64,000 nt of DNA, taken from the NCBI GenBank assembly GCA_965248355.1, contig OZ252098.1, positions 3,392,001 through 3,456,000 on the forward strand. The letters are read 5' to 3'. This DNA is from Candidatus Latescibacterota bacterium. GTDB lineage: Bacteria; Latescibacterota; UBA2968; UBA8231. The notes below the pieces were generated by a model. It worked only from the letters and a program-made list of their open reading frames with translations, had not been told where the DNA came from and did not search any database. Positions 1 through 64,000 of the stretch are shown here, in pieces. The translations under genes were made by a program, and so were the position numbers. Position 1 is the stretch's first letter. The number at the start of each line of letters is the position of its first letter.

Positions 1-2066
1 CCCTCCCGCCGGGCCTTCAGGTACTTGCTGAGGAAGTGAACCGTGTCGTCCACGACGATTCCGAAGACAACGGCGATGACCACCGACGAGGCAATGCCCA
101 CGTGGCCCACGAGATAGCCCCACAGGCCGAAGCTCATGATGGCGGGGATGAAGTTCGGCAGCAGGCTCAGCAGCCCGATGCGGACGCTCTTGAAGATCCA
201 GATGAGGATGAAGGAAATGAGGGCCATGGCCAGGATCGTCCCGCGCAACATGCTGTGGACATTTCGCAATGACAAGTGGGCAAAGACGATGCTCAGGCCC
301 GATGCCTCCTGCGCAAAGTCGGGGACATTGTCCTCGAGCCAGCCCTGGGCCCGCTTGTCGAGCTCCCGCAGATCCCGGGACCAGGCGTTCTTCGTCACCA
401 CCACCATGCGCGTAGCGGACTTTGCCACATCGATGCGATCGTTGAGATCGCTGCCGAAGGGAAGGGAAAGCTCGTAGAGCAAGAGGTACTGCGCCGCCAG
501 AGCCGGGTCTTCGGGCAGGCGATGGAAGGCTGGATCGTCGCCGTGCATGTTCTTGTTGAGGCGCTTCATGATGTCCGAGAAGACCTGCACGTGGGTGACT
601 TCGGGCTGTTGGCGATACCATTCGGCGAAGGCGTCGGCCTGGCGCAGGTAGTCGGGATCCGTAATGCCGCCCTCCCGGCCCGAATCCAGGGAGTATTCCA
701 GCTTGTCCACGCCCGTAAGGTGCTCGATGACATAGTCCGTATGGCGCCGGAACTCGTACCGGTCGTCGAAGTACTGGGCCATGTTGTCGCTCAGCTCGAT
801 GCGGGAGATCCCCATGGCCAGGACGACCACCACCGCGGCCAGGGACCACAGCAGGGATGTGCGCCGGGCGATGACGAAATCCGCGAAACGGTCGAAGAAG
901 GCCTTTCCCTCCGACCTGGCACGGGGCGCACGCAGGGGCAGAATAGAGAGCAACGCCGGCAGGAGAGTCATGGTGTAGAGGAAGGCGCAGAGCACGCCGA
1001 AGGCCACGGAGTTGCCGAGGACCCGAAAGGGGGGCGAATCCGAGGCATTGAGGCTCAGGAACCCAACGGCCGTTGTGACCGAAGTGATGAGTACCGGGTA
1101 GGCATTGATGCGTATCGATTCAAGGATCGCCGCATTCCTGTCCAGGCCGCGCCGGAGGCCCAGCAGGACACCGGTGACGATATGGATGGAATCGGCGATG
1201 GCTATCACCATGACGATGATCGGTACGCCAGCGTTGGTGGGGCTGAAGACTACGCCCATCCAGCCGGCGAAGCCCATGGTCGAATTGATGACGAAGACCA
1301 GCACGGCCACGATGGCCATGGCGCCCAGGAAGGAGCGGAGAATCAGGACGGAGAGGCCCACGATGATGAGGAACACGATCGGCGTCAGGGTCTCCAGGTC
1401 GTCCTGGGTGGCGTCGGAGAAAGCCCGGTTCATGACCACATCGCCGGTCAGGTAGTATTCGATCCCCGGGTGGTCGGCGCGCGCCTGCTCCAGTTGCGAA
1501 CGCAGATAGTCGGTGATTTCCACCACCGCCTGGTCCGGGTTGTCGGGGAGGATGAAATGGATCGCCACCCCGGCCGTGCGCCCGTCGCGGGAGACCAGGC
1601 GCCCGGCGACATCGATTGCGCCCAGGGCGGTCCTCTCGATCCGCGGCAGATCGGCGTCGCCCAGCGCCTGCGCGTCCTCCACGAGGGGACCCACCACCAG
1701 CTCGTCCCCCCATCCCTCGCTGTGAGTGTAGTTGGTGAGGGAGGTGACCCGGCCGGAGTAGGGCGCCCGCCACCCCGCTTCGGTCAACTCCGCAACGGCC
1801 CCAAGAGCCTCTCGGGTGAACACCTTGCCCTCCCGGGGCGTAACGGCAATCAGGGCCTGGTTGGAGGCGGAGTACGTGTTCTCCAGGGCGTCGAATGCGA
1901 GGAGCTGCGGATTGTCCTCGCCGAACAGAATGCGGTAGTCGTTGGTAACGGTGATGAATCGCATGCCTGCGGCCATGGCCAGCATGACCAGGGAGGCGAG
2001 CAGAACGGTCAACCAACGCCGACGCAGAATGGTGGCGGTGTAACGTTCCAACGGTGGAGGAGTCAT
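1..2066 (-). CDS. MMPL/RND-superfamily transporter, 3' end runs off window
   Basis: Manual translation from ATG 2066: MTPPPLERY...TNDYRILFGEDNPQ..., with TM blocks such as SVRIGLLSLLPNF and GIVVDDTVHF. Absent from ORF track because it has no stop in the window. Confidence 0.85.
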   Translation of the reverse strand, partial: MTPPPLERYTATILRRRWLTVLLASLVMLAMAAGMRFITVTNDYRILFGEDNPQLLAFDALENTYSASNQALIAVTPREGKVFTREALGAVAELTEAGWRAPYSGRVTSLTNYTHSEGWGDELVVGPLVEDAQALGDADLPRIERTALGAIDVAGRLVSRDGRTAGVAIHFILPDNPDQAVVEITDYLRSQLEQARADHPGIEYYLTGDVVMNRAFSDATQDDLETLTPIVFLIIVGLSVLILRSFLGAMAIVAVLVFVINSTMGFAGWMGVVFSPTNAGVPIIVMVIAIADSIHIVTGVLLGLRRGLDRNAAILESIRINAYPVLITSVTTAVGFLSLNASDSPPFRVLGNSVAFGVLCAFLYTMTLLPALLSILPLRAPRARSEGKAFFDRFADFVIARRTSLLWSLAAVVVVLAMGISRIELSDNMAQYFDDRYEFRRHTDYVIEHLTGVDKLEYSLDSGREGGITDPDYLRQADAFAEWYRQQPEVTHVQVFSDIMKRLNKNMHGDDPAFHRLPEDPALAAQYLLLYELSLPFGSDLNDRIDVAKSATRMVVVTKNAWSRDLRELDKRAQGWLEDNVPDFAQEASGLSIVFAHLSLRNVHSMLRGTILAMALISFILIWIFKSVRIGLLSLLPNFIPAIMSFGLWGYLVGHVGIASSVVIAVVFGIVVDDTVHFLSKYLKARRE

Positions 2067-2446
2067 CGTCCCGGCCGTCACCGGGTCGGTGGGGCGGCGG
2101 GTTCTCTCATGCGAGAGCGCGGCGCAATGGACACGGTCGGACGGTCACACCAGGCACTCACCAGGGGCTGGACTTCGATGTGTAGACGTGGTCAGGCATC
2201 TTGTAGCTCACTCCCTCCTCGTCATACACCGAGATTTTCAGAAGCTGAGTGAAATTCTCTGACCGGACCACTTGTCCGGCCTTCAGAAATCTTATGGCGC
2301 GTTGCTTCATTCGGTACAAGAACAGTGTTCCCACACCGAAGTGCTTTGGAAACTCGAACTGGTCAGCGAGCCGCCCGCCTATGAGAGCTCGCGAAAGGCG
2401 GTAGGACAAAGCGGTCAGTTTTTCCTTTTCAACCGGATCTGTCACA

Positions 2447-4084
2447 GTAACCGTTCAGTCCCCTACGGGTGGGTCCACATGTTGAGAAATTGCTGTTCTG
2501 ATTTGGCCTTTGTGGGTATCTTGGGACCGGTTTCTGGCACAGAGTCCTTTAGACCCGGGCAAGGCCGTGGAGAGCCCCCCTCAGATTTCGGTGTCCGACA
2601 GCGACTGGCAGCGCACGCCGCGGGCCGTGCAGGGGCTGGTGGTCCGCTTGGGGGAGCGGGTGGCGCACCTGGAGCAGATCGTGGAGCAACAAACCGCCCG
2701 CATCGCGGCCTTGGAGCAGGAACTGGCCCGCCGCAAGGACGAGGCCGCCGCGGCGCCCAAGCCTCGGCTTCTTCGGGCTCCAGCGACCGCGCCAGCCAGC
2801 GCCGATCCTCGGGACGTTCGCCGGGAGGACAGCCGGGGCACGAAGGCCATGGCCGGTCGCTGATGCCGGCCGAGCGCGTGGATCAGTGGACCCCGGTCAA
2901 GCCCAGCGCCTGCCACCGATGCGGCCAGCGGCTGACGGGCGAGGACCCCCATCCGCGGCGTCACCAGCAGGTCGTGATCCCGCCGGTGCGAGCCCAGGTC
3001 ATCGAGTATCAGTTGCACACGCTGCGTTGTCCGGCCTGCGACCGGCTGACCGAAGCCGACTGGCCCGTGGGGGTGTCCCGGCGCACCTTCGGGCCCAGCG
3101 TGCAGGCCTGGGTCGGCCTGTTGGCCGGCGCCTACCGCTTGAGTCATCGCAACATCGTAGCCCTGTTGTCCGACGCCTTTGGCGTCGAGCTGTCGGTGGG
3201 CACGGTCAGCCCGTTGCAGCAAGAGGTGTCGGCGGCGCTGGCCGCGCCGGTGCAAGAAGCCGGCGCCTACGTTCGTCAACAAGCCCGAGTCAATGTGGAC
3301 GAGACGGGCTGGCGGCAACGCCGCGCCCGGGCCTGGTTGTGGACCGCGGTGACGGCGGGCGTCTCGGTGTTCGCCATTCGCAACAGCCGCGGCCGGGAGG
3401 TGGTCGAGGAGTTGCTCGGCGCCGACAGCCCGGCGGTGGTCGGCTCGGACCGGTACTCGGCCTACGGGCATTTGCCGCCGGCGCGCCGGCAAGTGTGCTG
3501 GGCTCACCTGCGGCGCACCTTCGAGGACTTTGTGGCCCGCGGGGGACAGGCCGCCGACATCGGCCAGCAGTTGCTGGCGTGCACCGATCAGATGTTTACC
3601 TGGTGGCATCGGGTCCGCGACGGCACCCTGCAACGCGCCAGCTTCCAGGTCTATGTCCACGCTCTGCGAGTGCGCCTTCGTCTGGCCTTGTGGTCTGGGC
3701 AGCAGTTCGCCGACGCCCGGACGGCGGCGACCTGTGGCAATCTGCTCGACCTCGAGCCGGCGCTGTGGACCTTCGCCCGCCGGCCGGGCGTGGAGCCGAC
3801 GAACAACGAGGCCGAACGAGCCCTTCGCCATGGCGTGCTGTGGCGCCACACCAGCTTCGGCAACCACAGTGCCGACGGCAGCCGCTTCGCCGAGCGCCTG
3901 CTCACGGTGCGCGACACCCTGCGCCAGCAACAGCGCAGCGTCCTCGACTATCTCATGACGGCCTGTCACGCCGCCCTCCAGCAGCAGCCGGCGCCGTCCC
4001 TGCTGCCCCAAACCAGCTCCGTCCTTCGGTAGTCCTCTCCGCACCACTCCTCCGCCTCCATCAGCTTGGAGACTGAACGGTTAC
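2447..4084 (+). mobile_element. IS66-family insertion sequence, single-ORF (ISBst12-like) type, 1638 bp
   Basis: Perfect 14-bp terminal IRs GTAACCGTTCAGTC / GACTGAACGGTTAC, and 8-bp direct repeat CTGTCACA at 2439-2446 and 4085-4092. Confidence 0.95.
2510..4032 (+). CDS. IS66 transposase, apparent frameshift near 2735-2740
   Basis: N-terminal coiled coil (DWQRTPRAVQ...ELARRK) is in the 2510 frame. GGQPGHEG, CHRC/CPAC zinc finger and VDETG/SDRY/NNEAER motifs are in the 2272 frame. Start uncertain. Confidence 0.85.
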
Positions 4085-5085
4085 CTGTCACATCCCCAAC
4101 CGCCGGAATGGCTTGGATCAGCATATTCGCCACGGCTATCGAATCGGCATCGGGCGGCGGCTCGCACATATAGCTGATCTTGTAGACTTCCTCCGCGTCC
4201 TCGGCATCGGCATAGAGGATGGTCTCGGGTATCCCCATGAGATAGCCGGTGTAGCGCCAGACATCGAGAATGCTCCTGTTTTCCTCGCTATTGAAACTCG
4301 CCCCCACCCCTGCCGAGTACTCCAGGAGGCGCTTGGAGAAGACGGAGATGGCAAACCCCAAATGCGCCGCGCTTACCGGCGTGCCCCAGGCTTCGTGATT
4401 CCAATCGTCGGATTGGGCCAGCATGCTCCTTATACGAGCATGAACAAAGCGAATGCGCACGGACAGCTTCCAGCCATCACCATTTCTTTGCAGGCCACCG
4501 GGGAAGAAAATATCCATCATGTGGCGGTTGTTCTGCTGAAGGCGCCTCCTGGTCGACGCCACCCGCCCGGTAATATTGAAAGACTTGGCGATAAGCGTGG
4601 AAAAGCCTTCCACCAGCACTCCGGTAACGAATGCGACGAGTATGAGGTTGACATTGGCATGGAATGCGCGGCGTCCTGCCTGAAAGGCCTCGTAGTCCAG
4701 CCAGGGAGGATCTTCAAGATTCTCGAAGAAATCGCGCAGAGGCTGCGGCGCTCGGCGCAGCACCTCGTCCTGCTGCTCTATGCCGGCCCTGATGAACCGG
4801 TGCAACTCACCGGGAGGCAAGGAGGAGAGCTCCTCCATAACCGGATCCAGCGCGGGATCGCCGATTGCGGTGTGCCTGACATAGTTGTCGGCCGCTGCCT
4901 GGTCGTAGAGGCGGGCCTTCTCATAGCCCTTGGTGTATGCCGAAGGCGATGATGGCATTTCCATTTCCAGCATCCTTTGAGATGTCCATGGCCAATGGAC
5001 AGTGGGGGAGATCTCGAGGGACAACCTGTAATATAGCCTCTCTTAGTCCTGAAAACCCAACCATTCGGGGCAAACGAGGGCCAAA

Positions 5086-6828
5086 CTAGGGCGGTCCCTC
5101 GACCTGCACCGTGACGATGTCCACGTCGTGGTACTTCTGGTGGCCCACGGAGGTGGCGTAGTGGCGCAGCAGGCGGAAGGAGATCTCGCGCTCGTCCGGC
5201 AGCTCGGGCTGCTCGCTCAGGTAGGCGAGCCGGTCTTCCAGGTTCGCCACGTCCGAGGCGGCCAGGAACTCCAGCTCCGCCCCCTTCTCGGCCCGGTGCG
5301 CGGTGACGATCAGTCGCCGCCCCTTGCCGTCCGTCCTGTCCTCCTCGACTTGCTGCAACAACACCGCCAGGGTCTCCTCTCCCGCGGAGCGCAGCCGTCC
5401 CTCCGCCGCCTCATTCCAGCCGATCCTCGCGGAGAAGCCCCGGAGGAAGGCATCGATCTCCGGCAACGCCCCGGCGGCCAGCTCGACCTCCAGCCGGCGG
5501 CGTCGGGGAGCTGTCAGCTCCATGAAGGCGGTCAGGGCGATCGCCGCGAGGCAGCCGGCGGTCATGCCATTGCCGAGCAAGGTGCCCCAGGTGCCGCTGC
5601 CCAGGAGATCCGCGAAGATCACCTGGTTCTGGAAGCCGACGCCGATCCAGAAGGCCAGCCCCACCACCGCGGCCTTGCGATGATCGAGTCCATCCGCGAC
5701 GACGATCTTCATTCCCTGCACGAAGAGCAGGCCGATCAGCAGGGTCACATAAGCCGCGGCCACGGGGTTGGGAATGGCGATCAGGAGGGCCGTCACCTTC
5801 GGGGACAGGGCCAGGAAGACGAAGATGAGGCCGATATACACCCCCACGCGCCTCGCGGCGACACCGGTGAGCTCGGCGAGGGATATGCTGGTGGAGTAGG
5901 TCGTGTTGGGGGGCGTCGCCATGAGCCCGGACAGCAAGTTGCCGACCCCGTCGGCGTTCAGAGCCCCCTGGACCAGACGGAAATCGGTGGCCCGCGGCTG
6001 GCGCCTCGAGACCCGTTGAATGGCCACACCGTCGCCGATGGTCTCGATGGCGCCCACGAGGGTGACCACCGCGAAGGCCGGCAGGAGCACCCAGAACTCC
6101 GCCCCCGGCGTCAGGTCCAACCCGGGCCAGCCGCCGTCCGGAAGGCCGATCCAGGGGGCTTCGAGGAAGGGCCGGATGTCATACAGTCCGAAAGCAGCGG
6201 CCACGGCACACCCTACCGCCACGGCGATGAGCGGAGCCCACAGCCGCCAGGCCACGGGAGCGCGCAGGGTCAGCACCGCCAGCACCGCCAGCGTCGTCCC
6301 GGCCGCCATCGGGGCCGCGGCCGTCGGCGTGCCCTCGGGCACCTCCTTCAGCAGGCCGAAGACGATGGGCATGACCGTCACCGCGATCAGCATGATCACC
6401 GTGCCGGAGACCACCGGTGTGATGATCCGGCGCAGCAGGGAAAGCCTCGCCGCCAGGGCGAACTGAAAGAGCGAGGAGACGACGATCAGGCTCGCCATCA
6501 GGGCCGGTCCGCCCCTTGCCAGGGCGGTGATGCAGACCGCGATGAAAGCGCCCGAGGTGCCCATGATCAGCACGTGCCCGGCCCCGATCCGCCCGACCCG
6601 GACCGCCTGGAGCACCGTGCTCACGCCACTGATCAGGAGCGCCGCGAAGGCGACCCAGGTCAGGTAGCTCGCGGGCTGGCCGGCCGCGCGGCCGATGATG
6701 ACGGCGCCGAGCACCACCGGCGCCAGGACGACCACCGCGGCCTGGAAGCCCACCCCGGCCGCTACGGAGTGGGGAGGGCGGTCCTCCGTCTCGAAGCGGA
6801 TCGATTCATTCTCCCCTGGTGTTTCCAA
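5086..6828 (-). CDS. NCS2 (xanthine/uracil) permease fused to a C-terminal degenerate RsbW-like HATPase domain
   Basis: NCS2 motifs IMGTSGAF, ITPVVSGTVI, IETIGD, ADGVGNLL, PNTTYS, followed by a ~140-aa soluble tail resembling the RsbW at 15960-16409. Confidence 0.8.
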   Translation of the reverse strand: METPGENESIRFETEDRPPHSVAAGVGFQAAVVVLAPVVLGAVIIGRAAGQPASYLTWVAFAALLISGVSTVLQAVRVGRIGAGHVLIMGTSGAFIAVCITALARGGPALMASLIVVSSLFQFALAARLSLLRRIITPVVSGTVIMLIAVTVMPIVFGLLKEVPEGTPTAAAPMAAGTTLAVLAVLTLRAPVAWRLWAPLIAVAVGCAVAAAFGLYDIRPFLEAPWIGLPDGGWPGLDLTPGAEFWVLLPAFAVVTLVGAIETIGDGVAIQRVSRRQPRATDFRLVQGALNADGVGNLLSGLMATPPNTTYSTSISLAELTGVAARRVGVYIGLIFVFLALSPKVTALLIAIPNPVAAAYVTLLIGLLFVQGMKIVVADGLDHRKAAVVGLAFWIGVGFQNQVIFADLLGSGTWGTLLGNGMTAGCLAAIALTAFMELTAPRRRRLEVELAAGALPEIDAFLRGFSARIGWNEAAEGRLRSAGEETLAVLLQQVEEDRTDGKGRRLIVTAHRAEKGAELEFLAASDVANLEDRLAYLSEQPELPDEREISFRLLRHYATSVGHQKYHDVDIVTVQVEGPP

Positions 6829-6899
6829 AGGCCCTCACTCCCGATCTGAGGTCTGAGGACGGCCGGGCGGCCTCATGGGCGCCATACCAGCAGCAGCTG

Positions 6900-7200
6900 G
6901 GCGACATCAACAGGTGGGGGGCTCCGAGAATCGCACGACCCAGGTCCCAGGTGAACTGCGGCTGGGCGAGGATCGACCCCTTCACCTCCCGGCCGAGCTC
7001 GTCGGTGCTGCGGCCCAGGTACTCGGCATGGCCGGCGACGGAAAGGGATTGTCCGCCGACCTCGAAGGGGCTGTTCCCGGTCTCGGGGGCGCCGCCGGCG
7101 GTGAGATCCGTGTTCAGAAGAGAAACCAGGGCAGATCCCAGGACACCCTGAGTCCGGGCAGGTACTTCACGACTCCGGCGTCCCCACCCGCGTTGCCCCC
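6900..7200 (-). pseudogene. Remnant of a Tsx/DUF5020-like outer-membrane nucleoside channel
   Basis: Fragments in two frames: NAGGDAGVVKYLPGLRVSWDLPWF, then LNTDLTA-GGAPETGNS-PFEVGGQSLSVAGHAEYLG...ILAQPQFTWDLG. Beta-strand pattern recognised from memory; no start codon. Confidence 0.55.
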
Positions 7201-7214
7201 GGCGGCGGCCGGGA

Positions 7215-9434
7215 TCAGGTGGCGGGCGCCCCGGAGCTGAAGCCCTTCCGGGCCAGCACGATCCTGAACTCGGTGTATTCCCCCTCTTCGGTCTCCACCT
7301 GGAACTCCCCGCCGTGCTCGCGCACGATCTCGTGGGAGATGGAGAGCCCCAGACCGGTGCCCTGAGTGCCGGACTTGGTGGTGAAGAAGGGGTCGAAGAT
7401 CTTGTCGACGATGTGGTCCGGAATGCCCGTGCCGTTGTCGCGGATGGATACGCTGACGCTGGTCTCGCTGCCCTCGGTCCTGAGCCACACGGTGGGCTCG
7501 TAGGTGCCCTCGGTCTCCTTGCCGCGCGCGATCGTGGCATGACAGGCGTTCGTCACCACGTTGAGGAAGACCCGGCTCAGATCCCGGGAGACGGCTTCCA
7601 CTTCGCCGGCGGCGTCGTCGAACTCCTTGACCAGATTGATGTTGAAGGTCGAGTCCGTTCCCCTGAGACCGTGGTAGGCGAGCTTGGCGTACTCGTCGAG
7701 CAGCAGATTCACGTCCACCGATTCCACCTGTCCCGCCTCGTTGCGGGAGTGGGCCAGCATGCCCTCGACGATGCGGTTGGCGCGCTCGCCGTGCTCCTTG
7801 ACCTTGACCACGTTGCCGCTGAGGTCGCCGAGGATCTCCTCCACCAGCTCCTCGTCCATGCCGCCCTCACCGTCCCCCTCCCCTTTCAGCTCCTCCCGCA
7901 GCTCTTCGATCAGCTCCGAGGACAGGCCGGCGAAGTTGTTCACGAAGTTGAGGGGGTTCCTGATCTCGTGGGCGATGCCGGCGGTGAGAGCGCCCAGGGA
8001 GGCCAGCTTCTCCTGGCTGATGACCTGCTGCTGGGTGCGCTTGAGGTCTTCCAGGATGGTCTCGAGCTCGGCGTTCTTGGCCTGGACCTCAGCCGCCAGC
8101 TTCTCCACCAGGTTGAGGCGCTGCACCTCCACGGCGTGCTTCCGAAAGACCTCCAGGGCCTCGGCCATGTCGGTCACCTCGTCGTTGCCGTCGATCCGCA
8201 CCTCCACCTCGAGGTCTCCCTTCGACATCCGCCGGGTGGCGTCGAAGAGTCCGGCCATCCGGACCAATAGACGCTCGCCGAAGAACCTCCAGGCGAAGTA
8301 GGCGCCCACGAGGGTGACCAGGGTGACCCCCAGCAGGAACCAGAACCCGATGCGCACCAGGTTCCGGGAGCGATTGGCCGCGTTGTGGGTGGAGACCTCG
8401 GCGTCCTTCACCAGGCCTTCCACCATGGCCACCAGATCGGCGGTCGTCTGCTGGTTGCGCGCCAGCAGGTCCTCTGAGCGGCGGACTTCCATCAGCTCGC
8501 GGGTGCGGGTCTCGAAGGCGCCGTCCGGGGCGGCGTAGAAATCGTCCAGGGTCGCCACCCGCGGCTGGAGCCGGGCCCTGATCTCGGGCCTGATCCCGGC
8601 CAGGGCCCGCCGCACGTCGCTCATGGCGGTTTCCACCCGTTCCCGGTTCGCCCGCAACAGTTCCGGATCGTTCTCCGTCATCGCCTGCTGGATGAAGGTG
8701 GTGGTGAGGTTCTGCGAAGCCTGGAAGTCGAGGAGGCCGGTGTAGTGGGCGAGCTCGGTCCTCGACGTCCGCCGGCCCGCGGGGACCGGAACATCGTCGA
8801 GGCCGCGGAGCCCGGTGTGCATGAAGAAGTGCTGATCGTCGACCAGCTCCTCCAGCAGGAGCTGCAGCTCGAGGCCGAGGCTCTCCACCTGACCTTCCAG
8901 CTCCCTGAGGCGGGACCGGTACTCCATCCTGCGGGCTACCGACTCCTGGATCTGGTTGATGCTCTCCACCAGGCTGTCGGCCAGCGGCACGACCGCGCTC
9001 CCGACGCCCCCCTCCACACCTCCCTTGGATTCGGCCCGCATCACCTCCACGAGCCACCGGCGAAGCGTCTCCTCCTCCCGGACCACGTCCCGGCCCACCT
9101 CCTTCAGGTCCGCGGGATCGTCGGCGGCCAGGAGCCGCGGCGAGGCCCGCACCAGCTCGGAGCTGCTGCGGGCCACCTCGAAGGCGGCCACCAGGGCCGG
9201 CATGTGGCCTTCGGTGACCTCGCTCTGCCGGGAGCTCACGATGCTCATCAGCAACAGGGCCAGGACCACGGCGCCGATGGTCATGGTCACCCCGACGCCC
9301 AGCCCCACCGCGATCTGGCTGCCGATGCCGAAACGCCCTCCCGTGGCCTGGCGGATCCGCTCGCCGAGACGGCCGGGGAACCGTTCCAGGAACAACTCGA
9401 AGGCGGAGTGGATTCGCTGGTCCGTCGTCTTCAT
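7215..9434 (-). CDS. Membrane sensor histidine kinase (TorS-like periplasmic domain, HAMP, HisKA, HATPase)
   Basis: Two TM segments, HAMP (GNDEVTDMA), H-box AHEIRNPLN, N-box NVVTNA, DNGTG, FFTTK, GTGLGL. Start ATG 9434 overlaps the upstream stop. Confidence 0.9.
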   Translation of the reverse strand: MKTTDQRIHSAFELFLERFPGRLGERIRQATGGRFGIGSQIAVGLGVGVTMTIGAVVLALLLMSIVSSRQSEVTEGHMPALVAAFEVARSSSELVRASPRLLAADDPADLKEVGRDVVREEETLRRWLVEVMRAESKGGVEGGVGSAVVPLADSLVESINQIQESVARRMEYRSRLRELEGQVESLGLELQLLLEELVDDQHFFMHTGLRGLDDVPVPAGRRTSRTELAHYTGLLDFQASQNLTTTFIQQAMTENDPELLRANRERVETAMSDVRRALAGIRPEIRARLQPRVATLDDFYAAPDGAFETRTRELMEVRRSEDLLARNQQTTADLVAMVEGLVKDAEVSTHNAANRSRNLVRIGFWFLLGVTLVTLVGAYFAWRFFGERLLVRMAGLFDATRRMSKGDLEVEVRIDGNDEVTDMAEALEVFRKHAVEVQRLNLVEKLAAEVQAKNAELETILEDLKRTQQQVISQEKLASLGALTAGIAHEIRNPLNFVNNFAGLSSELIEELREELKGEGDGEGGMDEELVEEILGDLSGNVVKVKEHGERANRIVEGMLAHSRNEAGQVESVDVNLLLDEYAKLAYHGLRGTDSTFNINLVKEFDDAAGEVEAVSRDLSRVFLNVVTNACHATIARGKETEGTYEPTVWLRTEGSETSVSVSIRDNGTGIPDHIVDKIFDPFFTTKSGTQGTGLGLSISHEIVREHGGEFQVETEEGEYTEFRIVLARKGFSSGAPAT

Positions 9435-10621
9435 CGCGAGAGCCGTGTCACCGGGGCGAATCGGCCTTTGCGGATCATGGTCAGGAAGACCCGGTCGGAC
9501 CCCTGGTTGTCTCCAGGTCCGTACTCGACCAGGAACCCGCCCAGGTCGATGGGGCCCGCCTCCTCCAGGGTGCGGAGGAAGGCCTCGCGAGTGGGCGCGG
9601 CCGGTCCGCCGCCATCGCCGGAGGCAGCGGCGGCGCTCAGGGCATCGACCACGAGACGGCCGGCCAGGTAGCCCTCGAGGGAGACGAAGCCTGGTTGGGC
9701 TGTTTCGTCGACCGCCTCCAGGGCGGCGTGATAGCGAACCACGACCGGGATCCGGCTGTCGCGCGGGAAGGGCACCACCTGGGTCACCACCACTCCGTCG
9801 CCGTGGGGGCCCAGCTCCTCCAGGAGGGCGTTGCTGCCGACGAAGGATATGTTCACGAAGACGGCGACCATGCCGATCTTGCGGGCCCACTTGATGAAGT
9901 GGGCCGCCGGCCGGTAGGCGCCGATGATGATCACCGCCTCCGGGTCACTGTCCAGGAGGCCGAGAAGGGCCCGCTTCACGGCCACGGTGTTGCGCATGTA
10001 CGTGACCTCGCCCACCAGCTCCATGCCGCGCCGCTCGAGGGCCCGGCGAACCCCCGTCAGGCCGGCCATCCCGTAGCTGTCGTCCTGGTAGAGGATGGCG
10101 ATGCGCCGGATTCCCAGGTCACCGGTGAGCCGCTCCACCATCTCCTCCGTCTCCTGGAAGTACGAGGCGCGCACGTTCACCACGTAGCGCTGGTCGTCTC
10201 CCCGGAGCAGCTCGGCGCCGGTGAAGGGTCCGATGTAGGGAACCGACGCGCCGCTGGCGATCGGCTCGGCGGCGTTGGAGGTGGGCGTGCCCACGGCCCC
10301 GATGAGGCCGAAGACGCCATGGGCGATGAGCTCCCTGGTGTTGGTTACCGCGGCCTCGGGCTCGTAGCCGTCGTCCCGTACCAGGAGCCGGAGCCGGCGG
10401 CCGTGGATGCCGCCGGACCGGTTGGCCTCCTCGAAGGCGGCGCGGATCCCCAGGTTCATGTTGCGGCCCAGCTCGGCGGCCGGACCGCTCAGCGCCGCCG
10501 ACTGACCGAAGAGGATGGAGTCGGGATACACCCCGTCGCCGCCCCCCCGCATCCCCTGGCCGGCCGCGCCGGCGGGGACGAGCCCGAGCGCCGCGGCGGC
10601 GAGGAGGGCCAGGCGGGTCAT
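9431..10621 (-). CDS. Periplasmic substrate-binding protein (type 1, LivJ-like)
   Basis: Signal peptide, GQSAALSGP, DDGYEP, VGTPT, NVRASY, YQDDSYG. Confidence 0.9.
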   Translation of the reverse strand: MTRLALLAAAALGLVPAGAAGQGMRGGGDGVYPDSILFGQSAALSGPAAELGRNMNLGIRAAFEEANRSGGIHGRRLRLLVRDDGYEPEAAVTNTRELIAHGVFGLIGAVGTPTSNAAEPIASGASVPYIGPFTGAELLRGDDQRYVVNVRASYFQETEEMVERLTGDLGIRRIAILYQDDSYGMAGLTGVRRALERRGMELVGEVTYMRNTVAVKRALLGLLDSDPEAVIIIGAYRPAAHFIKWARKIGMVAVFVNISFVGSNALLEELGPHGDGVVVTQVVPFPRDSRIPVVVRYHAALEAVDETAQPGFVSLEGYLAGRLVVDALSAAAASGDGGGPAAPTREAFLRTLEEAGPIDLGGFLVEYGPGDNQGSDRVFLTMIRKGRFAPVTRLSR

Positions 10622-10622
10622 C

Positions 10623-11783
10623 TCAGGAGGCATCTCCCAGGTAGCGCAGGGTCATGCAGGTGATGTCGTCGGACTGGGGGGCCTCGCCGGCATGGGCATG
10701 CACGGCCTCCACCACGCGGCGGCTGAAGTCGGCGGCGCTCGATCCGGCGGCCTCGGCCAGGACCCCGGTCAGCCTCTCGTCGCCGAACTCGACGCCGTTC
10801 GTGTCCATCGCCTCGTTGACGCCGTCGGTGTAGTAGAACAGCACGTCTCCCGGCTCCAGATCGAGGGTCCCCTCGGGGAACTCGAAGTCGGGCAACACCC
10901 CGAGGACCAGCCCCGGCGCGCAGTCGATCTGCCGCACCTCGCCGGACGGCTTGACCACGAACGGCAGGTTGTGGCCGGCGTTGGCGAACTCGAGGTGCCC
11001 CGTCATCGGATCGAGGTTCGTGTAGAACACGGTGACGAACATCGCCTCCTCGTTCGACTCCGCGAGCAGCTCGTTGACCTCTTTGAGGCACTTCGCCGGG
11101 TTGCTCTCGCCGATGGCGGTCCCCTTCATCAGGGTCCGGCTCACCATCATGAAGAGGGCGGCCGGCACTCCCTTCCCGGAGACGTCCGCCACCACGAGCC
11201 CCATGCGCTCGTCGGCGAGCCGGAAGAAGTCGTAGAAGTCGCCGCCGATCTCGCGGGCCGGGGTCATGGAGGCGTGAAGCTCGTACCTGGGGTTCTGGGG
11301 AAAGTCGGTGGGAAGGATGGACTCCTGCATCTGCGCCGCCACCCCGAGCTCCTGGCGCAAAGCCACCAGTTCGTCCCGGGACCGCAGCGCCTCACGCATC
11401 ACCAGAAGATGCTCGAGGGTCTTGTCGATCGTCGCCTCGAGATCGTCGAAGTCGATGGGCTTCGTCACGAAGTCGAAGGCGCCCCGGTTCATGGCGGTGC
11501 GGATGTTCTTCATGTCCCCGTACGCGGTGACCATCACCGCCCGCAGGTCGTACTCCAGATTGCCGAGCTGCTGCAGAAGGGTGAGCCCGTCCATCTCGGG
11601 CATGTTGATGTCCGACAGCACCAGGTCGACGTCGTCGTGTTCCTCGAGCTGCCTCAGGGCCTCGACCCCGTTCTGGGCGAAGATGAGGATGAGCTGTCCG
11701 GACCGGGTCTTGCGCCGGAACTTCTGCCGGAGCAGCAGTTCCAGATCCGGCTCGTCGTCCACGACAAGGATCTTCGGTACCAT
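10623..11783 (-). CDS. Response regulator receiver-SpoIIE/PP2C phosphatase (RsbU/RsbY-like)
   Basis: REC motifs LVVDDE, LSDINMP, TKP; PP2C motifs GGDFYD, DVSGKG, YTDG, SDDIT; GGAG upstream of ATG 11783. Confidence 0.92.
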   Translation of the reverse strand: MVPKILVVDDEPDLELLLRQKFRRKTRSGQLILIFAQNGVEALRQLEEHDDVDLVLSDINMPEMDGLTLLQQLGNLEYDLRAVMVTAYGDMKNIRTAMNRGAFDFVTKPIDFDDLEATIDKTLEHLLVMREALRSRDELVALRQELGVAAQMQESILPTDFPQNPRYELHASMTPAREIGGDFYDFFRLADERMGLVVADVSGKGVPAALFMMVSRTLMKGTAIGESNPAKCLKEVNELLAESNEEAMFVTVFYTNLDPMTGHLEFANAGHNLPFVVKPSGEVRQIDCAPGLVLGVLPDFEFPEGTLDLEPGDVLFYYTDGVNEAMDTNGVEFGDERLTGVLAEAAGSSAADFSRRVVEAVHAHAGEAPQSDDITCMTLRYLGDAS

Positions 11784-11958
11784 CGTCGCTCCAGGGTTGG
11801 ACATCTCGGTCGGCGATCTAAGGTACGCAAGACGATGATTGTAGCGCACGGCCTTTCTGAGCCGCAAGTGTACCCTCCCACGGGGCCCGCCTGGTTCTCT
11901 TTCACATTTTCCTGGGTATGATTTCCAGGATCGGCGGACGTCCAACGAGGAGGCAACG

Positions 11959-12185
11959 GTGACCCGGCCAGATGGCGGATTGAATCCTTCCGGAGCCCCC
12001 CGTCGGTCCGCGCAGCCGATTGCGATCATGGGCATGGCCTGCCGGTTCCCGGCGGAGGATCTCCCGGCCTTCTGGCGTCTGCTCGAAGCCGGCGGGAACG
12101 CGGTCACCGAGGTCCATCCGGGCTCAGGTGTCGGGAGAGCGGGCGAGTTGTTCCCGGACCCCGAGGCGCAGAACAAGGCCTGCCT
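11959..12185 (+). pseudogene. 5' fragment of a type I polyketide synthase (KS N-terminus)
   Basis: RBS GAGGAGG plus GTG start; [30 protein letters not shown] is the KS start, and similarity ends after ~75 codons. Confidence 0.8.
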
Positions 12186-12287
12186 CCTCGCCGGAGGGGT
12201 CCACTCGAAGAGAACGCGCCGGCATGAGTCCCGGTGTCCTCGGCTTGCCACCAGGGGCCGGCTGGCGAACACCCGGAGGACGGTTCC

Positions 12288-12500
12288 CTAACGCGTCACT
12301 CGCACCGTAACGACATCCAGTCCAGGAACTCCATCTCCACGGACCCTCCCTCGGGCTGGTCACCTCCAGGAAGGCCGTAAGGGCAATCGCCGTCGCCGTG
12401 CCAGGGGCCGACCAGCACGTCCTCGAAGATGTTGTGGTGCTTCATGCCGAGGCCGATGGAGAACGCCACTCCCGCCACGATGGCCTTCTGCAGATCGAGG
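12288..12500 (-). pseudogene. Deletion-collapsed remnant of a second NCS2-RsbW-like fusion gene
   Basis: Four ordered blocks match the C-terminal part of 5086-6828: LDLQKAIVAGVAFSIGLG, AIALTAFLEVTSPR, GSVEMEFL, LDVVTVRV*. Confidence 0.8.
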
Positions 12501-12570
12501 CAAGCCATGAGGATGCCCGTTGGCGTAGATCGACCCTGGAAGCGTCAGCCCCTTTCGAGGCGGATTCGGC

Positions 12571-13827
12571 TCAGGGCGCGAAGCGGTAGACCACCGGCAG
12601 CTTCGCGGTGTCCGTGACACCCGTGTCGGTGTGGTGGTAGATGTTCACCCTCCCCGTGCCGCAGTCCCCGAACTCGTCGCAGGAGAGAGCCCCGATGAGG
12701 CCTTGGAAGCCCTCCGTCGCCCCCAGTTCCTCGCGCAGGACGGCGCGGTCCACGCTCAGGGTCCCGGCGTCTTCCTCCGCGGCGGACTCGACGGCGCTGA
12801 GCAGCACCGTCGTGGCGTCGTAGGCGTGGGCCCAGTAGGGGGACGTGGGGGAGCCGCCGTACGTGGATTCATAGGCGGCAAGGACCTCCTCTGCGCTCTT
12901 TCCCGTGGCCCCATTGACGTTGGAGCCGAGGTCCGTCTCGGGCCCCGCGAAGTAGATGCCCTCCGATTGCGGCGTCCCCAGGAACTCCGACACGAGCAGG
13001 GCCGCGCCCGTGATGAGCGTCACCCCTTCCAGGCCGTCGAAGGACCGCGCCTGCTCGGCGAAGGGCGTGCCTTCGCCCTCGAAGAGCGGGAAGAAGAGGC
13101 CATCGGGCCCGGATTCCGCGAATTCCACCAGGACGGAGGTCATGTCCGTGGCGCCCTTCTCGATCGTGGAGATGGCCGGGACCTCACCCCCGATCTCGCG
13201 GAAGGCCGCGGCAAACGCGCTCACCAGGGCCGTGGTGTACGGGTCGCCGTCGTCGACGGCCGCCATGCGCCGCAGGCCCAGCTCGTTGTAGGCGAAGTCG
13301 GCCACCGCCCGCCCCTGGTAGAGGTCGTTGTTGGAGACGCGGAAGTAGCCGGGGTGGTAGTCGCGACTGGCGGTGCCGGCCAGGTCGGAGGTGAGCAGCG
13401 GCGAGGTGTTGCTCGGCGAGACCATCACCCGCCCCGCCTCGCTGAGCACCGGCGACGCGGCCACGGCCGCCGCCGAGCAGGAGGTGCCGATGACGCCCAG
13501 CACCTGGGCTTCGGCGGCGATCTGCTCGGCGCCGGTGCGGCCGCCCTCCGGCGTGCACATGGCGTCCAGGGATTCGCCGAGGTCGACGGCGTGACCCTGG
13601 ATGCTGCCGTAATCCCGCACGGCCAGCTCGCAGCCGTGGCGCAACGCCCCGCCAAGGGACGCTGCGCCGGTGATGGAAAGGAGCGACCGGATCTGCACCG
13701 CCTGGCCGGCGCCGATCTCCACGGCGCCGAGGGGTCCCGCCTTGCTGCCTGCCGGTTCATCCTCGCCGCATCCCGTCACCAGGACTAGGAGGAAGGGAAG
13801 CTGGACGCTTCTGATGGCCCTGGACAT
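12571..13827 (-). CDS. Branched-chain amino acid-type ABC substrate-binding lipoprotein
   Basis: Lipobox VTGC, GTSCS, SPSNTSP, YFRVSNND, AHAYDA. Confidence 0.88.
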   Translation of the reverse strand: MSRAIRSVQLPFLLVLVTGCGEDEPAGSKAGPLGAVEIGAGQAVQIRSLLSITGAASLGGALRHGCELAVRDYGSIQGHAVDLGESLDAMCTPEGGRTGAEQIAAEAQVLGVIGTSCSAAAVAASPVLSEAGRVMVSPSNTSPLLTSDLAGTASRDYHPGYFRVSNNDLYQGRAVADFAYNELGLRRMAAVDDGDPYTTALVSAFAAAFREIGGEVPAISTIEKGATDMTSVLVEFAESGPDGLFFPLFEGEGTPFAEQARSFDGLEGVTLITGAALLVSEFLGTPQSEGIYFAGPETDLGSNVNGATGKSAEEVLAAYESTYGGSPTSPYWAHAYDATTVLLSAVESAAEEDAGTLSVDRAVLREELGATEGFQGLIGALSCDEFGDCGTGRVNIYHHTDTGVTDTAKLPVVYRFAP

Positions 13828-14105
13828 GATCGTTCACCTCCTCGGGCTGCGGGCGCCCTGTGGACGCCACAGCCCAGGGTCAAGGGGTGGTCCGTAGCCG
13901 CCTCGTCTGCCGACCGAAGGTCTCGATGACCTCCAGTGTCTCGCGCACGTCGTCCCAGGTCAGCGAGAAAGTCCCCCGGAGCAACGTGGACGACACAAAG
14001 GCGCGGAAGGAGCGGCTCAACTGAAGGCCGCGGTCCGAGAGGTTGGGGTGGTTCGTAGGCTTCGAAGTTCATGCTTGGGGCCGGGCGGTGAATCACATAT
14101 CGGCT

Positions 14106-15483
14106 TCAGTCCGGGTCGCGGTAGTCTCCCCCCTGGTCGGGGTCAACCATGAGGGCGAACTCGGGGTAGGCGTCGATTCCCAGCTCGCCCGCGTCCTGCC
14201 CGATCTCCTCGACGTCGCGCGAGACCCTGAGGCCCAGGGCCCGGCTCAGACCCAACCACACCAGGAGGGAGGCGAAAAAGACAAAGGCGCCCACGCTCAG
14301 CACTCCGATGAGCTGCACCAGGAAGTTGCCCCCCCCCGGCGATGCAGACCGCCAGCGTGCCCCAGACCCCGGCGAAGAGATGGGCGGGGACCGCCCCGAC
14401 CACGTCATCGATCCGCATGCGCTCCAGCAGTTTCAATCCGGCCGTGCACAGGGCCGCGCCCACGGCGCCGATGACGATCGCCCACCTGGCATCGAGGATG
14501 TCCGGTCCCGCCGTGATCGCCACCAGGCCGGCGATGGCGCCGTTGAGGGCGGCGAAGAGATCGGTGCGGCCCAGGATGGGCCGGGACACGAAGATCGCCG
14601 TGACCACGCCCGCGGCGGCGGCGAGGTTGGTGTTGACGAGGATGTTGCTCATGGCCACCGCGTCGGCCACGCCGGAGAGGGCCAGCTGGGAGCCGCCGTT
14701 GAAGCCGAACCAGCCCAGCCAGAGGATGAAGACGCCGAGAGTGACCGCGGGGATGTTGGAGGGAGGCGTGATCTTCACCGAGCCGTCCTTGCGGAACTTG
14801 CCCCACCGCGGGCCCACGACGATGGCGCCGGCCAGGGCCGCCCAGCCCCCGGTCGAGTGGACGATGGTGGAGCCCGCGAAGTCCTGGAAGCCCATCTCCG
14901 AAAGCCATCCCCCGCCCCAGGTCCAGGCCCCGACGATGGGGTAGATGATCCCCGTCAGGACCGCGGTGAAGGCGAAGAACGCCCAGAGCTTGACCCGCTC
15001 CGCCAGCACCCCCGAGACGATCGAGGCGGTAGTGGCCACGAAAACCATCTGGAAGAACCAAAAAGACATGGTGGAGTAGTTGTTGGCCACCACCCCGGCC
15101 AAGGCCCCCTCGTCTCCGTCCAGGAGGGCGATCTCTCCGTCGGACAGGCCGTAGAAAAGGTCGAGAGAGCCGATCAGGGCCCCCACGTCGACGTACATCA
15201 GGCTGTAGCCCAGGATGTAGTAGGTGAGCCCGGCGATGGCGTACAGGCCGATGTTCTTGAGGCAGATCATGGAGGCGTTCTTGGACCGCACCGAGCCGGA
15301 CTCCAGCATGGTGAACCCGGCGCACATCCACATCACCAGGGCGCCCCAGACCAGGAACGAGAATGTGTTGAGGACGAAGCCGGTCTGCTCCTCCGTGGCC
15401 GCGGCCGGTGACGGCGCCAGCAGAATCCCGACGGCGAAGAGGCCGGCGGCGGCCATGGCGGATCGGTGTTGGCGCAGGTTCAT
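14106..15483 (-). CDS. amtB: Ammonium transporter, frameshifted at G9 tract (14329-14337)
   Basis: AGFTMLESG, FQMVF, SGVLAER, DFAGSTIVH, GWFGFNGGS, IDDVVGAVPAH. Last TM helix and EEIGQD tail are in another frame ending at 14106. Confidence 0.92.
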
Positions 15484-15627
15484 CGGGTGTGCTCCTCAAG
15501 CAGGTTTCGTGTTCCCATTCCGGGGTTGAGATGCAGTACGCCCGATCGGCGGCCCCAGGACGGGGTGCTGCGCCGGCGGACATCCCGCGGCGGCGAGAAG
15601 GCCGGTCCGGTGCACGCCATGGGAGTC

Positions 15628-15963
15628 TTATCCGAAACTGTCGCGGGCCTCCTCGACCGTGTCGAAGACCTTCGCCAGGCGCGAGAAGCCGCTGATCTCC
15701 AGCACCTCCAGGATGTGGTCGGGCACCCGGCACAGGGCCAGCCCCCCGCCGGCGGCGCTCGTCTTCCTGATGGCGATCAGGAAGACCCGCAGCCCCGCAC
15801 TGCTGATGTAGTTGAGCTCGCCGCAATCGACCACGAGTCCGGTGGACCCCTTGTCGATAATGGCGCTCAGCTCTTCTTCGAATTCCTTGGCGTTCGCGGA
15901 ATCCACGCGGCCGCTGACTGCGGCGACGGCCGTGGTTCCGGTGTGACTGGTCTCAACGTTCAT
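15628..15963 (-). CDS. STAS-domain anti-sigma-factor antagonist (RsbV/SpoIIAA-like)
   Basis: GRVDSANA, YISSAGLRV phosphoacceptor motif, EISGF; start overlaps the RsbW stop. Confidence 0.92.
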   Translation of the reverse strand: MNVETSHTGTTAVAAVSGRVDSANAKEFEEELSAIIDKGSTGLVVDCGELNYISSAGLRVFLIAIRKTSAAGGGLALCRVPDHILEVLEISGFSRLAKVFDTVEEARDSFG

Positions 15964-16409
15964 GCATCGTCCTCCGGAGTCTCCAAGGGCTGCACGAGGT
16001 TCAGGCGATTGCACCCGTCCACCCGCTCATACGTGAGCTTGTGAACGAATGCCTTGGTGAGATGGATGCCGAGGCCACCGATGGGACGGCCCGAGGCAGG
16101 AAGGTCCACATCGGGGTCGGCGGCGTCCTCGAGCGGGTTGAATGGTTTTCCATTGTCCTGAATGACGGCCTCCACTTCGGTGTCGCTGAGGTGGAGGGTC
16201 ACGGTGATGATCGGATCCCGCGTGTCCTCCTCGAACCCGTAGGAAATCACGTTCGTCAGTATCTCGTCCAGCGCCAGCTGGAACCCGAATATCGTCCTCT
16301 CCGGAAGCCCGTTCTCGGCTCCGAAACGTTCGAACTGCTCCGCGATTCGCCTTGGCTCCTCGCTGTCGAGCCCGACGTCAAACTTCAGATTGACATCCAT
16401 TTTGGTCAT
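15960..16409 (-). CDS. Anti-sigma factor Ser kinase (RsbW-like, HATPase_c_2)
   Basis: LALDEILTNVISYG, DNGKPFNP, GGLGIHL. Confidence 0.92.
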   Translation of the reverse strand: MTKMDVNLKFDVGLDSEEPRRIAEQFERFGAENGLPERTIFGFQLALDEILTNVISYGFEEDTRDPIITVTLHLSDTEVEAVIQDNGKPFNPLEDAADPDVDLPASGRPIGGLGIHLTKAFVHKLTYERVDGCNRLNLVQPLETPEDDA

Positions 16410-16543
16410 CCCCAGCCCGGACAGCCGCCCCTCGGCCGCCAGGAAAGATCATAAGGTCTCCTGCCGGCCACAAGAAGCCTGGCAGGGCGTGAAATTGTTA
16501 CTCGCCAAGTTTGACCGGCTGTCCTACAGTAGGGGGGTTCAGC

Positions 16544-16580
16544 AGCAATTGCAAAATTGCTCTTGCCTAAAAAATAGGCA
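16544..16580. promoter_or_regulatory. Two adjacent palindromes; the second resembles an NtrC-type operator
   Basis: AGCAATT-GCAA-AATTGCT (16544-16561) and TGCCTA-AAAAA-TAGGCA (16564-16580), in the AT-rich divergent intergenic region. Confidence 0.5.
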
Positions 16581-16587
16581 TTGTTTT

Positions 16588-17441
16588 GAACCTATCTCAA
16601 AATCACTACACATAACCTTGAGTTCTGATTGCTGATGATGTACCATTACTGTATGGTTACTCTGACCGACCAGCAATGGGAACGGATCCGTCATCACTTT
16701 CCTGAGGAGCATCGCCCCGGGAGCCATCCGGGTCGTAAACCGATTGCCACCCGTGACGTTCTTGAAGCTGTGCTTTGGATTCTCAATACCGGGGCTCAAT
16801 GGCATATGTTGCCGCAGTGCTATCCGAACTACAAAACCGTGCATCGCCGTTTTCAAAATTGGTGTCGTCAAGGGGTGTTACGCGAAGTTCTCGTGGACCT
16901 GGCCCAGACTCTTCACGAGCAAGGGGACTTGGACGAATCGGAAGCTTTCATTGATGGCATGTTCTCGGCGGCCAAGGGTGGAGGTGCCGATATCGGCCAC
17001 ACCAAGCGAGGCAAGGGCGTACGAGTCATGGGGATCGTGGACCGCCATGGGCTTCCCTTGTCGGTGAGCACGCATGCAGCGAACCATCATGAAGTGACGC
17101 TGGTTCAGTTGACGTTTGACTTCTACCTGATCGAAGACAAACCCAAGAACTTGATTGGAGACAAAGCCTACGACAGCGACCCGTTAGATGAGGAGCTGAA
17201 GAAAGAAGGGGTCGAGATGATCGCTCCCCATCGCCAGAACCGAACCAAGAAAAAGACTCAGGACGGACGCCGATTGCGTCGCTATGTGCGGCGTTGGATG
17301 GTGGAGAGATTCTTCGCTTGGCTTCAATGGCAGCGTCGAGTGATCACTCGCTGGGAATTGTATCCGGAGAATTTTCTTGGCTTCGTCCAACTTGCCTCCA
17401 TCCTGATTTTACTTAAGCAATTTCAATTTTGAGATAGGTTC
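16588..17441 (+). mobile_element. IS5-family insertion sequence, 854 bp
   Basis: Perfect 16-bp IRs GAACCTATCTCAAAAT / ATTTTGAGATAGGTTC, TT on both flanks, lower GC than surroundings. Confidence 0.92.
16653..17432 (+). CDS. IS5-family transposase
   Basis: LTDQQWERI, TGAQWHMLP, IDG, GDKAYDS, RWMVERFFAW. Confidence 0.93.
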   Translation: MVTLTDQQWERIRHHFPEEHRPGSHPGRKPIATRDVLEAVLWILNTGAQWHMLPQCYPNYKTVHRRFQNWCRQGVLREVLVDLAQTLHEQGDLDESEAFIDGMFSAAKGGGADIGHTKRGKGVRVMGIVDRHGLPLSVSTHAANHHEVTLVQLTFDFYLIEDKPKNLIGDKAYDSDPLDEELKKEGVEMIAPHRQNRTKKKTQDGRRLRRYVRRWMVERFFAWLQWQRRVITRWELYPENFLGFVQLASILILLKQFQF

Positions 17442-17474
17442 TTAATACCATTTGGTCGGGAATGGAGGTGCTCC

Positions 17475-20139
17475 ATGTTTCCATTTGGCCTGGCGCCCCT
17501 GAGTCTTGTCCTCGTCGCTTCACTCCTCGTCGGGATCCCGGCCTGGTCCGAGGAGGCTGCGGAGGAGGACGAGGGCACCGGCAAGGACGGGGCCTACACC
17601 GACGATGTGTACATAATGGAGGAATCCATCGTGGTGGGGACCCGGCATGCGCCCCGCTCCGAGAAGGATTCGGCCGCGCCCGTCGACGTGCTCAACTCGG
17701 AAGAGTTGCTCACCCAGGCGGCCGTCGACATGGACGACATCCTGCGCAACCTGACCCCGTCGTACAACATCCAGCGCCACGGCATCGACGACGAGGCGAC
17801 CCTGGTGCGCCCCGCCACCCTCCGGGGTCTGCCGCCGGACAACCTGCTGGTGCTGGTCTACGGCAAGCGGCGCCACCGCTCCGGGGGTCATCGCCCTGCT
17901 GGGCAGCTCCCTCAATACCGGCTCGCAAGGTCCCGATCTGAGCGTGATCCCGGCCATCGCCATCGCCCAGATGGAGCTTCTCCGGGACGGCGCCGCCGCC
18001 CAGTACGGCTCGGACGCCATCGCCGGTGTCCTCAACCTGAGGTTGCGGGACGCCTCCGAAGGGGTGCGGCTGGAGACCCGGGCGGGGGAGTACTTCGAGG
18101 GGGACGGCCGCCTGACCCAGGTCGCCGCCAACGTCGGCCTGCCGCTCACCCGGGACGGGTTCCTCAATCTCAGCGTCGAGTACCGCCAGAGCGATCCGAC
18201 CATCCGCAGCGGCCAGCGGGCCAACGCCGAGGCGCTCAGGTCCAGGGGATATCCCGTCCAGGAGCCGGCCCAGATCTGGGGCAGCCCCGACATCGACGGC
18301 GTCTGGAACACCTTCCTCAACACCGGTGTGGATCTCGGCATCGGGGCGCAAGCCTACGGTTTCGGAGGCTGGGCGAAGCGGCGCGCCGAGGGGGGCTTCT
18401 TCTTCCGCGCCCCGGGCACCTCGTCGGCGCGCAGCAGCGTCTTCCGGATCGGCACCGAACGGGCCGTCGCCGATCTCGACCTCGACGACGATATCGATCC
18501 CGCGGAGCTGGAGGTGCCCTCCCTGGACGCCGGCTTCGAGGAGGTGGAGGCTTTCGTCTCCCAGTACGAGGGCAAGCTCTTCCTCTTCAACGAGCGCTTC
18601 CCCGGCGGCTTCACGCCCCGCTTCGGGGCCGAGATCCGCGACCTGAGCCTGGTGGCGGGCCTGCGCGGCGAGCGCCCCGGCGGCCTCAAGTGGGACGCCA
18701 GCCTCAGCGGCGCCCGCAGCAACATCGAGTTCTTCATCTTCAACACCATCAACGCCTCCCTGGGTCCGGACACGCCGACCTCCTTCCGCCCCCGCGACTA
18801 CATCCAGACCGAGGTGGCGGCCAACCTCGACTTCTCCTACGCGGTGGAGGTGGCCGCCCTGGCCTCGCCCCTGGGCCTCGCCTGGGGGGCGGAATGGCGC
18901 CAGGAGACCTTCGAGTCCGTGGCCGGGGACGAACCCTCCTACGTGGTGGGCCCCTTTGCCGCCCAAGGCTTCAGCAGCGGCTCCAACGGCTACCAGGGGC
19001 TGGATCCGAGAAACGCCGGCCAGTGGGACCGCCCCAACTACGCCCTCTACCTGGACCTGCAGGCCGACGTGGTGCCGCGGCTGCAGCTGGGCACGGCGGT
19101 GCGCTACGAGGACTTCTACTCAGACTTCGGCAATACCCTCAACGGCAAGCTCTCGGCCTTGTTCCGGGCCACCGACCGGGTCAACCTGCGCTCGACGGTG
19201 AGCACCGGATTCCGCGCCCCTTCCCCCGGGCAGGCGAATCTGCGCGCCGTCACCACCGGGTTCTCGGGCACCGGCGGTCTGACCGAGCAGGGGCAGGTGC
19301 CGCCCACCCATCCCATCGCCGCGGCCCTGGGCGGCGTGGAGCTGACCGAGGAAAAGTCCCTGGGATTCTCGGTGGGCACCGCCATGGAGCTCTCCGACGA
19401 CATCGATCTCACCCTCGACTACTTCGACATCGCCATCGAGGACCGCATCGCCCTGACCGGGAACATCAGCGTCACCGACCAGATCGCCGGGATCATCCGC
19501 GAGGAGGAAGCCCTGCAGGGCGTCAGCGTTCTCCAGGAGGTCAAGTTCTTCTCCAACGACTTCGATACCCGCACCCGGGGCCTCGACCTGGTGCTGTCGT
19601 GGACGCGCACCTGGAACCGCCGGTCCCAGTCCCACCTCGATCTGGCCTGGAACTGGACCCGGACCACCCTCGAGGATTTCTCCGAGAAGCGGACGGTCGG
19701 CGGGTTTCTCGGCAAGCCCCTGGACGAGCCGATCGACTTCACCCTCATGACCCCCCGGCGCGAGGTGGAGCTGGAGGAGATGAACCCCGAGCACCGCCTG
19801 GTGCTCACCGGCAGCCACCAGCTGGACCCCTGGAACGCCATGGTGCGGCCCAGTTACTTCAGCGCCTGGAAGGCCTGCCGCTTCCAGGACAACACCTGTG
19901 GAGATCTCGATCCCTTCGACGGCGGCGTCATCGTCGACGCCGAGGTCGGCTACCTCCTCGGCGAGCGCTACCGGATCGGGGTGGGAGCGCAGAACATCCT
20001 CGACTCGGTGCCCGAGGTCGTCCCCGGGACTCCAGACAATCCCTCGGAGACCGAGGGCCAGGGCAACCTGCGCCCGGAGAGCACCCCCTGGGACTACAAC
20101 GGCGCCTTCTGGTACACCCGCTTGTTCATCGATTTCTAA
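17475..20139 (+). CDS. TonB-dependent receptor, frameshifted at G5 (17883-17887)
   Basis: Signal peptide and plug start (VVGTR, LRGLPPD, GKRRHRS) in one frame. LRDGAAAQYGSDAIAGVLN and a barrel ending in C-terminal F in another frame. Paralog of the next gene. Confidence 0.88.
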
Positions 20140-20187
20140 CGCATTTTCTTCCCCGAACCAACATTCCCCGGACGGAGGACCACTCCG

Positions 20188-22758
20188 ATGAAAGACCTGC
20201 CCCAAGCTGGAAACTTCGCTCTCGCCTTTGGCGTCAGCGCACTGCTCTTCCTGGGTGCCGCACCCGCGGCCCTGGCGCAAGAAGCGGAAGAAGACGACGT
20301 AGCGGAGTTCGAAGAAGAGATCGTGCTGGAGGACGTGGTGGTCACGGGCTCCCGGGCGCAGGCGCGTTCGGTGACGGAGTCGGCCGTGCCCATCGACGTC
20401 GTCAGCAGCGAGGAGATCGTCAAGCAGGGAGGCACCGACCTGGCCGACCTGCTGCGAAACATCGTGCCCTCCTACAATGTCAATACCCAGCCGATCAGCG
20501 ACGCGGGAACCGTTGTCCGGCCTCCCAACCTCCGGAGCCTGGCGCCCGATCACGCCCTGGTGCTCGTCAACGGCAAGCGCCGCCACCGCGCCTCCGTGAT
20601 TCACTGGCTGGGCAACGGCGTGGCCGACGGCGCCCAGGGTCCCGACCTGTCCGCCATCCCGGCCATCGCCCTCAAGCGGGTGGAGGTCCTGCGCGACGGG
20701 GCCTCGGCCCAGTACGGATCCGACGCCATCGCGGGGGTGCTGAACTTCCAGCTGAGGGACTCCCACGACGGGATGTCCATCCAGACCAAGACCGGCAGCT
20801 TCCTCGACGGGGACGGCAAGTTCCTCGGCGACGGCGAGCTGTTCACCATCGCCGGCAACATGGGCCTGGGGAACGAGAACGCCTGGGCCAACCTCAGCCT
20901 GGAATACGGCAACTCGGGGGCGTCGGTGCGCTCGGTGCAGCGCACCGACGCCGCGGCCCTGACCCGCGCCGGCAATCTCGAGGTGGCCAATCCCGCCCAG
21001 ATCTGGGGCCAGCCCTTTGTCCGGGACGACATCAAGTTCTTCGCCAACTACGGCGCCGATCTCGGCGAACGCCTCGACTTCTACGGCCACGCCAATTATG
21101 CCAACAAGGAGACGGAAGGAGGGTTCTACTTCCGGAACCCCCATACCCGCAGCGGCGTGTTCAGGGGGCCGGTGATCGACTGGAACGGCCAGCAAGTACC
21201 CTCCTTGCTGGTCGGCGATCTGGACGGGGTCGGCCAGGGCAATGAGTGCGCCCAGGTTCCCATTATCGACCACAGGCCGGACCCGGAGGCCTGGCTGCAG
21301 GTCCGCGACGATCCCAACTGCTTCTCCTTCCTGAAGGTGTTCCCCGGAGGCTTCACGCCGCGGTTCGGGGCCTTCACCACCGACGAGTCCCTCCTCCTCG
21401 GCCTTCAGGGTTTCGAAGCCGGTGTGCGCTGGGACCTGAGCGCGTCGTACGGACGGCACGAGGCGGACTACTTCATCTTCAATACCGTGAATGCATCCAT
21501 GGGTCCCGATACGCCGACCTACTTCGATCCCGGTACCTACGTCCAGTCGGACGTCAACCTGAACTTCGACATCGCCTACCCCGTCAACCAGAACCTGCTG
21601 TTGGCGGCGGGTCTGGAACGTCGGACGGAGACCTTCGAGATCGTGGAGGGGCAGATCGAGTCGTACATCATCGGCCAGCCTCTCGCCAGCCAGGGATTCC
21701 AGCCCGCCACCAACGGGTTCTCCGGCTTCAGCAAGGTGGCCGCAGGGATCTGGGACCGGTCCAACTCCGCAGTCTACGTGGAGAGTGACTTCTTCCCCAT
21801 GGACCAGTGGTTGCTCTCCCTGGCCTTGCGCACCGAGAACTTCGACGACTTCGGGACCACGGCCAACTACAAGGTGGCCACCAACTACGGCATCACCGAC
21901 GACATCAAGGTGCGCGGCAGCTACAGCACCGGGTTCCGGGCCCCCACGCCTGGCCAGCAGAACGCCTTCAACATCACCACGGAGTTCAACTTCGAGAAGA
22001 ACGACCTGGTCAACAACGGGACGGTCCCCTCGACGAGCCGCGCCGCCGAGCTGAAGGGGGGCAAGCCTCTCGACTCGGAGAAGTCGGTCAACCTCTCCGG
22101 CGGTCTCGTTCTCGACCTGGGCATGGTCAGTGCGACGATCGACTACTTCAACATCAAGGTGAAGGACCGCCTGACGGTCTCGCAGGACTTCATCCTGACC
22201 GACGCGCAGAGGCAACAGTTGATCGACGAGGGCATCACCAGCGCCGCCGGCCTGCAGGAGTTCCGCTTCTTCACCAACGACTTCGATTCCGCCACCCAGG
22301 GGATCGACCTCGTTCTCTCGGCACCGGTGGGTTCGGGCATGGCCAGCCTCGCCTACAACTACACGAGCTCCGGGGTCACCGACTACAACCCGGATGTCCT
22401 CGACGATCTCCGGATCCAGGAACTGGAGAATAACCTCCCCAAGCAGCGCGGGAACCTGACCCTGACCCAGTCCCTGACCCGCCGCTGGGACGCGCTGGCG
22501 CGGGCCAGCTACTTCGGCTCCTGGTACGACTCCGAGGACGATCAGACCTATGACGGCAAGCCCCTGTTCGACCTCGAGACGAGCGTCTCCTTCGATGACG
22601 GTGCGTCCTCCATCGGGGTGGGCGCCCAGAACATCCTCAACACCTATCCGGACGAGAATCCGAACGCCGCCGACAGCATCGGCAACACGTACAGCCAGTT
22701 CAGCCCCTTCGGCTTCGGCGGCGCGTTCTGGTACGTGAAGTACCGCTACAGCATGTAG
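20188..22758 (+). CDS. TonB-dependent receptor
   Basis: VVVTGSR, NGKRRH, LRDGASAQYGSDAIAGVLN, STGFRAPT, aromatic C-terminal strand. Confidence 0.93.
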   Translation: MKDLPQAGNFALAFGVSALLFLGAAPAALAQEAEEDDVAEFEEEIVLEDVVVTGSRAQARSVTESAVPIDVVSSEEIVKQGGTDLADLLRNIVPSYNVNTQPISDAGTVVRPPNLRSLAPDHALVLVNGKRRHRASVIHWLGNGVADGAQGPDLSAIPAIALKRVEVLRDGASAQYGSDAIAGVLNFQLRDSHDGMSIQTKTGSFLDGDGKFLGDGELFTIAGNMGLGNENAWANLSLEYGNSGASVRSVQRTDAAALTRAGNLEVANPAQIWGQPFVRDDIKFFANYGADLGERLDFYGHANYANKETEGGFYFRNPHTRSGVFRGPVIDWNGQQVPSLLVGDLDGVGQGNECAQVPIIDHRPDPEAWLQVRDDPNCFSFLKVFPGGFTPRFGAFTTDESLLLGLQGFEAGVRWDLSASYGRHEADYFIFNTVNASMGPDTPTYFDPGTYVQSDVNLNFDIAYPVNQNLLLAAGLERRTETFEIVEGQIESYIIGQPLASQGFQPATNGFSGFSKVAAGIWDRSNSAVYVESDFFPMDQWLLSLALRTENFDDFGTTANYKVATNYGITDDIKVRGSYSTGFRAPTPGQQNAFNITTEFNFEKNDLVNNGTVPSTSRAAELKGGKPLDSEKSVNLSGGLVLDLGMVSATIDYFNIKVKDRLTVSQDFILTDAQRQQLIDEGITSAAGLQEFRFFTNDFDSATQGIDLVLSAPVGSGMASLAYNYTSSGVTDYNPDVLDDLRIQELENNLPKQRGNLTLTQSLTRRWDALARASYFGSWYDSEDDQTYDGKPLFDLETSVSFDDGASSIGVGAQNILNTYPDENPNAADSIGNTYSQFSPFGFGGAFWYVKYRYSM

Positions 22759-22804
22759 CGGCTGTCTGAAGCACCGGCTGCGTATTGCAGGACCGCTCCA
22801 GGGC

Positions 22805-22838
22805 GCCTCAGGGCGCGGCGAAATCCGCGCCCTGAGGC
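22805..22838 (+). terminator. GC-rich hairpin after the TonB receptors
   Basis: 14-bp perfect stem GCCTCAGGGCGCGG / CCGCGCCCTGAGGC with 6-nt loop; no U-tract. Confidence 0.5.
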
Positions 22839-22986
22839 ACACCCCTGGGGCAGCGATCGCCGCTCTGGCCAAGCTCTTCTGGGGGGCGGCACACCTCCCA
22901 GTTCAGATCCTGCCGGGCCTCCCCTGGCGCGGCGTCATGGCAGAGGACGGTCCTCTACGGTCCTCTGCGGAAAGAGAGAGGTCCGA

Positions 22987-23811
22987 TTGCTCAAGGCGGG
23001 CATTTTTCTGGACATGGAGAACCTCAACCGGTGCGGCGGCTACGCGATCCAGTACCGGCAGGTCAAGGCCCTGGCCGAGGCCCAGGGCGCCGTTGTGGTG
23101 CGGGCCAACGCCTACATGGCCATCGACCGTGAGCGCGAGAACCTCGATGCCGAGTACGGGCAGAGAAAGGCGGACTACCGCAACCGGGTGCGGCGCGAAG
23201 GGTTCCACCTGGTGCTCAAGGAGGTTCAGATCTATCGCGACAGCGAAGGCCAGGTCATCACCAAGGCCAACGCCGACCTGGAGCTGGCGGTGGACGCCCT
23301 GCTCCAGACGGAGAGACTGGATTACGTGCTCCTGGGCAGCGGGGACGGCGATTTCGTCCGCCTCGTGCGGGCCCTGCAGAATCGCGGCAAGCGGGTCGAT
23401 CTGGTGTCCTTCATGAATACCAGCACGCGGTTGCGCCAGGAAGTGGACAACCACTTCTCCGGGTACCTCGTGCCGGGCCTGCTTCCCGAGGACCGGGGAG
23501 AACCCGGACGCCTGCGGGGCATCGTGCACGCCGTCAACGAGGACAGAGGCTTCGGATTCCTCACCGTGCAGACCGGCATGGGCATGGACAGCATGCTCGA
23601 GGACATCTTCCTCCACATCACCGACCTGCGCTCGGCGGAGGGACGGCCCCTGGACAATGCCCAGTTCGCCCAGTACAAGACCCGGGGAACGATCGTGGAA
23701 TTCGAGATGCAGGAAGATGGCACAGGCAAGCGAAAGGCGGTGAACGCCGTGGAGTTCCGCCCCGAACTCTGGGGGATCGCCCGGGGGGACCGCCCGGCCG
23801 TGCCCTCGTGA
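22987..23811 (+). CDS. NYN (LabA/DUF88) domain protein with C-terminal cold-shock/OB domain
   Basis: FLDMEN, KANADLEL, SGDGDF; RGFGFL and DIFLHI RNP-like motifs. Confidence 0.85.
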   Translation: MLKAGIFLDMENLNRCGGYAIQYRQVKALAEAQGAVVVRANAYMAIDRERENLDAEYGQRKADYRNRVRREGFHLVLKEVQIYRDSEGQVITKANADLELAVDALLQTERLDYVLLGSGDGDFVRLVRALQNRGKRVDLVSFMNTSTRLRQEVDNHFSGYLVPGLLPEDRGEPGRLRGIVHAVNEDRGFGFLTVQTGMGMDSMLEDIFLHITDLRSAEGRPLDNAQFAQYKTRGTIVEFEMQEDGTGKRKAVNAVEFRPELWGIARGDRPAVPS

Positions 23812-23957
23812 GACTGGCCCCGCTCAAGCGCGATCGTTCCATCGCCCGGGCGCCGGTGCTCCAACGGCGCCTCGGGACTCCACCATCCGCTTGCACGTCT
23901 TCCAGATCCCGAGCCGGGGCTGACCCGCCATCCGGCCCCTTCGCGCCCGGACCGGCC

Positions 23958-25361
23958 TCAGCCCGCCGCCGCCCCTTCCTGGGATCGCAAATAGCGCGCG
24001 CTCTCGCCGTTCATCCACGGGTACCGGAAGTGCTCAGCCAGCTCCTGGTTCTCCGGCTGCCGGAGCAGCTCTTCCAGGGCTCCGAAGGCCTGGTCGTAGG
24101 AACGTGTCTGGTGGTTCTGCAGGGCGTTCCACAGCAGCATGCTGCGGTCCCCCGTGCGGTAGGCCTCCAGGCCGCGCTCCATGCCCAGGATCATGGGGAG
24201 CAGCTGCTCCAGCATGATCTTCTTCGGCAGGGGCTCGACCCGCAGGGGCTGGATCCCCTTGCGGTCGATGACCGCCGGCACCTCGACGACCACGTCGTCC
24301 TCCACCCCCGGCAGGGCGCCGCGGTTGGGCACGTTCACCTGGAAGGTGCCCCCCACGTCGTTGGTCAGGGCGTCGATGATGGGCACCTGCTGCTCGCGGG
24401 TGCGTCCCGTGCCGAAGACCTCCGTCATCCGCGCCGACGGATCCTCGCAGGCGGCCCGGATCTGGGCCAGCCGCTGCTCCAGGCGGTCCACGTGGACGGG
24501 CCTGGCGATGTGGGTGTCCGGTCCGCCGTAGGGCTCGCCGAACCAGTGTTTCTTCGTCTCGATGTCGGTGTGGTACCACCAGCCCCCGAGGCGCGGGGAA
24601 TCGCCGATGGGGAACAGGCCGTACATGCGGTACTGGTGCACGGCCCCGCGGGACAGCTGAATGTCGTGGGTGCCGTCGGCTTCGTGGGTCCTCCAGTAGT
24701 CCTCGCCGTGCTCGTCGATCCAGCGGTCGATCCGCGGGTAGGCGTCCTGCCCTTCGTAGAGGAAGTGGGTCATCCAGATGCAGTGGTTGACCCCCGGCGC
24801 CTGGAAGTCGACGCGTTCGAGGTCCATTCCCAGGACCTTGGCGATGCGGTGGTAGCCGTAGTGGCCGTGGCACAGGCCGCAGACCTTGACCCCCGTCTCC
24901 CGGGTCATCAGCGTGCAGCCGTCGAAGACGGGGTTGCCCGACTGGATGAGCCAGGCCTCCGGAGACAGCCTCTCCATGTCGCGGGCCACTTCCATCATCA
25001 GTCGCAACTGGTAGAAGGATCCGGCCGACACACCGTTGTAGTAGTAGCCGTTCCGGGCCATCAGGCGGCGCATGTCGGCCTGGTGGTGATGGCTCTGGAC
25101 CATGGCCGTGTTGATGACGAAGTCGGCCTCCCTGAGCGCGTCTTCCCGGTTCGTGGACTGCCGGAAGCGCAGGTCGGCTCCCACCTCGCCGGTGTAGCGG
25201 GAGGCCATGCGGGTCACCGCGTCGAGACGGCCGGCGTCGATGTCCATGAAGTGGACCTCGCTGCCGGCCAGGTTCGCGGTGAGGCACAGATCCTTCACCA
25301 GGCCGAGGGAGAAGGTGGCGGAGCCGGCGCCGATGACGCCGATGCGGACGGGTTGAGGCAT
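23958..25361 (-). CDS. Family 4 glycoside hydrolase (alpha-glucosidase/galactosidase/glucuronidase type)
   Basis: IGAGSATF, SGNPV, GLCHG, GVNH. Confidence 0.9.
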   Translation of the reverse strand: MPQPVRIGVIGAGSATFSLGLVKDLCLTANLAGSEVHFMDIDAGRLDAVTRMASRYTGEVGADLRFRQSTNREDALREADFVINTAMVQSHHHQADMRRLMARNGYYYNGVSAGSFYQLRLMMEVARDMERLSPEAWLIQSGNPVFDGCTLMTRETGVKVCGLCHGHYGYHRIAKVLGMDLERVDFQAPGVNHCIWMTHFLYEGQDAYPRIDRWIDEHGEDYWRTHEADGTHDIQLSRGAVHQYRMYGLFPIGDSPRLGGWWYHTDIETKKHWFGEPYGGPDTHIARPVHVDRLEQRLAQIRAACEDPSARMTEVFGTGRTREQQVPIIDALTNDVGGTFQVNVPNRGALPGVEDDVVVEVPAVIDRKGIQPLRVEPLPKKIMLEQLLPMILGMERGLEAYRTGDRSMLLWNALQNHQTRSYDQAFGALEELLRQPENQELAEHFRYPWMNGESARYLRSQEGAAAG

Positions 25362-25472
25362 GGGAATCGACTCCTCGGTTTATTTCACATGGGATGCAAT
25401 AGATAAGGAAAAAGCCCGGAGGCAGGTCGCCGGCCGATGCACTTGTTTTCCGACGGTGAGGAGCCGGGAGCG

Positions 25473-25796
25473 ATGAGCGGTGACAGGAAGTTCGACGAAG
25501 AGGCCGTGGAGCTGCCCATCGACGGCACCCTCGACCTGCACACCTTCAGGCCGAGGGAGGCGGCGGATCTCGTGGCCGACTACCTCTCCGAATGCCGCAA
25601 GCGGGGGATCCTGGATGCGCGCATCATCCACGGCAAGGGCACGGGCGCCCTGCGCCGCACGGTCCACGCCGCCCTGGACCGGCTCCCCTTCGTCGAGCAC
25701 TACGCCCTTGCCGGCACCGGAGGCGGAGGCTGGGGCGCAACCCTCGTGCGCCTGCGGCCCCCTCCCGGGCGCGGCGGGGGCGGCTCCCGGCCATGA
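25473..25796 (+). CDS. Smr/MutS2 C-terminal domain protein
   Basis: LDLHTF, IIHGKGTG, GGWGAT. Confidence 0.9.
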   Translation: MSGDRKFDEEAVELPIDGTLDLHTFRPREAADLVADYLSECRKRGILDARIIHGKGTGALRRTVHAALDRLPFVEHYALAGTGGGGWGATLVRLRPPPGRGGGGSRP

Positions 25797-26371
25797 CCGG
25801 ATCCGGATACTACGACTACGCCCCTACTGTCACCCTGTCCCGGCCCGTGGCGTTCTGCGGCCATCCGGGATGCGGCTACCGGGAGGTCGTCTACGACCTG
25901 GCCTCCCTCACCGGCCTTCCCCTGCACGACCTGGACCGGTGGGTCGAGCACGAGGCGGGACGGTCGCTGTGGTCGCTGGCCCGCCAAGCGGGAATAGGCG
26001 CCCTCGAGGCGGCCGAGGCGAGACTCCTGCCGAAGGTGCTGGCCAGCCGGCCCCCGGGACTGATCCTCTTCGGCGAGGCCACCCTGACGGGCCCGGACCC
26101 GCTCCGGCGTGTGAGCCAGGCGGCGGCCCTGGTCTTCCTGCGGCTGCCGCCCACCTCCTGCTACTGGGCGCTGCGCCGGCGCGGCGAGGCCCAGGGCGGG
26201 ATCCTCGCCCATCCTCACCTGCCGGACCGGCTGCGCGACGCCAACGATCTCCGCCCCCTCATGGACCGGCAGCGGCCGATCGCCGAAGCCGCGGACCAGG
26301 TCCTCGACATGGAGCGCCGCTCCGTGCACGAGGCGGTGCTGGAGCTGCAGCGGGCCCTGCCCGGCCTCTGA
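25793..26371 (+). CDS. Shikimate-kinase-like protein with degenerate P-loop
   Basis: GHPGCGYREV, DLDRWVEHEAG; translationally coupled to the Smr gene. Confidence 0.65.
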   Translation: MTGSGYYDYAPTVTLSRPVAFCGHPGCGYREVVYDLASLTGLPLHDLDRWVEHEAGRSLWSLARQAGIGALEAAEARLLPKVLASRPPGLILFGEATLTGPDPLRRVSQAAALVFLRLPPTSCYWALRRRGEAQGGILAHPHLPDRLRDANDLRPLMDRQRPIAEAADQVLDMERRSVHEAVLELQRALPGL

Positions 26372-26457
26372 GGGGTCGGACCGCACCTTGCCGGGGCGCG
26401 GGCCTGCGGCTATGGTAGCGCCCCGAATCCTTGAACCGCCCCCAGGAGGAAGAGCCC

Positions 26458-27930
26458 GTGATCGATCCCAGATACCTGCTCAGCGACCAGCAGATGCGCG
26501 ACTACATCACCAGGGGCTACCTCGTGCTCAACACGAGCCTGCCGGCCGCCCTGCACGAAGAGATCTACCGGCGCACGTCGGAGATCATGGAGAAGGAGGG
26601 CAATCCGGGGAACAACATCCTGCCCCGGGTGCCGCAGCTCAGGCTGGTCTTCGAGGATCCGGCAATGCGCGGGGCGCTGACGAGCGTGCTCGGCCCCGAC
26701 CACATCATGCACTCCCACCGCCACTGCCACGTGAACCGGGGCGGCAGCGACGGCGGCGGCACCCACAAGGACAGCTACTGGGGCTTCCAGCGCCTGCGCA
26801 ACCACCGCACCCGCTGGGCCATGCTGTTCTACTACCCCCAGGACGTGTCCGAGGCCAACGGCCCCACCGGGGTGGTGCCGGGCTCCCAGAACTACCTGGC
26901 CAGGGAGTCCTGGGAGACGGTCGGCGATGCCGTGCCCTGCCTCGGCGCCGCGGGTACCGCCGCCCTCGTCCACTTCGACCTGTGGCACCGGGCCTTCCCC
27001 AACCAGACCGACACCACCCGCTACATGATGAAGTTCCAGTTCACCCGCATGTCCGAGCCCACGGCTCCGACCTGGCGCTCCGAGACCGGCGAGTGGCCCG
27101 GCGGCAACGGCCTGGGCAACCGCCACGACGCCATGTGGAGGTCGGCCTGGAGCTGGCACCGCGGTGAGTCATTCGATGCCCCGGCCGCCGCAGGCGGCGC
27201 CGAGACCATCGAGCGCCTGCGCGGCGGCGATCTGGACGAGCGGCTCGAGGCCGCCGCCTCTCTGGGAGGGACCGGGGCCACCTCCGCCGGGGTGGCCGCC
27301 CTGCGCGACGCTTTGCGGGACGAGGCCGAGCCGGTACGGCTGAACGCGGCCTACGGACTGGGGGCGGTCGGCGAGAGCGCCATCGACGCCCTCCTCGACG
27401 CCCTCGACGACGAGGTGGAAGCCGCCCGTCTGAACGCATCCTACGGACTGGCCGCCGCCGGCCCCGCGGCCGAGCCGGCGCTGATCGAGGCCTGCAGCGC
27501 GCCGACGGAATCGAGCCGCGGGTACGCGGCCTTCGCTCTCGGGGAGATGGGGGCGGGTTCCAAGGCCGTGGAGGCGGTGGCGGGGCTGGCGCGGGATCCC
27601 TCGGAGGTCGTGCGGCGCAACGCGGCCGACGCCCTCGGCACGATGCAGGGGCGGCCGGAGGCGGCGGTCCCCGCCCTGGAGAAGCTGCTGGCCGACGATG
27701 ACGACCAGGTGCGCTTCGACGCGGCCTACGGACTGGCGCGCCTCGGACCCGAGGCGGCCCCGGCCACCGAGGCCCTGGTGGCGGCCCTGGAGGACGGCAA
27801 CCGCTACGTCCGCAACCACAGCGCCGAAGCCCTGCAGAGGATCGGCACACCGCAGGCCAGGGAGGCGCTCTACGACTTCCTCACGGTCTCCCGCTGGTGC
27901 CCGATCACCAACCGCGAAAGCACGTTCTGA
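26458..27930 (+). CDS. Phytanoyl-CoA dioxygenase (PhyH) family protein with C-terminal HEAT repeats
   Basis: HKD, GPTGVVPGSQ, LWHRA; repeated VRxNAAxxLG units. Confidence 0.88.
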   Translation: MIDPRYLLSDQQMRDYITRGYLVLNTSLPAALHEEIYRRTSEIMEKEGNPGNNILPRVPQLRLVFEDPAMRGALTSVLGPDHIMHSHRHCHVNRGGSDGGGTHKDSYWGFQRLRNHRTRWAMLFYYPQDVSEANGPTGVVPGSQNYLARESWETVGDAVPCLGAAGTAALVHFDLWHRAFPNQTDTTRYMMKFQFTRMSEPTAPTWRSETGEWPGGNGLGNRHDAMWRSAWSWHRGESFDAPAAAGGAETIERLRGGDLDERLEAAASLGGTGATSAGVAALRDALRDEAEPVRLNAAYGLGAVGESAIDALLDALDDEVEAARLNASYGLAAAGPAAEPALIEACSAPTESSRGYAAFALGEMGAGSKAVEAVAGLARDPSEVVRRNAADALGTMQGRPEAAVPALEKLLADDDDQVRFDAAYGLARLGPEAAPATEALVAALEDGNRYVRNHSAEALQRIGTPQAREALYDFLTVSRWCPITNRESTF

Positions 27931-27964
27931 GCCCCGGACAAGCTCCCAGAAAGGACTCCACGCA

Positions 27965-29545
27965 ATGGCGCAGACACAGCCGGTCCTGATCGCCGGTCAG
28001 TGGCGGCACTCCCGGGCCGCCGGCACCTTCGAGCCGACGAACCCGCGCACCCGGCAGGCCACGGGAGAGACCTACCCCGTCAGCGGTCCGGAGGAGGTCA
28101 CCGAGGCCGTCGAGGCGGCGGCCGCCGCCTCCGAGGCGCTCCAGGATTCCCATCCCGCCGGCGCCGCCGCCTTCCTCGAGGCCTTCGCCGGCCGCATCGA
28201 GGCCCGCGCCGGCGAGATCGTCGCCATGGCCGAGACCGAGACGGGCCTTCCCGCCGCGCCCCGGCTGGCCGGGATCGAGCTGCCCCGAACCACCAGCCAG
28301 CTCCGCCAGGCGGCGGCCGCGGCCCTGGCCCGGTCCTGGAGCCTGCCCACCATCGACACCGGCAGCGGCATCCGCTCCATGTACCGGGCCCTCGAAGGGG
28401 GCGTCGCCGTCTTCGGGCCGAACAATTTCCCCCTCGCCTTCAACAGCGTCTCGGGCGGTGACTTCGCCGCCGCCATCGGCGCCGGTTGCCCGGTGATCGC
28501 CAAGGCCAACTCCTCCCACCCGGGCACGACCCGCCTGCTCGCCGAGGAAGCCCTGGCGGCCGTCAGGGAGACGGGCCTGCCGGAAGCGACGGTGCAGCTC
28601 CTCTACCGGACCGACCACGAAGTCGGCAAGAGGCTGGTCTCGCACCCGCAGATCGGGGCCACGGGCTACACCGGGTCGAGGGCGGCGGGCCTGGCCCTCA
28701 AGGCGGCGGCCGACGCCGCCGGCAAGCCCATCTACCTGGAACTGAGCTCCATCAACCCCGTGTACGTGCTGCCCGGGGCGATCCGCGAGCGGGGCTCCGA
28801 CATCGTCGGGGAGTTCCAGACCTCCTGTCTCATGGGGACCGGGCAGTTCTGCACCAACCCGGGGATCGTCGTGGTCCTGGCCGGCGACGAGGCCGAGGAC
28901 TTCATCGCGCAGACCGCGGACGGCTTCGACAACGCTCCGGTGGGAACGCTGCTGGCCGAAGGCGTTGAGAGCGGGATGGAGGCGAGCGTCCGCGCCCTGC
29001 AGGCCGCCGGCGCCGAGCTGGTCACCGGGGGAAGGGCCGGCGCCGGCACCGGCTACAGCTACAGCAACACCCTGCTGCGGACCACCGCGAGCAGGTTCCT
29101 GGGCGACCCGGAGGCGCTGCAGACCGAGGCCTTCGGCAACGAGAGCCTCTTCGTGGTGGCCGACGACGTCGACCAGGCCGCCGAGGTGGCGCGCCGACTC
29201 GAGGGCAACCTCACCGGCTGCATCTACTCCGACACGGGCGGCTCCGACGACGACGCCTACGAGCGCATCGCCCCGGCCCTGCGGCGGCGGGTGGGTCGCC
29301 TGCTCAACGACAAGATGCCCACGGGCGTGGCCGTGGTGCCCTCCATGAACCACGGCGGGCCGTACCCGGCCACGGGACACCCCGGCTTCACCGCCGTCGG
29401 CATCCCCGCCTCCATGCTGCGCTTCGCCATGCTCTGCTGCTACGACGAGGTGCGCCCCCACCGCCTGCCGGTGGAGCTGCGGGACGAGAACCCCGGCCGC
29501 GTCTGGCGCCTGATCGACGGGAACTGGACGCAGGCGGACGTGTAG
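27965..29545 (+). CDS. Aldehyde dehydrogenase (NADP+, ketoglutarate-semialdehyde dehydrogenase-like)
   Basis: PNNFPLAF, YTGS, ELSSINP, GQFCTNPG, EAFG, HGGPYPAT. Confidence 0.9.
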   Translation: MAQTQPVLIAGQWRHSRAAGTFEPTNPRTRQATGETYPVSGPEEVTEAVEAAAAASEALQDSHPAGAAAFLEAFAGRIEARAGEIVAMAETETGLPAAPRLAGIELPRTTSQLRQAAAAALARSWSLPTIDTGSGIRSMYRALEGGVAVFGPNNFPLAFNSVSGGDFAAAIGAGCPVIAKANSSHPGTTRLLAEEALAAVRETGLPEATVQLLYRTDHEVGKRLVSHPQIGATGYTGSRAAGLALKAAADAAGKPIYLELSSINPVYVLPGAIRERGSDIVGEFQTSCLMGTGQFCTNPGIVVVLAGDEAEDFIAQTADGFDNAPVGTLLAEGVESGMEASVRALQAAGAELVTGGRAGAGTGYSYSNTLLRTTASRFLGDPEALQTEAFGNESLFVVADDVDQAAEVARRLEGNLTGCIYSDTGGSDDDAYERIAPALRRRVGRLLNDKMPTGVAVVPSMNHGGPYPATGHPGFTAVGIPASMLRFAMLCCYDEVRPHRLPVELRDENPGRVWRLIDGNWTQADV

Positions 29546-29667
29546 CCGCGGCGGGCGGCAGGGTCCGCGGCCGCAGCAGGGTCCAGGCAGCGGGGTCCGC
29601 GGGGCAAGCCTACTTGTGGGCGTGGTGGAAGGCCCCGGGGCGCGAGCAACGCGCCTTGCGCCGCCGC

Positions 29668-30858
29668 CTACCTGTGGGCGTGGTGGGAGGCCTCGGGGGC
29701 TCGGTACTCGACGTCGAGGTGGGGCGTCTCCAGGCGGCGGTGCCCCGCGTTCCGGGAGCGCAGGCAGCTCTCCAGGATCCCGCAGACGATGAGGGTCCGT
29801 TCCGCCGGGAAGGGGGCCGCCCCGGTGGCCAGCATCTCGTCGATCTTGGCCACCAGGCAGGCCGAGTAGGTGACGTTCGGCGTCGGCGTCAGCAGGAACT
29901 GGCACGACACCGGATCGGCCTCGCCCGCCAGCCGGGCGGCGAAGCAGTAGTCGCGCACGGCGCCGTTGATCATCAGCAGCGCCGCCCGCAGGCCGTCGCG
30001 GAACTCGACCAGGTAGGCCGCGGGCGCATCGACAAGCCGTTCGATCTCGCCCGAGCCGAGCAGGTCCTGGGTGCGGCCATCCTCCAGCGTCGCCCCCAGG
30101 GGGCTGTCCGAGCGCGACAGGGCCGCCTCCAGCAGCCGCATCGACCAGCGGCCTTCCCGGCCCGCCTCCCAGACCTCCTCCCCCTCGATGAGCTGCACCG
30201 CGGCGACGCCGGTCTCGCCCCCGCGGCGGCGCTCGATCATGCACTGCATCGCCTCCAGGGCGTGGTAGTCCATGGCGTCGGAGCCGCCCACGCCGATCAT
30301 CAGGGCCTCCTCGACGCCGGCCCCGTGGGGGATCTCCAAGTCCGGCAGCCTCCAGGTGACCGGCAGCGACGACCCGGCCAGGATGGGGAAGCCGAGGCGG
30401 CGTCCGTCCTCGACCATCTCCCGGGCGTAGTCGAAGCTGTAGGAGAGGTGCTTGTCGTTGTAGACCGGCACGGCGCGGCCATCGGCCTCGAAGACGGCCA
30501 CGCACTCCTTGAACAGCTCGTACCTCGGGTAGAGCTTCTGCCCCAGCTCGTTGTCCGGGTACTCGCCGTGCTCGCCGATGATCAGGACGCCGTCCACGGC
30601 CAACTCGCCGCCGCCGCAGCGCAGGGCCTCGGCCACCGTGGGATACACCTGGAACCCGAACTCCCGGGCCCGGTCGACGCCCTGATCGCCTTCGGGGGAC
30701 TGGTCGACGTAGAGGGATACGATCCGCCCCGGGGAACGGCGCCATTCGCCCTCGTACGGATAGCCGACGAGAAAGCGGTCGGCGAAGTGCTGGGCGTGGG
30801 ACAGGTAGCGGTAGATGGTGGCCACCACCGCCAGCCTCATGTCGCGGTCGTCGGGCAT
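29668..30858 (-). CDS. Conserved hypothetical protein (Gfo/Idh/MocA-like oxidoreductase), paralog 1
   Basis: VDGVLIIGEHGEYP, YNDKHLS, AGSSLPVTWR; collinear with the adjacent paralog. Confidence 0.75.
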   Translation of the reverse strand: MPDDRDMRLAVVATIYRYLSHAQHFADRFLVGYPYEGEWRRSPGRIVSLYVDQSPEGDQGVDRAREFGFQVYPTVAEALRCGGGELAVDGVLIIGEHGEYPDNELGQKLYPRYELFKECVAVFEADGRAVPVYNDKHLSYSFDYAREMVEDGRRLGFPILAGSSLPVTWRLPDLEIPHGAGVEEALMIGVGGSDAMDYHALEAMQCMIERRRGGETGVAAVQLIEGEEVWEAGREGRWSMRLLEAALSRSDSPLGATLEDGRTQDLLGSGEIERLVDAPAAYLVEFRDGLRAALLMINGAVRDYCFAARLAGEADPVSCQFLLTPTPNVTYSACLVAKIDEMLATGAAPFPAERTLIVCGILESCLRSRNAGHRRLETPHLDVEYRAPEASHHAHR

Positions 30859-30866
30859 CTCCGTCC

Positions 30867-32069
30867 TCACGTGCGCCAGAAGGTGGATTCGGGGTTCGGC
30901 TGGTAGGTGACCTCGGCCAGGTGCGGCGTCTCGAGGCGCGCCTGGTCCTGGTGGAGGCTGTCCACGCCCGCGGCCGTCAGGCCCGTGGTCATCAGGGTGC
31001 GCTCCACCGGGTAGGAGGCCCGCCCGGTGAGGAACATGCGCTCCACGTTGTTGACTTGGGGGCTGAAGAAGTTGGCCAGCGAGGTGCGGGCCGGCGGCAT
31101 GGGCAGGTACATCTGGGTCGACAGGGGCTCCTCCTCCCCGGCCAGTCGCGCGGCGAAGTTGAAGTCCTGCACGAGGCCGCCCATGAGCAGCATGGCGCTG
31201 CGCAGGCCGTCGGCGTGCTCGTAGACATAGGCCACGGGGCTCTCGCAGAGCCGCTTCAGCTCGTCGATGTTGGGCCGCGCGTCGTTGAATCCCGGACGGG
31301 GCTGGGTGCGGGTGTGACTGCGGCTCAGGGCCGACTCGAACAGCTCCCGGGACCACACCCCGTCGTGATGGGCCTCCCAGAACCGCTCGTCGCGGTACGC
31401 CTGCAGCCCGACGACACCGTGCTCGCCCCCCTCCCGGCGCTCGACCATGCACTGCAGCGTCTCCAAGCCGTGGAAGTCGTAGCTGTCGACGCCGCCGTAG
31501 CAGACGCAGACCGCCTCCTCCACCCCTGCGCCGAGGGGCATCTCCAGAGAGGGCGTGCGCCAGGTGACGGGCAGCGACGAGCCGGCCATGAAGGCGAAGC
31601 CGAGCTCCACGGACTGGTCGTACATCTGGCGGGCCCAGTCCCAGTTCCAGGACAGGTGCTTGTCGTTGAAGACCGGCGCCGACTGGCCGGTGGTGCGGTA
31701 CACGGAGACGATCTGCTGGAAGAACTCGTAGCGGGGGTAGAGATGCTGGCCCTTCTCGTTGCGGTCGTACTGGCCGTGCTCCCCGACCAGCAGCACGCCG
31801 TCCACGGCCAGCTCCGACCCGCCCAGGGTGAGGGCGTCGGCGATGGTGGGCACCCCCCGCACCTCGGGGAACCGGGCGAGGCGGTCCGGCGTGAGGTCGC
31901 CCTCCGGGTGCTGGTCGACGTAGAGGGAGACCAGGTCCATCGGCGGGCGGTGGTGGCGCCCGTTCCAGCCGTAGCCCTCGAGGAAGCGGTCGACGATGTG
32001 CTGGCCGTGGGAGAACTTGCGGTACTCCGTGACCACGGCGGCGATCTTCGGTCTGCGGTCGGCGCTCAA
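30867..32069 (-). CDS. Conserved hypothetical protein (Gfo/Idh/MocA-like oxidoreductase), paralog 2
   Basis: VDGVLLVGEHGQY, FNDKHLS, AGSSLPVTWR. Confidence 0.75.
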   Translation of the reverse strand: MSADRRPKIAAVVTEYRKFSHGQHIVDRFLEGYGWNGRHHRPPMDLVSLYVDQHPEGDLTPDRLARFPEVRGVPTIADALTLGGSELAVDGVLLVGEHGQYDRNEKGQHLYPRYEFFQQIVSVYRTTGQSAPVFNDKHLSWNWDWARQMYDQSVELGFAFMAGSSLPVTWRTPSLEMPLGAGVEEAVCVCYGGVDSYDFHGLETLQCMVERREGGEHGVVGLQAYRDERFWEAHHDGVWSRELFESALSRSHTRTQPRPGFNDARPNIDELKRLCESPVAYVYEHADGLRSAMLLMGGLVQDFNFAARLAGEEEPLSTQMYLPMPPARTSLANFFSPQVNNVERMFLTGRASYPVERTLMTTGLTAAGVDSLHQDQARLETPHLAEVTYQPNPESTFWRT

Positions 32070-32193
32070 GGGCGGGTGCCTTCTGATGATCCGGCGCTGC
32101 GAGGGCGAGGGGCCTCAAGATAGAGCCGCGCCGCACCTCGCTCCAGGCTTGCGGGCCGGACGGGCCGTGGCCCCTGCTTTGGTCTGGCCCCGT

Positions 32194-33162
32194 CTACTGG
32201 AGGGCGGCCTTGATGCGCGCCCAGGAGGACGGCTCCACGGCGGAGCCCTCGTCCCCGTCGTAGACGGATGGATCCTCTCCGGCGCCGAGCAGCAGACCGT
32301 CGACGAAGAAATCGGCGTAGCGGAAGGATGGTTGCTCGGTCAGGGACAGACGGATCCCGCCCTCATATGGAGGCTGGGGATCGTCGTTGTCCCACATCGA
32401 GATCTCGAATCCGATGACCTTGCCCGGGTAGAGTTCCGAAGCCACGGAGGCCTCCTCGTCGTCGTAGATGAGGTCGTCGAAGGGGGTCACCCGGAGCTCG
32501 GTGACCGAGATCGCCGGGCCCTCGCCGAGAGCGCCGCCCCCGGCCGCGGCGTACGGCTCCCGGGCAACCCACTCGTTGGCGACGCCCAGAAAGTGCAGAT
32601 GCTCGCCGTCGGGCGCCTCGCCGATCGCAAGCCAGGTCTGCGCCTGACGTTGGTTCTCCAGGAGTTCCTCGCGCGGGCAGTCCCGGCACCACGCCCAGTT
32701 CACGTAGCGGTATCGCCCACCGGAGTGGTCGCCGTCGAGAACCAGGATGATGACGGAATCCCAGAATTCCAGGTTCATGGCATCCCCGCCGAGGACGTTG
32801 ACGTAGAGGTCATCCACCCCCTCGAAGCGGTTGACGTAGAGGTCATCGACGCGCTCCATGGCAGCCCAGATGGTACCGCTGCCCTGGTGCCAGGCGAGCC
32901 AGATGCGGAAGTCCAGGTTTGATGGATCATATTCCGCTGGCTCGCTTTGAGTCCCCCAGACGAAGTCGACGGCGGTGAGCGAGGGCTCCCCGACGACCTC
33001 GTACCAATCCTCGACGCTCCCGTCGGTCAGGTCGATGCGGTCCAGATCCTCGTCGAGGAGCTCGTAGAAGGGGTAGATCTCGTCGCCGATGTGGGCGTGG
33101 CCACGGCCGGCCGGGATCAAGACAAGGAGAAACACCGCCTGAACAATCCACGGTCGCATCAT
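32194..33162 (-). CDS. Secreted acidic protein (DOMON/CBM9-like) with C-terminal SAVEPSSWARIK motif
   Basis: Signal peptide, DGSVEDW, IGFEISMWDND; RBS GGAGGAG. Confidence 0.7.
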   Translation of the reverse strand: MMRPWIVQAVFLLVLIPAGRGHAHIGDEIYPFYELLDEDLDRIDLTDGSVEDWYEVVGEPSLTAVDFVWGTQSEPAEYDPSNLDFRIWLAWHQGSGTIWAAMERVDDLYVNRFEGVDDLYVNVLGGDAMNLEFWDSVIILVLDGDHSGGRYRYVNWAWCRDCPREELLENQRQAQTWLAIGEAPDGEHLHFLGVANEWVAREPYAAAGGGALGEGPAISVTELRVTPFDDLIYDDEEASVASELYPGKVIGFEISMWDNDDPQPPYEGGIRLSLTEQPSFRYADFFVDGLLLGAGEDPSVYDGDEGSAVEPSSWARIKAALQ

Positions 33163-33428
33163 GCTCCTCCTTTTCGCGGCACGAACAGGACTACCTCCGG
33201 ATGGAGGCAGGTCAGCGGAGGGAGTACTGCCCCCCTGCGGCCAGGTCGGGTCGATGGCAGATACTGAGGGATCGACAGACCTGCAACGAGAATCGGCGGG
33301 GGCCAGCCTCCCGCCGCCCGGCATCGGGACAGCAGAGGCATCGGCGCATGACACTCCATAGCTTCGAGCGGGGAGAGGCGAGTCCAAGACTCGCCTCCGG
33401 CCCATCACCTGACCAGGAGGTTGCCCGC

Positions 33429-34475
33429 ATGAAACAGGTCTTTCCCGACATGTACTGCTGGTCCGTCTTCAACGAGGACCGGCAGATCGACTTCAACGGC
33501 CATCTGTGGGTGCGGGAGGAGGGGAACGTCCTCTTCGATCCGGTACCGATGATCGAGTCCGACCTGGCTCAGCTCGACCGGCTGGGAGGGGCCGCCTGGA
33601 TCGTGGTGACCAACCGCGACCACGAGCGCGAGGCCGGCGCCTTCCGGGAGCGCACCGGCGCCCGGGTGATCGCCCACGAGGCCGACGCCGACACCCTGAC
33701 CGCGAGCGTCGACCGCGCCGTCCGGGAGGGGGAGATCCTCCCCGGGCTGGAGGCCGTCCACCTGGAGCACGGCAAGAGCCAGGGCGAGATCGCCGTGTAC
33801 TGGCCGGAGCGGGAGACGATCCTGGCCGGCGACCTGGTCGTCGGCGCCCCCGTGGGACGGCTGAGCCTGCTGGGCGACGAGAAGCTCGACGACGCGCCGG
33901 CGGCCGCCCGGGAGTGCCGCAAGCTCCTGGCCCTCCCCTTCGACGCCATGCTGGTCGGCGACGGGCACTCCCTCGTCACCGGGGCCCGCGAGCAGCTGCT
34001 CCGCTGCCTGGAGGCCCGCACCGACATCCACGTCAACCACATCCACGCCGACGAGGTGCCGTGGGTACCGTACTTCGACCGGGAGGGCTACCGCTGGGAC
34101 AGCAAGGACCTGGACGCGCTCGTGGGGGCCCGCCGGCTGGGATACCAGATGATTCGCCTGCCGCCGGGCCAGTCGACCTACCCCTATCACCTGCACCACT
34201 TCGGCGAGGAGCTGTTCGTCGTCCTGCAGGGCGAGTGCACCCTGCGCTCGGACCGGGGATCCTGGACCGTGCGCGCGGGATCCTACATCGCCTGCCCACC
34301 CGGACCCAGCGGCACCCACAAGTTCACCAACGAGAGCTCGGGCGACTGCGTGCTGCTGGCCGTGGGAGAACAGCTGGCGCACGACGTGTGCGAGTACCCC
34401 GACTCGGACAAGGTGGGGCTGCGCGCCGGGAGATTCCGCAAGGGGGATGCGGTAGCGTACTGGGACGGGGAGTGA
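33429..34475 (+). CDS. Metallo-beta-lactamase-fold plus cupin fusion protein
   Basis: TNRDH, GDLVVG, VGDG; cupin YHLHHFGEELF, GTHKFTN, EYPDSDK. Confidence 0.8.
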   Translation: MKQVFPDMYCWSVFNEDRQIDFNGHLWVREEGNVLFDPVPMIESDLAQLDRLGGAAWIVVTNRDHEREAGAFRERTGARVIAHEADADTLTASVDRAVREGEILPGLEAVHLEHGKSQGEIAVYWPERETILAGDLVVGAPVGRLSLLGDEKLDDAPAAARECRKLLALPFDAMLVGDGHSLVTGAREQLLRCLEARTDIHVNHIHADEVPWVPYFDREGYRWDSKDLDALVGARRLGYQMIRLPPGQSTYPYHLHHFGEELFVVLQGECTLRSDRGSWTVRAGSYIACPPGPSGTHKFTNESSGDCVLLAVGEQLAHDVCEYPDSDKVGLRAGRFRKGDAVAYWDGE

Positions 34476-34551
34476 GCCGGAGAGCTGCTTGCCGGCGGCC
34501 CCGGCCGGCGGTACCCTAACGCGCCCCCCGGCTCCCCGTCAGGAAGAGACC

Positions 34552-36819
34552 ATGAACAGCATCCAGGCCGCCGTTGCGGGCCAGGCTCGCCGCAACAGGA
34601 AGCTCCTGTCCGGCGCCCGCTACCTCGGCGAGAGCATCTACTCCACCGTCCTGCCCCTGAGAGTCGACCTCGACTCGGCCTCCGGGCTGACCGCCGAGCA
34701 GAGCGGGGCCCTGGAGGGGCTGCAGATCGAGGCGGCGCGCACCGCCATCCGGTCGCTGGCCTCGCTGGCCGCCATCGGCGAGCTGGACCACCTCGGCGGC
34801 GGCCTCGAGCTGATCCCCGCCCTCACCCTCACCCTCGCCGTCACCGACTACGAGCGCGTCGAGTACACCATCGAGCACGCCCACGCGAGCGTCGGCTACT
34901 ACGGGACCCTGGCCGCCTGCGGGTTCATCGACGAGGACGCCGTGGTCGACGACTTCCGCCGCGGCCTCGACCTGCCCGGCCACGTCTCCTGGCTCCCCGG
35001 CGGCACCCAGCTCAACGGCGGCCGTCTGGGCGTCATGATTCCCGCCGCCGTCGGCATGGCCCTGGGCAAGCGGGCCCGCCGGGATGACGGCGCCTGGGTC
35101 GTGGTGCACTGCGGCGACGCCGGCTGGGTCTCGGGACAGGCCCTCAACGGCTTCAACGGCGCCGACGTGGGGCGGGCGCCGATCACCTTCGTCATGCACC
35201 GCAACGGCATCCAGCTCTCCGGCGCGACCCGGTCGATCATGGACAAGGACCCGCGGCCGATCATCGAGTCCCTCGGCGTGCGCATCCTCGAGATCCCCAC
35301 CCTCCACGACTCGGCCGCCCTCTTCGAGGCCTACCGCGAGGGCTGGCGCCTGGCCCGGGAGGGCACGCCGAACCTGATCTACCCCACCGGCTACCGGTCC
35401 CACGAGGACCACGGCATCGTCGACCTGCGCTGGTTCGGCGAGCGCTACGGCGTCACCGAGCGGGTCGCGGCCATGGCCGCGGCCAACGGCGTCTCCATGA
35501 GGCGGCCCGTGTGGGTCCCCGGATCGTTGATGAGCTTCCGCGACGACGGCCCCATGGTGGAGTGCCTCTTCCTGGTCAACGACCTGCCCGGCGGCGAGGG
35601 CCATCACGACGGCCACATGAAGGACCGCGGCGAGGCCGAGGTCCTGGCCGGACCGATGTTCCAGCCCACAGAGGCACAGCGCGCCGCTATCGATGGCCTG
35701 CGCAAGGCCGCCCCCCGCGAGGTCGTCACCCGCGCCCGGCCGGCGCCCGGAAGCCCCAACCTGGTGCTCACCGCCGATCAGCGGTCGGCCGCCGATCTGC
35801 CGGGAGCGGGGGAGCAGGCGAGCGCGCGCAACGGCTCCGAGGCCGGGTACGCCGCCGTGGCCGCGGCCCACCCGGAGGCGATGTTCGTGGTCAGTTGCGA
35901 CCTCGACGCCTCGACCAAGCTCGGCAAGGCCCGAGCCCTGCTGGCGCCGGACCACGCCTTCGAGATGAGCATCGAGGAGCAGGCCGCCTGCCTCATCGCC
36001 GACGGGCTGGCCGTCAGCTCCCGCAGCCCCCAGCTGAACGTGGTCTCCACCTTCGCCGCCTTCTTCGAGGGGATCGCCCGCGAGGGCTTCGACATGTGGC
36101 GCTACCAGCGCAACCTCACCGGCGTCAACGAGGGGCTCAACGTCACCTTCCACCTCTCCCACGTGGGCGCCTGCACCGGCCGCGACCACTTCTCCGGCTG
36201 GGGCCTGGACTGGATCAACGTGGGGCTCACCTACCTGCCCTACCTGCACCGGTTCTACGCGCCCGCCGACGCGCGCTCCGCCTTCCTGGCCGTGGTCGAT
36301 CTGGCCGCCCACTACGGCGGTCACGTCATCGGCATCCCCCGGGACAACCTGCCGGTCCTGGAGAAGCAGGACGGCTCCGGGCCGCTGTGGGAACCGGCGG
36401 ACCCGTGGGAGCCGGTCACCGCCTACCGCCGCAACGAGGGCGCCGAGCGGGCCATCCTCGCCTTCGGGGCGCCAGCCTTCCTGGCCGGTGACGCGGCGGG
36501 GACGCTGGGCCGCCAGGGCCGGCCCACGGACGTGCACATCGTCAACGGCCTGCCCCTGACCGAGCGCGAGCTGGAGCGGCTGCTGGCCCCCTACCCGGGC
36601 GGGGTCGTCACCGTGGAGGACGGCTTCATCGGCACGCCGCAGACCGGCGTGCGGGGGTTCGCGGGGCTGGTGGCCGCCAAGGCCGCCGAGGCGGGTATGC
36701 CCGTGGCCCACGTCGGGATCACCGATCCGACGACGGCGCCCTCCGACGGACACATGGAGACCTGGAGGCACTTCGGCATCACCTGGCGAGCCCTGGTCGC
36801 GGCGGTCCGACGGCTGTAA
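34552..36819 (+). CDS. Transketolase-like TPP enzyme, divergent
   Basis: DHLGG, PGHVS, GDAG...HRNGIQL, DLDAST, MSIEEQ, STFAAF. Confidence 0.75.
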   Translation: MNSIQAAVAGQARRNRKLLSGARYLGESIYSTVLPLRVDLDSASGLTAEQSGALEGLQIEAARTAIRSLASLAAIGELDHLGGGLELIPALTLTLAVTDYERVEYTIEHAHASVGYYGTLAACGFIDEDAVVDDFRRGLDLPGHVSWLPGGTQLNGGRLGVMIPAAVGMALGKRARRDDGAWVVVHCGDAGWVSGQALNGFNGADVGRAPITFVMHRNGIQLSGATRSIMDKDPRPIIESLGVRILEIPTLHDSAALFEAYREGWRLAREGTPNLIYPTGYRSHEDHGIVDLRWFGERYGVTERVAAMAAANGVSMRRPVWVPGSLMSFRDDGPMVECLFLVNDLPGGEGHHDGHMKDRGEAEVLAGPMFQPTEAQRAAIDGLRKAAPREVVTRARPAPGSPNLVLTADQRSAADLPGAGEQASARNGSEAGYAAVAAAHPEAMFVVSCDLDASTKLGKARALLAPDHAFEMSIEEQAACLIADGLAVSSRSPQLNVVSTFAAFFEGIAREGFDMWRYQRNLTGVNEGLNVTFHLSHVGACTGRDHFSGWGLDWINVGLTYLPYLHRFYAPADARSAFLAVVDLAAHYGGHVIGIPRDNLPVLEKQDGSGPLWEPADPWEPVTAYRRNEGAERAILAFGAPAFLAGDAAGTLGRQGRPTDVHIVNGLPLTERELERLLAPYPGGVVTVEDGFIGTPQTGVRGFAGLVAAKAAEAGMPVAHVGITDPTTAPSDGHMETWRHFGITWRALVAAVRRL

Positions 36820-36845
36820 TCGCAACCGACAAGGAAAGGGAGACG

Positions 36846-37508
36846 ATGAGGATGAGACGGATCGCGACGATCGCCGCGGGCGCAGCGCTGGCGGGGATGG
36901 CCGCCTGCGGAACCTCGGAGGAGGGAGGCACAATGGGAGGCGACATGGGAGCGCTGATGGACCCGGCGGGCGCTGAGATGACTCAGGAGGCCCCGGCCAC
37001 CTTCAAGGCGCGGTTCGAGACCACCAAGGGGTCTTTCGTGGTCGAGGTGGAGCGCCGCTTGGCGCCGAACGGCGCCGACCGGTTCTTCAACCTCGTACGC
37101 CACGGTTACTACAACGGCAACAAGCTGTTCCGCGTCATCCCCGGGTTCGTGGTGCAGTGGGGGATGAGCGGCGACCCGGCCCTCAACAAGGTGTGGCACA
37201 TGGCCCGGATCCCCGACGACCCGGTGATGACCAGCAACGAGCCCGGCACCATCACCTTCGCCATGGCGGGGCCGAACACGCGCACGACTCAGCTCTTCAT
37301 CAACTACAAGAACAACGCCGGCCTCGACGGCCAGGGCTTCTCCCCCTTCGGCCGGGTCGTCGAGGGCATGGAGGTGGTGGAGTCCTTCAACGCCGAGTAC
37401 GGCGGCACGCCGGCCGCCAACCAGCAGAACATCGGTGCGAAGGGCGACGCCTTTCTCGAGAAGAACTTCCCCAATCTCGACGCCATCCTGACCGCCACGA
37501 TCGAGTAG
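36846..37508 (+). CDS. Cyclophilin-type peptidyl-prolyl isomerase, lipoprotein
   Basis: FRVIPGFVVQWG, TTQLFIN, FGRVVEGM. Confidence 0.92.
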   Translation: MRMRRIATIAAGAALAGMAACGTSEEGGTMGGDMGALMDPAGAEMTQEAPATFKARFETTKGSFVVEVERRLAPNGADRFFNLVRHGYYNGNKLFRVIPGFVVQWGMSGDPALNKVWHMARIPDDPVMTSNEPGTITFAMAGPNTRTTQLFINYKNNAGLDGQGFSPFGRVVEGMEVVESFNAEYGGTPAANQQNIGAKGDAFLEKNFPNLDAILTATIE

Positions 37509-37517
37509 CCGGGCTCG

Positions 37518-38432
37518 TTGGCCGGCTACCGCATCGACCACATCGGTCCCGGCGCCGCCTCCCTGGCGCTGCTGACCGCCGTGCTCTGGGGCGGCAACCA
37601 GGTGGCCATCGAGGCCGGCCTGGAGGGGCTGCCGCCCCTGGCCCTCGGCGCCGCCCGCTTCGCCATCGGCTGGGCGGTGGTCGCCGCCGCCGCCGCCGTA
37701 ACCCGGGAGCCGGTGGCCCTGGCTCCCGGCCAGCGGGTCCCCCTCCTCGGCCTTACCCTGCTCTTCGTCGCCCAGATCAGCTCCCTCAACATCGGCTCCG
37801 ACCACACCACCTCGAGCCGCGCCATCGTCGTCATCTCGGCCTATCCCTTCTTCACCGCCATCTTCTCCCACCTGCTGATCCCCGGAGACCGCCTCGCCCC
37901 CCGGATGGTGCTCGGCATGGTGCTCTCCTTCGGCGGCATCCTGTGGATGTTCGCCGAGAGTCTCTCCTGGCGCTCGACGGCCTATCTCCTCGGCGACGCC
38001 GTGGTCCTGCTCAGCGCCTCCCTCCTGGGCCTGCGGCAGGTGGTGATCAAGCGCCTCGTCTCCGGCCTGCATCCCTACAAGGTCCTGTTCTGGCAGGCCC
38101 TGCTGAGCGTGCCCGTCTTCGCGGGCTTGAGCCTTCTCTTCGAAGGCACGTCGGGGTACGCCTGGAACACGGGGGCGGTCCTGGGCGTGCTCTACCAGGG
38201 TATCGTGGTGGCCGGGGCCTGCTTCATCATCCTCGTCCACCTGCTGACCCGGCACAGCGCCGGCCGCCTCGGCGTCTACGGCTTCGTCACCCCCGCCGTC
38301 GGAGTGGCGCTGAGCATGTGGATCATGGACGAGGTGCCGACCCCGGCCGTGGCCGGCAGCATGGCCCTGGTGGCCGCCGGCATCGCCGTGTCGCAGACGG
38401 CGCCGCGGGCCCCCGAGCCGGGCCGGGCCTGA
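37518..38432 (+). CDS. DMT/EamA family transporter
   Basis: Ten TM segments in two repeats; LWGGN, GDAVVL. Confidence 0.88.
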   Translation: MAGYRIDHIGPGAASLALLTAVLWGGNQVAIEAGLEGLPPLALGAARFAIGWAVVAAAAAVTREPVALAPGQRVPLLGLTLLFVAQISSLNIGSDHTTSSRAIVVISAYPFFTAIFSHLLIPGDRLAPRMVLGMVLSFGGILWMFAESLSWRSTAYLLGDAVVLLSASLLGLRQVVIKRLVSGLHPYKVLFWQALLSVPVFAGLSLLFEGTSGYAWNTGAVLGVLYQGIVVAGACFIILVHLLTRHSAGRLGVYGFVTPAVGVALSMWIMDEVPTPAVAGSMALVAAGIAVSQTAPRAPEPGRA

Positions 38433-38468
38433 GCGGGCTCCCCCCCGTATATTTCCGTCCCTTCCCCC

Positions 38469-41400
38469 ATGTCTCGAATGGAATTCGTCGCCGACATCCA
38501 CCTGCACTCGCGCTGGTCGCGGGCCACCAGCCGCGACTTGAACCCCGAGAGCATGCACAAGTGGTCGCAGCTGAAGGGGATCGGCGTCGTCGGCACGGCC
38601 GACTTCACCCACCCGGAGTGGCTGGCGGAGCTGAAGGAGAAGCTGGAGCCGGCGGAGGAGGGGCTCTTCCGCCTGCGGCCGAAGCTCGCCGCCGCCGTCG
38701 ACGGGCAGGTGCCGCCCTCGTGCCGGGGCGAGGTCCGCTTCCTGCTGACCGTGGAGATCAGCTCCATCTACAAGCGCGGCGGGCGCACCCGCAAGGTCCA
38801 CAACGTCGTCTGCCTGCCCGGCTTCGACGCCGTGGACGATCTCGACCGGCGGCTCTCGGCGATCGGCAACCTGGCCTCGGACGGACGCCCCATCCTCGGC
38901 CTCGACAGCCGCGACCTGCTGGAGATCTGCCTCGAGGTCGATCCCCGGGTGCTGTTCATCCCCGCCCACATCTGGACGCCCCACTTCGCCGTCCTCGGGG
39001 CGAGTTCCGGCTTCGACAGCCTTCAGGAGTGCTTCGACGACCTGCTCCCCCACATCTTCGCCGTCGAGACCGGCCTCTCCTCCGACCCGCCCATGAACAG
39101 CCGGCTGTCCGCCCTCGACCGCTACGCCGTGGTCTCCAACTCCGACGCCCACTCGCCCTCCCGCCTCGGGCGCGAGGCGACCTGCTTCGACACGGAGTTG
39201 TCCTACACCGGCATCCTCGAGGCGCTCCGGTCCCGCGACCCTTCGCGGTTCACCGGCACCATCGAGTTCTACCCCGAGGAGGGGAAGTACCACTACGACG
39301 GGCACCGCAAGTGCGGGGTCCGCTGGAAGCCGGCCGAGACGAGGGCCGCCGACGGTCTCTGCCCACGGTGCGGCCGCAAGCTCACGGTGGGGGTCCTGCA
39401 CCGCGTCGAGAATCTGGCCGACCGCGGCGAGGAGGAGAGGCCGCCCGTGGACCGGCCCTTCGAGTACCTCATCGCCCTCGACGAGGTGATCGGCTCCTGC
39501 ATCGGCGTGGGACCGAAGAGCAAGAGGGTGCAGGGCGTCTACCGGCACCTGCTCGAGCAGCTCGGCCCGGAGCTGCCGCTGCTGCGCGCCGCCGACCCGG
39601 AGCACATCGCCGCCTGCGGAGAGCCGCTGGTGGCCGAGGGCGTGCGCCGCATGCGCCAGGGCCGCGTGGCTATCGAGCCCGGTTACGACGGCGAGTACGG
39701 CGTGATTCAGGTCTTCACCGGCGAGGAGCGCCGGCGGCTGGAGGGCCAGGGCCGGCTGTTCAACCTGGCTCCGGAGGAGGCGAGTCCCGCCGCGCCGTCC
39801 GCTGCCGCGGCCGTCGACACCGGGGCGGTCGACGCGGCGGCTGCCGGAGCCCCGCCTGTGGACGCGGCGGCCGTGGACGCCGCCGACGTGGTGGAGCGCA
39901 TCGCCTCGGGGCCCGTCGAGGGAGAGTCGCGGGTCGACTCGCTGCTGGAGGCTGCGCAGGACATCGCCGCAGGCATGACCCTCGAGGGGCTTGACGACGA
40001 TCAGCAAGAGGCGGTGAGGGCCCCTGGCCCGGTGGCCGTGATCGCGGGACCCGGCTCCGGCAAGACGAGGACGCTGACGCGGCGGATCGCCTGGCTGGTC
40101 CGCGAGCAGTCCTGCCCGCCGGAGCGCATCGCCGCCGTCACCTTCACGCAGCGGGCGGCCCGGGAGATGGGGGAGCGCCTGGAGGACCTGCTGGGCGAGC
40201 AGGCCGGCGCCGTGCGCGTGGGCACCTTTCACCGGCTGGCCATCGGCTGGACCACCGGGCTCACCGGCGCCGATGCGCCGCTGGTGGTGGACGAGGCCGA
40301 GTCCCTCGGCCTGCTGCGCGACGTGCTCGCCCGGCCGGGGAAGGCCCCGGCGCCGGCCCGCCAGGTGCGGGAACGAATCTCGCGCTGGAAGGCGGATGGC
40401 CTGCGCCCCTCGGACCTGGCCGGCGAGCCGCTGGCCGCCGCCTACGGCGCCTACCAGGAGCGCCTGGACGCCTGTGGCGCCCGGGACTACGACGACCTCC
40501 TCCTCGACCTGCTGGAACTGCTGCGGGGAAGCGAGTCAGCGGCCCGCCAGGCCGCCGCCGGCCACGACCACCTGCTCGTCGACGAGTTCCAGGACGTCAA
40601 CGCCGTCCAGTACGAGCTGGTGAAGCGGCTGGCCGGCTCCGGCGAGGGTCTGTTCGTCATCGGCGACCCCGATCAGGCGATCTACGGGTTCCGGGGCGCC
40701 GACCCCGGGTTCTTCACCCGCCTGGGCCAGGACTTCCCCGCCATCTCCGTGCACCGGCTGGACCGCAACTACCGCAGCGACCCGGGCATCGTGGCCGCCT
40801 CCCGGGCGGTGATCGCCGGCGGCCGGCCAAGGGCCATCGGCGCCGAGGCCGCCGGGGATGGACCCGTCCCCTGCGTGCGTCTCGTCGAAGCCGGCAGCGA
40901 GCAGGCGGAGGGCATCGCCGTGGTTCACGCCGTGCAGGAGCTGGTGGGCGGCACCGACATGGTCGCCACCGACCGGGCCAGCGGGGTCTCCGAGCCCGGG
41001 AGCTACGCCTTCGACGACGTGGCCGTGCTCTTCCGCACCGGCCGCCAGGCCGCCGTGCTGGAGGAGTGCTTCCTCACCGAAGGCCTGCCGTACTCCATCT
41101 CCGGTCCGCGGCGGTTCCTCGAGGAGCGGGGAGCCCGGGACGCCGTCGCCTTCTTCCGCTACGCCCTGAAGCAGGAGCGGCCCCTGCGCATGCTGGAGGC
41201 CCTGCGCACCGGGCCCTTCGACGCCGGGGCCGCGGCCCTGGGGCGGTTGTCGGCGGCGATCGCCTCGCCGGAGGAGATGGAGGCCGCCGTGGGCGGGCTC
41301 TCCACCGGCGCCGCCGCCAAGGTGGAGGCCCTGCGCCGCGCCGCCGCCGGGTACGCCCGCCGCGCCGACGACGAGCCCCCCGACAAGGTGCTGCGCGTCT

Positions 41401-41873
41401 GGCAGGAGGACCTGGGCGTGGTGGCGACCCCCGCCTTCGAGCAACTGGTCGGCGTCGCCGCGGGAGCCGCCTCCATGGAGGAGCTGCTCGACACGCTCCT
41501 GCTGGGCCGCGAGGGCGACGTGACCCGCCGCGACGGCACGCCGACAACCCAGGCGGTGGCCCTGATGACGATGCATGCCGCCAAGGGCCTCGAGTTCCCG
41601 GTGGTGATTCTCTGCGGCCTGGAGGACGGGCTCGTGCCGCTGCGGGACGGGGACGGCGCCACCGACCTGGCAGAGGAGCGGCGCCTGCTGTTCGTGGCCC
41701 TCACCCGGGCCCGGGAGCGGCTGATCCTCACCCGGGCGCGGCACCGCACCATGCGCGGGCGGCTCCGCAGCCTGCCGCCGTCGCCGTTCCTGGCCGACCT
41801 GCCCCCGGAGCTGTGCGCCCGCGAGGACGCCGCCACCCCCCGGCGGAGCGCCGCCCAACTCGAGCTGTTCTAG
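38469..41873 (+). CDS. PHP-domain (EndoQ/TIGR00375-like) fused to UvrD/PcrA-like SF1 helicase
   Basis: DIHLHS, PAHIWTP, NSDAHS, CPRCG; AGPGSGKT, DEFQD, GDPDQAIYGFRG, TMHAAKGLEF, EERRLLFVALTRA. Confidence 0.92.
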   Translation: MSRMEFVADIHLHSRWSRATSRDLNPESMHKWSQLKGIGVVGTADFTHPEWLAELKEKLEPAEEGLFRLRPKLAAAVDGQVPPSCRGEVRFLLTVEISSIYKRGGRTRKVHNVVCLPGFDAVDDLDRRLSAIGNLASDGRPILGLDSRDLLEICLEVDPRVLFIPAHIWTPHFAVLGASSGFDSLQECFDDLLPHIFAVETGLSSDPPMNSRLSALDRYAVVSNSDAHSPSRLGREATCFDTELSYTGILEALRSRDPSRFTGTIEFYPEEGKYHYDGHRKCGVRWKPAETRAADGLCPRCGRKLTVGVLHRVENLADRGEEERPPVDRPFEYLIALDEVIGSCIGVGPKSKRVQGVYRHLLEQLGPELPLLRAADPEHIAACGEPLVAEGVRRMRQGRVAIEPGYDGEYGVIQVFTGEERRRLEGQGRLFNLAPEEASPAAPSAAAAVDTGAVDAAAAGAPPVDAAAVDAADVVERIASGPVEGESRVDSLLEAAQDIAAGMTLEGLDDDQQEAVRAPGPVAVIAGPGSGKTRTLTRRIAWLVREQSCPPERIAAVTFTQRAAREMGERLEDLLGEQAGAVRVGTFHRLAIGWTTGLTGADAPLVVDEAESLGLLRDVLARPGKAPAPARQVRERISRWKADGLRPSDLAGEPLAAAYGAYQERLDACGARDYDDLLLDLLELLRGSESAARQAAAGHDHLLVDEFQDVNAVQYELVKRLAGSGEGLFVIGDPDQAIYGFRGADPGFFTRLGQDFPAISVHRLDRNYRSDPGIVAASRAVIAGGRPRAIGAEAAGDGPVPCVRLVEAGSEQAEGIAVVHAVQELVGGTDMVATDRASGVSEPGSYAFDDVAVLFRTGRQAAVLEECFLTEGLPYSISGPRRFLEERGARDAVAFFRYALKQERPLRMLEALRTGPFDAGAAALGRLSAAIASPEEMEAAVGGLSTGAAAKVEALRRAAAGYARRADDEPPDKVLRVWQEDLGVVATPAFEQLVGVAAGAASMEELLDTLLLGREGDVTRRDGTPTTQAVALMTMHAAKGLEFPVVILCGLEDGLVPLRDGDGATDLAEERRLLFVALTRARERLILTRARHRTMRGRLRSLPPSPFLADLPPELCAREDAATPRRSAAQLELF

Positions 41874-41954
41874 ATAGAAGGAAGGATCTCCGGCGGTACC
41901 CTGGGTGCCGCCGGGGACGAATCTCGCGAAGGCCGTGCCGGCGGGACGCCGCGC

Positions 41955-42707
41955 TCAGCGGTACTGGTCCAGGTCCCCCCGGTACTCCAGGCCCAGCACC
42001 TCCATGCCGCGGCGACGGTTGCAGAAGGCGTCCGCCTCCTCGGCGCCGGCCATGTTCAGCACCTCGAGCTCCAGCCCCTCCCGCTCGACGGCGAGCCGGC
42101 AGGCCTGGGCCAGGTCGTGGCGGCAGACCCAGCCGGTGCTCCAGCGGCCGCGCAGGTCGTAGCGGGACTTCCCGATCCCCAGGCGGCTGTCGACGATGTA
42201 GCACGGCCGCAGCACGACGATGGACAGCCCGAAGGCCTCGTGCATCTGCCGGCACATCTCCTCCTGCAGCCGCTTGTGGACGGCGTAGAGGCTGCCGTCG
42301 GGCCGGCGCACCTCGCTGTCGAAGAACACGCCCCGCGGGTGCTCCACGTGGCAGGAGCCGATGTGGACCACGCGGCCCACCTCGAGCAGCCGCGAGGCCT
42401 CCAGCACGTTGAACAGGCCCTTCAGGTTGACCAGGTACGACCGGTCGTCGCCGTAGCCGTCCTCGGTGCGGGAGCTGTACACGGCCGTGTGGATGATGGC
42501 GTCCGAGCCCTCGACGGCGGCGTGGACGGCCTCGTAGTCGCAGATGTCGGCGTGAACGGTCTCGCCATCCCAGTCGCCGTCGATGTCCCGCAAGTTGTCC
42601 CAGGCGCCGGGACCGTGGTCGACGGCGCGCACTTGGTGGCGGTCCTTCAGGTTGGCCAGGATGGCGCGGCCGGCCCAGCCGGCGGCGCCGAAGACGGTGA
42701 CCTTCAT
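41955..42707 (-). CDS. NAD-dependent epimerase/dehydratase
   Basis: GAAGWAG, YAVHK. Confidence 0.85.
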   Translation of the reverse strand: MKVTVFGAAGWAGRAILANLKDRHQVRAVDHGPGAWDNLRDIDGDWDGETVHADICDYEAVHAAVEGSDAIIHTAVYSSRTEDGYGDDRSYLVNLKGLFNVLEASRLLEVGRVVHIGSCHVEHPRGVFFDSEVRRPDGSLYAVHKRLQEEMCRQMHEAFGLSIVVLRPCYIVDSRLGIGKSRYDLRGRWSTGWVCRHDLAQACRLAVEREGLELEVLNMAGAEEADAFCNRRRGMEVLGLEYRGDLDQYR

Positions 42708-42943
42708 CGATTCTCCTCCCGCAGCCACTGCCAGAACTGTTTCCACGTGCCGCCGAGGGGGTGGGCGTCGTGGACTCGGTGGACCTGGTGATGCTCGGCC
42801 TCCGACCGGGCGAGGATGTCGTCGAAGGTCCGCCCCCGCGCCCGGCGCAGGAACATGAGGACGAGCAGGGCGAGGATGGCGTAGAGGGCGATCCCGAAAC
42901 CGAACATGCGGCCAAAGCTGCGGCCGGAGCCGCCGGCTGGCAA
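42704..42943 (-). CDS. Small membrane protein
   Basis: One TM segment; stop overlaps the epimerase start. Confidence 0.5.
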   Translation of the reverse strand: MPAGGSGRSFGRMFGFGIALYAILALLVLMFLRRARGRTFDDILARSEAEHHQVHRVHDAHPLGGTWKQFWQWLREENR

Positions 42944-43203
42944 GCCGCTCCCCCGTGCCGGGGTCCGGCCTCGGGCCGCCGGGCGCCAAAGGGCCGTCAG
43001 ACCCGCCCCAGGTGTCCGCCGGTGGACACTTCTGTATCGCCAGCGACCATCCGCCCGCCATGCGAGAATCCTTCCGGGTGCCGCAACTGCATGTCGGAGA
43101 GGGAGTACCGCCTGGTGGCGCGGTTGTTGCTACCCTGGATGGAGCCGGCCGTCCGCTCACGGGCACCGCCCCGGCCGGACCACGAACCGGAAGAGAGGAA
43201 CCA

Positions 43204-45573
43204 TTGCTGGCTCACTACCTGACGACGGCCCTGCGCCTGCTGTGGAGGGAGCGCGGGTACGCGGCGATCAACGTCTTCGGTCTCGCCATCGGCTTTTCCC
43301 TGTGCCTGCTGATCGTCCAGTTCACCACCTATCAGCTGGCCGTGGGCGACTACCACGACAACGCGGATCGCGTCTACCGGCTCCTGGGACCCGGGTGGCG
43401 GGGCTCAGGGTTCACCACGAGTGTGCCGGTCCGCATGGGCCCGACCCTCGAGGAGCAACTGCCCCAGGTGGAGAAGGCGGTCCGCTTCCGCGAGGTCGGG
43501 CCGACGCAGCTCCGGGTCGGGGCCAAGGAGGGGCTTTCCGGCGACGTGATGACCGCGGAGGCCGGCGTCCTCGAGGTCTTCGGCTTCCCCCTCCTGCGCG
43601 GAGACCCGGAGACGGCCCTGACGCGCCCCTACACCATGGTCCTCACCGAGCCCCTGGCCCGCCGCCTCTTCGGCGAGAGCGACCCAATGGGACAGGTCGT
43701 CCGCGTCGACGAGAAGTTCGACTACGAGGTCACGGGCATCGTGAGCCAGCCGCCCTCCAGCTCCCTGCTGCAGTTCTCGGCGCTGCTCTCCTTTGCAACC
43801 CTGTACGAGGAGAACCGGGCCATGATGGAGTCGAAGGGCGTCAAGGCCTTCATCACCTTCGTTCAGCTGACCCCCGGCGCCGACCCGGCGGCGGTCGCCG
43901 CGCGCCTGCCCGCCATGGCCGAGGAGCTCATGGGCAGACCCGACGCGGAGGGTGCCTTGTACAAGCTCCAGCCTCTGAAGTCGATCGCCTTCGACTCGGA
44001 GGTGCCCAACAGCCTCGGTCCGAGCGGCAATCCCCTGTACCTGGCGGTCTGCGCCGCCCTGGCGGCGGTGATCCTGATCATCGCGGGCGTCAACTATGTG
44101 AACCTGTCCACGGCGCGAGCCGACCGGCGGACCCACGAGATCGGCGTGCGCAAGGCCCTCGGCGCCCACCGCGGACAGCTCATCCGCCAGCTCCTGAGCG
44201 AGTCGGTGGTGCTCAGCGCCGGGGCCACGATCCTCGGCGCGGCACTGGCAGAGATCCTGATCCGCCTCCCCGCCCTGATCACGGGAATGGACATCGAGCT
44301 GCCCTTCATGCGCTGGACCCTCCCCGCCTGCGCCGGGGCCGCGGCCCTGGCCCTCGGGGTCGGACTGGCGGCCGGCGCCTACCCCGCCTGGGTCGTGGCC
44401 CGCTTCCAGCCGGACGCCGTGGTGCGCCGAGGCCGCGGCGGCCGAGGCGGCGGCGCCCGCCTGCGCCAGGTCCTCGTGGTGGGCCAGTTCACGGTCACCG
44501 CGGCGCTGATGACGATGACCCTGCTCATCTGGAACCAGGTCGACTACATCCAGGATCTGCTCCGCCGCGACTCCTCCATGGGGTTCGAGCCGGAGCAGGT
44601 GATGGTCATCCACAACCGCGGGCTGTCCCTGGAGCAGGCCCGGATCCTCAAGTCCGAGCTGCTCCAGGACAGCCGCGTCGCCCTGGTGAGCCTCTCCGAG
44701 ACGCTGCCCGGCACGCTCAGCAAGGCGTGGTACGAGGTGGAGGGGGAGGACGCGGGCAAGGTGCAGGTGAGGACCTATGGAGTGGACGGCGACTTCTTCG
44801 GGATGATGGGCCTGCGCATGAGCCGTGGCCGCGCCCTCACCGACGAGCCCTCCGACGACCGGGCGGCCGTCATCAACGAGACCGCCGTGCGCAGGATGGG
44901 CTGGGAGGATCCCCTGGGCAAGACGATCACCGGCTACCAGGGCCTGGATCTGCGCGTCGTGGGCGTCGTCGAGGACTTCCACTTCGACGGGCCCCACAAG
45001 AAGGTGGAGCCCCTGCTCATGGCGCCCGTCTCCAACGTCGGCGCCATCCCCGTGCGCGCGCGCCCCGGGCACCTCGACGAGGTCAACGGGTTGATCGACG
45101 AGAAGTGGGCCTCCCTCTCCCCCCACCGGCCCATCCAGCGCCAGCCCCTCGAAGAGGTCTTCGCCGGCCTCTACATGGAGGAGCTGCTCATGGGCCGCGC
45201 CCTCACGGTCTTCCTGTCCTTCGCCATCGCCGTGGCCTTGGTGGGGCTCTTCGGCATGGCCGCCCACTCCGCCCGGAACCGCACCCGCGAGATCGGCGTG
45301 CGCAAGGTCTTCGGCGCCTCCACCGCCGGCCTCACGGCCATGATGCTGCGGGACTTCGCCAGGCCCGTGAGCCTCGCCCTCCTCCTCAGCGTCCCCATCG
45401 CCTGGTGGCTCGCCGGCCTGTGGCTGCAGAACTACACCTACCACGTGGAGGTCGGCGCCGGCCTGTTCCTGACGTCGGCCGCTCTCTCCTTCCTGGTCGC
45501 CGGCCTGACCGTGGGCCACCAGGCGATCCGGGCGGCCCTGACCAACCCCGTGGAGACGCTGCGCTCCGAGTAG
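43204..45573 (+). CDS. MacB/FtsX-type ABC permease 1
   Basis: INVFGLAIG, EIGVRKALGA, EIGVRKVFGAS, NPVETLRSE. Confidence 0.92.
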   Translation: MLAHYLTTALRLLWRERGYAAINVFGLAIGFSLCLLIVQFTTYQLAVGDYHDNADRVYRLLGPGWRGSGFTTSVPVRMGPTLEEQLPQVEKAVRFREVGPTQLRVGAKEGLSGDVMTAEAGVLEVFGFPLLRGDPETALTRPYTMVLTEPLARRLFGESDPMGQVVRVDEKFDYEVTGIVSQPPSSSLLQFSALLSFATLYEENRAMMESKGVKAFITFVQLTPGADPAAVAARLPAMAEELMGRPDAEGALYKLQPLKSIAFDSEVPNSLGPSGNPLYLAVCAALAAVILIIAGVNYVNLSTARADRRTHEIGVRKALGAHRGQLIRQLLSESVVLSAGATILGAALAEILIRLPALITGMDIELPFMRWTLPACAGAAALALGVGLAAGAYPAWVVARFQPDAVVRRGRGGRGGGARLRQVLVVGQFTVTAALMTMTLLIWNQVDYIQDLLRRDSSMGFEPEQVMVIHNRGLSLEQARILKSELLQDSRVALVSLSETLPGTLSKAWYEVEGEDAGKVQVRTYGVDGDFFGMMGLRMSRGRALTDEPSDDRAAVINETAVRRMGWEDPLGKTITGYQGLDLRVVGVVEDFHFDGPHKKVEPLLMAPVSNVGAIPVRARPGHLDEVNGLIDEKWASLSPHRPIQRQPLEEVFAGLYMEELLMGRALTVFLSFAIAVALVGLFGMAAHSARNRTREIGVRKVFGASTAGLTAMMLRDFARPVSLALLLSVPIAWWLAGLWLQNYTYHVEVGAGLFLTSAALSFLVAGLTVGHQAIRAALTNPVETLRSE

Positions 45574-45608
45574 CGGCGAACGGGATCCCGCCAGACGAAA
45601 GGATCGGC

Positions 45609-48232
<2,624 letters not shown>

Positions 48233-48251
48233 CCGCAAAAGGAGACATGCC

Positions 48252-48926
48252 ATGATCGAGATGCACGATATCGAGAAGTACCACCAGACGGGTTCCCTCA
48301 AGACCTACGTCCTGCGCCACGTGCACCTGAAGGTGGAGAAGGGCGAGTTCGTCTCCATCATGGGGCCGAGCGGCGCCGGCAAGTCGACGCTGCTCCACAT
48401 CATGGGCATGCTCGACGAGCCGACGGCCGGCACCTACCGGTTCCTCGGCCAGGAGGTGAGCGGCATGGGGGAGAAGGACCGCACCGAGGTGCACCGCCGG
48501 CACATCGGCTTTGTCTTCCAGGCCTACCACCTCATCGACGAGCAGACGGTCTACGAGAACCTGGAGATGCCCCTCCTCTACCAGAAGGTGAAGGGCTCCG
48601 AGCGCAAGGCGCGGGTGAGCGAGTTGCTCGACCGCTTCCAGATGGTGGCCAAGAGAGACCTCTTCCCGCACCAACTCTCCGGCGGCGAGCAGCAGCGCGT
48701 CGGCGTCGCCCGGGCCCTCATCGGCCAGCCGAGCCTGATTCTGGCCGACGAGCCCACGGGCAACCTCAACTCCCGGCAGGGAGAGGAGGTGATGGCCATG
48801 CTGCGGGAGCTGAACGACGAGGGCACGACGATCGTGCAGGTGACCCACTCGGAGAAGAACGCCGGCTACGGCAGCCGCGTGGTGCACCTGCTCGACGGCA
48901 AGGTACGGCAGGAGGGAAGCCCGTAA
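48252..48926 (+). CDS. ABC transporter ATP-binding protein (LolD/MacB-like)
   Basis: [28 protein letters not shown]. Confidence 0.95.
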
Positions 48927-48928
48927 CC

Positions 48929-51232
48929 GTGTGGCGCAACAATCTGATCGTCGCCTGGCGCAATTTGCGTCGCTATCGGATGTACACCGCGATCAACGTG
49001 GCCGGGCTGGCCGCGGCCTTCGCAGTGGCCATTTTCGTCGGGCTGAGTGTGCATAGTGCGCTGACGTGGGACCGCTTCCACGCCAAGGGCGAGCAGATCT
49101 ACCAAGTCTGCATGACGCATCCGATCTGGGAAGGGGAGGCCACTACGAGCACGCCGGAAGGCCTGGGCCCGGAGATGGTGGCCACACTCCCCGCTGTGCT
49201 GCGCTCGGTACGTACGCGGCATACATCCGGGCTGCTGCTCTACGGGGATCAGATGACAGAGGCGATGGGACGGTTCGCCGACCCCGGCTTCTTCGAGCTC
49301 TTCAGCTTCCCGCTGATCGCGGGCGATCCAAGGACGGTCCTCGACGGGCCGAACTCGATCGTGTTGTCGAGGCGGCTGGCACAGCGGCTGTTCGGCTCCG
49401 ACGACCCTATGGGCCAGACCCTGCAAGTAGTGGACCGGGGTATCCGCGGAGACTTCGTCGTCACCGGGGTCGCCGCCGATGTGCCGTACGAGTCCAGCCT
49501 GAAGTTCGACTGGGTGATCCCCACTCCGGGGCGCGGCGGAGGCGAGACCTACCTGCAGATCGCCGATGCCGCGGGCGTGGAGGCGGCTCTGGCCTTCGAC
49601 CCGGACCGGTACTGGGAGGGTTTTGAACTCGTCATCGTGCCGCTGTTCGACAAGCGGCTGCACCCCCAACTCAGTAGGGGGCAAGCGATGATGGAGTCGC
49701 TCTACCGCAACGGGTTCGTCGCTTGCCTCGTGCTGCTGCTGGCGTGCATCAACTACGCAAATCTGGCCGTGGGCATGTCGCTGACGAGGGCGCGCGAAGT
49801 GGGTCTGCGCAAGGTGGTCGGTGCCGGACGGGGACAACTGATGCGCCAGTACTTCGCCGAGTCCCTGCTGCTCAGCTTCGCCGCCCTGGCGCTCGCCGTG
49901 CCGCTGACGGGGATCTTTCTGCCGGGCCTGAATCGTCTGCTGATGGTGCCTGGATCGTTCGGATCGAGCCTCGACCTGCAGTTCACGCCGTGGACGGTGA
50001 TGGCCCTGGCCGGGGTCGGCGTGGTCATGGGGCTCGTGGCGGGCGCGTACCCGGCTCTGGTGCAGTCGCGGATGCAGCCCGTGGAGATCATGCAGGACAG
50101 GGTCCAGGTGCGAAGCCGTGCCAGCCGCATCCTGGTAGTCGTTCAGTTCGCGGCCTCCACGGTGTTCCTGACCACGGCCCTCGTCATGGACCGGCAGGTC
50201 GATCATTGGCTATCCCTGGATCAGGGCTACGACCCGCAACTCGTGGTCTGCATCCCGACGTTTGCGGGCTCCTCGAAAGAGGAAGGCGTGCATGAGTCGC
50301 GGCGCCTCCTCGAGATTTTCCGCCGGGAGGTCCTCCCCCTTTCGGGTGTGCTCTCCGTTTCCGGCTCCGAACAGTTCCCCGACAAAGTCAGTGACTTTCG
50401 CTTCGACGACCGGGAACGAGCGGATGTCTCGCTGATTGAGGCAGATCCGCACTTCCTGCGCACCCTCGGCCTGGAAGTGGTCGAGGGTGAGGACTTCCCC
50501 CCGGACCTGCTGGCCACCGGTCGTGTAGCGCTCGTAAACCAGCAGCTGGCGGCCACGCTGGAGGGGCCGGTTGTCGGCTCCTATCTCGAAGGGGGCCATC
50601 GGCCGCGGATTGTTGGCGTGGTCTCCGACTTCCAGCACGACGATCCGTTCGTCTTCGTGCCGGAACTCGTACTCAGCGTCCGGCCGGAGCGTCGCATTGG
50701 GACGGTGCTGGTGCGGGTTCGGCCCGAGGAGGTGCCCGAGACACTCGGCCAACTGCGCGAGGCTTGGGAACGGCTGTCGCCTGGGGTGCCCTTCAGCTAT
50801 CGCTTTCTCGAAGATCATATCGCCGAGCGTTTCTCTTTCCACGCCCGCATCATCAGCATGCTGCGCTGGGTGACCGGATTCCTTGTGCTGATCGCCTGTC
50901 TCGGCGTCTTCGGCATGGCCTCCCTCGCGGTCAGCCGGCGCACAAGAGAGGTGGGCGTGCGCAAGGTCCTCGGCGCCTCGACGGCGAGCGTGGCCGTGCT
51001 GCTGTCGTCGCAGTCCACGCGGCTTGTCCTGATCGCCGTTGTCATCGCCACGCCCCTGGCCTTCCAGCTCTCGGAGCACTTCCTCGCCACCGCCGTGAAC
51101 CGCATCGAGCTCGACCTGCTCAGCTACTCGGCCGGCGGCCTGATCACCCTGGGCCTGACGTGGCTGGTGACCGCATACCACGCGGTCCGGACGGCGCTGG
51201 TCAACCCGGTGGACTCGCTGCGCAGTGAGTAG
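48929..51232 (+). CDS. MacB/FtsX-type ABC permease 3
   Basis: INVAGLA, EVGLRKVVGA, NPVDSLRSE. Confidence 0.92.
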   Translation: MWRNNLIVAWRNLRRYRMYTAINVAGLAAAFAVAIFVGLSVHSALTWDRFHAKGEQIYQVCMTHPIWEGEATTSTPEGLGPEMVATLPAVLRSVRTRHTSGLLLYGDQMTEAMGRFADPGFFELFSFPLIAGDPRTVLDGPNSIVLSRRLAQRLFGSDDPMGQTLQVVDRGIRGDFVVTGVAADVPYESSLKFDWVIPTPGRGGGETYLQIADAAGVEAALAFDPDRYWEGFELVIVPLFDKRLHPQLSRGQAMMESLYRNGFVACLVLLLACINYANLAVGMSLTRAREVGLRKVVGAGRGQLMRQYFAESLLLSFAALALAVPLTGIFLPGLNRLLMVPGSFGSSLDLQFTPWTVMALAGVGVVMGLVAGAYPALVQSRMQPVEIMQDRVQVRSRASRILVVVQFAASTVFLTTALVMDRQVDHWLSLDQGYDPQLVVCIPTFAGSSKEEGVHESRRLLEIFRREVLPLSGVLSVSGSEQFPDKVSDFRFDDRERADVSLIEADPHFLRTLGLEVVEGEDFPPDLLATGRVALVNQQLAATLEGPVVGSYLEGGHRPRIVGVVSDFQHDDPFVFVPELVLSVRPERRIGTVLVRVRPEEVPETLGQLREAWERLSPGVPFSYRFLEDHIAERFSFHARIISMLRWVTGFLVLIACLGVFGMASLAVSRRTREVGVRKVLGASTASVAVLLSSQSTRLVLIAVVIATPLAFQLSEHFLATAVNRIELDLLSYSAGGLITLGLTWLVTAYHAVRTALVNPVDSLRSE

Positions 51233-51268
51233 ACAAATGGCGCCGTCGCCACCAGAGGAGTTCAGGAC

Positions 51269-52135
51269 ATGAAGAAGAGTCATCTTGCATGCAGCATCCC
51301 GGCATCGCTGCTGTTGCTCGCCGGGCTGCCGGCCGCGGCGGCCGATTCGACGGGACTCTCCTATGAGGTCCGCTTCACCGAGGAGGAGATGACCCTGGAC
51401 GGCCATGGCCACGAAAGCAGTTGGGCCCTGGCTCCGGTCATCGAGCTGACCGACCGGCACTACACCAGCCTGATGCCGATCGACTCCGTGAGCACGCGGG
51501 TGAAGGCCCTGTGGAACGACAAGGGGTTGATGGTCCTGTACCACTGCCTGGACGCCGACATCCAGGCCGAGGTCACCGAACGGGACGGGCCCGTGTACAC
51601 CGACGACGCCGTGGAACTGTTCCTCGACCCGGACATGGACGGCGCCCACTACCTCCAGGTGGCGGTCAATCTCCGAAGCACGAAGAGGGACGTTCTCATC
51701 CCCGAGGCGGGCGGCACAACCCTCGCTTCCGGCTGGGATTCCGGTCTCATGAGCGCCGTCTACGCGGAGGGCACCCTCACGGATCGGTCGGACCGGGACG
51801 AGTGGTGGACGATGGAACTGTTCCTTCCCTGGAGCGGCCTGGACAGGAAAGCCCTGGAGTTGAACTGGGAGAGCGATGACGTCACCTACGAGGTGAACGC
51901 GAGGGACGTGCTGGGCGAACAGGCGGTTCCGCCCCGGGCCGGCGACAGGTGGAAGGCCAACTTCAATCGCTTCGACCAGGGCCGGGGCGTGAGGAAGACC
52001 CTGGTCGATGAAGAAGGAGGCATCATCGGCTACAAGGACGGGGATGTCGCCAGCGGGTGGGGGGTCTCTCCCACCTCGGGTTCCTTCCACGAACCGTCGT
52101 ACTGGGGCGTACTGGTATTCGTCAGAGAGGAGTAG
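51269..52135 (+). CDS. Secreted carbohydrate-binding family 9-like (DOMON) protein
   Basis: Signal peptide, DDAVELFLDP, WTMELFLPW, WKANFNR, FHEPSYWG. Confidence 0.8.
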   Translation: MKKSHLACSIPASLLLLAGLPAAAADSTGLSYEVRFTEEEMTLDGHGHESSWALAPVIELTDRHYTSLMPIDSVSTRVKALWNDKGLMVLYHCLDADIQAEVTERDGPVYTDDAVELFLDPDMDGAHYLQVAVNLRSTKRDVLIPEAGGTTLASGWDSGLMSAVYAEGTLTDRSDRDEWWTMELFLPWSGLDRKALELNWESDDVTYEVNARDVLGEQAVPPRAGDRWKANFNRFDQGRGVRKTLVDEEGGIIGYKDGDVASGWGVSPTSGSFHEPSYWGVLVFVREE

Positions 52136-52140
52136 GAACC

Positions 52141-54606
52141 ATGCTGCGCAACCACTGGATCATCGCCTGGCGCACCTTGATGCGCCACCGCCTGCACACG
52201 GCCATCAACCTCGCCGGCCTCGGCCTGGGCATGGCCTTCTGCCTCCTCGCCTGGCGCTTCGCCTCCCAGGAGTGGTCCTTCGACCGCTTCCACGGCAAGG
52301 CGGACCGGATCCACCGCGCCTACGTGGAGATCACCTTGCCGGAGATGGGGCGGGTCGCCTCGGCCGACATGGTCGAGCTGGCCTTCGCTCCCGAGCTGGA
52401 GGCCCTCTCGCCGCTCGTGGAGCGCACCGTCCGCCTCAGCTCGGGGGACGGCAGCGACAAGAGCGACCGCTTCGTGCGCATGACCTTCGCGGGCGCCTCC
52501 AGCGACGAGCAGTTCCTCCTCGTCGATCCCGCCTTCTTCGAGGTCTTCGACTTCCCCCTGCTGCGGGGCGACGCGGCCACGGCCCTGGCCGGGCGCAACT
52601 CCGTCGTCCTGGGCCACGAGATGGCCCAACGCCTCTTCGGCGGCGCCGACCCGCTGGGGCAGAGCCCCACGCTGGATTCCATGTCCGGGCGGGGGGCCGA
52701 GGACTTCACCATCACCGGCGTGGCGGCACCGGTCCCGCGCACGTCGTCGATCCAGTTCAACATGCTGCTGCCCTTCGACAACACCGATTTCCTCTTCCGC
52801 GATTCACCCGATGAATGGGAAGGCACCTGCAACGCCTACGTCCTCCTGAAGCCCGGGGCGGACCCGGCCGACCTGGCGCCGGCCGTGGCGCAGCTCGGCC
52901 AGACCTGGCTGCGGATCCACGAGGACGACCTCCCCGCCGAGTTCCCGGAGGATGTCTCGCCCTATCGCCTGCAGCCGCTCACCGGCCTGCGCTCGGATAC
53001 CGGCCTGCTGCGATGGGTCGGGCACGGCGTCGTGGAGCCGAGGGACCCTTATGTCTCCTACATCCTCGGCAGCATCGCCGTCGCGGTCCTGCTCATGGGG
53101 TGCATCAACTTCGTCAACCTCGCCATCGGCCGGGCGTCGCTGCGGGCGGCGGAGGTGGGCGTTCGCAAGGCCGTCGGCGCCGGGCGCGGGCACCTGATGC
53201 GCCAGTTCGTCGGCGAGGCGGCGGTGCTCTCCGTCCTCGGGCTGGGGGCCGGGTGTCTCCTGGCGTGGCTGCTCCTGCCGGCCTTCAACGCCACCTTCTC
53301 GCAGGAGCTGTCCCTCGGTCTGACCCAGCCGGGGACCCTTGGCGCGCTGGCGGCGCTGCTGCTGCTCGTAACCCTCGGGGCTGGCTGGTACCCGGCCCTC
53401 GTGCTCTCCCGCCTGGCGCCGATGAGCGCCATCCGGCGCAGCCTGTCCACGGCCGGGATCACCCGCATCAGCCGCGTCCTCGTGGGGGTGCAACTGGCCA
53501 TCTCCGTGGCCCTGATCACCTGCACCCTGATCATGTACCACCAGCTCGACCACGTCATGGCCCGCGACATGGGGCTCGACCAGGAGCGCGTCATCGCGGT
53601 CCACACGGAGCCCGTCAACCACTTCGATCAGATCCGGCTCGTGGAGCCGATGCTGAACCACCACCGCATCGCCTCCATCACCCTGTCGGACGACGATTTC
53701 CTGCGCGACGAGTATCCATCCGACTACCGGGTCGTGACCCCGGAGGGCCGCGAGTCGAAGACCCGCCGGTACATGGTCGACTACCAGTTCGTTCGCACCA
53801 TGGGCCTTGAGGTGATCCGCGGCCGGGACTTCTCGCGGGCCAAGGGGGACAAGGAGAGCGTGGTGCTCGTCTCCGAGAGCGCCGTCGCCCCCCTCGGACT
53901 CGCCGATCCCGTGGGCGAGACGGTCGAACTGATGCGCGTCTCCCCCTCGGGCCGCAAGTCCCGGGGCCACTACCGCATCGTCGGCGTGGTTGAGGACTTC
54001 ACCTTCGAGTCGGGCTACGAGGAGAGCCCGCCGGGGCTGCTGGCCCTCCATCCGGGCCTGCCCGGCGAAGGCGAGCTCATGCTCGTTCGCGTCAAGCCCG
54101 GAGACCTGCAGGAGGTCCTGCAGCACCTGCGGCAGGCGTGGAGCGGCGTCGTCGACTACTCCGACTTCGACTTCTCCTTCCTGCAGCAGGACCTGGAGGC
54201 GGCCTACCGCGACGAGCTGCGCTGGCGCCGCGTCATCACCTGGGCCGCCGCCGGCGCCGTCCTCATCTCCGCCCTCGGCGCCTTCGCCCTCACCGCCCTC
54301 GCCGCCGGCCGCCGCACCAAGGAGATCGGCATCCGCAAGGCCCTCGGCGCCACCGTCCTCGGCCTCACCGCCCTCATGGCCCGCGAGTTCGCCTGGCTCG
54401 GCCTCGTCGGAGCCGCCGTGGCCTGCCCCCCCGCCTGGTGGTGGATGCGCGACTGGCTCGACGGCTTCGCCTTCCGCATCGACCTGTCCCCCTGGCACTT
54501 CGCCGCCGGGGCGGCGATCGCGTTGGCGGCGGTGCTGGTCAGCTCCTGCCACCAGGCCTGGAGGGCCGCCCGGGCGGATCCGGTGCACGCGTTGCGCTAC
54601 GAGTAG
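52141..54606 (+). CDS. MacB/FtsX-type ABC permease 4
   Basis: INLAGLGLG, EVGVRKAVGA, EIGIRKALGA, DPVHALRYE. Confidence 0.92.
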   Translation: MLRNHWIIAWRTLMRHRLHTAINLAGLGLGMAFCLLAWRFASQEWSFDRFHGKADRIHRAYVEITLPEMGRVASADMVELAFAPELEALSPLVERTVRLSSGDGSDKSDRFVRMTFAGASSDEQFLLVDPAFFEVFDFPLLRGDAATALAGRNSVVLGHEMAQRLFGGADPLGQSPTLDSMSGRGAEDFTITGVAAPVPRTSSIQFNMLLPFDNTDFLFRDSPDEWEGTCNAYVLLKPGADPADLAPAVAQLGQTWLRIHEDDLPAEFPEDVSPYRLQPLTGLRSDTGLLRWVGHGVVEPRDPYVSYILGSIAVAVLLMGCINFVNLAIGRASLRAAEVGVRKAVGAGRGHLMRQFVGEAAVLSVLGLGAGCLLAWLLLPAFNATFSQELSLGLTQPGTLGALAALLLLVTLGAGWYPALVLSRLAPMSAIRRSLSTAGITRISRVLVGVQLAISVALITCTLIMYHQLDHVMARDMGLDQERVIAVHTEPVNHFDQIRLVEPMLNHHRIASITLSDDDFLRDEYPSDYRVVTPEGRESKTRRYMVDYQFVRTMGLEVIRGRDFSRAKGDKESVVLVSESAVAPLGLADPVGETVELMRVSPSGRKSRGHYRIVGVVEDFTFESGYEESPPGLLALHPGLPGEGELMLVRVKPGDLQEVLQHLRQAWSGVVDYSDFDFSFLQQDLEAAYRDELRWRRVITWAAAGAVLISALGAFALTALAAGRRTKEIGIRKALGATVLGLTALMAREFAWLGLVGAAVACPPAWWWMRDWLDGFAFRIDLSPWHFAAGAAIALAAVLVSSCHQAWRAARADPVHALRYE

Positions 54607-54640
54607 GCGGATCTCAACGGGGGCGGTACACGAGCGCGCC

Positions 54641-55453
54641 TCAGGGCTCCCTGCCCAGGACGAGCTCCAGGTTCTCCCGGGTCATCAGATCGGTCTCGGC
54701 GCCCGGCTCGAGGAAGGGGCCCACGTCGGTCTTCAGGCGATCCCAGTCCACGGTGCGCAGCCGGCAGCGGACGATCCGCCGCCAGGTGTGTCGTGCTGGA
54801 CGGTCTCCCTTCCATCCGCTCTGCTGCAGGGCGTTGTCGAGCAAGACGAGGTTGGGCGCCGGCCAGTCGGGATCGCTCAGGTACCAGAGCAGGTCGTAGA
54901 AGTCGCGGCCCTTGGGCCAGGGCCGCTGCAGCACGGCGTGCAGCTGGCCCGCCAACAGCGAAGCCCGGTCGTGGTGCTGCAGCCGAAGGGTGACGTGGCG
55001 GCGGATGAGCGTGGTGCCCAGGCCCGCCCCGGAAGGCGGCCGGGTGTCGACCTCGACGCGAATGGAGAGCACTTCCTCCGGATGCGGTGAAAGCCCCAGC
55101 TCGTGCAGCAAGCCGGCGAAGCGGACCAGGCCGGAGTGCACCACCCTCCTGTCGTTCACCCTCAACTCCACGACGTAACCCTCCGCAGCCAGCTCGGCCC
55201 GGAGGCTCCGCAGAAGAGCCCGTAGATCGTAGGGGGCTTCCGGCCGCTCCAGAGCGAAGTCCAGGTCCTCGGAATAGCGCGGGATGGAGTAGAGGAAGCG
55301 GAGGCAGGTGCCGCCCTGGAAGGCGAGCGGGATCATGGCCCCGGCGCGTTGCAGGCCCCCGAGGATGCGAGCCTGCAGGTACTCCCGGACCAGGTTGCGG
55401 CCGTGGATTGCGGTCCGGGCGCCTGACACCCGCTGGGCGAGGTAGTCCTTCAC
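54641..55453 (-). CDS. AbiEii-family nucleotidyltransferase toxin (type IV TA)
   Basis: FQGGTCLR..Y...RYSEDLDF, KGRDFYDL; GTG start overlaps the antitoxin stop. Confidence 0.9.
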   Translation of the reverse strand: MKDYLAQRVSGARTAIHGRNLVREYLQARILGGLQRAGAMIPLAFQGGTCLRFLYSIPRYSEDLDFALERPEAPYDLRALLRSLRAELAAEGYVVELRVNDRRVVHSGLVRFAGLLHELGLSPHPEEVLSIRVEVDTRPPSGAGLGTTLIRRHVTLRLQHHDRASLLAGQLHAVLQRPWPKGRDFYDLLWYLSDPDWPAPNLVLLDNALQQSGWKGDRPARHTWRRIVRCRLRTVDWDRLKTDVGPFLEPGAETDLMTRENLELVLGREP

Positions 55454-56091
55454 AGCGTCTCGTACTCCCGCGCTTCGGCCTCGATCAGGGAGACCAGGTT
55501 CCGGGCCGCGCGCATCAGTTTCGGGCTGCCGGAGCGCCGGGCCAGGCGCTTCAGCTCGGCTGCATCGAGGAGATCGAGATTCCGCAGGCGCAACCCGTGC
55601 AGGTAGGACAGCCCGTCGCCCCCTGGTTGCAGGTGGACCAGGTCCAGCAGAGCCTTTTCCGGACTGGCCACGAAGGCCTGCTGGCCGTCTCCTGCATCGA
55701 CCGCCCGGTAGCCGTACAGAAGGGCGGGGCTGAGATGGCGGAACTCGCACCGGCCCAGGGGGGTATCCCAGCGGTTGGGCCTTCCGGTGCTAACGCTGGT
55801 GATCACCGGACTGAACTCCGGGATCAAGTGGTGGTGGGTCAGGGCCGCCTGGCAACTCACGTAGGAACCGCGCACCAGGCGATTGGCTACCAGGAAGGGA
55901 TGGGGTCTCGTCTTCTGAAAGGGCGGTGCCAGGGCGTACAGTCCGCGGCGCAGCTGGTAGAGGTGCCCGGCCCGGGTCCAGCGCGACAATTGGCGCCGCA
56001 CATCCGCCGGATCGACGGCGCCGGAGAGCAGCAAGCCGGTCTCAAAGACCGGTTCCTCGCCGACGATCTCGAGCAATTGGGGGAATTTCAT
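55450..56091 (-). CDS. AbiEi-family antitoxin / transcriptional regulator
   Basis: wHTH QLSRW...LRRGLY, SYVS..AL..H.LIPE, ASPEKALLD. Confidence 0.88.
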   Translation of the reverse strand: MKFPQLLEIVGEEPVFETGLLLSGAVDPADVRRQLSRWTRAGHLYQLRRGLYALAPPFQKTRPHPFLVANRLVRGSYVSCQAALTHHHLIPEFSPVITSVSTGRPNRWDTPLGRCEFRHLSPALLYGYRAVDAGDGQQAFVASPEKALLDLVHLQPGGDGLSYLHGLRLRNLDLLDAAELKRLARRSGSPKLMRAARNLVSLIEAEAREYETL

Positions 56092-56126
56092 AGCAATATA
56101 ATGCCATGATTGCCCTATTATGGCAA
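56092..56126 (-). promoter_or_regulatory. Sigma70-like promoter for a leaderless abiE transcript, overlapped by a palindrome
   Basis: Minus strand TTGCCA-17 nt-CATTAT-6 nt-ATG, no RBS; palindrome TTGCC-N7-GGCAA at 56110-56126. Confidence 0.55.
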
Positions 56127-56293
56127 CAGATCAGACCGCATCATCCATCCAGGAACGGGGGATCTGAGTCGCCTGTCGCACCGGGAACCCTCGCCTCCCG
56201 ACGGTGTCTTGACGCTATGACCCTCGGGGCATTGTACCGGAGCCTCCGGCGGCCCCCCGCCAAATCGCCCGATCATCGAAGGATTTCATTCAC

Positions 56294-56770
56294 ATGCACA
56301 TCAGGCAACCCGTAAAGATCCTGACCTCGGTACTCTTGCTGATCGCCTTGCCCGGGTGCGGCGGCGAGGACCCGGTCTCCGAGCCGCAACAGAGGGACCA
56401 TGTCTGGCCGGTCGATCAGAACGGGATCGAGGTCCCCGTCCCCGGCATCTGGGTCCTCGTGGACCACACGAACCCGAACTCCACCTCCACCATCGGCGAG
56501 AGCTTCGTCCTGCCCGCGGACCCGCCGCACCGCGCCCAGACTTCCGATGGAACCTACACCGATGGCGAAGGGATCCTGTGGACGAAGGTGAGGATCACCT
56601 CACACGACGGTGACCCGTGGCAGTTCCTGGAACGCGTGGACACCGGCGTTTCACCCCACCGGCTCCATGTTGTCGTGAAGACCGATGACGACGGTCTGCC
56701 CGTGTTGGAGTATGGCGAATACCCCTTCGACCTGCCCCTGCACAACGTCCAGATCTGGGAGAAGCAGTAA
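56294..56770 (+). CDS. Hypothetical lipoprotein
   Basis: Lipobox LPGC after a hydrophobic stretch; coding-like codon usage. Confidence 0.65.
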   Translation: MHIRQPVKILTSVLLLIALPGCGGEDPVSEPQQRDHVWPVDQNGIEVPVPGIWVLVDHTNPNSTSTIGESFVLPADPPHRAQTSDGTYTDGEGILWTKVRITSHDGDPWQFLERVDTGVSPHRLHVVVKTDDDGLPVLEYGEYPFDLPLHNVQIWEKQ

Positions 56771-56813
56771 GGGCGGGAGCAGGTTAAGCTGATCCGGTCA
56801 TTCCCGGGCGCCC

Positions 56814-57590
56814 TTGCGAACCCCCCTGTCGACCGCGCGACTCACGGCGCTCGCCGGCGTGCTGTTGGCATGCTCAGGTACCGCGTGGGGCGAAGAGGCC
56901 GCCTTGATCGACTCGCTGCTGCGCTCGAATCCCGTCTGCGCACGCGTGCTGGCCGAGGCGGATCGGCATGAGCTCCAGATCCTCTACACCCAGATCGACC
57001 GCGACGCCGACAACCAACCCCGCTTCACCCGCCACGAGTACCGCGTCGATCCGGCCGCCTGCTTCTACCCCGCCAGCGCCATCAAGCTGGCCGGCGCGCT
57101 GCTGGCGCTCGAGAAGCTCCACCAGCTCGGACTGTCGCGGGACGAGGCGGTCCGCATCGACAACGCCTTCAGCGGCCAGACGCCCGTGCGCGAAGACTCG
57201 ACCGCACCCGGCGGGCGGCCCACGGTCGCCCACTACATCCGCAAGCAACCGGCTCTACGAGTTCGTCGGCCAGCAGCACATGAACGAGGGCCTGTGGGAG
57301 AAGGCATACCGCGACGTGCGGCTGACCCACCGGCTCGCGGTGCCCCGCTCATCGACGCAGAACCGTCACACCAATCCCTTCACCATCTACCGCGGAGATC
57401 AGGTCCTCCACCGGCAAGGAGCGGCGCTTCGACCTGGAGGCCGGCGACTACGCCTTCCTCCGCCGCGCCATGTCCATGCTGCCCCGGGAGTGCCCGCATC
57501 CGCGATACGACCCGGAGACCTGGTACGACAGCTACGCCAAGTTCTTCCTCTTCGGTGACAGCAAGGCTCCCATGCCCGAAGAATCCCTCA
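56814..57590 (+). pseudogene. Class A beta-lactamase-like serine hydrolase, fragmented
   Basis: YTQIDRD, FYPASAIKL (SxxK), then frame changes: NRLYEFVGQ...RHTNP, and ERFDL..DYAFLRRAMSMLPRE...YAKFFLFG. SDN segment and C-terminus missing. Confidence 0.75.
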
Positions 57591-58076
57591 GCGCCTCTCC
57601 TGCAGACCGTGCCAGTTCCCGCCTTCGAACCAGCCCATGAAGTAGAGGCGGTCCTCCTCGTCGGCGATCGCCTCGCCGGAGATCCGCGCCTCCTCCCTGA
57701 CCCGACGGGCTGCTTCGATCTCTCCGCTGGCCGCGCAGGCTCGGGCGAGCGCGTCACAGGCGAAGGCCAGGTCCCAGTCGGCCATCTGGTCGGCGTGTGC
57801 CTCCACCAGCTCCAGGTAGCGGCTGGCGTGACGCAGGGCTGCCTCTCCAAGCCCCGCGGCCGCATAGACGCTGGCCACGGCGAACTCCCCCCGCCCGTGA
57901 TTGGCAGCGGTGCCGACCTGCATCCAGTGATGACAGCTGGCGTGAGCGGCGTGGATGAATGACTCGCCCGTCTCCGCGGTCACCCGTCCGGCCTCCAGTG
58001 CGTCCATGATGCGGTTGTTCAGCTCGATGCCGAACCAGCGGTGAGCGCTGTCCAGATCGAAGGGTGGTTCAGCCAT
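57588..58076 (-). CDS. Hypothetical helical protein
   Basis: AHRWFGIELNN, AHASCHHW, WDLAFACDALARA; 3 nt downstream of the TPR gene. Confidence 0.75.
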   Translation of the reverse strand: MAEPPFDLDSAHRWFGIELNNRIMDALEAGRVTAETGESFIHAAHASCHHWMQVGTAANHGRGEFAVASVYAAAGLGEAALRHASRYLELVEAHADQMADWDLAFACDALARACAASGEIEAARRVREEARISGEAIADEEDRLYFMGWFEGGNWHGLQERR

Positions 58077-58079
58077 GCC

Positions 58080-60344
58080 TCACAGCTCCGGCCAATGGGT
58101 TTCGAGTATCTCCCGTGCCGCCTCCATCTGGATGCCCCGGGCGATGAGACTCCGGAGCCCTTCCACCGCGCCGGACTCCTCCGCGGCGGCCCTGCCGAAC
58201 CGCGCCACCCCCTCCGCATACAGCCTCTCCGCTTCCTCCACCTGCCCCTGCGCCAGCAGGGCCAACCCCAGACCGAAGTGCGCGCGGTGGTTGTCCGCGT
58301 CCTTCTCCAGAGATTGACGGAAGGCCCTGGCGGCCTCTTCGGCTCGTCCGCCGTCCAACAGATCCATGCCCATCCGGGTGGCCCCCGCGCTGCTAACCTC
58401 GCCGTACTCCCCATCCAGAAGATGACCATAGATCTTGAAGACCGTCTCGGCTTGCACCTCCGTGGCGGAACCGTCCTTCAGGGCCCGGTGGCAGAGGGCA
58501 ATCGCTTCTTCTGCTCTCCCTGAAACCAACAGAGCAAACGACGCCGTTACCTGCAATCCACTGGGTGCCTCGGGATTCCGCTCCACCGCCTCGAAAGCGG
58601 CCATCACGGCCTCGCCCTGCCGCCCTGCGGAGGCCAGGGCGGTGACGAGGTTCTCGGAGGTCCTCACTCTGTTCGGATCGAATTCCAAGGCGCGCCGATA
58701 AGCGAGGATGGCCCTGTCCAGGTTCTCCAGGGTCACCAATCCCGTGCCCAGGTTCAGCCCCGTGTTGTTATAGAATGCGGCGATCTGGCGCTTCGCAGCC
58801 TGGATGATCTCCCGGTCGCGAAAAGTGATCTGCTTCCCCGAACCCGATGCTACCGACAACGGCGCTTCCCCGCTCTTGAAGGCCTCGAGCTGCTCCCGCG
58901 CCCGTCCCGAGAGCAGGGAATCCGGTTTCATCCAGTCCAGTGCCAGCCTGTACAAATTCAGATCAAGGTTCTCCGGGAACATCACCAAAGCCTCGTGGAG
59001 CACGGCCTCCTCTGCCTCTGCCTCTCCCATGCCCGTGCCCATGTAGCAGATGCGCTCGTACGCATCCTCCAGGTCGAGCACATCCCGCCCCTGTTCGATG
59101 GCGCGCCTCAACTGCTCCACCCCGGTCTCTATGTCTCCCCGGGAGACATAGTTCCGGCCCGAGGCATACAGGGAGACGGCTTCGACCTCCTTAAGATGGG
59201 AATAGCTGCTGAGGAGGATGGTGGCGAGGAGAGTGGGGTACAGGTATCGGCCCCATGCCCTGAGTCCCCGGCTCGCCTCCTCCAGGCCCCAGGCCAGCAG
59301 AAGAGACGTGCCCGCCGTGGCAGGGTAGAGATAGCGCGAAGGTCCCTCTGGTCTGCCGAGGATCAGCGTGTCATTCAGCGGTAAGAAGGGAAGAAGCGAG
59401 AGCAGTATCCAGACCGACCACAAGGACCCAGGAAGGCGGCTCCAGTACACCAGTACTCCGAGACCTGCAAGCACGCCGGCACCGGCAAAGAGCTCCCAAG
59501 TCCCCAATTCGTACACCGGAATGGGCAGCCAGTGCGCGGTTGTAAGCAGCCGGCTCAATAACCAGAGCAGAAGCCGCCCAGTGCCAAGAACGAGACCAAA
59601 GGGATCGTCTCCCATGAACTGGTCAATGGCACGCCAGGTACTATTCTCCTTGGGAGTGAGAGCAACAATCACAACCAACTCCAGGACCACCACGGGGAGC
59701 AGGGGCAAGAGTGGGCGTAGCGAGGCTCCGAGGTCATGGTTCCTCAGCCACGACCAGTAGAGACAGAACGGCCACAGAAAGGCCATCGCCGAGAGAGCCG
59801 CAATGCTGAGGACAAGCCCGCCGGAGAATCCCCACAACCACCGGGATCTCCTATGGTCGAGATAGTGTTGATAGCACAGCAGGGCTCCCAGTCCGCAGCT
59901 TAGGGCAAGTGGAAACTCAATGGCCGCTATCCAATGAACCGCGCGAAAGTGGGCCACATTGACTAGGAATAACAGCCCGCCCACAAGGCTCATGCGCGGC
60001 GCTATCCCTTGGCGCCAGAACAGGGCTGCCAGGAGGAGAGCTGCAAGAGTGTGAAAGGTGACGACCAGCAGGTGAAAGAATCCTGGGTCGTTGCCCCAGA
60101 TCAGATAGCCAACCAGCTTGATCAGCTCGGCGAAGGGCCGCCCGCCAGGCTGTTGTTTCTCGGAGGAGAAGAAGAAGGAGAAGTCATCGGCCATGCGGAT
60201 GTTGTCCCGGAGGGCCTCATGGTCGTCCATATCTAGCAGATGATCCCTCAGGCTACCGAAGCAGAGGGCCGACAGCAGGCACATTACAACGACGTAACCC
60301 GGCCACAGCAGACGCTGATTGCCCAGAAACCGCGGCTTAGCCAT
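58080..60344 (-). CDS. Multi-pass membrane protein with TPRs (TMTC/GT-C-like), copy A
   Basis: DMDD, GRPF, FHLL...H, LLFLVN, RYLY in the TM region; C-terminal TPRs. Confidence 0.8.
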   Translation of the reverse strand: MAKPRFLGNQRLLWPGYVVVMCLLSALCFGSLRDHLLDMDDHEALRDNIRMADDFSFFFSSEKQQPGGRPFAELIKLVGYLIWGNDPGFFHLLVVTFHTLAALLLAALFWRQGIAPRMSLVGGLLFLVNVAHFRAVHWIAAIEFPLALSCGLGALLCYQHYLDHRRSRWLWGFSGGLVLSIAALSAMAFLWPFCLYWSWLRNHDLGASLRPLLPLLPVVVLELVVIVALTPKENSTWRAIDQFMGDDPFGLVLGTGRLLLWLLSRLLTTAHWLPIPVYELGTWELFAGAGVLAGLGVLVYWSRLPGSLWSVWILLSLLPFLPLNDTLILGRPEGPSRYLYPATAGTSLLLAWGLEEASRGLRAWGRYLYPTLLATILLSSYSHLKEVEAVSLYASGRNYVSRGDIETGVEQLRRAIEQGRDVLDLEDAYERICYMGTGMGEAEAEEAVLHEALVMFPENLDLNLYRLALDWMKPDSLLSGRAREQLEAFKSGEAPLSVASGSGKQITFRDREIIQAAKRQIAAFYNNTGLNLGTGLVTLENLDRAILAYRRALEFDPNRVRTSENLVTALASAGRQGEAVMAAFEAVERNPEAPSGLQVTASFALLVSGRAEEAIALCHRALKDGSATEVQAETVFKIYGHLLDGEYGEVSSAGATRMGMDLLDGGRAEEAARAFRQSLEKDADNHRAHFGLGLALLAQGQVEEAERLYAEGVARFGRAAAEESGAVEGLRSLIARGIQMEAAREILETHWPEL

Positions 60345-60347
60345 GCC

Positions 60348-62615
60348 TCACAGCTCCGGCCAATGGGTCGCGAGTATCTCCCGTGCCGCCTCCACCTGGA
60401 TGCCCCGAGCGATGAGATTCCGGATTCCTTCCACCGCGCCGGACTCTTTCGCCGCGGCCCCGCCGAACCGAGCCACCCCCTCCGCATAGAGCCCTTCCGC
60501 TTCCTCCACCTGCCCCTGCGCCAGCAGGGCCAGCCCCAGACCGAATTGGGCGCGATGGTTGTCCGCGTTTTCTGCAAGGGCCTGGCGAAAAGCCCTGACC
60601 GCCTCTTCGGCTCGGCCGCCATTCAACAAATCCATGCCCATTCGGACGCAGGCCGAACTGCTGACCTCTCCGTATGCGCCTTTCAGAAGGTCGCCATAGA
60701 CCTGAAGGACCGTTTCCCTCTGGGCCTCCGTGACATCATCTCCTTGCAGAGCTTGGTGGCTCAAGACGGTCCCTTCTTCCGCCCTGCCCCAAGCTACCAG
60801 AGCGAAGGACGCCGCCAGCTGCAATCCAATCGGTGCATGGGGATTCCGCTCGACCGCCTCGAGAGCGGCCTGCAGGGCTTCCGTCTCCCGACCTGCGGAG
60901 ATCAGAGCGCTTACGAGACTCTCGGATGTCGCGGTCCTGTCCGGGTCGAACTCCAGCGAGAGTCGTAATGCGGGAATTGCCCTCTCCAGATCATCCAAGC
61001 CCATTCCCGCTCCCAGATTGATTGCGACATTGTGATAGAATGCGGCGATGTCCCGCCTTGCCGCCTGGATGTTCTCCTGGTCGGTCAAGACGATGGGACT
61101 CCTCCAGCCCACCCCTATCGATACCCTGGATTCTCCGGCCCTGAACGCCTCGAGCTGCTCCCGCGCCCGTCTCGAGAGCACGGAGTCCGGCTTCAGCGAG
61201 TCGAAGGCCAGCTTGTAGATGGTCAACTGGGGGCTCGTTGGAAAGGCTGCCAGGGCCTCGTCGAGAATGCCCTCCGTTCCCTCTCGCCCCATGCCCATGT
61301 AGCATATGCGCTCGTACGCATCCTCCAGGTCGATCGCATCCCGCCCTTGGGCGATAGCCCGCTTTAGTTGCTCGACCCCTGTTTCCGAGTCGCCGCGAGC
61401 GATGTAATTCCTGCCCGAGGAGTAGAGAGAAATGGCTTCGGAGCGCTTCAGGTAGAAGTAACTGCTGATGCAGATGCCCGCTAGAACTGTTGCGTAGAAA
61501 TATGATCTGCCATTCCTGAGACGTTGCGCCATCGCCTCCAGACCCAAAGCCAGCAGAACGGATGTGCCGGCCGTGGCCATGTACAGATAACGCGAAAAGG
61601 TCCAGGGTCGTTCAAAAAGAATGGGGTCGTGTATCAACACAAAGGGTAGCACGAACAGAAGGACCCAGAATGACCACACCGAAGCCGGGGACCGCTTCCA
61701 CCACATCAGCAGTGCCAGACCCCCCAAAGTAGCGGCGCCGGCGAAAGGCGCCCACGAGTGCCATTTGTAGAAGGGCATGGGCAACCAGTGGGCTGTCGTC
61801 GGCAACCGACTCAATAGCAGCAGCAGAATCCTTCCCATGGTGACAGGGGCAGAATCGCCTTCCGAGAAGACCTCCACGGCCTTCCAGGTGCTGGTATCCC
61901 TGGAGGTGATGAAGAAGAGGAAGGCCAACTCGATGGCGATCAGACCGACCAGCGGGAGAAGGGAACGAAGCATAGCCTTTGGATCGTACCCCCTGACCCA
62001 GGACCAGTAGAAGCAGAACGGAAGCACAACCACGACCGACATATGTGCCATGGGGCCAACGATCAGTCCTGTGTAGAAGCCCGCTAGCCAATACAGCCTT
62101 GAAGTGGACAGGTAGCGCAGGTAAGCGAGGATTGCACCCAGCCCGCAGCCCAGAGCCAGAGGGTAGTCAAGGGCGGAGATGTGGTGGATGACTTCAAAAT
62201 GGGTGACGTTGACCAAAAAGAGCAGACCGCTCACAAGCCCCGTTGCCAGACTCGTTCCCATGCGCCAAGCCGCCAGCCCCAACAGGACAGCGGCCAGACC
62301 ATGGGCGGCGACGACAAGCAGGTGGAAGAAGCCGGGGTCGTTGCCGCCAGCCAGGTAGGCGAGGAACTTCACGAGTTCTGCAAAGGGACGCCCCGACGCG
62401 TGTCGCTTCTCCAGGGAGAAGAAGTAGGAGAAATCCTCACTGATCGCCTCGTTGTCGTGGAAGGTCTCGCGGTCGTGCATATTGAGCCCGTGATCCTTCA
62501 GGCTGCTGAAATAGATGGCCGACAACAGGCACATCACGAGGATGTAACCCGGCCAGAGTAGGCGCCTGTCCTGCAGGAACGAGAGGATGCTCACTTTCGC
62601 AAAACCTGTTGTCAC
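60348..62615 (-). CDS. Multi-pass membrane protein with TPRs (TMTC/GT-C-like), copy B
   Basis: Collinear paralog of copy A. Confidence 0.8.
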   Translation of the reverse strand: MTTGFAKVSILSFLQDRRLLWPGYILVMCLLSAIYFSSLKDHGLNMHDRETFHDNEAISEDFSYFFSLEKRHASGRPFAELVKFLAYLAGGNDPGFFHLLVVAAHGLAAVLLGLAAWRMGTSLATGLVSGLLFLVNVTHFEVIHHISALDYPLALGCGLGAILAYLRYLSTSRLYWLAGFYTGLIVGPMAHMSVVVVLPFCFYWSWVRGYDPKAMLRSLLPLVGLIAIELAFLFFITSRDTSTWKAVEVFSEGDSAPVTMGRILLLLLSRLPTTAHWLPMPFYKWHSWAPFAGAATLGGLALLMWWKRSPASVWSFWVLLFVLPFVLIHDPILFERPWTFSRYLYMATAGTSVLLALGLEAMAQRLRNGRSYFYATVLAGICISSYFYLKRSEAISLYSSGRNYIARGDSETGVEQLKRAIAQGRDAIDLEDAYERICYMGMGREGTEGILDEALAAFPTSPQLTIYKLAFDSLKPDSVLSRRAREQLEAFRAGESRVSIGVGWRSPIVLTDQENIQAARRDIAAFYHNVAINLGAGMGLDDLERAIPALRLSLEFDPDRTATSESLVSALISAGRETEALQAALEAVERNPHAPIGLQLAASFALVAWGRAEEGTVLSHQALQGDDVTEAQRETVLQVYGDLLKGAYGEVSSSACVRMGMDLLNGGRAEEAVRAFRQALAENADNHRAQFGLGLALLAQGQVEEAEGLYAEGVARFGGAAAKESGAVEGIRNLIARGIQVEAAREILATHWPEL

Positions 62616-62620
62616 CGCGT

Positions 62621-63469
62621 CTACGTATACCCCCCCACCCCCAGCAGCATCCGCGCCTCGAAGTCCGCATCCTCAAGAAAGCGCCGGGTCAGCCCGTCCT
62701 GCGGCTGTGGCCCGCTGTGGGGCGAGGCGCGCATCCACGAGGGGGTGTAGCTCAGGATCAGCATCCGGCGCTTGGCCTTCAGCGTCGGCAGGGCCCGGTG
62801 CCAGAGGTTGCCGTGGATGAGCACGGCTCCGCCCGCCCTGACGCGCAACTCCACCTCGCCGGGCGCCGGCTCATAGCTGCGGGGCGAGGCGCGGTCCAGC
62901 CAGGCGTGCGACTCCGGCACCACGGCGACGGCCCCCGTGTCGTCGTTCAGGTCGTCGAGGTAGATCAGGCAGTCGATGCAGTGGGGCTGCGAGAACCAGG
63001 GCGGCCGCGGGTTGGAGATCACCCGCAGGTGCTGGTGCCACGGCGTCTGGTGCGGGTCCTCGCGGCCGGGGTAGCTGATGCGGGCGCTCAGCCCCCGCAG
63101 GCGCACCAGCGGTCCCATCATGGCCTGGGCGATCGACAGCAGGGGCCGGAACTTCAGCAGCTCCAGGAAGACCTCGTCCTTGTCCATCAGGTGCCGCGGG
63201 ATGAACCCCCAGCTCCGCTTCCCGGCGGCGGCGCGGTCGCGCCTCTCCCCCTCGCGCTCCTCCAGGCTGTCGAGGGCGTCCCGAAGCCGCTGCAGGGCTT
63301 CGCCTGCGAAGAGCCCTTCCCGCACCAGGTAGCCGGACCGCGCGAAGACCCGCAGCTCCTCCGGGCCGGCGTGCACCTCCACTTCCCAGCGCTCGCCGGT
63401 CTCCGTGTCGGGGTTGTGGTTGTTCATCACCTCGTAGTGGATCGTGTGGGGTTGCATCTGCGGGCTCAT
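62621..63469 (-). CDS. Phytanoyl-CoA dioxygenase (PhyH) family protein
   Basis: WHQH, YLDDL, VVPESH, LWHRA. Confidence 0.85.
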   Translation of the reverse strand: MSPQMQPHTIHYEVMNNHNPDTETGERWEVEVHAGPEELRVFARSGYLVREGLFAGEALQRLRDALDSLEEREGERRDRAAAGKRSWGFIPRHLMDKDEVFLELLKFRPLLSIAQAMMGPLVRLRGLSARISYPGREDPHQTPWHQHLRVISNPRPPWFSQPHCIDCLIYLDDLNDDTGAVAVVPESHAWLDRASPRSYEPAPGEVELRVRAGGAVLIHGNLWHRALPTLKAKRRMLILSYTPSWMRASPHSGPQPQDGLTRRFLEDADFEARMLLGVGGYT

Positions 63470-63546
63470 CTCTCTCCAGTTCGGTTCAGCGTGGCAGGAG
63501 CCCGGACCGCACGGGGGTGCAGCCGGGGGGGAGCCGCGGGGGCCGG

Positions 63547-64000
63547 TCAGCTTTCCTCGACGACGGCGGCCTCGATGCCGCGGTGGCCGTCGGCGTAGTG
63601 GTGCCAGTAGACGACGAGGACGGAGCCGTCCTCGCGCTCGACGGCCCAGGGATAGCCGCAGTCCTGGCTGAGCCCGCCCGCCTCGATGACGAACTCCGGC
63701 GCCGTCTCCAGGTCGGTGGCCTCGGGGTCGAGGACCCGGCCGGCGCAGCCCCGCTGGCCCTCCCACCGCGTGCCGGCGGTCAGGAAGATGCGGCCGTCCC
63801 GCAGGCCGAGCAGGTGGGCGGGGCTGCCGTGGATGCGGGTCGGGCGCCAGGGTGTCCAGGTGGCGCCGTCGTCGTCGGACTCGACGAGGGCGAGGAGGCG
63901 GTTGGCGAACTGGGGGTCCCGCGCCGTGGGTCCGTCGAAGCCCTGGTCGCGCAGGATGCCGGGGCCCAGGGCCCCCGGGTGGCAGCGGAAGAGGACGAGG
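63547..64000 (-). CDS. Sialidase/BNR (Asp-box) family protein, 5' end outside window
   Basis: Manual translation: VESDDDGATW..., HLLGLRDGRI, DCGYPWAV...VVYW. Confidence 0.8.
   Translation of the reverse strand, partial: LVLFRCHPGALGPGILRDQGFDGPTARDPQFANRLLALVESDDDGATWTPWRPTRIHGSPAHLLGLRDGRIFLTAGTRWEGQRGCAGRVLDPEATDLETAPEFVIEAGGLSQDCGYPWAVEREDGSVLVVYWHHYADGHRGIEAAVVEES

What the first reader, a model, noticed from the sequence alone, without database searches (positions are those of the whole stretch)
5086..6828. NCS2 permease fused to a pseudo-kinase RsbW-like domain: possible transceptor
Seen: the tail aligns by eye to the local RsbW but lacks ATP-binding residues. EETLAVLL replaces DEILTNVI, FLAAS replaces IQDNG, and REISFRL replaces GGLGIHL. 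The NCS2 signature (Q/E/P)-N-x-G after TTYS reads TSIS and the TM1 QH motif reads QA, while the TM8 ETxGD is kept. Inference: altered substrate or a non-transporting sensor whose dead kinase domain docks the STAS protein, analogous to SulP-STAS but in trans.
Basis: partly seen in the sequence, partly recalled or inferred. Interest (0 to 1): 0.75.

Follow-up and report, generated by a model that had tools for sequence, protein, structure and literature searches.

The report
Transporter with dead anti-sigma-kinase tail
A membrane transporter of the nucleobase/vitamin-C carrier family ends in an inactive copy of a signalling kinase that normally grips a small phospho-switch protein, which hints that a bacterial protein switch may control nutrient uptake directly rather than through gene expression.

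Summary
Window 5086-6828 (-) encodes an intact 580-aa protein. Residues 26-399 match Pfam Xan_ur_permease. Residues 437-580 match no Pfam family, yet fold as an RsbW/SpoIIAB/UsfX-type anti-sigma kinase domain (Z 15.5 against RsbW; the best histidine-kinase domain reaches only 7.8).

The ATP-binding Asn, Asp and glycine loops are absent across the family. Two of the three canonical NAT motifs are replaced (QH to QA, QNNG to TSIS), while ExxGD is kept.

The fusion is a large, unannotated family: 3306 proteins and 557 clusters at 50% identity, in many phyla.

The STAS-docking reading is partly supported. A complex model places the local STAS phospho-serine loop on the tail's invariant Glu-Glu (0.71 against 0.00 in controls), though this may be recall of solved RsbV/RsbW complexes. 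The genome's only STAS/RsbW/PP2C module lies in the same co-directional gene array, and no sigma-factor gene lies within 210 kb. Relatives show the linkage in at least five arrangements, but in a minority of loci: 15 of 60 in the phylum sample and 6 of the 80 closest.

Transport, substrate and binding remain untested. My searches found no paper describing this fusion. The scan has already noted the same architecture at least eight times on other genomes.

The parts
5086..6828 (-). Intact gene for the 580-aa NCS2/NAT-type permease with a C-terminal RsbW-like pseudokinase domain (TTG start; stop at 5086-5088).
   Evidence: Aligns end to end with relatives at up to 83% identity.
5521..6828 (-). 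Membrane domain, residues 1-436. Pfam Xan_ur_permease covers 26-399, and the model shows about 14 helices.
6739..6744 (-). TM1 motif reads Gln-Ala (residues 29-30) where canonical NATs have Gln-His.
   Evidence: motif definition from PMC5972032.
6031..6045 (-). TM8 motif ETIGD (residues 262-266) keeps the canonical Glu-x-x-Gly-Asp.
5881..5892 (-). [quoted passage not shown] The downstream Thr-Gly (321-322) is kept.
5089..5520 (-). Cytoplasmic tail, residues 437-580. It has an RsbW/SpoIIAB/UsfX-type GHKL fold (strand-helix-helix-strand-strand-helix-helix-strand-strand) without ATP-binding residues.
   Evidence: AF2 model pLDDT 87, pTM 0.81. Foldseek E 1e-6. VIA-align Z 15.5, rmsd 2.2 A over 114 residues to 6m37_C.
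5374..5379 (-). Invariant Glu484-Glu485 on the helix that corresponds to the N-box. In the complex model it contacts the STAS Ser55/Ser56 loop.
   Evidence: 131 of 131 sequences.
6876..7173 (-). Remnant of a Tsx-like outer-membrane channel gene. Only residues about 119-256 of 256 survive, spread over three reading frames. The gene is intact and directly upstream in 13 of 80 relatives.
7215..9434 (-). HAMP-HisKA-HATPase_c sensor histidine kinase. The probable start at 9434 overlaps the stop of the upstream binding-protein gene.
9431..10633 (-). Peripla_BP_6 periplasmic binding protein.
10623..11804 (-). Response-regulator receiver fused to a SpoIIE-type PP2C phosphatase (RsbU/RsbY-like). It is the only SpoIIE match in the genome. 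The start is uncertain: the ORF runs to 12272.
12571..13827 (-). Second Peripla_BP_6 binding protein.
14136..15489 (-). Ammonium transporter gene with a frame change near 14323-14336.
15631..15966 (-). Single-domain STAS protein (112 aa) with the conserved Ser-Ser-x-Gly loop. It is the only short STAS frame in the genome.
15960..16409 (-). RsbW-type HATPase_c_2 protein that keeps the N-box Asn, Asp-x-Gly and GGLG. It is the only short HATPase_c_2 frame in the genome.

Best explanation
The gene encodes a non-canonical member of the NAT/NCS2 (UraA-fold) secondary transporters. Its last 140 or so residues form a kinase-dead domain of the RsbW/SpoIIAB anti-sigma-kinase type.

Shown here:
- the fold of the tail;
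- the family-wide loss of the Mg-binding Asn, the adenine-binding Asp and the glycine loops;
- purifying selection on the tail equal to that on the membrane domain;
- the replacement of the TM1 His and the TM10 Gln-Asn-x-Gly substrate motif.

Inferred: the tail is a built-in receptor for the unphosphorylated single-domain STAS protein of the partner-switching module in the same gene array.
- The histidine kinase, probably reading periplasmic binding proteins, controls the REC-PP2C phosphatase.
- The phosphatase dephosphorylates STAS-P.
- The stand-alone RsbW re-phosphorylates STAS.
- Free STAS docks with its phospho-serine loop on the tail's invariant Glu484-Glu485 and the Ser550/Arg552/His556 helix. 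Phosphorylation would repel it.
- Docking changes the activity or stability of the permease.

On this reading the switch acts on uptake of an unidentified, probably nitrogen-rich, nucleobase- or nucleoside-like solute, and not on a sigma factor. The arrangement mirrors SulP/SLC26 transporters, which carry the STAS half of the same protein pair.
For: Fold:
- The AF2 model has pLDDT 87.
- All 22 Foldseek hits at E <= 1e-3 that are listed are RsbW, UsfX, SpoIIAB, the Rv1364c RsbW domain or LvrC.
- VIA-align gives Z 11.1-15.5 for these and SiaB. The best histidine-kinase CA domain reaches 7.8.

Dead kinase: the N-box Asn position is never Asn and the G1 Asp position never Asp in 131 of 131 sequences. 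The local RsbW keeps these motifs.

The tail is functional:
- 3306 proteins match it at E <= 1e-3, and all 120 listed carry PF00860.
- 557 clusters at 50% identity match it.
- Mean column conservation is 0.57 for the tail and 0.58 for the membrane domain.

Docking:
- The complex model scores 0.71 (runs 0.67, 0.72, 0.71) against 0.00 for the best of 3 controls. The partner's pLDDT is at least 89, and the runs share at least 92% of contacts.
- That mark was reached by 116 of 157 solved complexes and 2 of 215 mismatched pairs.
- STAS residues 55-57 contact tail E48/E49, S114 and L117.

Genomic context in this genome:
- The 5.5-Mb genome has one tail gene, one short STAS frame, one short HATPase_c_2 frame and one SpoIIE phosphatase. 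All lie in the co-directional array 5086-16409.
- None of the 20 Sigma70_r2 matches lies within about 210 kb of the window.

Genomic context in relatives:
- Among 60 tail-gene loci from 23 genomes of the phylum, STAS lies within about 9 kb in 11, RsbW in 8, REC-PP2C in 10, and any of these in 15.
- At least five arrangements occur. In L125, L140 and L147 a STAS gene sits directly upstream. In L150 and L152 two modules flank the gene.

Precedent: in M. smegmatis the kinase-negative RsbW1 binds unphosphorylated RsfB, while a separate RsbW2 phosphorylates it (PMC7693655, passages read).
Against: - No sequence-level link between the tail and RsbW: BLASTP is not significant, hhalign probability is 5.9%, and Pfam finds nothing.
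- The complex pass may be recall of solved RsbV/RsbW, SpoIIAA/SpoIIAB or UsfX/RsfB complexes. It shows likeness, not binding.
- Predicted interface positions are only weakly more conserved than the rest of the tail: mean 0.65 against 0.56, one-sided p 0.07. Only 5 of the 21 positions conserved at 90% or more lie in the interface.
- Other invariant residues (N529, D532, H563, Y566, D570) are unexplained by the interface.
- Most loci show no linkage. Only 4 of 80 closest relatives have STAS or RsbW within 10 kb, and 6 of 80 have the REC-PP2C at a strong score. In the phylum sample 45 of 60 loci have none.
- No neighbour family is shared by more than 16 of 80 loci.
- Related genomes are not independent, and I picked the 60 loci from the listed matches, mostly from single-contig assemblies.
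- In the window STAS lies about 9 kb from the permease, with other genes in between.
- Neither transport nor binding was measured.
Confidence: 0.5

Rival explanations
1. The tail has no outside partner. It is a dimerisation and stabilisation module for the homodimeric UraA-fold transporter, as the STAS domain is thought to be for bacterial SulP/SLC26. It uses the RsbW-type dimer interface.
For: RsbW/SpoIIAB-type proteins are homodimers (PMC7693655, passages). STAS in bacterial SulP is described as needed for stability and function (PMC8256260, passages). Most loci carry no partner-switch gene nearby: 74 of 80 and 45 of 60. No neighbour is conserved across the family.
Against: It does not explain the invariant Glu-Glu and the Ser/Arg/His helix on the face that is not the RsbW dimer face and that is the predicted STAS face. 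It also does not explain the recurrent linkage to STAS genes in several arrangements.
Confidence: 0.2
2. The tail is a membrane-tethered, kinase-negative anti-sigma factor like UsfX/RsbW1. It holds a sigma factor at the membrane and releases it when STAS binds or when substrate is transported, making the protein a true 'transceptor'.
For: The best structural matches include anti-sigma factors in complex with sigma factors (8jzt, 1l0o). A kinase-negative RsbW1 acts as anti-SigF (PMC7693655). The genome has 20 sigma-70-type matches.
Against: No sigma-factor gene lies within about 210 kb of the module in this genome. No neighbour family recurs in more than 16 of the 80 loci, and the upstream neighbours scanned in 73 loci include no sigma factor. 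Downstream neighbours were not scanned with Pfam.
Confidence: 0.08
3. The remodelled nucleotide pocket binds a small ligand other than ATP, such as a nucleobase, a nucleotide second messenger or a metal. The tail would then be an allosteric feedback sensor of the cytoplasmic pool.
For: Invariant or nearly invariant polar residues sit on the elements that line the GHKL pocket: E484, E485, E520, N529, D532, S550, R552, H556 and H563. Several of them lie outside the predicted STAS interface.
Against: The Mg-binding Asn, the adenine-binding Asp and all the glycine loops that shape the pocket are gone. I could not inspect model coordinates, so whether a pocket exists is unknown. No ligand is indicated by the gene context.
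Confidence: 0.1
4. The tail docks the STAS domain of a SulP transporter rather than, or as well as, a free STAS protein. The two transporter types would be coupled.
For: A SulP-STAS gene lies within 10 kb of the tail gene in 15 of 140 locus records. That is 12 distinct loci after three duplicates are removed. A GPP34-like gene often lies between them. In G062 a 544-aa STAS-bearing frame lies 2.3 kb from a tail gene.
Against: In this genome the only long STAS-bearing frame is about 1 Mb away. The pairing was not modelled. The adjacency is confined to one clade of related genomes.
Confidence: 0.07

Closest known systems
RsbW / SpoIIAB / UsfX anti-sigma serine kinases (Pfam HATPase_c_2) with their STAS antagonists RsbV / SpoIIAA / RsfB
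   Same: Same fold and topology over the whole 140-residue domain (Z 13-15.5, rmsd 2.0-3.1 A). The predicted docking geometry for STAS is the same, with the phospho-serine loop facing the N-box helix.
   Different: - The domain is fused to the C-terminus of a 14-helix permease and is not a free protein.
- It falls below Pfam detection.
- It has no Asn, no Asp-x-Gly and no GxG loops.
- No sigma factor is in view.
Kinase-negative RsbW homologues of mycobacteria (RsbW1 of M. smegmatis; UsfX structures 8ih8 and 8jzt)
   Same: An RsbW-type protein without kinase activity still binds the unphosphorylated STAS protein, and a separate RsbW-type kinase phosphorylates that protein (PMC7693655, passages). 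The window has the same division of labour: a dead tail plus a stand-alone RsbW that keeps the motifs.
   Different: Those proteins are soluble anti-sigma-F factors. This one is a transporter domain, and its binding to STAS is only modelled.
SulP/SLC26 anion transporters with a C-terminal STAS domain
   Same: A 7+7 inverted-repeat carrier followed by a cytoplasmic domain borrowed from the partner-switching pair (PMC8256260, passages).
   Different: The transporter family differs (NAT/NCS2, not SulP). The captured domain is the other half of the pair: the kinase/anti-sigma fold, not the antagonist fold.
Canonical NAT/NCS2 nucleobase transporters (UapA, XanQ, UraA) and the 'non-canonical' NAT branches of unknown function
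   Same: Pfam Xan_ur_permease. It aligns to UapA, UraA and SVCT1 structures at E 1e-9 to 1e-14. The TM8 Glu-x-x-Gly-Asp is kept.
   Different: [quoted passage not shown]
- By the criterion of PMC5972032 this is therefore a non-canonical branch.
- It falls below the NCBIfam cut-offs.
- It carries a globular tail.
Partner-switching systems with non-sigma outputs (for example SiaB/SiaC; REC-PP2C-driven modules such as B. cereus RsbK-RsbY)
   Same: A histidine kinase, then a REC-PP2C, then a STAS/RsbW module, with no sigma-factor gene beside it. SiaB is among the structural matches (Z 11.5).
   Different: The proposed output is a transporter that carries its own decoy kinase domain.

Membership tests
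NAT/NCS2 superfamily (Pfam PF00860 Xan_ur_permease) | Significant match to the family profile over the membrane domain | tested here: met
   E 7.3e-46, 157 bits against a cut-off of 27, residues 26-399.
Canonical NAT (criteria of PMC5972032) | TMS1 Gln-His | tested here: not met
   It reads Gln-Ala. Position 30 is A/G/S/I/F/L among the residues listed and never His in 131 sequences.
Canonical NAT (criteria of PMC5972032) | [quoted passage not shown] | tested here: met
   ETIGD at 262-266. Glu in 99 of 131, Gly in 113, Asp in 118.
Canonical NAT (criteria of PMC5972032) | [quoted passage not shown] | tested here: not met
   It reads Thr-Ser-Ile-Ser-L-A-E-L-Thr-Gly. Only the final Thr-Gly is kept.
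NCBIfam xanthine permease pbuX (TIGR03173) / ncs2 (TIGR00801) | Score above the curated cut-off | tested here: not met
   196.9 bits against 414.15, and 175.8 against 291.8.
RsbW/SpoIIAB-type GHKL domain (Pfam HATPase_c_2) | Match to the sequence profile | tested here: not met
   No Pfam hit at E <= 10 apart from an unrelated one at 0.16. hhalign to the local RsbW gives probability 5.9%.
RsbW/SpoIIAB-type GHKL domain (Pfam HATPase_c_2) | Bergerat-type fold with the anti-sigma-kinase topology | tested here: met
   Z 15.5, rmsd 2.2 A over 114 residues against 6m37_C. Ranks 1-12 are all of this type or related (RsbW, UsfX, Rv1364c, SpoIIAB, SiaB, LvrC). Histidine-kinase CA domains reach at most 7.8.
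RsbW/SpoIIAB-type GHKL domain (Pfam HATPase_c_2) | ATP/Mg-binding motifs: N-box Asn, G1 Asp-x-Gly, G2 Gly-x-Gly | tested here: not met
   The corresponding positions are V489, S525 and REISFRL. None is Asn or Asp in 131 sequences. The motif names are recalled; the local RsbW sequence serves as the reference.
RsbW/SpoIIAB-type GHKL domain (Pfam HATPase_c_2) | Binds a single-domain STAS protein | tested here: inconclusive
   The complex model scores 0.71 against 0.00 for the best of 3 controls. The mark was reached by 116 of 157 solved complexes and 2 of 215 mismatched pairs. The pass may be recall of solved complexes. No binding was measured.
Partner-switching system | PP2C phosphatase, STAS protein with a conserved Ser, and RsbW-type kinase encoded together | tested here: met
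   REC-SpoIIE (10623-12272), STAS (15631-15966; Ser55 and Ser56 invariant in 25 sequences) and HATPase_c_2 (15960-16409).
Partner-switching system | A sigma factor as the output | tested here: not met
   None of the 20 Sigma70_r2 matches lies in the window. The nearest are about 214 and 260 kb away.

The most novel reading that the evidence does not exclude
Both halves of the SpoIIAA/SpoIIAB pair have been captured by UraA-fold transporters: STAS by SulP, and a kinase-dead RsbW by this NAT branch. In bacteria such as this one the partner switch would have no sigma-factor output at all. Its sole STAS protein would shuttle between a real kinase and the decoy kinase on the permease, so a two-component signal gates nutrient uptake post-translationally. 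In relatives where a SulP-STAS gene and a GPP34-like gene sit beside the tailed permease, the two transporter tails may dock to each other.
Probability: 0.2. Interest if true: 0.85.

Novelty: new variant of a known kind. Interest (0 to 1): 0.66.

Why it matters
Partner-switching modules are widespread outside Firmicutes, and in many bacteria their output is unknown. A transporter with a built-in, catalytically dead copy of the switch kinase would be a direct, testable output: phosphorylation-dependent gating of uptake. It would also give a function to a large unannotated domain family, with thousands of proteins across at least nine phylum labels among the 80 closest loci.

It completes a neat symmetry with SulP-STAS, whose STAS function in bacteria is itself unsettled. 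The altered substrate motifs place the family among the 'non-canonical' NAT branches that PMC5972032 describes as being of unknown function, so the substrate is an open question too.

Many of the carrier genomes have names that point to sponge symbionts, where uptake of host-derived nitrogen compounds is of ecological interest.

Tried and rejected
- **Sequence-level links of the tail gave nothing usable.** BLASTP to the local RsbW, Pfam at E <= 10 and PDB by phmmer were all empty or insignificant. The PDB search by profile returned GAL4 at E 0.014 as its best hit, which I judged to be chance.
- **The search for related loci needed a third try.** The diverse alignments A1 and A2 failed because no stretch was conserved enough. 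The closer alignment A3 worked.
- **No family-wide conserved neighbour was found.** All-against-all clustering of 7330 ORFs from 80 loci gave no neighbour cluster in more than 16 loci. Pfam on the upstream neighbour of 73 loci gave a mixed bag. Six of the 80 loci dropped out of that step because my ORF tiling did not pick the target gene. Downstream neighbours were listed but not scanned with Pfam.
- **Presence of a short STAS frame in carrier genomes is uninformative.** It was found in 10 of 10 genomes and 5 of 5, but STAS also turns up in 10 of 14 control genomes.
- **Cross-phylum transfer is not shown.** The FastTree of 81 sequences needs 10 label changes against a minimum of 8. Phylum labels are mostly single clades, and the Latescibacterota and Gemmatimonadota labels are intermixed, which may be a naming issue.
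- **The protein-atlas look-up added only a lead.** The nearest clusters are 'hypothetical protein', and one has HATPase_c_2 on 15% of its members.
- **Expression is not shown.** Contigs from three RNA libraries of two studies cover parts of the gene at 90-99% likeness. These are contigs of relatives, DNA carry-over is not excluded, and parts without cover mean nothing.
- **Literature searches found no description of the fusion.** I searched three term sets: NCS2 / C-terminal domain / cytoplasmic; partner-switching / STAS / transporter / RsbW / pseudokinase; and HATPase_c_2 / permease. No supplementary files were opened.
Full report
**What is there**

Window 5086-6828 on the - strand is an intact 580-codon ORF with high third-position GC (0.91). 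Pfam Xan_ur_permease matches residues 26-399 (E 7e-46). The NCBIfam xanthine-permease and NCS2 models also match, but well below their curated cut-offs. Residues 437-580 match no Pfam family and no PDB sequence.

**The membrane domain is a non-canonical NAT**

HMMER alignment to the UapA, UraA and SVCT1 structures puts the window's QA opposite UapA's QH in TM1. It puts ETIGD opposite E-x-x-G-D in TM8, and TSIS opposite QNNG in TM10.

PMC5972032 (passages read) defines canonical NATs by exactly these three motifs. It notes that divergent prokaryotic branches lacking them exist and are of unknown function.

In 131 full-length relatives (560-600 aa, out of the 271 proteins held at that point) the replacements are conserved:
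- Gln29 in 128; position 30 never His.
- Position 313 Thr in 77 and Ser in 32; Ser314 in 114; Ser316 in 102.
- The TM8 Glu in 99 (Lys in 16).

A changed substrate is the simplest reading.

**The tail is an RsbW-type fold without ATP-binding residues**

I aligned 40 tail sequences and predicted the structure with AlphaFold2 (pLDDT 87, pTM 0.81). The order of elements is strand, two helices, two strands, two helices, two strands.

- Foldseek against the PDB gave 22 matches at E <= 1e-3. Those listed are B. subtilis RsbW, M. tuberculosis UsfX, SpoIIAB, the RsbW domain of Rv1364c and LvrC.
- VIA-align gave Z 15.5 (rmsd 2.2 A over 114 residues) for RsbW 6m37_C, and Z 11.1-15.0 for UsfX, Rv1364c, SpoIIAB, SiaB and LvrC.
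- The best histidine-kinase ATP-binding domain reached only 7.8.

So the domain belongs to the anti-sigma-kinase subclass and not merely to GHKL proteins in general.

At sequence level the relationship is invisible (BLASTP E 3-15; hhalign probability 5.9%). In that register:
- The N-box Asn of the local RsbW (ALDEILTN) faces Val489.
- The G1 Asp (IQDNG) faces Ser525.
- By eye, GGLGIHL faces REISFRL.
- No family member has Asn or Asp at the first two positions.

The tail instead has its own invariant set: Glu484, Glu485, His563 (131 of 131), Asn529 (130), Asp532 (129), Ser550 and Arg552 (130 each). Mean column conservation is 0.57 in the tail and 0.58 in the membrane domain. The tail is a selected, functional domain.

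**Size and spread of the family**

- The tail alone finds 3306 proteins at E <= 1e-3 among those of 319-1015 aa. All 120 listed carry PF00860.
- It finds 557 clusters at 50% identity. Where the hit is full length, the tail lies at about residues 430-590.
- In one genome per species, 581 of 605 candidate stretches encode relatives.
- The best 80 carry labels of Latescibacterota, Gemmatimonadota, Verrucomicrobiota, Chloroflexota, Actinomycetota, Pseudomonadota, Acidobacteriota, Nitrospirota and Spirochaetota, at 52-84% identity.
- Several genus names (Poriferisocius, Poriferisodalis) point to sponge symbionts.
- The tree largely follows phylum labels, so I do not claim recent transfer.
- Within the window's own phylum, 72 of 168 genomes and 11 of 49 genera carry the tail, with up to five copies per genome. 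This genome has one.

**Context in the window**

All on the - strand, from upstream to downstream:
1. RsbW-type kinase (16409-15960)
2. STAS protein (15966-15631)
3. ammonium transporter with a frame change
4. binding protein
5. REC-PP2C phosphatase
6. binding protein
7. HAMP histidine kinase
8. a decayed Tsx-like porin gene
9. the tailed permease
10. an MpaB-like gene split by an IS66 element

In the 5.5-Mb single-contig genome this array holds the only tail gene, the only short STAS frame, the only short HATPase_c_2 frame and the only SpoIIE-type phosphatase. None of the 20 sigma-70-type matches lies within about 210 kb. The genome's one partner switch therefore has no sigma factor beside it, and it does have a protein that carries a dead copy of its kinase.

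**Context in relatives**

Among the 80 closest loci:
- Profile searches find STAS and RsbW within 10 kb in only 4, and the REC-PP2C at a strong score in 6: L005, L008, L010, L014, L015, L027.
- No neighbour family is shared by more than 16 loci.

In a second sample I took 60 tail-gene loci from 23 genomes of the phylum, chosen from the matches listed and mostly from single-contig assemblies. Three or four of these repeat loci of the first set.
- STAS lies within about 9 kb in 11, RsbW in 8, REC-PP2C in 10, and any of them in 15.
- The arrangements differ:
  - the co-directional array of the window;
  - the permease flanked on both sides by two complete modules (L005/L152, L150);
  - a STAS-PP2C-RsbW set about 4.5 kb away (L130, L135, L137);
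  - a STAS gene alone directly upstream on the same strand (L125, L140, L147);
  - other arrangements in L161 and L164.
- With a handful of short STAS frames per 5-6 Mb genome, chance adjacency would be below about 1-2% per locus.

Related genomes are not independent, so I treat this as moderate support. The linkage is real in this phylum-level group, but it is not a property of every family member.

A GPP34-like gene and a SulP-STAS gene also recur beside the permease, in 18 and 15 of 140 locus records respectively, with some duplicates.

**Docking test**

I modelled the tail (alignment of 40) with the local STAS protein (alignment of 25).
- The score was 0.71 (runs 0.67, 0.72, 0.71) against 0.00 for the best of three controls.
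- The partner's pLDDT was at least 89, and the runs agreed in at least 92% of contacts.
- The mark was reached by 116 of 157 solved complexes and 2 of 215 mismatched pairs.
- The interface uses tail helices 1, 2 and 4, including Glu484/Glu485, Ser550, Arg552, Leu553 and His556.
- On the STAS side it uses residues 22-24, 53-63 and 88-97, including the invariant Ser55-Ser56.

This is the canonical RsbV/RsbW geometry. Because such complexes are solved, the pass may be memory: it shows that the tail still looks like a STAS receptor, not that it binds.

Interface positions are only weakly more conserved than the rest (0.65 against 0.56, p 0.07; 5 of the 21 most conserved positions).

The two acidic residues next to the phosphorylatable serine give a simple rationale for phosphorylation-dependent release. 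That is my inference.

**Mechanism proposed and precedent**

The division of labour has a published precedent. In M. smegmatis, RsbW1 lacks kinase activity and binds unphosphorylated RsfB, RsbW2 is the only kinase for RsfB, and RsbW3 acts by pairing with RsbW1 (PMC7693655, passages).

By analogy, the stand-alone RsbW and the REC-PP2C set the phosphorylation state of STAS, and the permease tail is the receptor that reads it.

The rivals remain open: a pure dimerisation domain, a tethered anti-sigma factor, a ligand-binding remnant pocket, or docking to a SulP STAS domain. The conserved Asn529, Asp532, His563, Tyr566 and Asp570 are not explained by the modelled interface.

**Substrate**

The substrate is unknown. 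In 13 of 80 relatives a gene of about 257 aa sits directly upstream on the same strand. One member of that group matches the nucleoside channel Tsx just at the cut-off (27.3 against 27.2 bits). That hints at a nucleoside- or nucleobase-like solute. In the window this gene is a remnant.

**Novelty**

Three full-text searches found no paper on an NCS2/NAT carrier with an anti-sigma-kinase domain. A review of STAS-only proteins mentions none in the passages read (PMC8256260).

The scan's own notes show that the same architecture was flagged at least eight times on other genomes, with similar readings. My fold, motif, context and docking results were obtained independently here. One of those notes led me to the mycobacterial precedent, which I then read.

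**Verdict**

This is a member of a large, unannotated family that combines two known elements in an undescribed way.

Noticed in passing
window 6876-7173 (-): Decayed Tsx-like outer-membrane channel gene between the histidine kinase and the permease. Only residues about 119-256 of 256 remain, in three reading frames. In 13 of 80 relatives the intact gene sits directly upstream of the permease on the same strand. RNA-library contigs of relatives carry extra letters at 6904/6905 and across 6991-7228.
   Followed up: partly
window 14136-15489 (-): The ammonium transporter gene changes frame near 14323-14336. Residues 1-398 are in one frame and 394-456 in another, when compared with the intact genes of L005 and L010. 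This is either a real frameshift or an assembly error.
   Followed up: partly
window 2161-4964: An MpaB-like oxygenase gene is split by an IS66-family element. Residues 1-309 lie at 4964-4062 and residues 294-394 at 2454-2161, with the IS66 transposase ORF (2272-4032, +) between them.
   Followed up: partly
window 16629-17432 (+): An IS4/IS5-family transposase (DUF4096 plus DDE_Tnp_1) lies directly upstream of the RsbW gene. The whole signalling-transporter array is therefore bracketed by insertion sequences.
   Followed up: no
L005:14166-16706; L009, L011, L012, L017, L141, L146 and others: In relatives a GPP34 (GOLPH3-like, PF05719) gene and a SulP-STAS transporter gene recur next to the tailed permease. 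In L005 and L010 the GPP34 gene heads the STAS / REC-PP2C / RsbW operon.
   Followed up: partly
L001-L080: The permease is 52-84% identical across nine phylum labels. Many carrier genomes bear names or isolate tags that suggest sponge symbionts, and one RNA library holding related contigs is labelled sponge metagenome. Enrichment in any habitat was not tested.
   Followed up: no
G082, G089, G090, G097, G144, G145 and others: Related genomes carry 2-5 copies of the tailed permease, while this genome has one. In multi-copy genomes usually only one copy lies near a partner-switch module.
   Followed up: partly
window 17944-22758 (+): Two adjacent TonB-dependent receptor genes lie beyond the IS element.
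   Followed up: no
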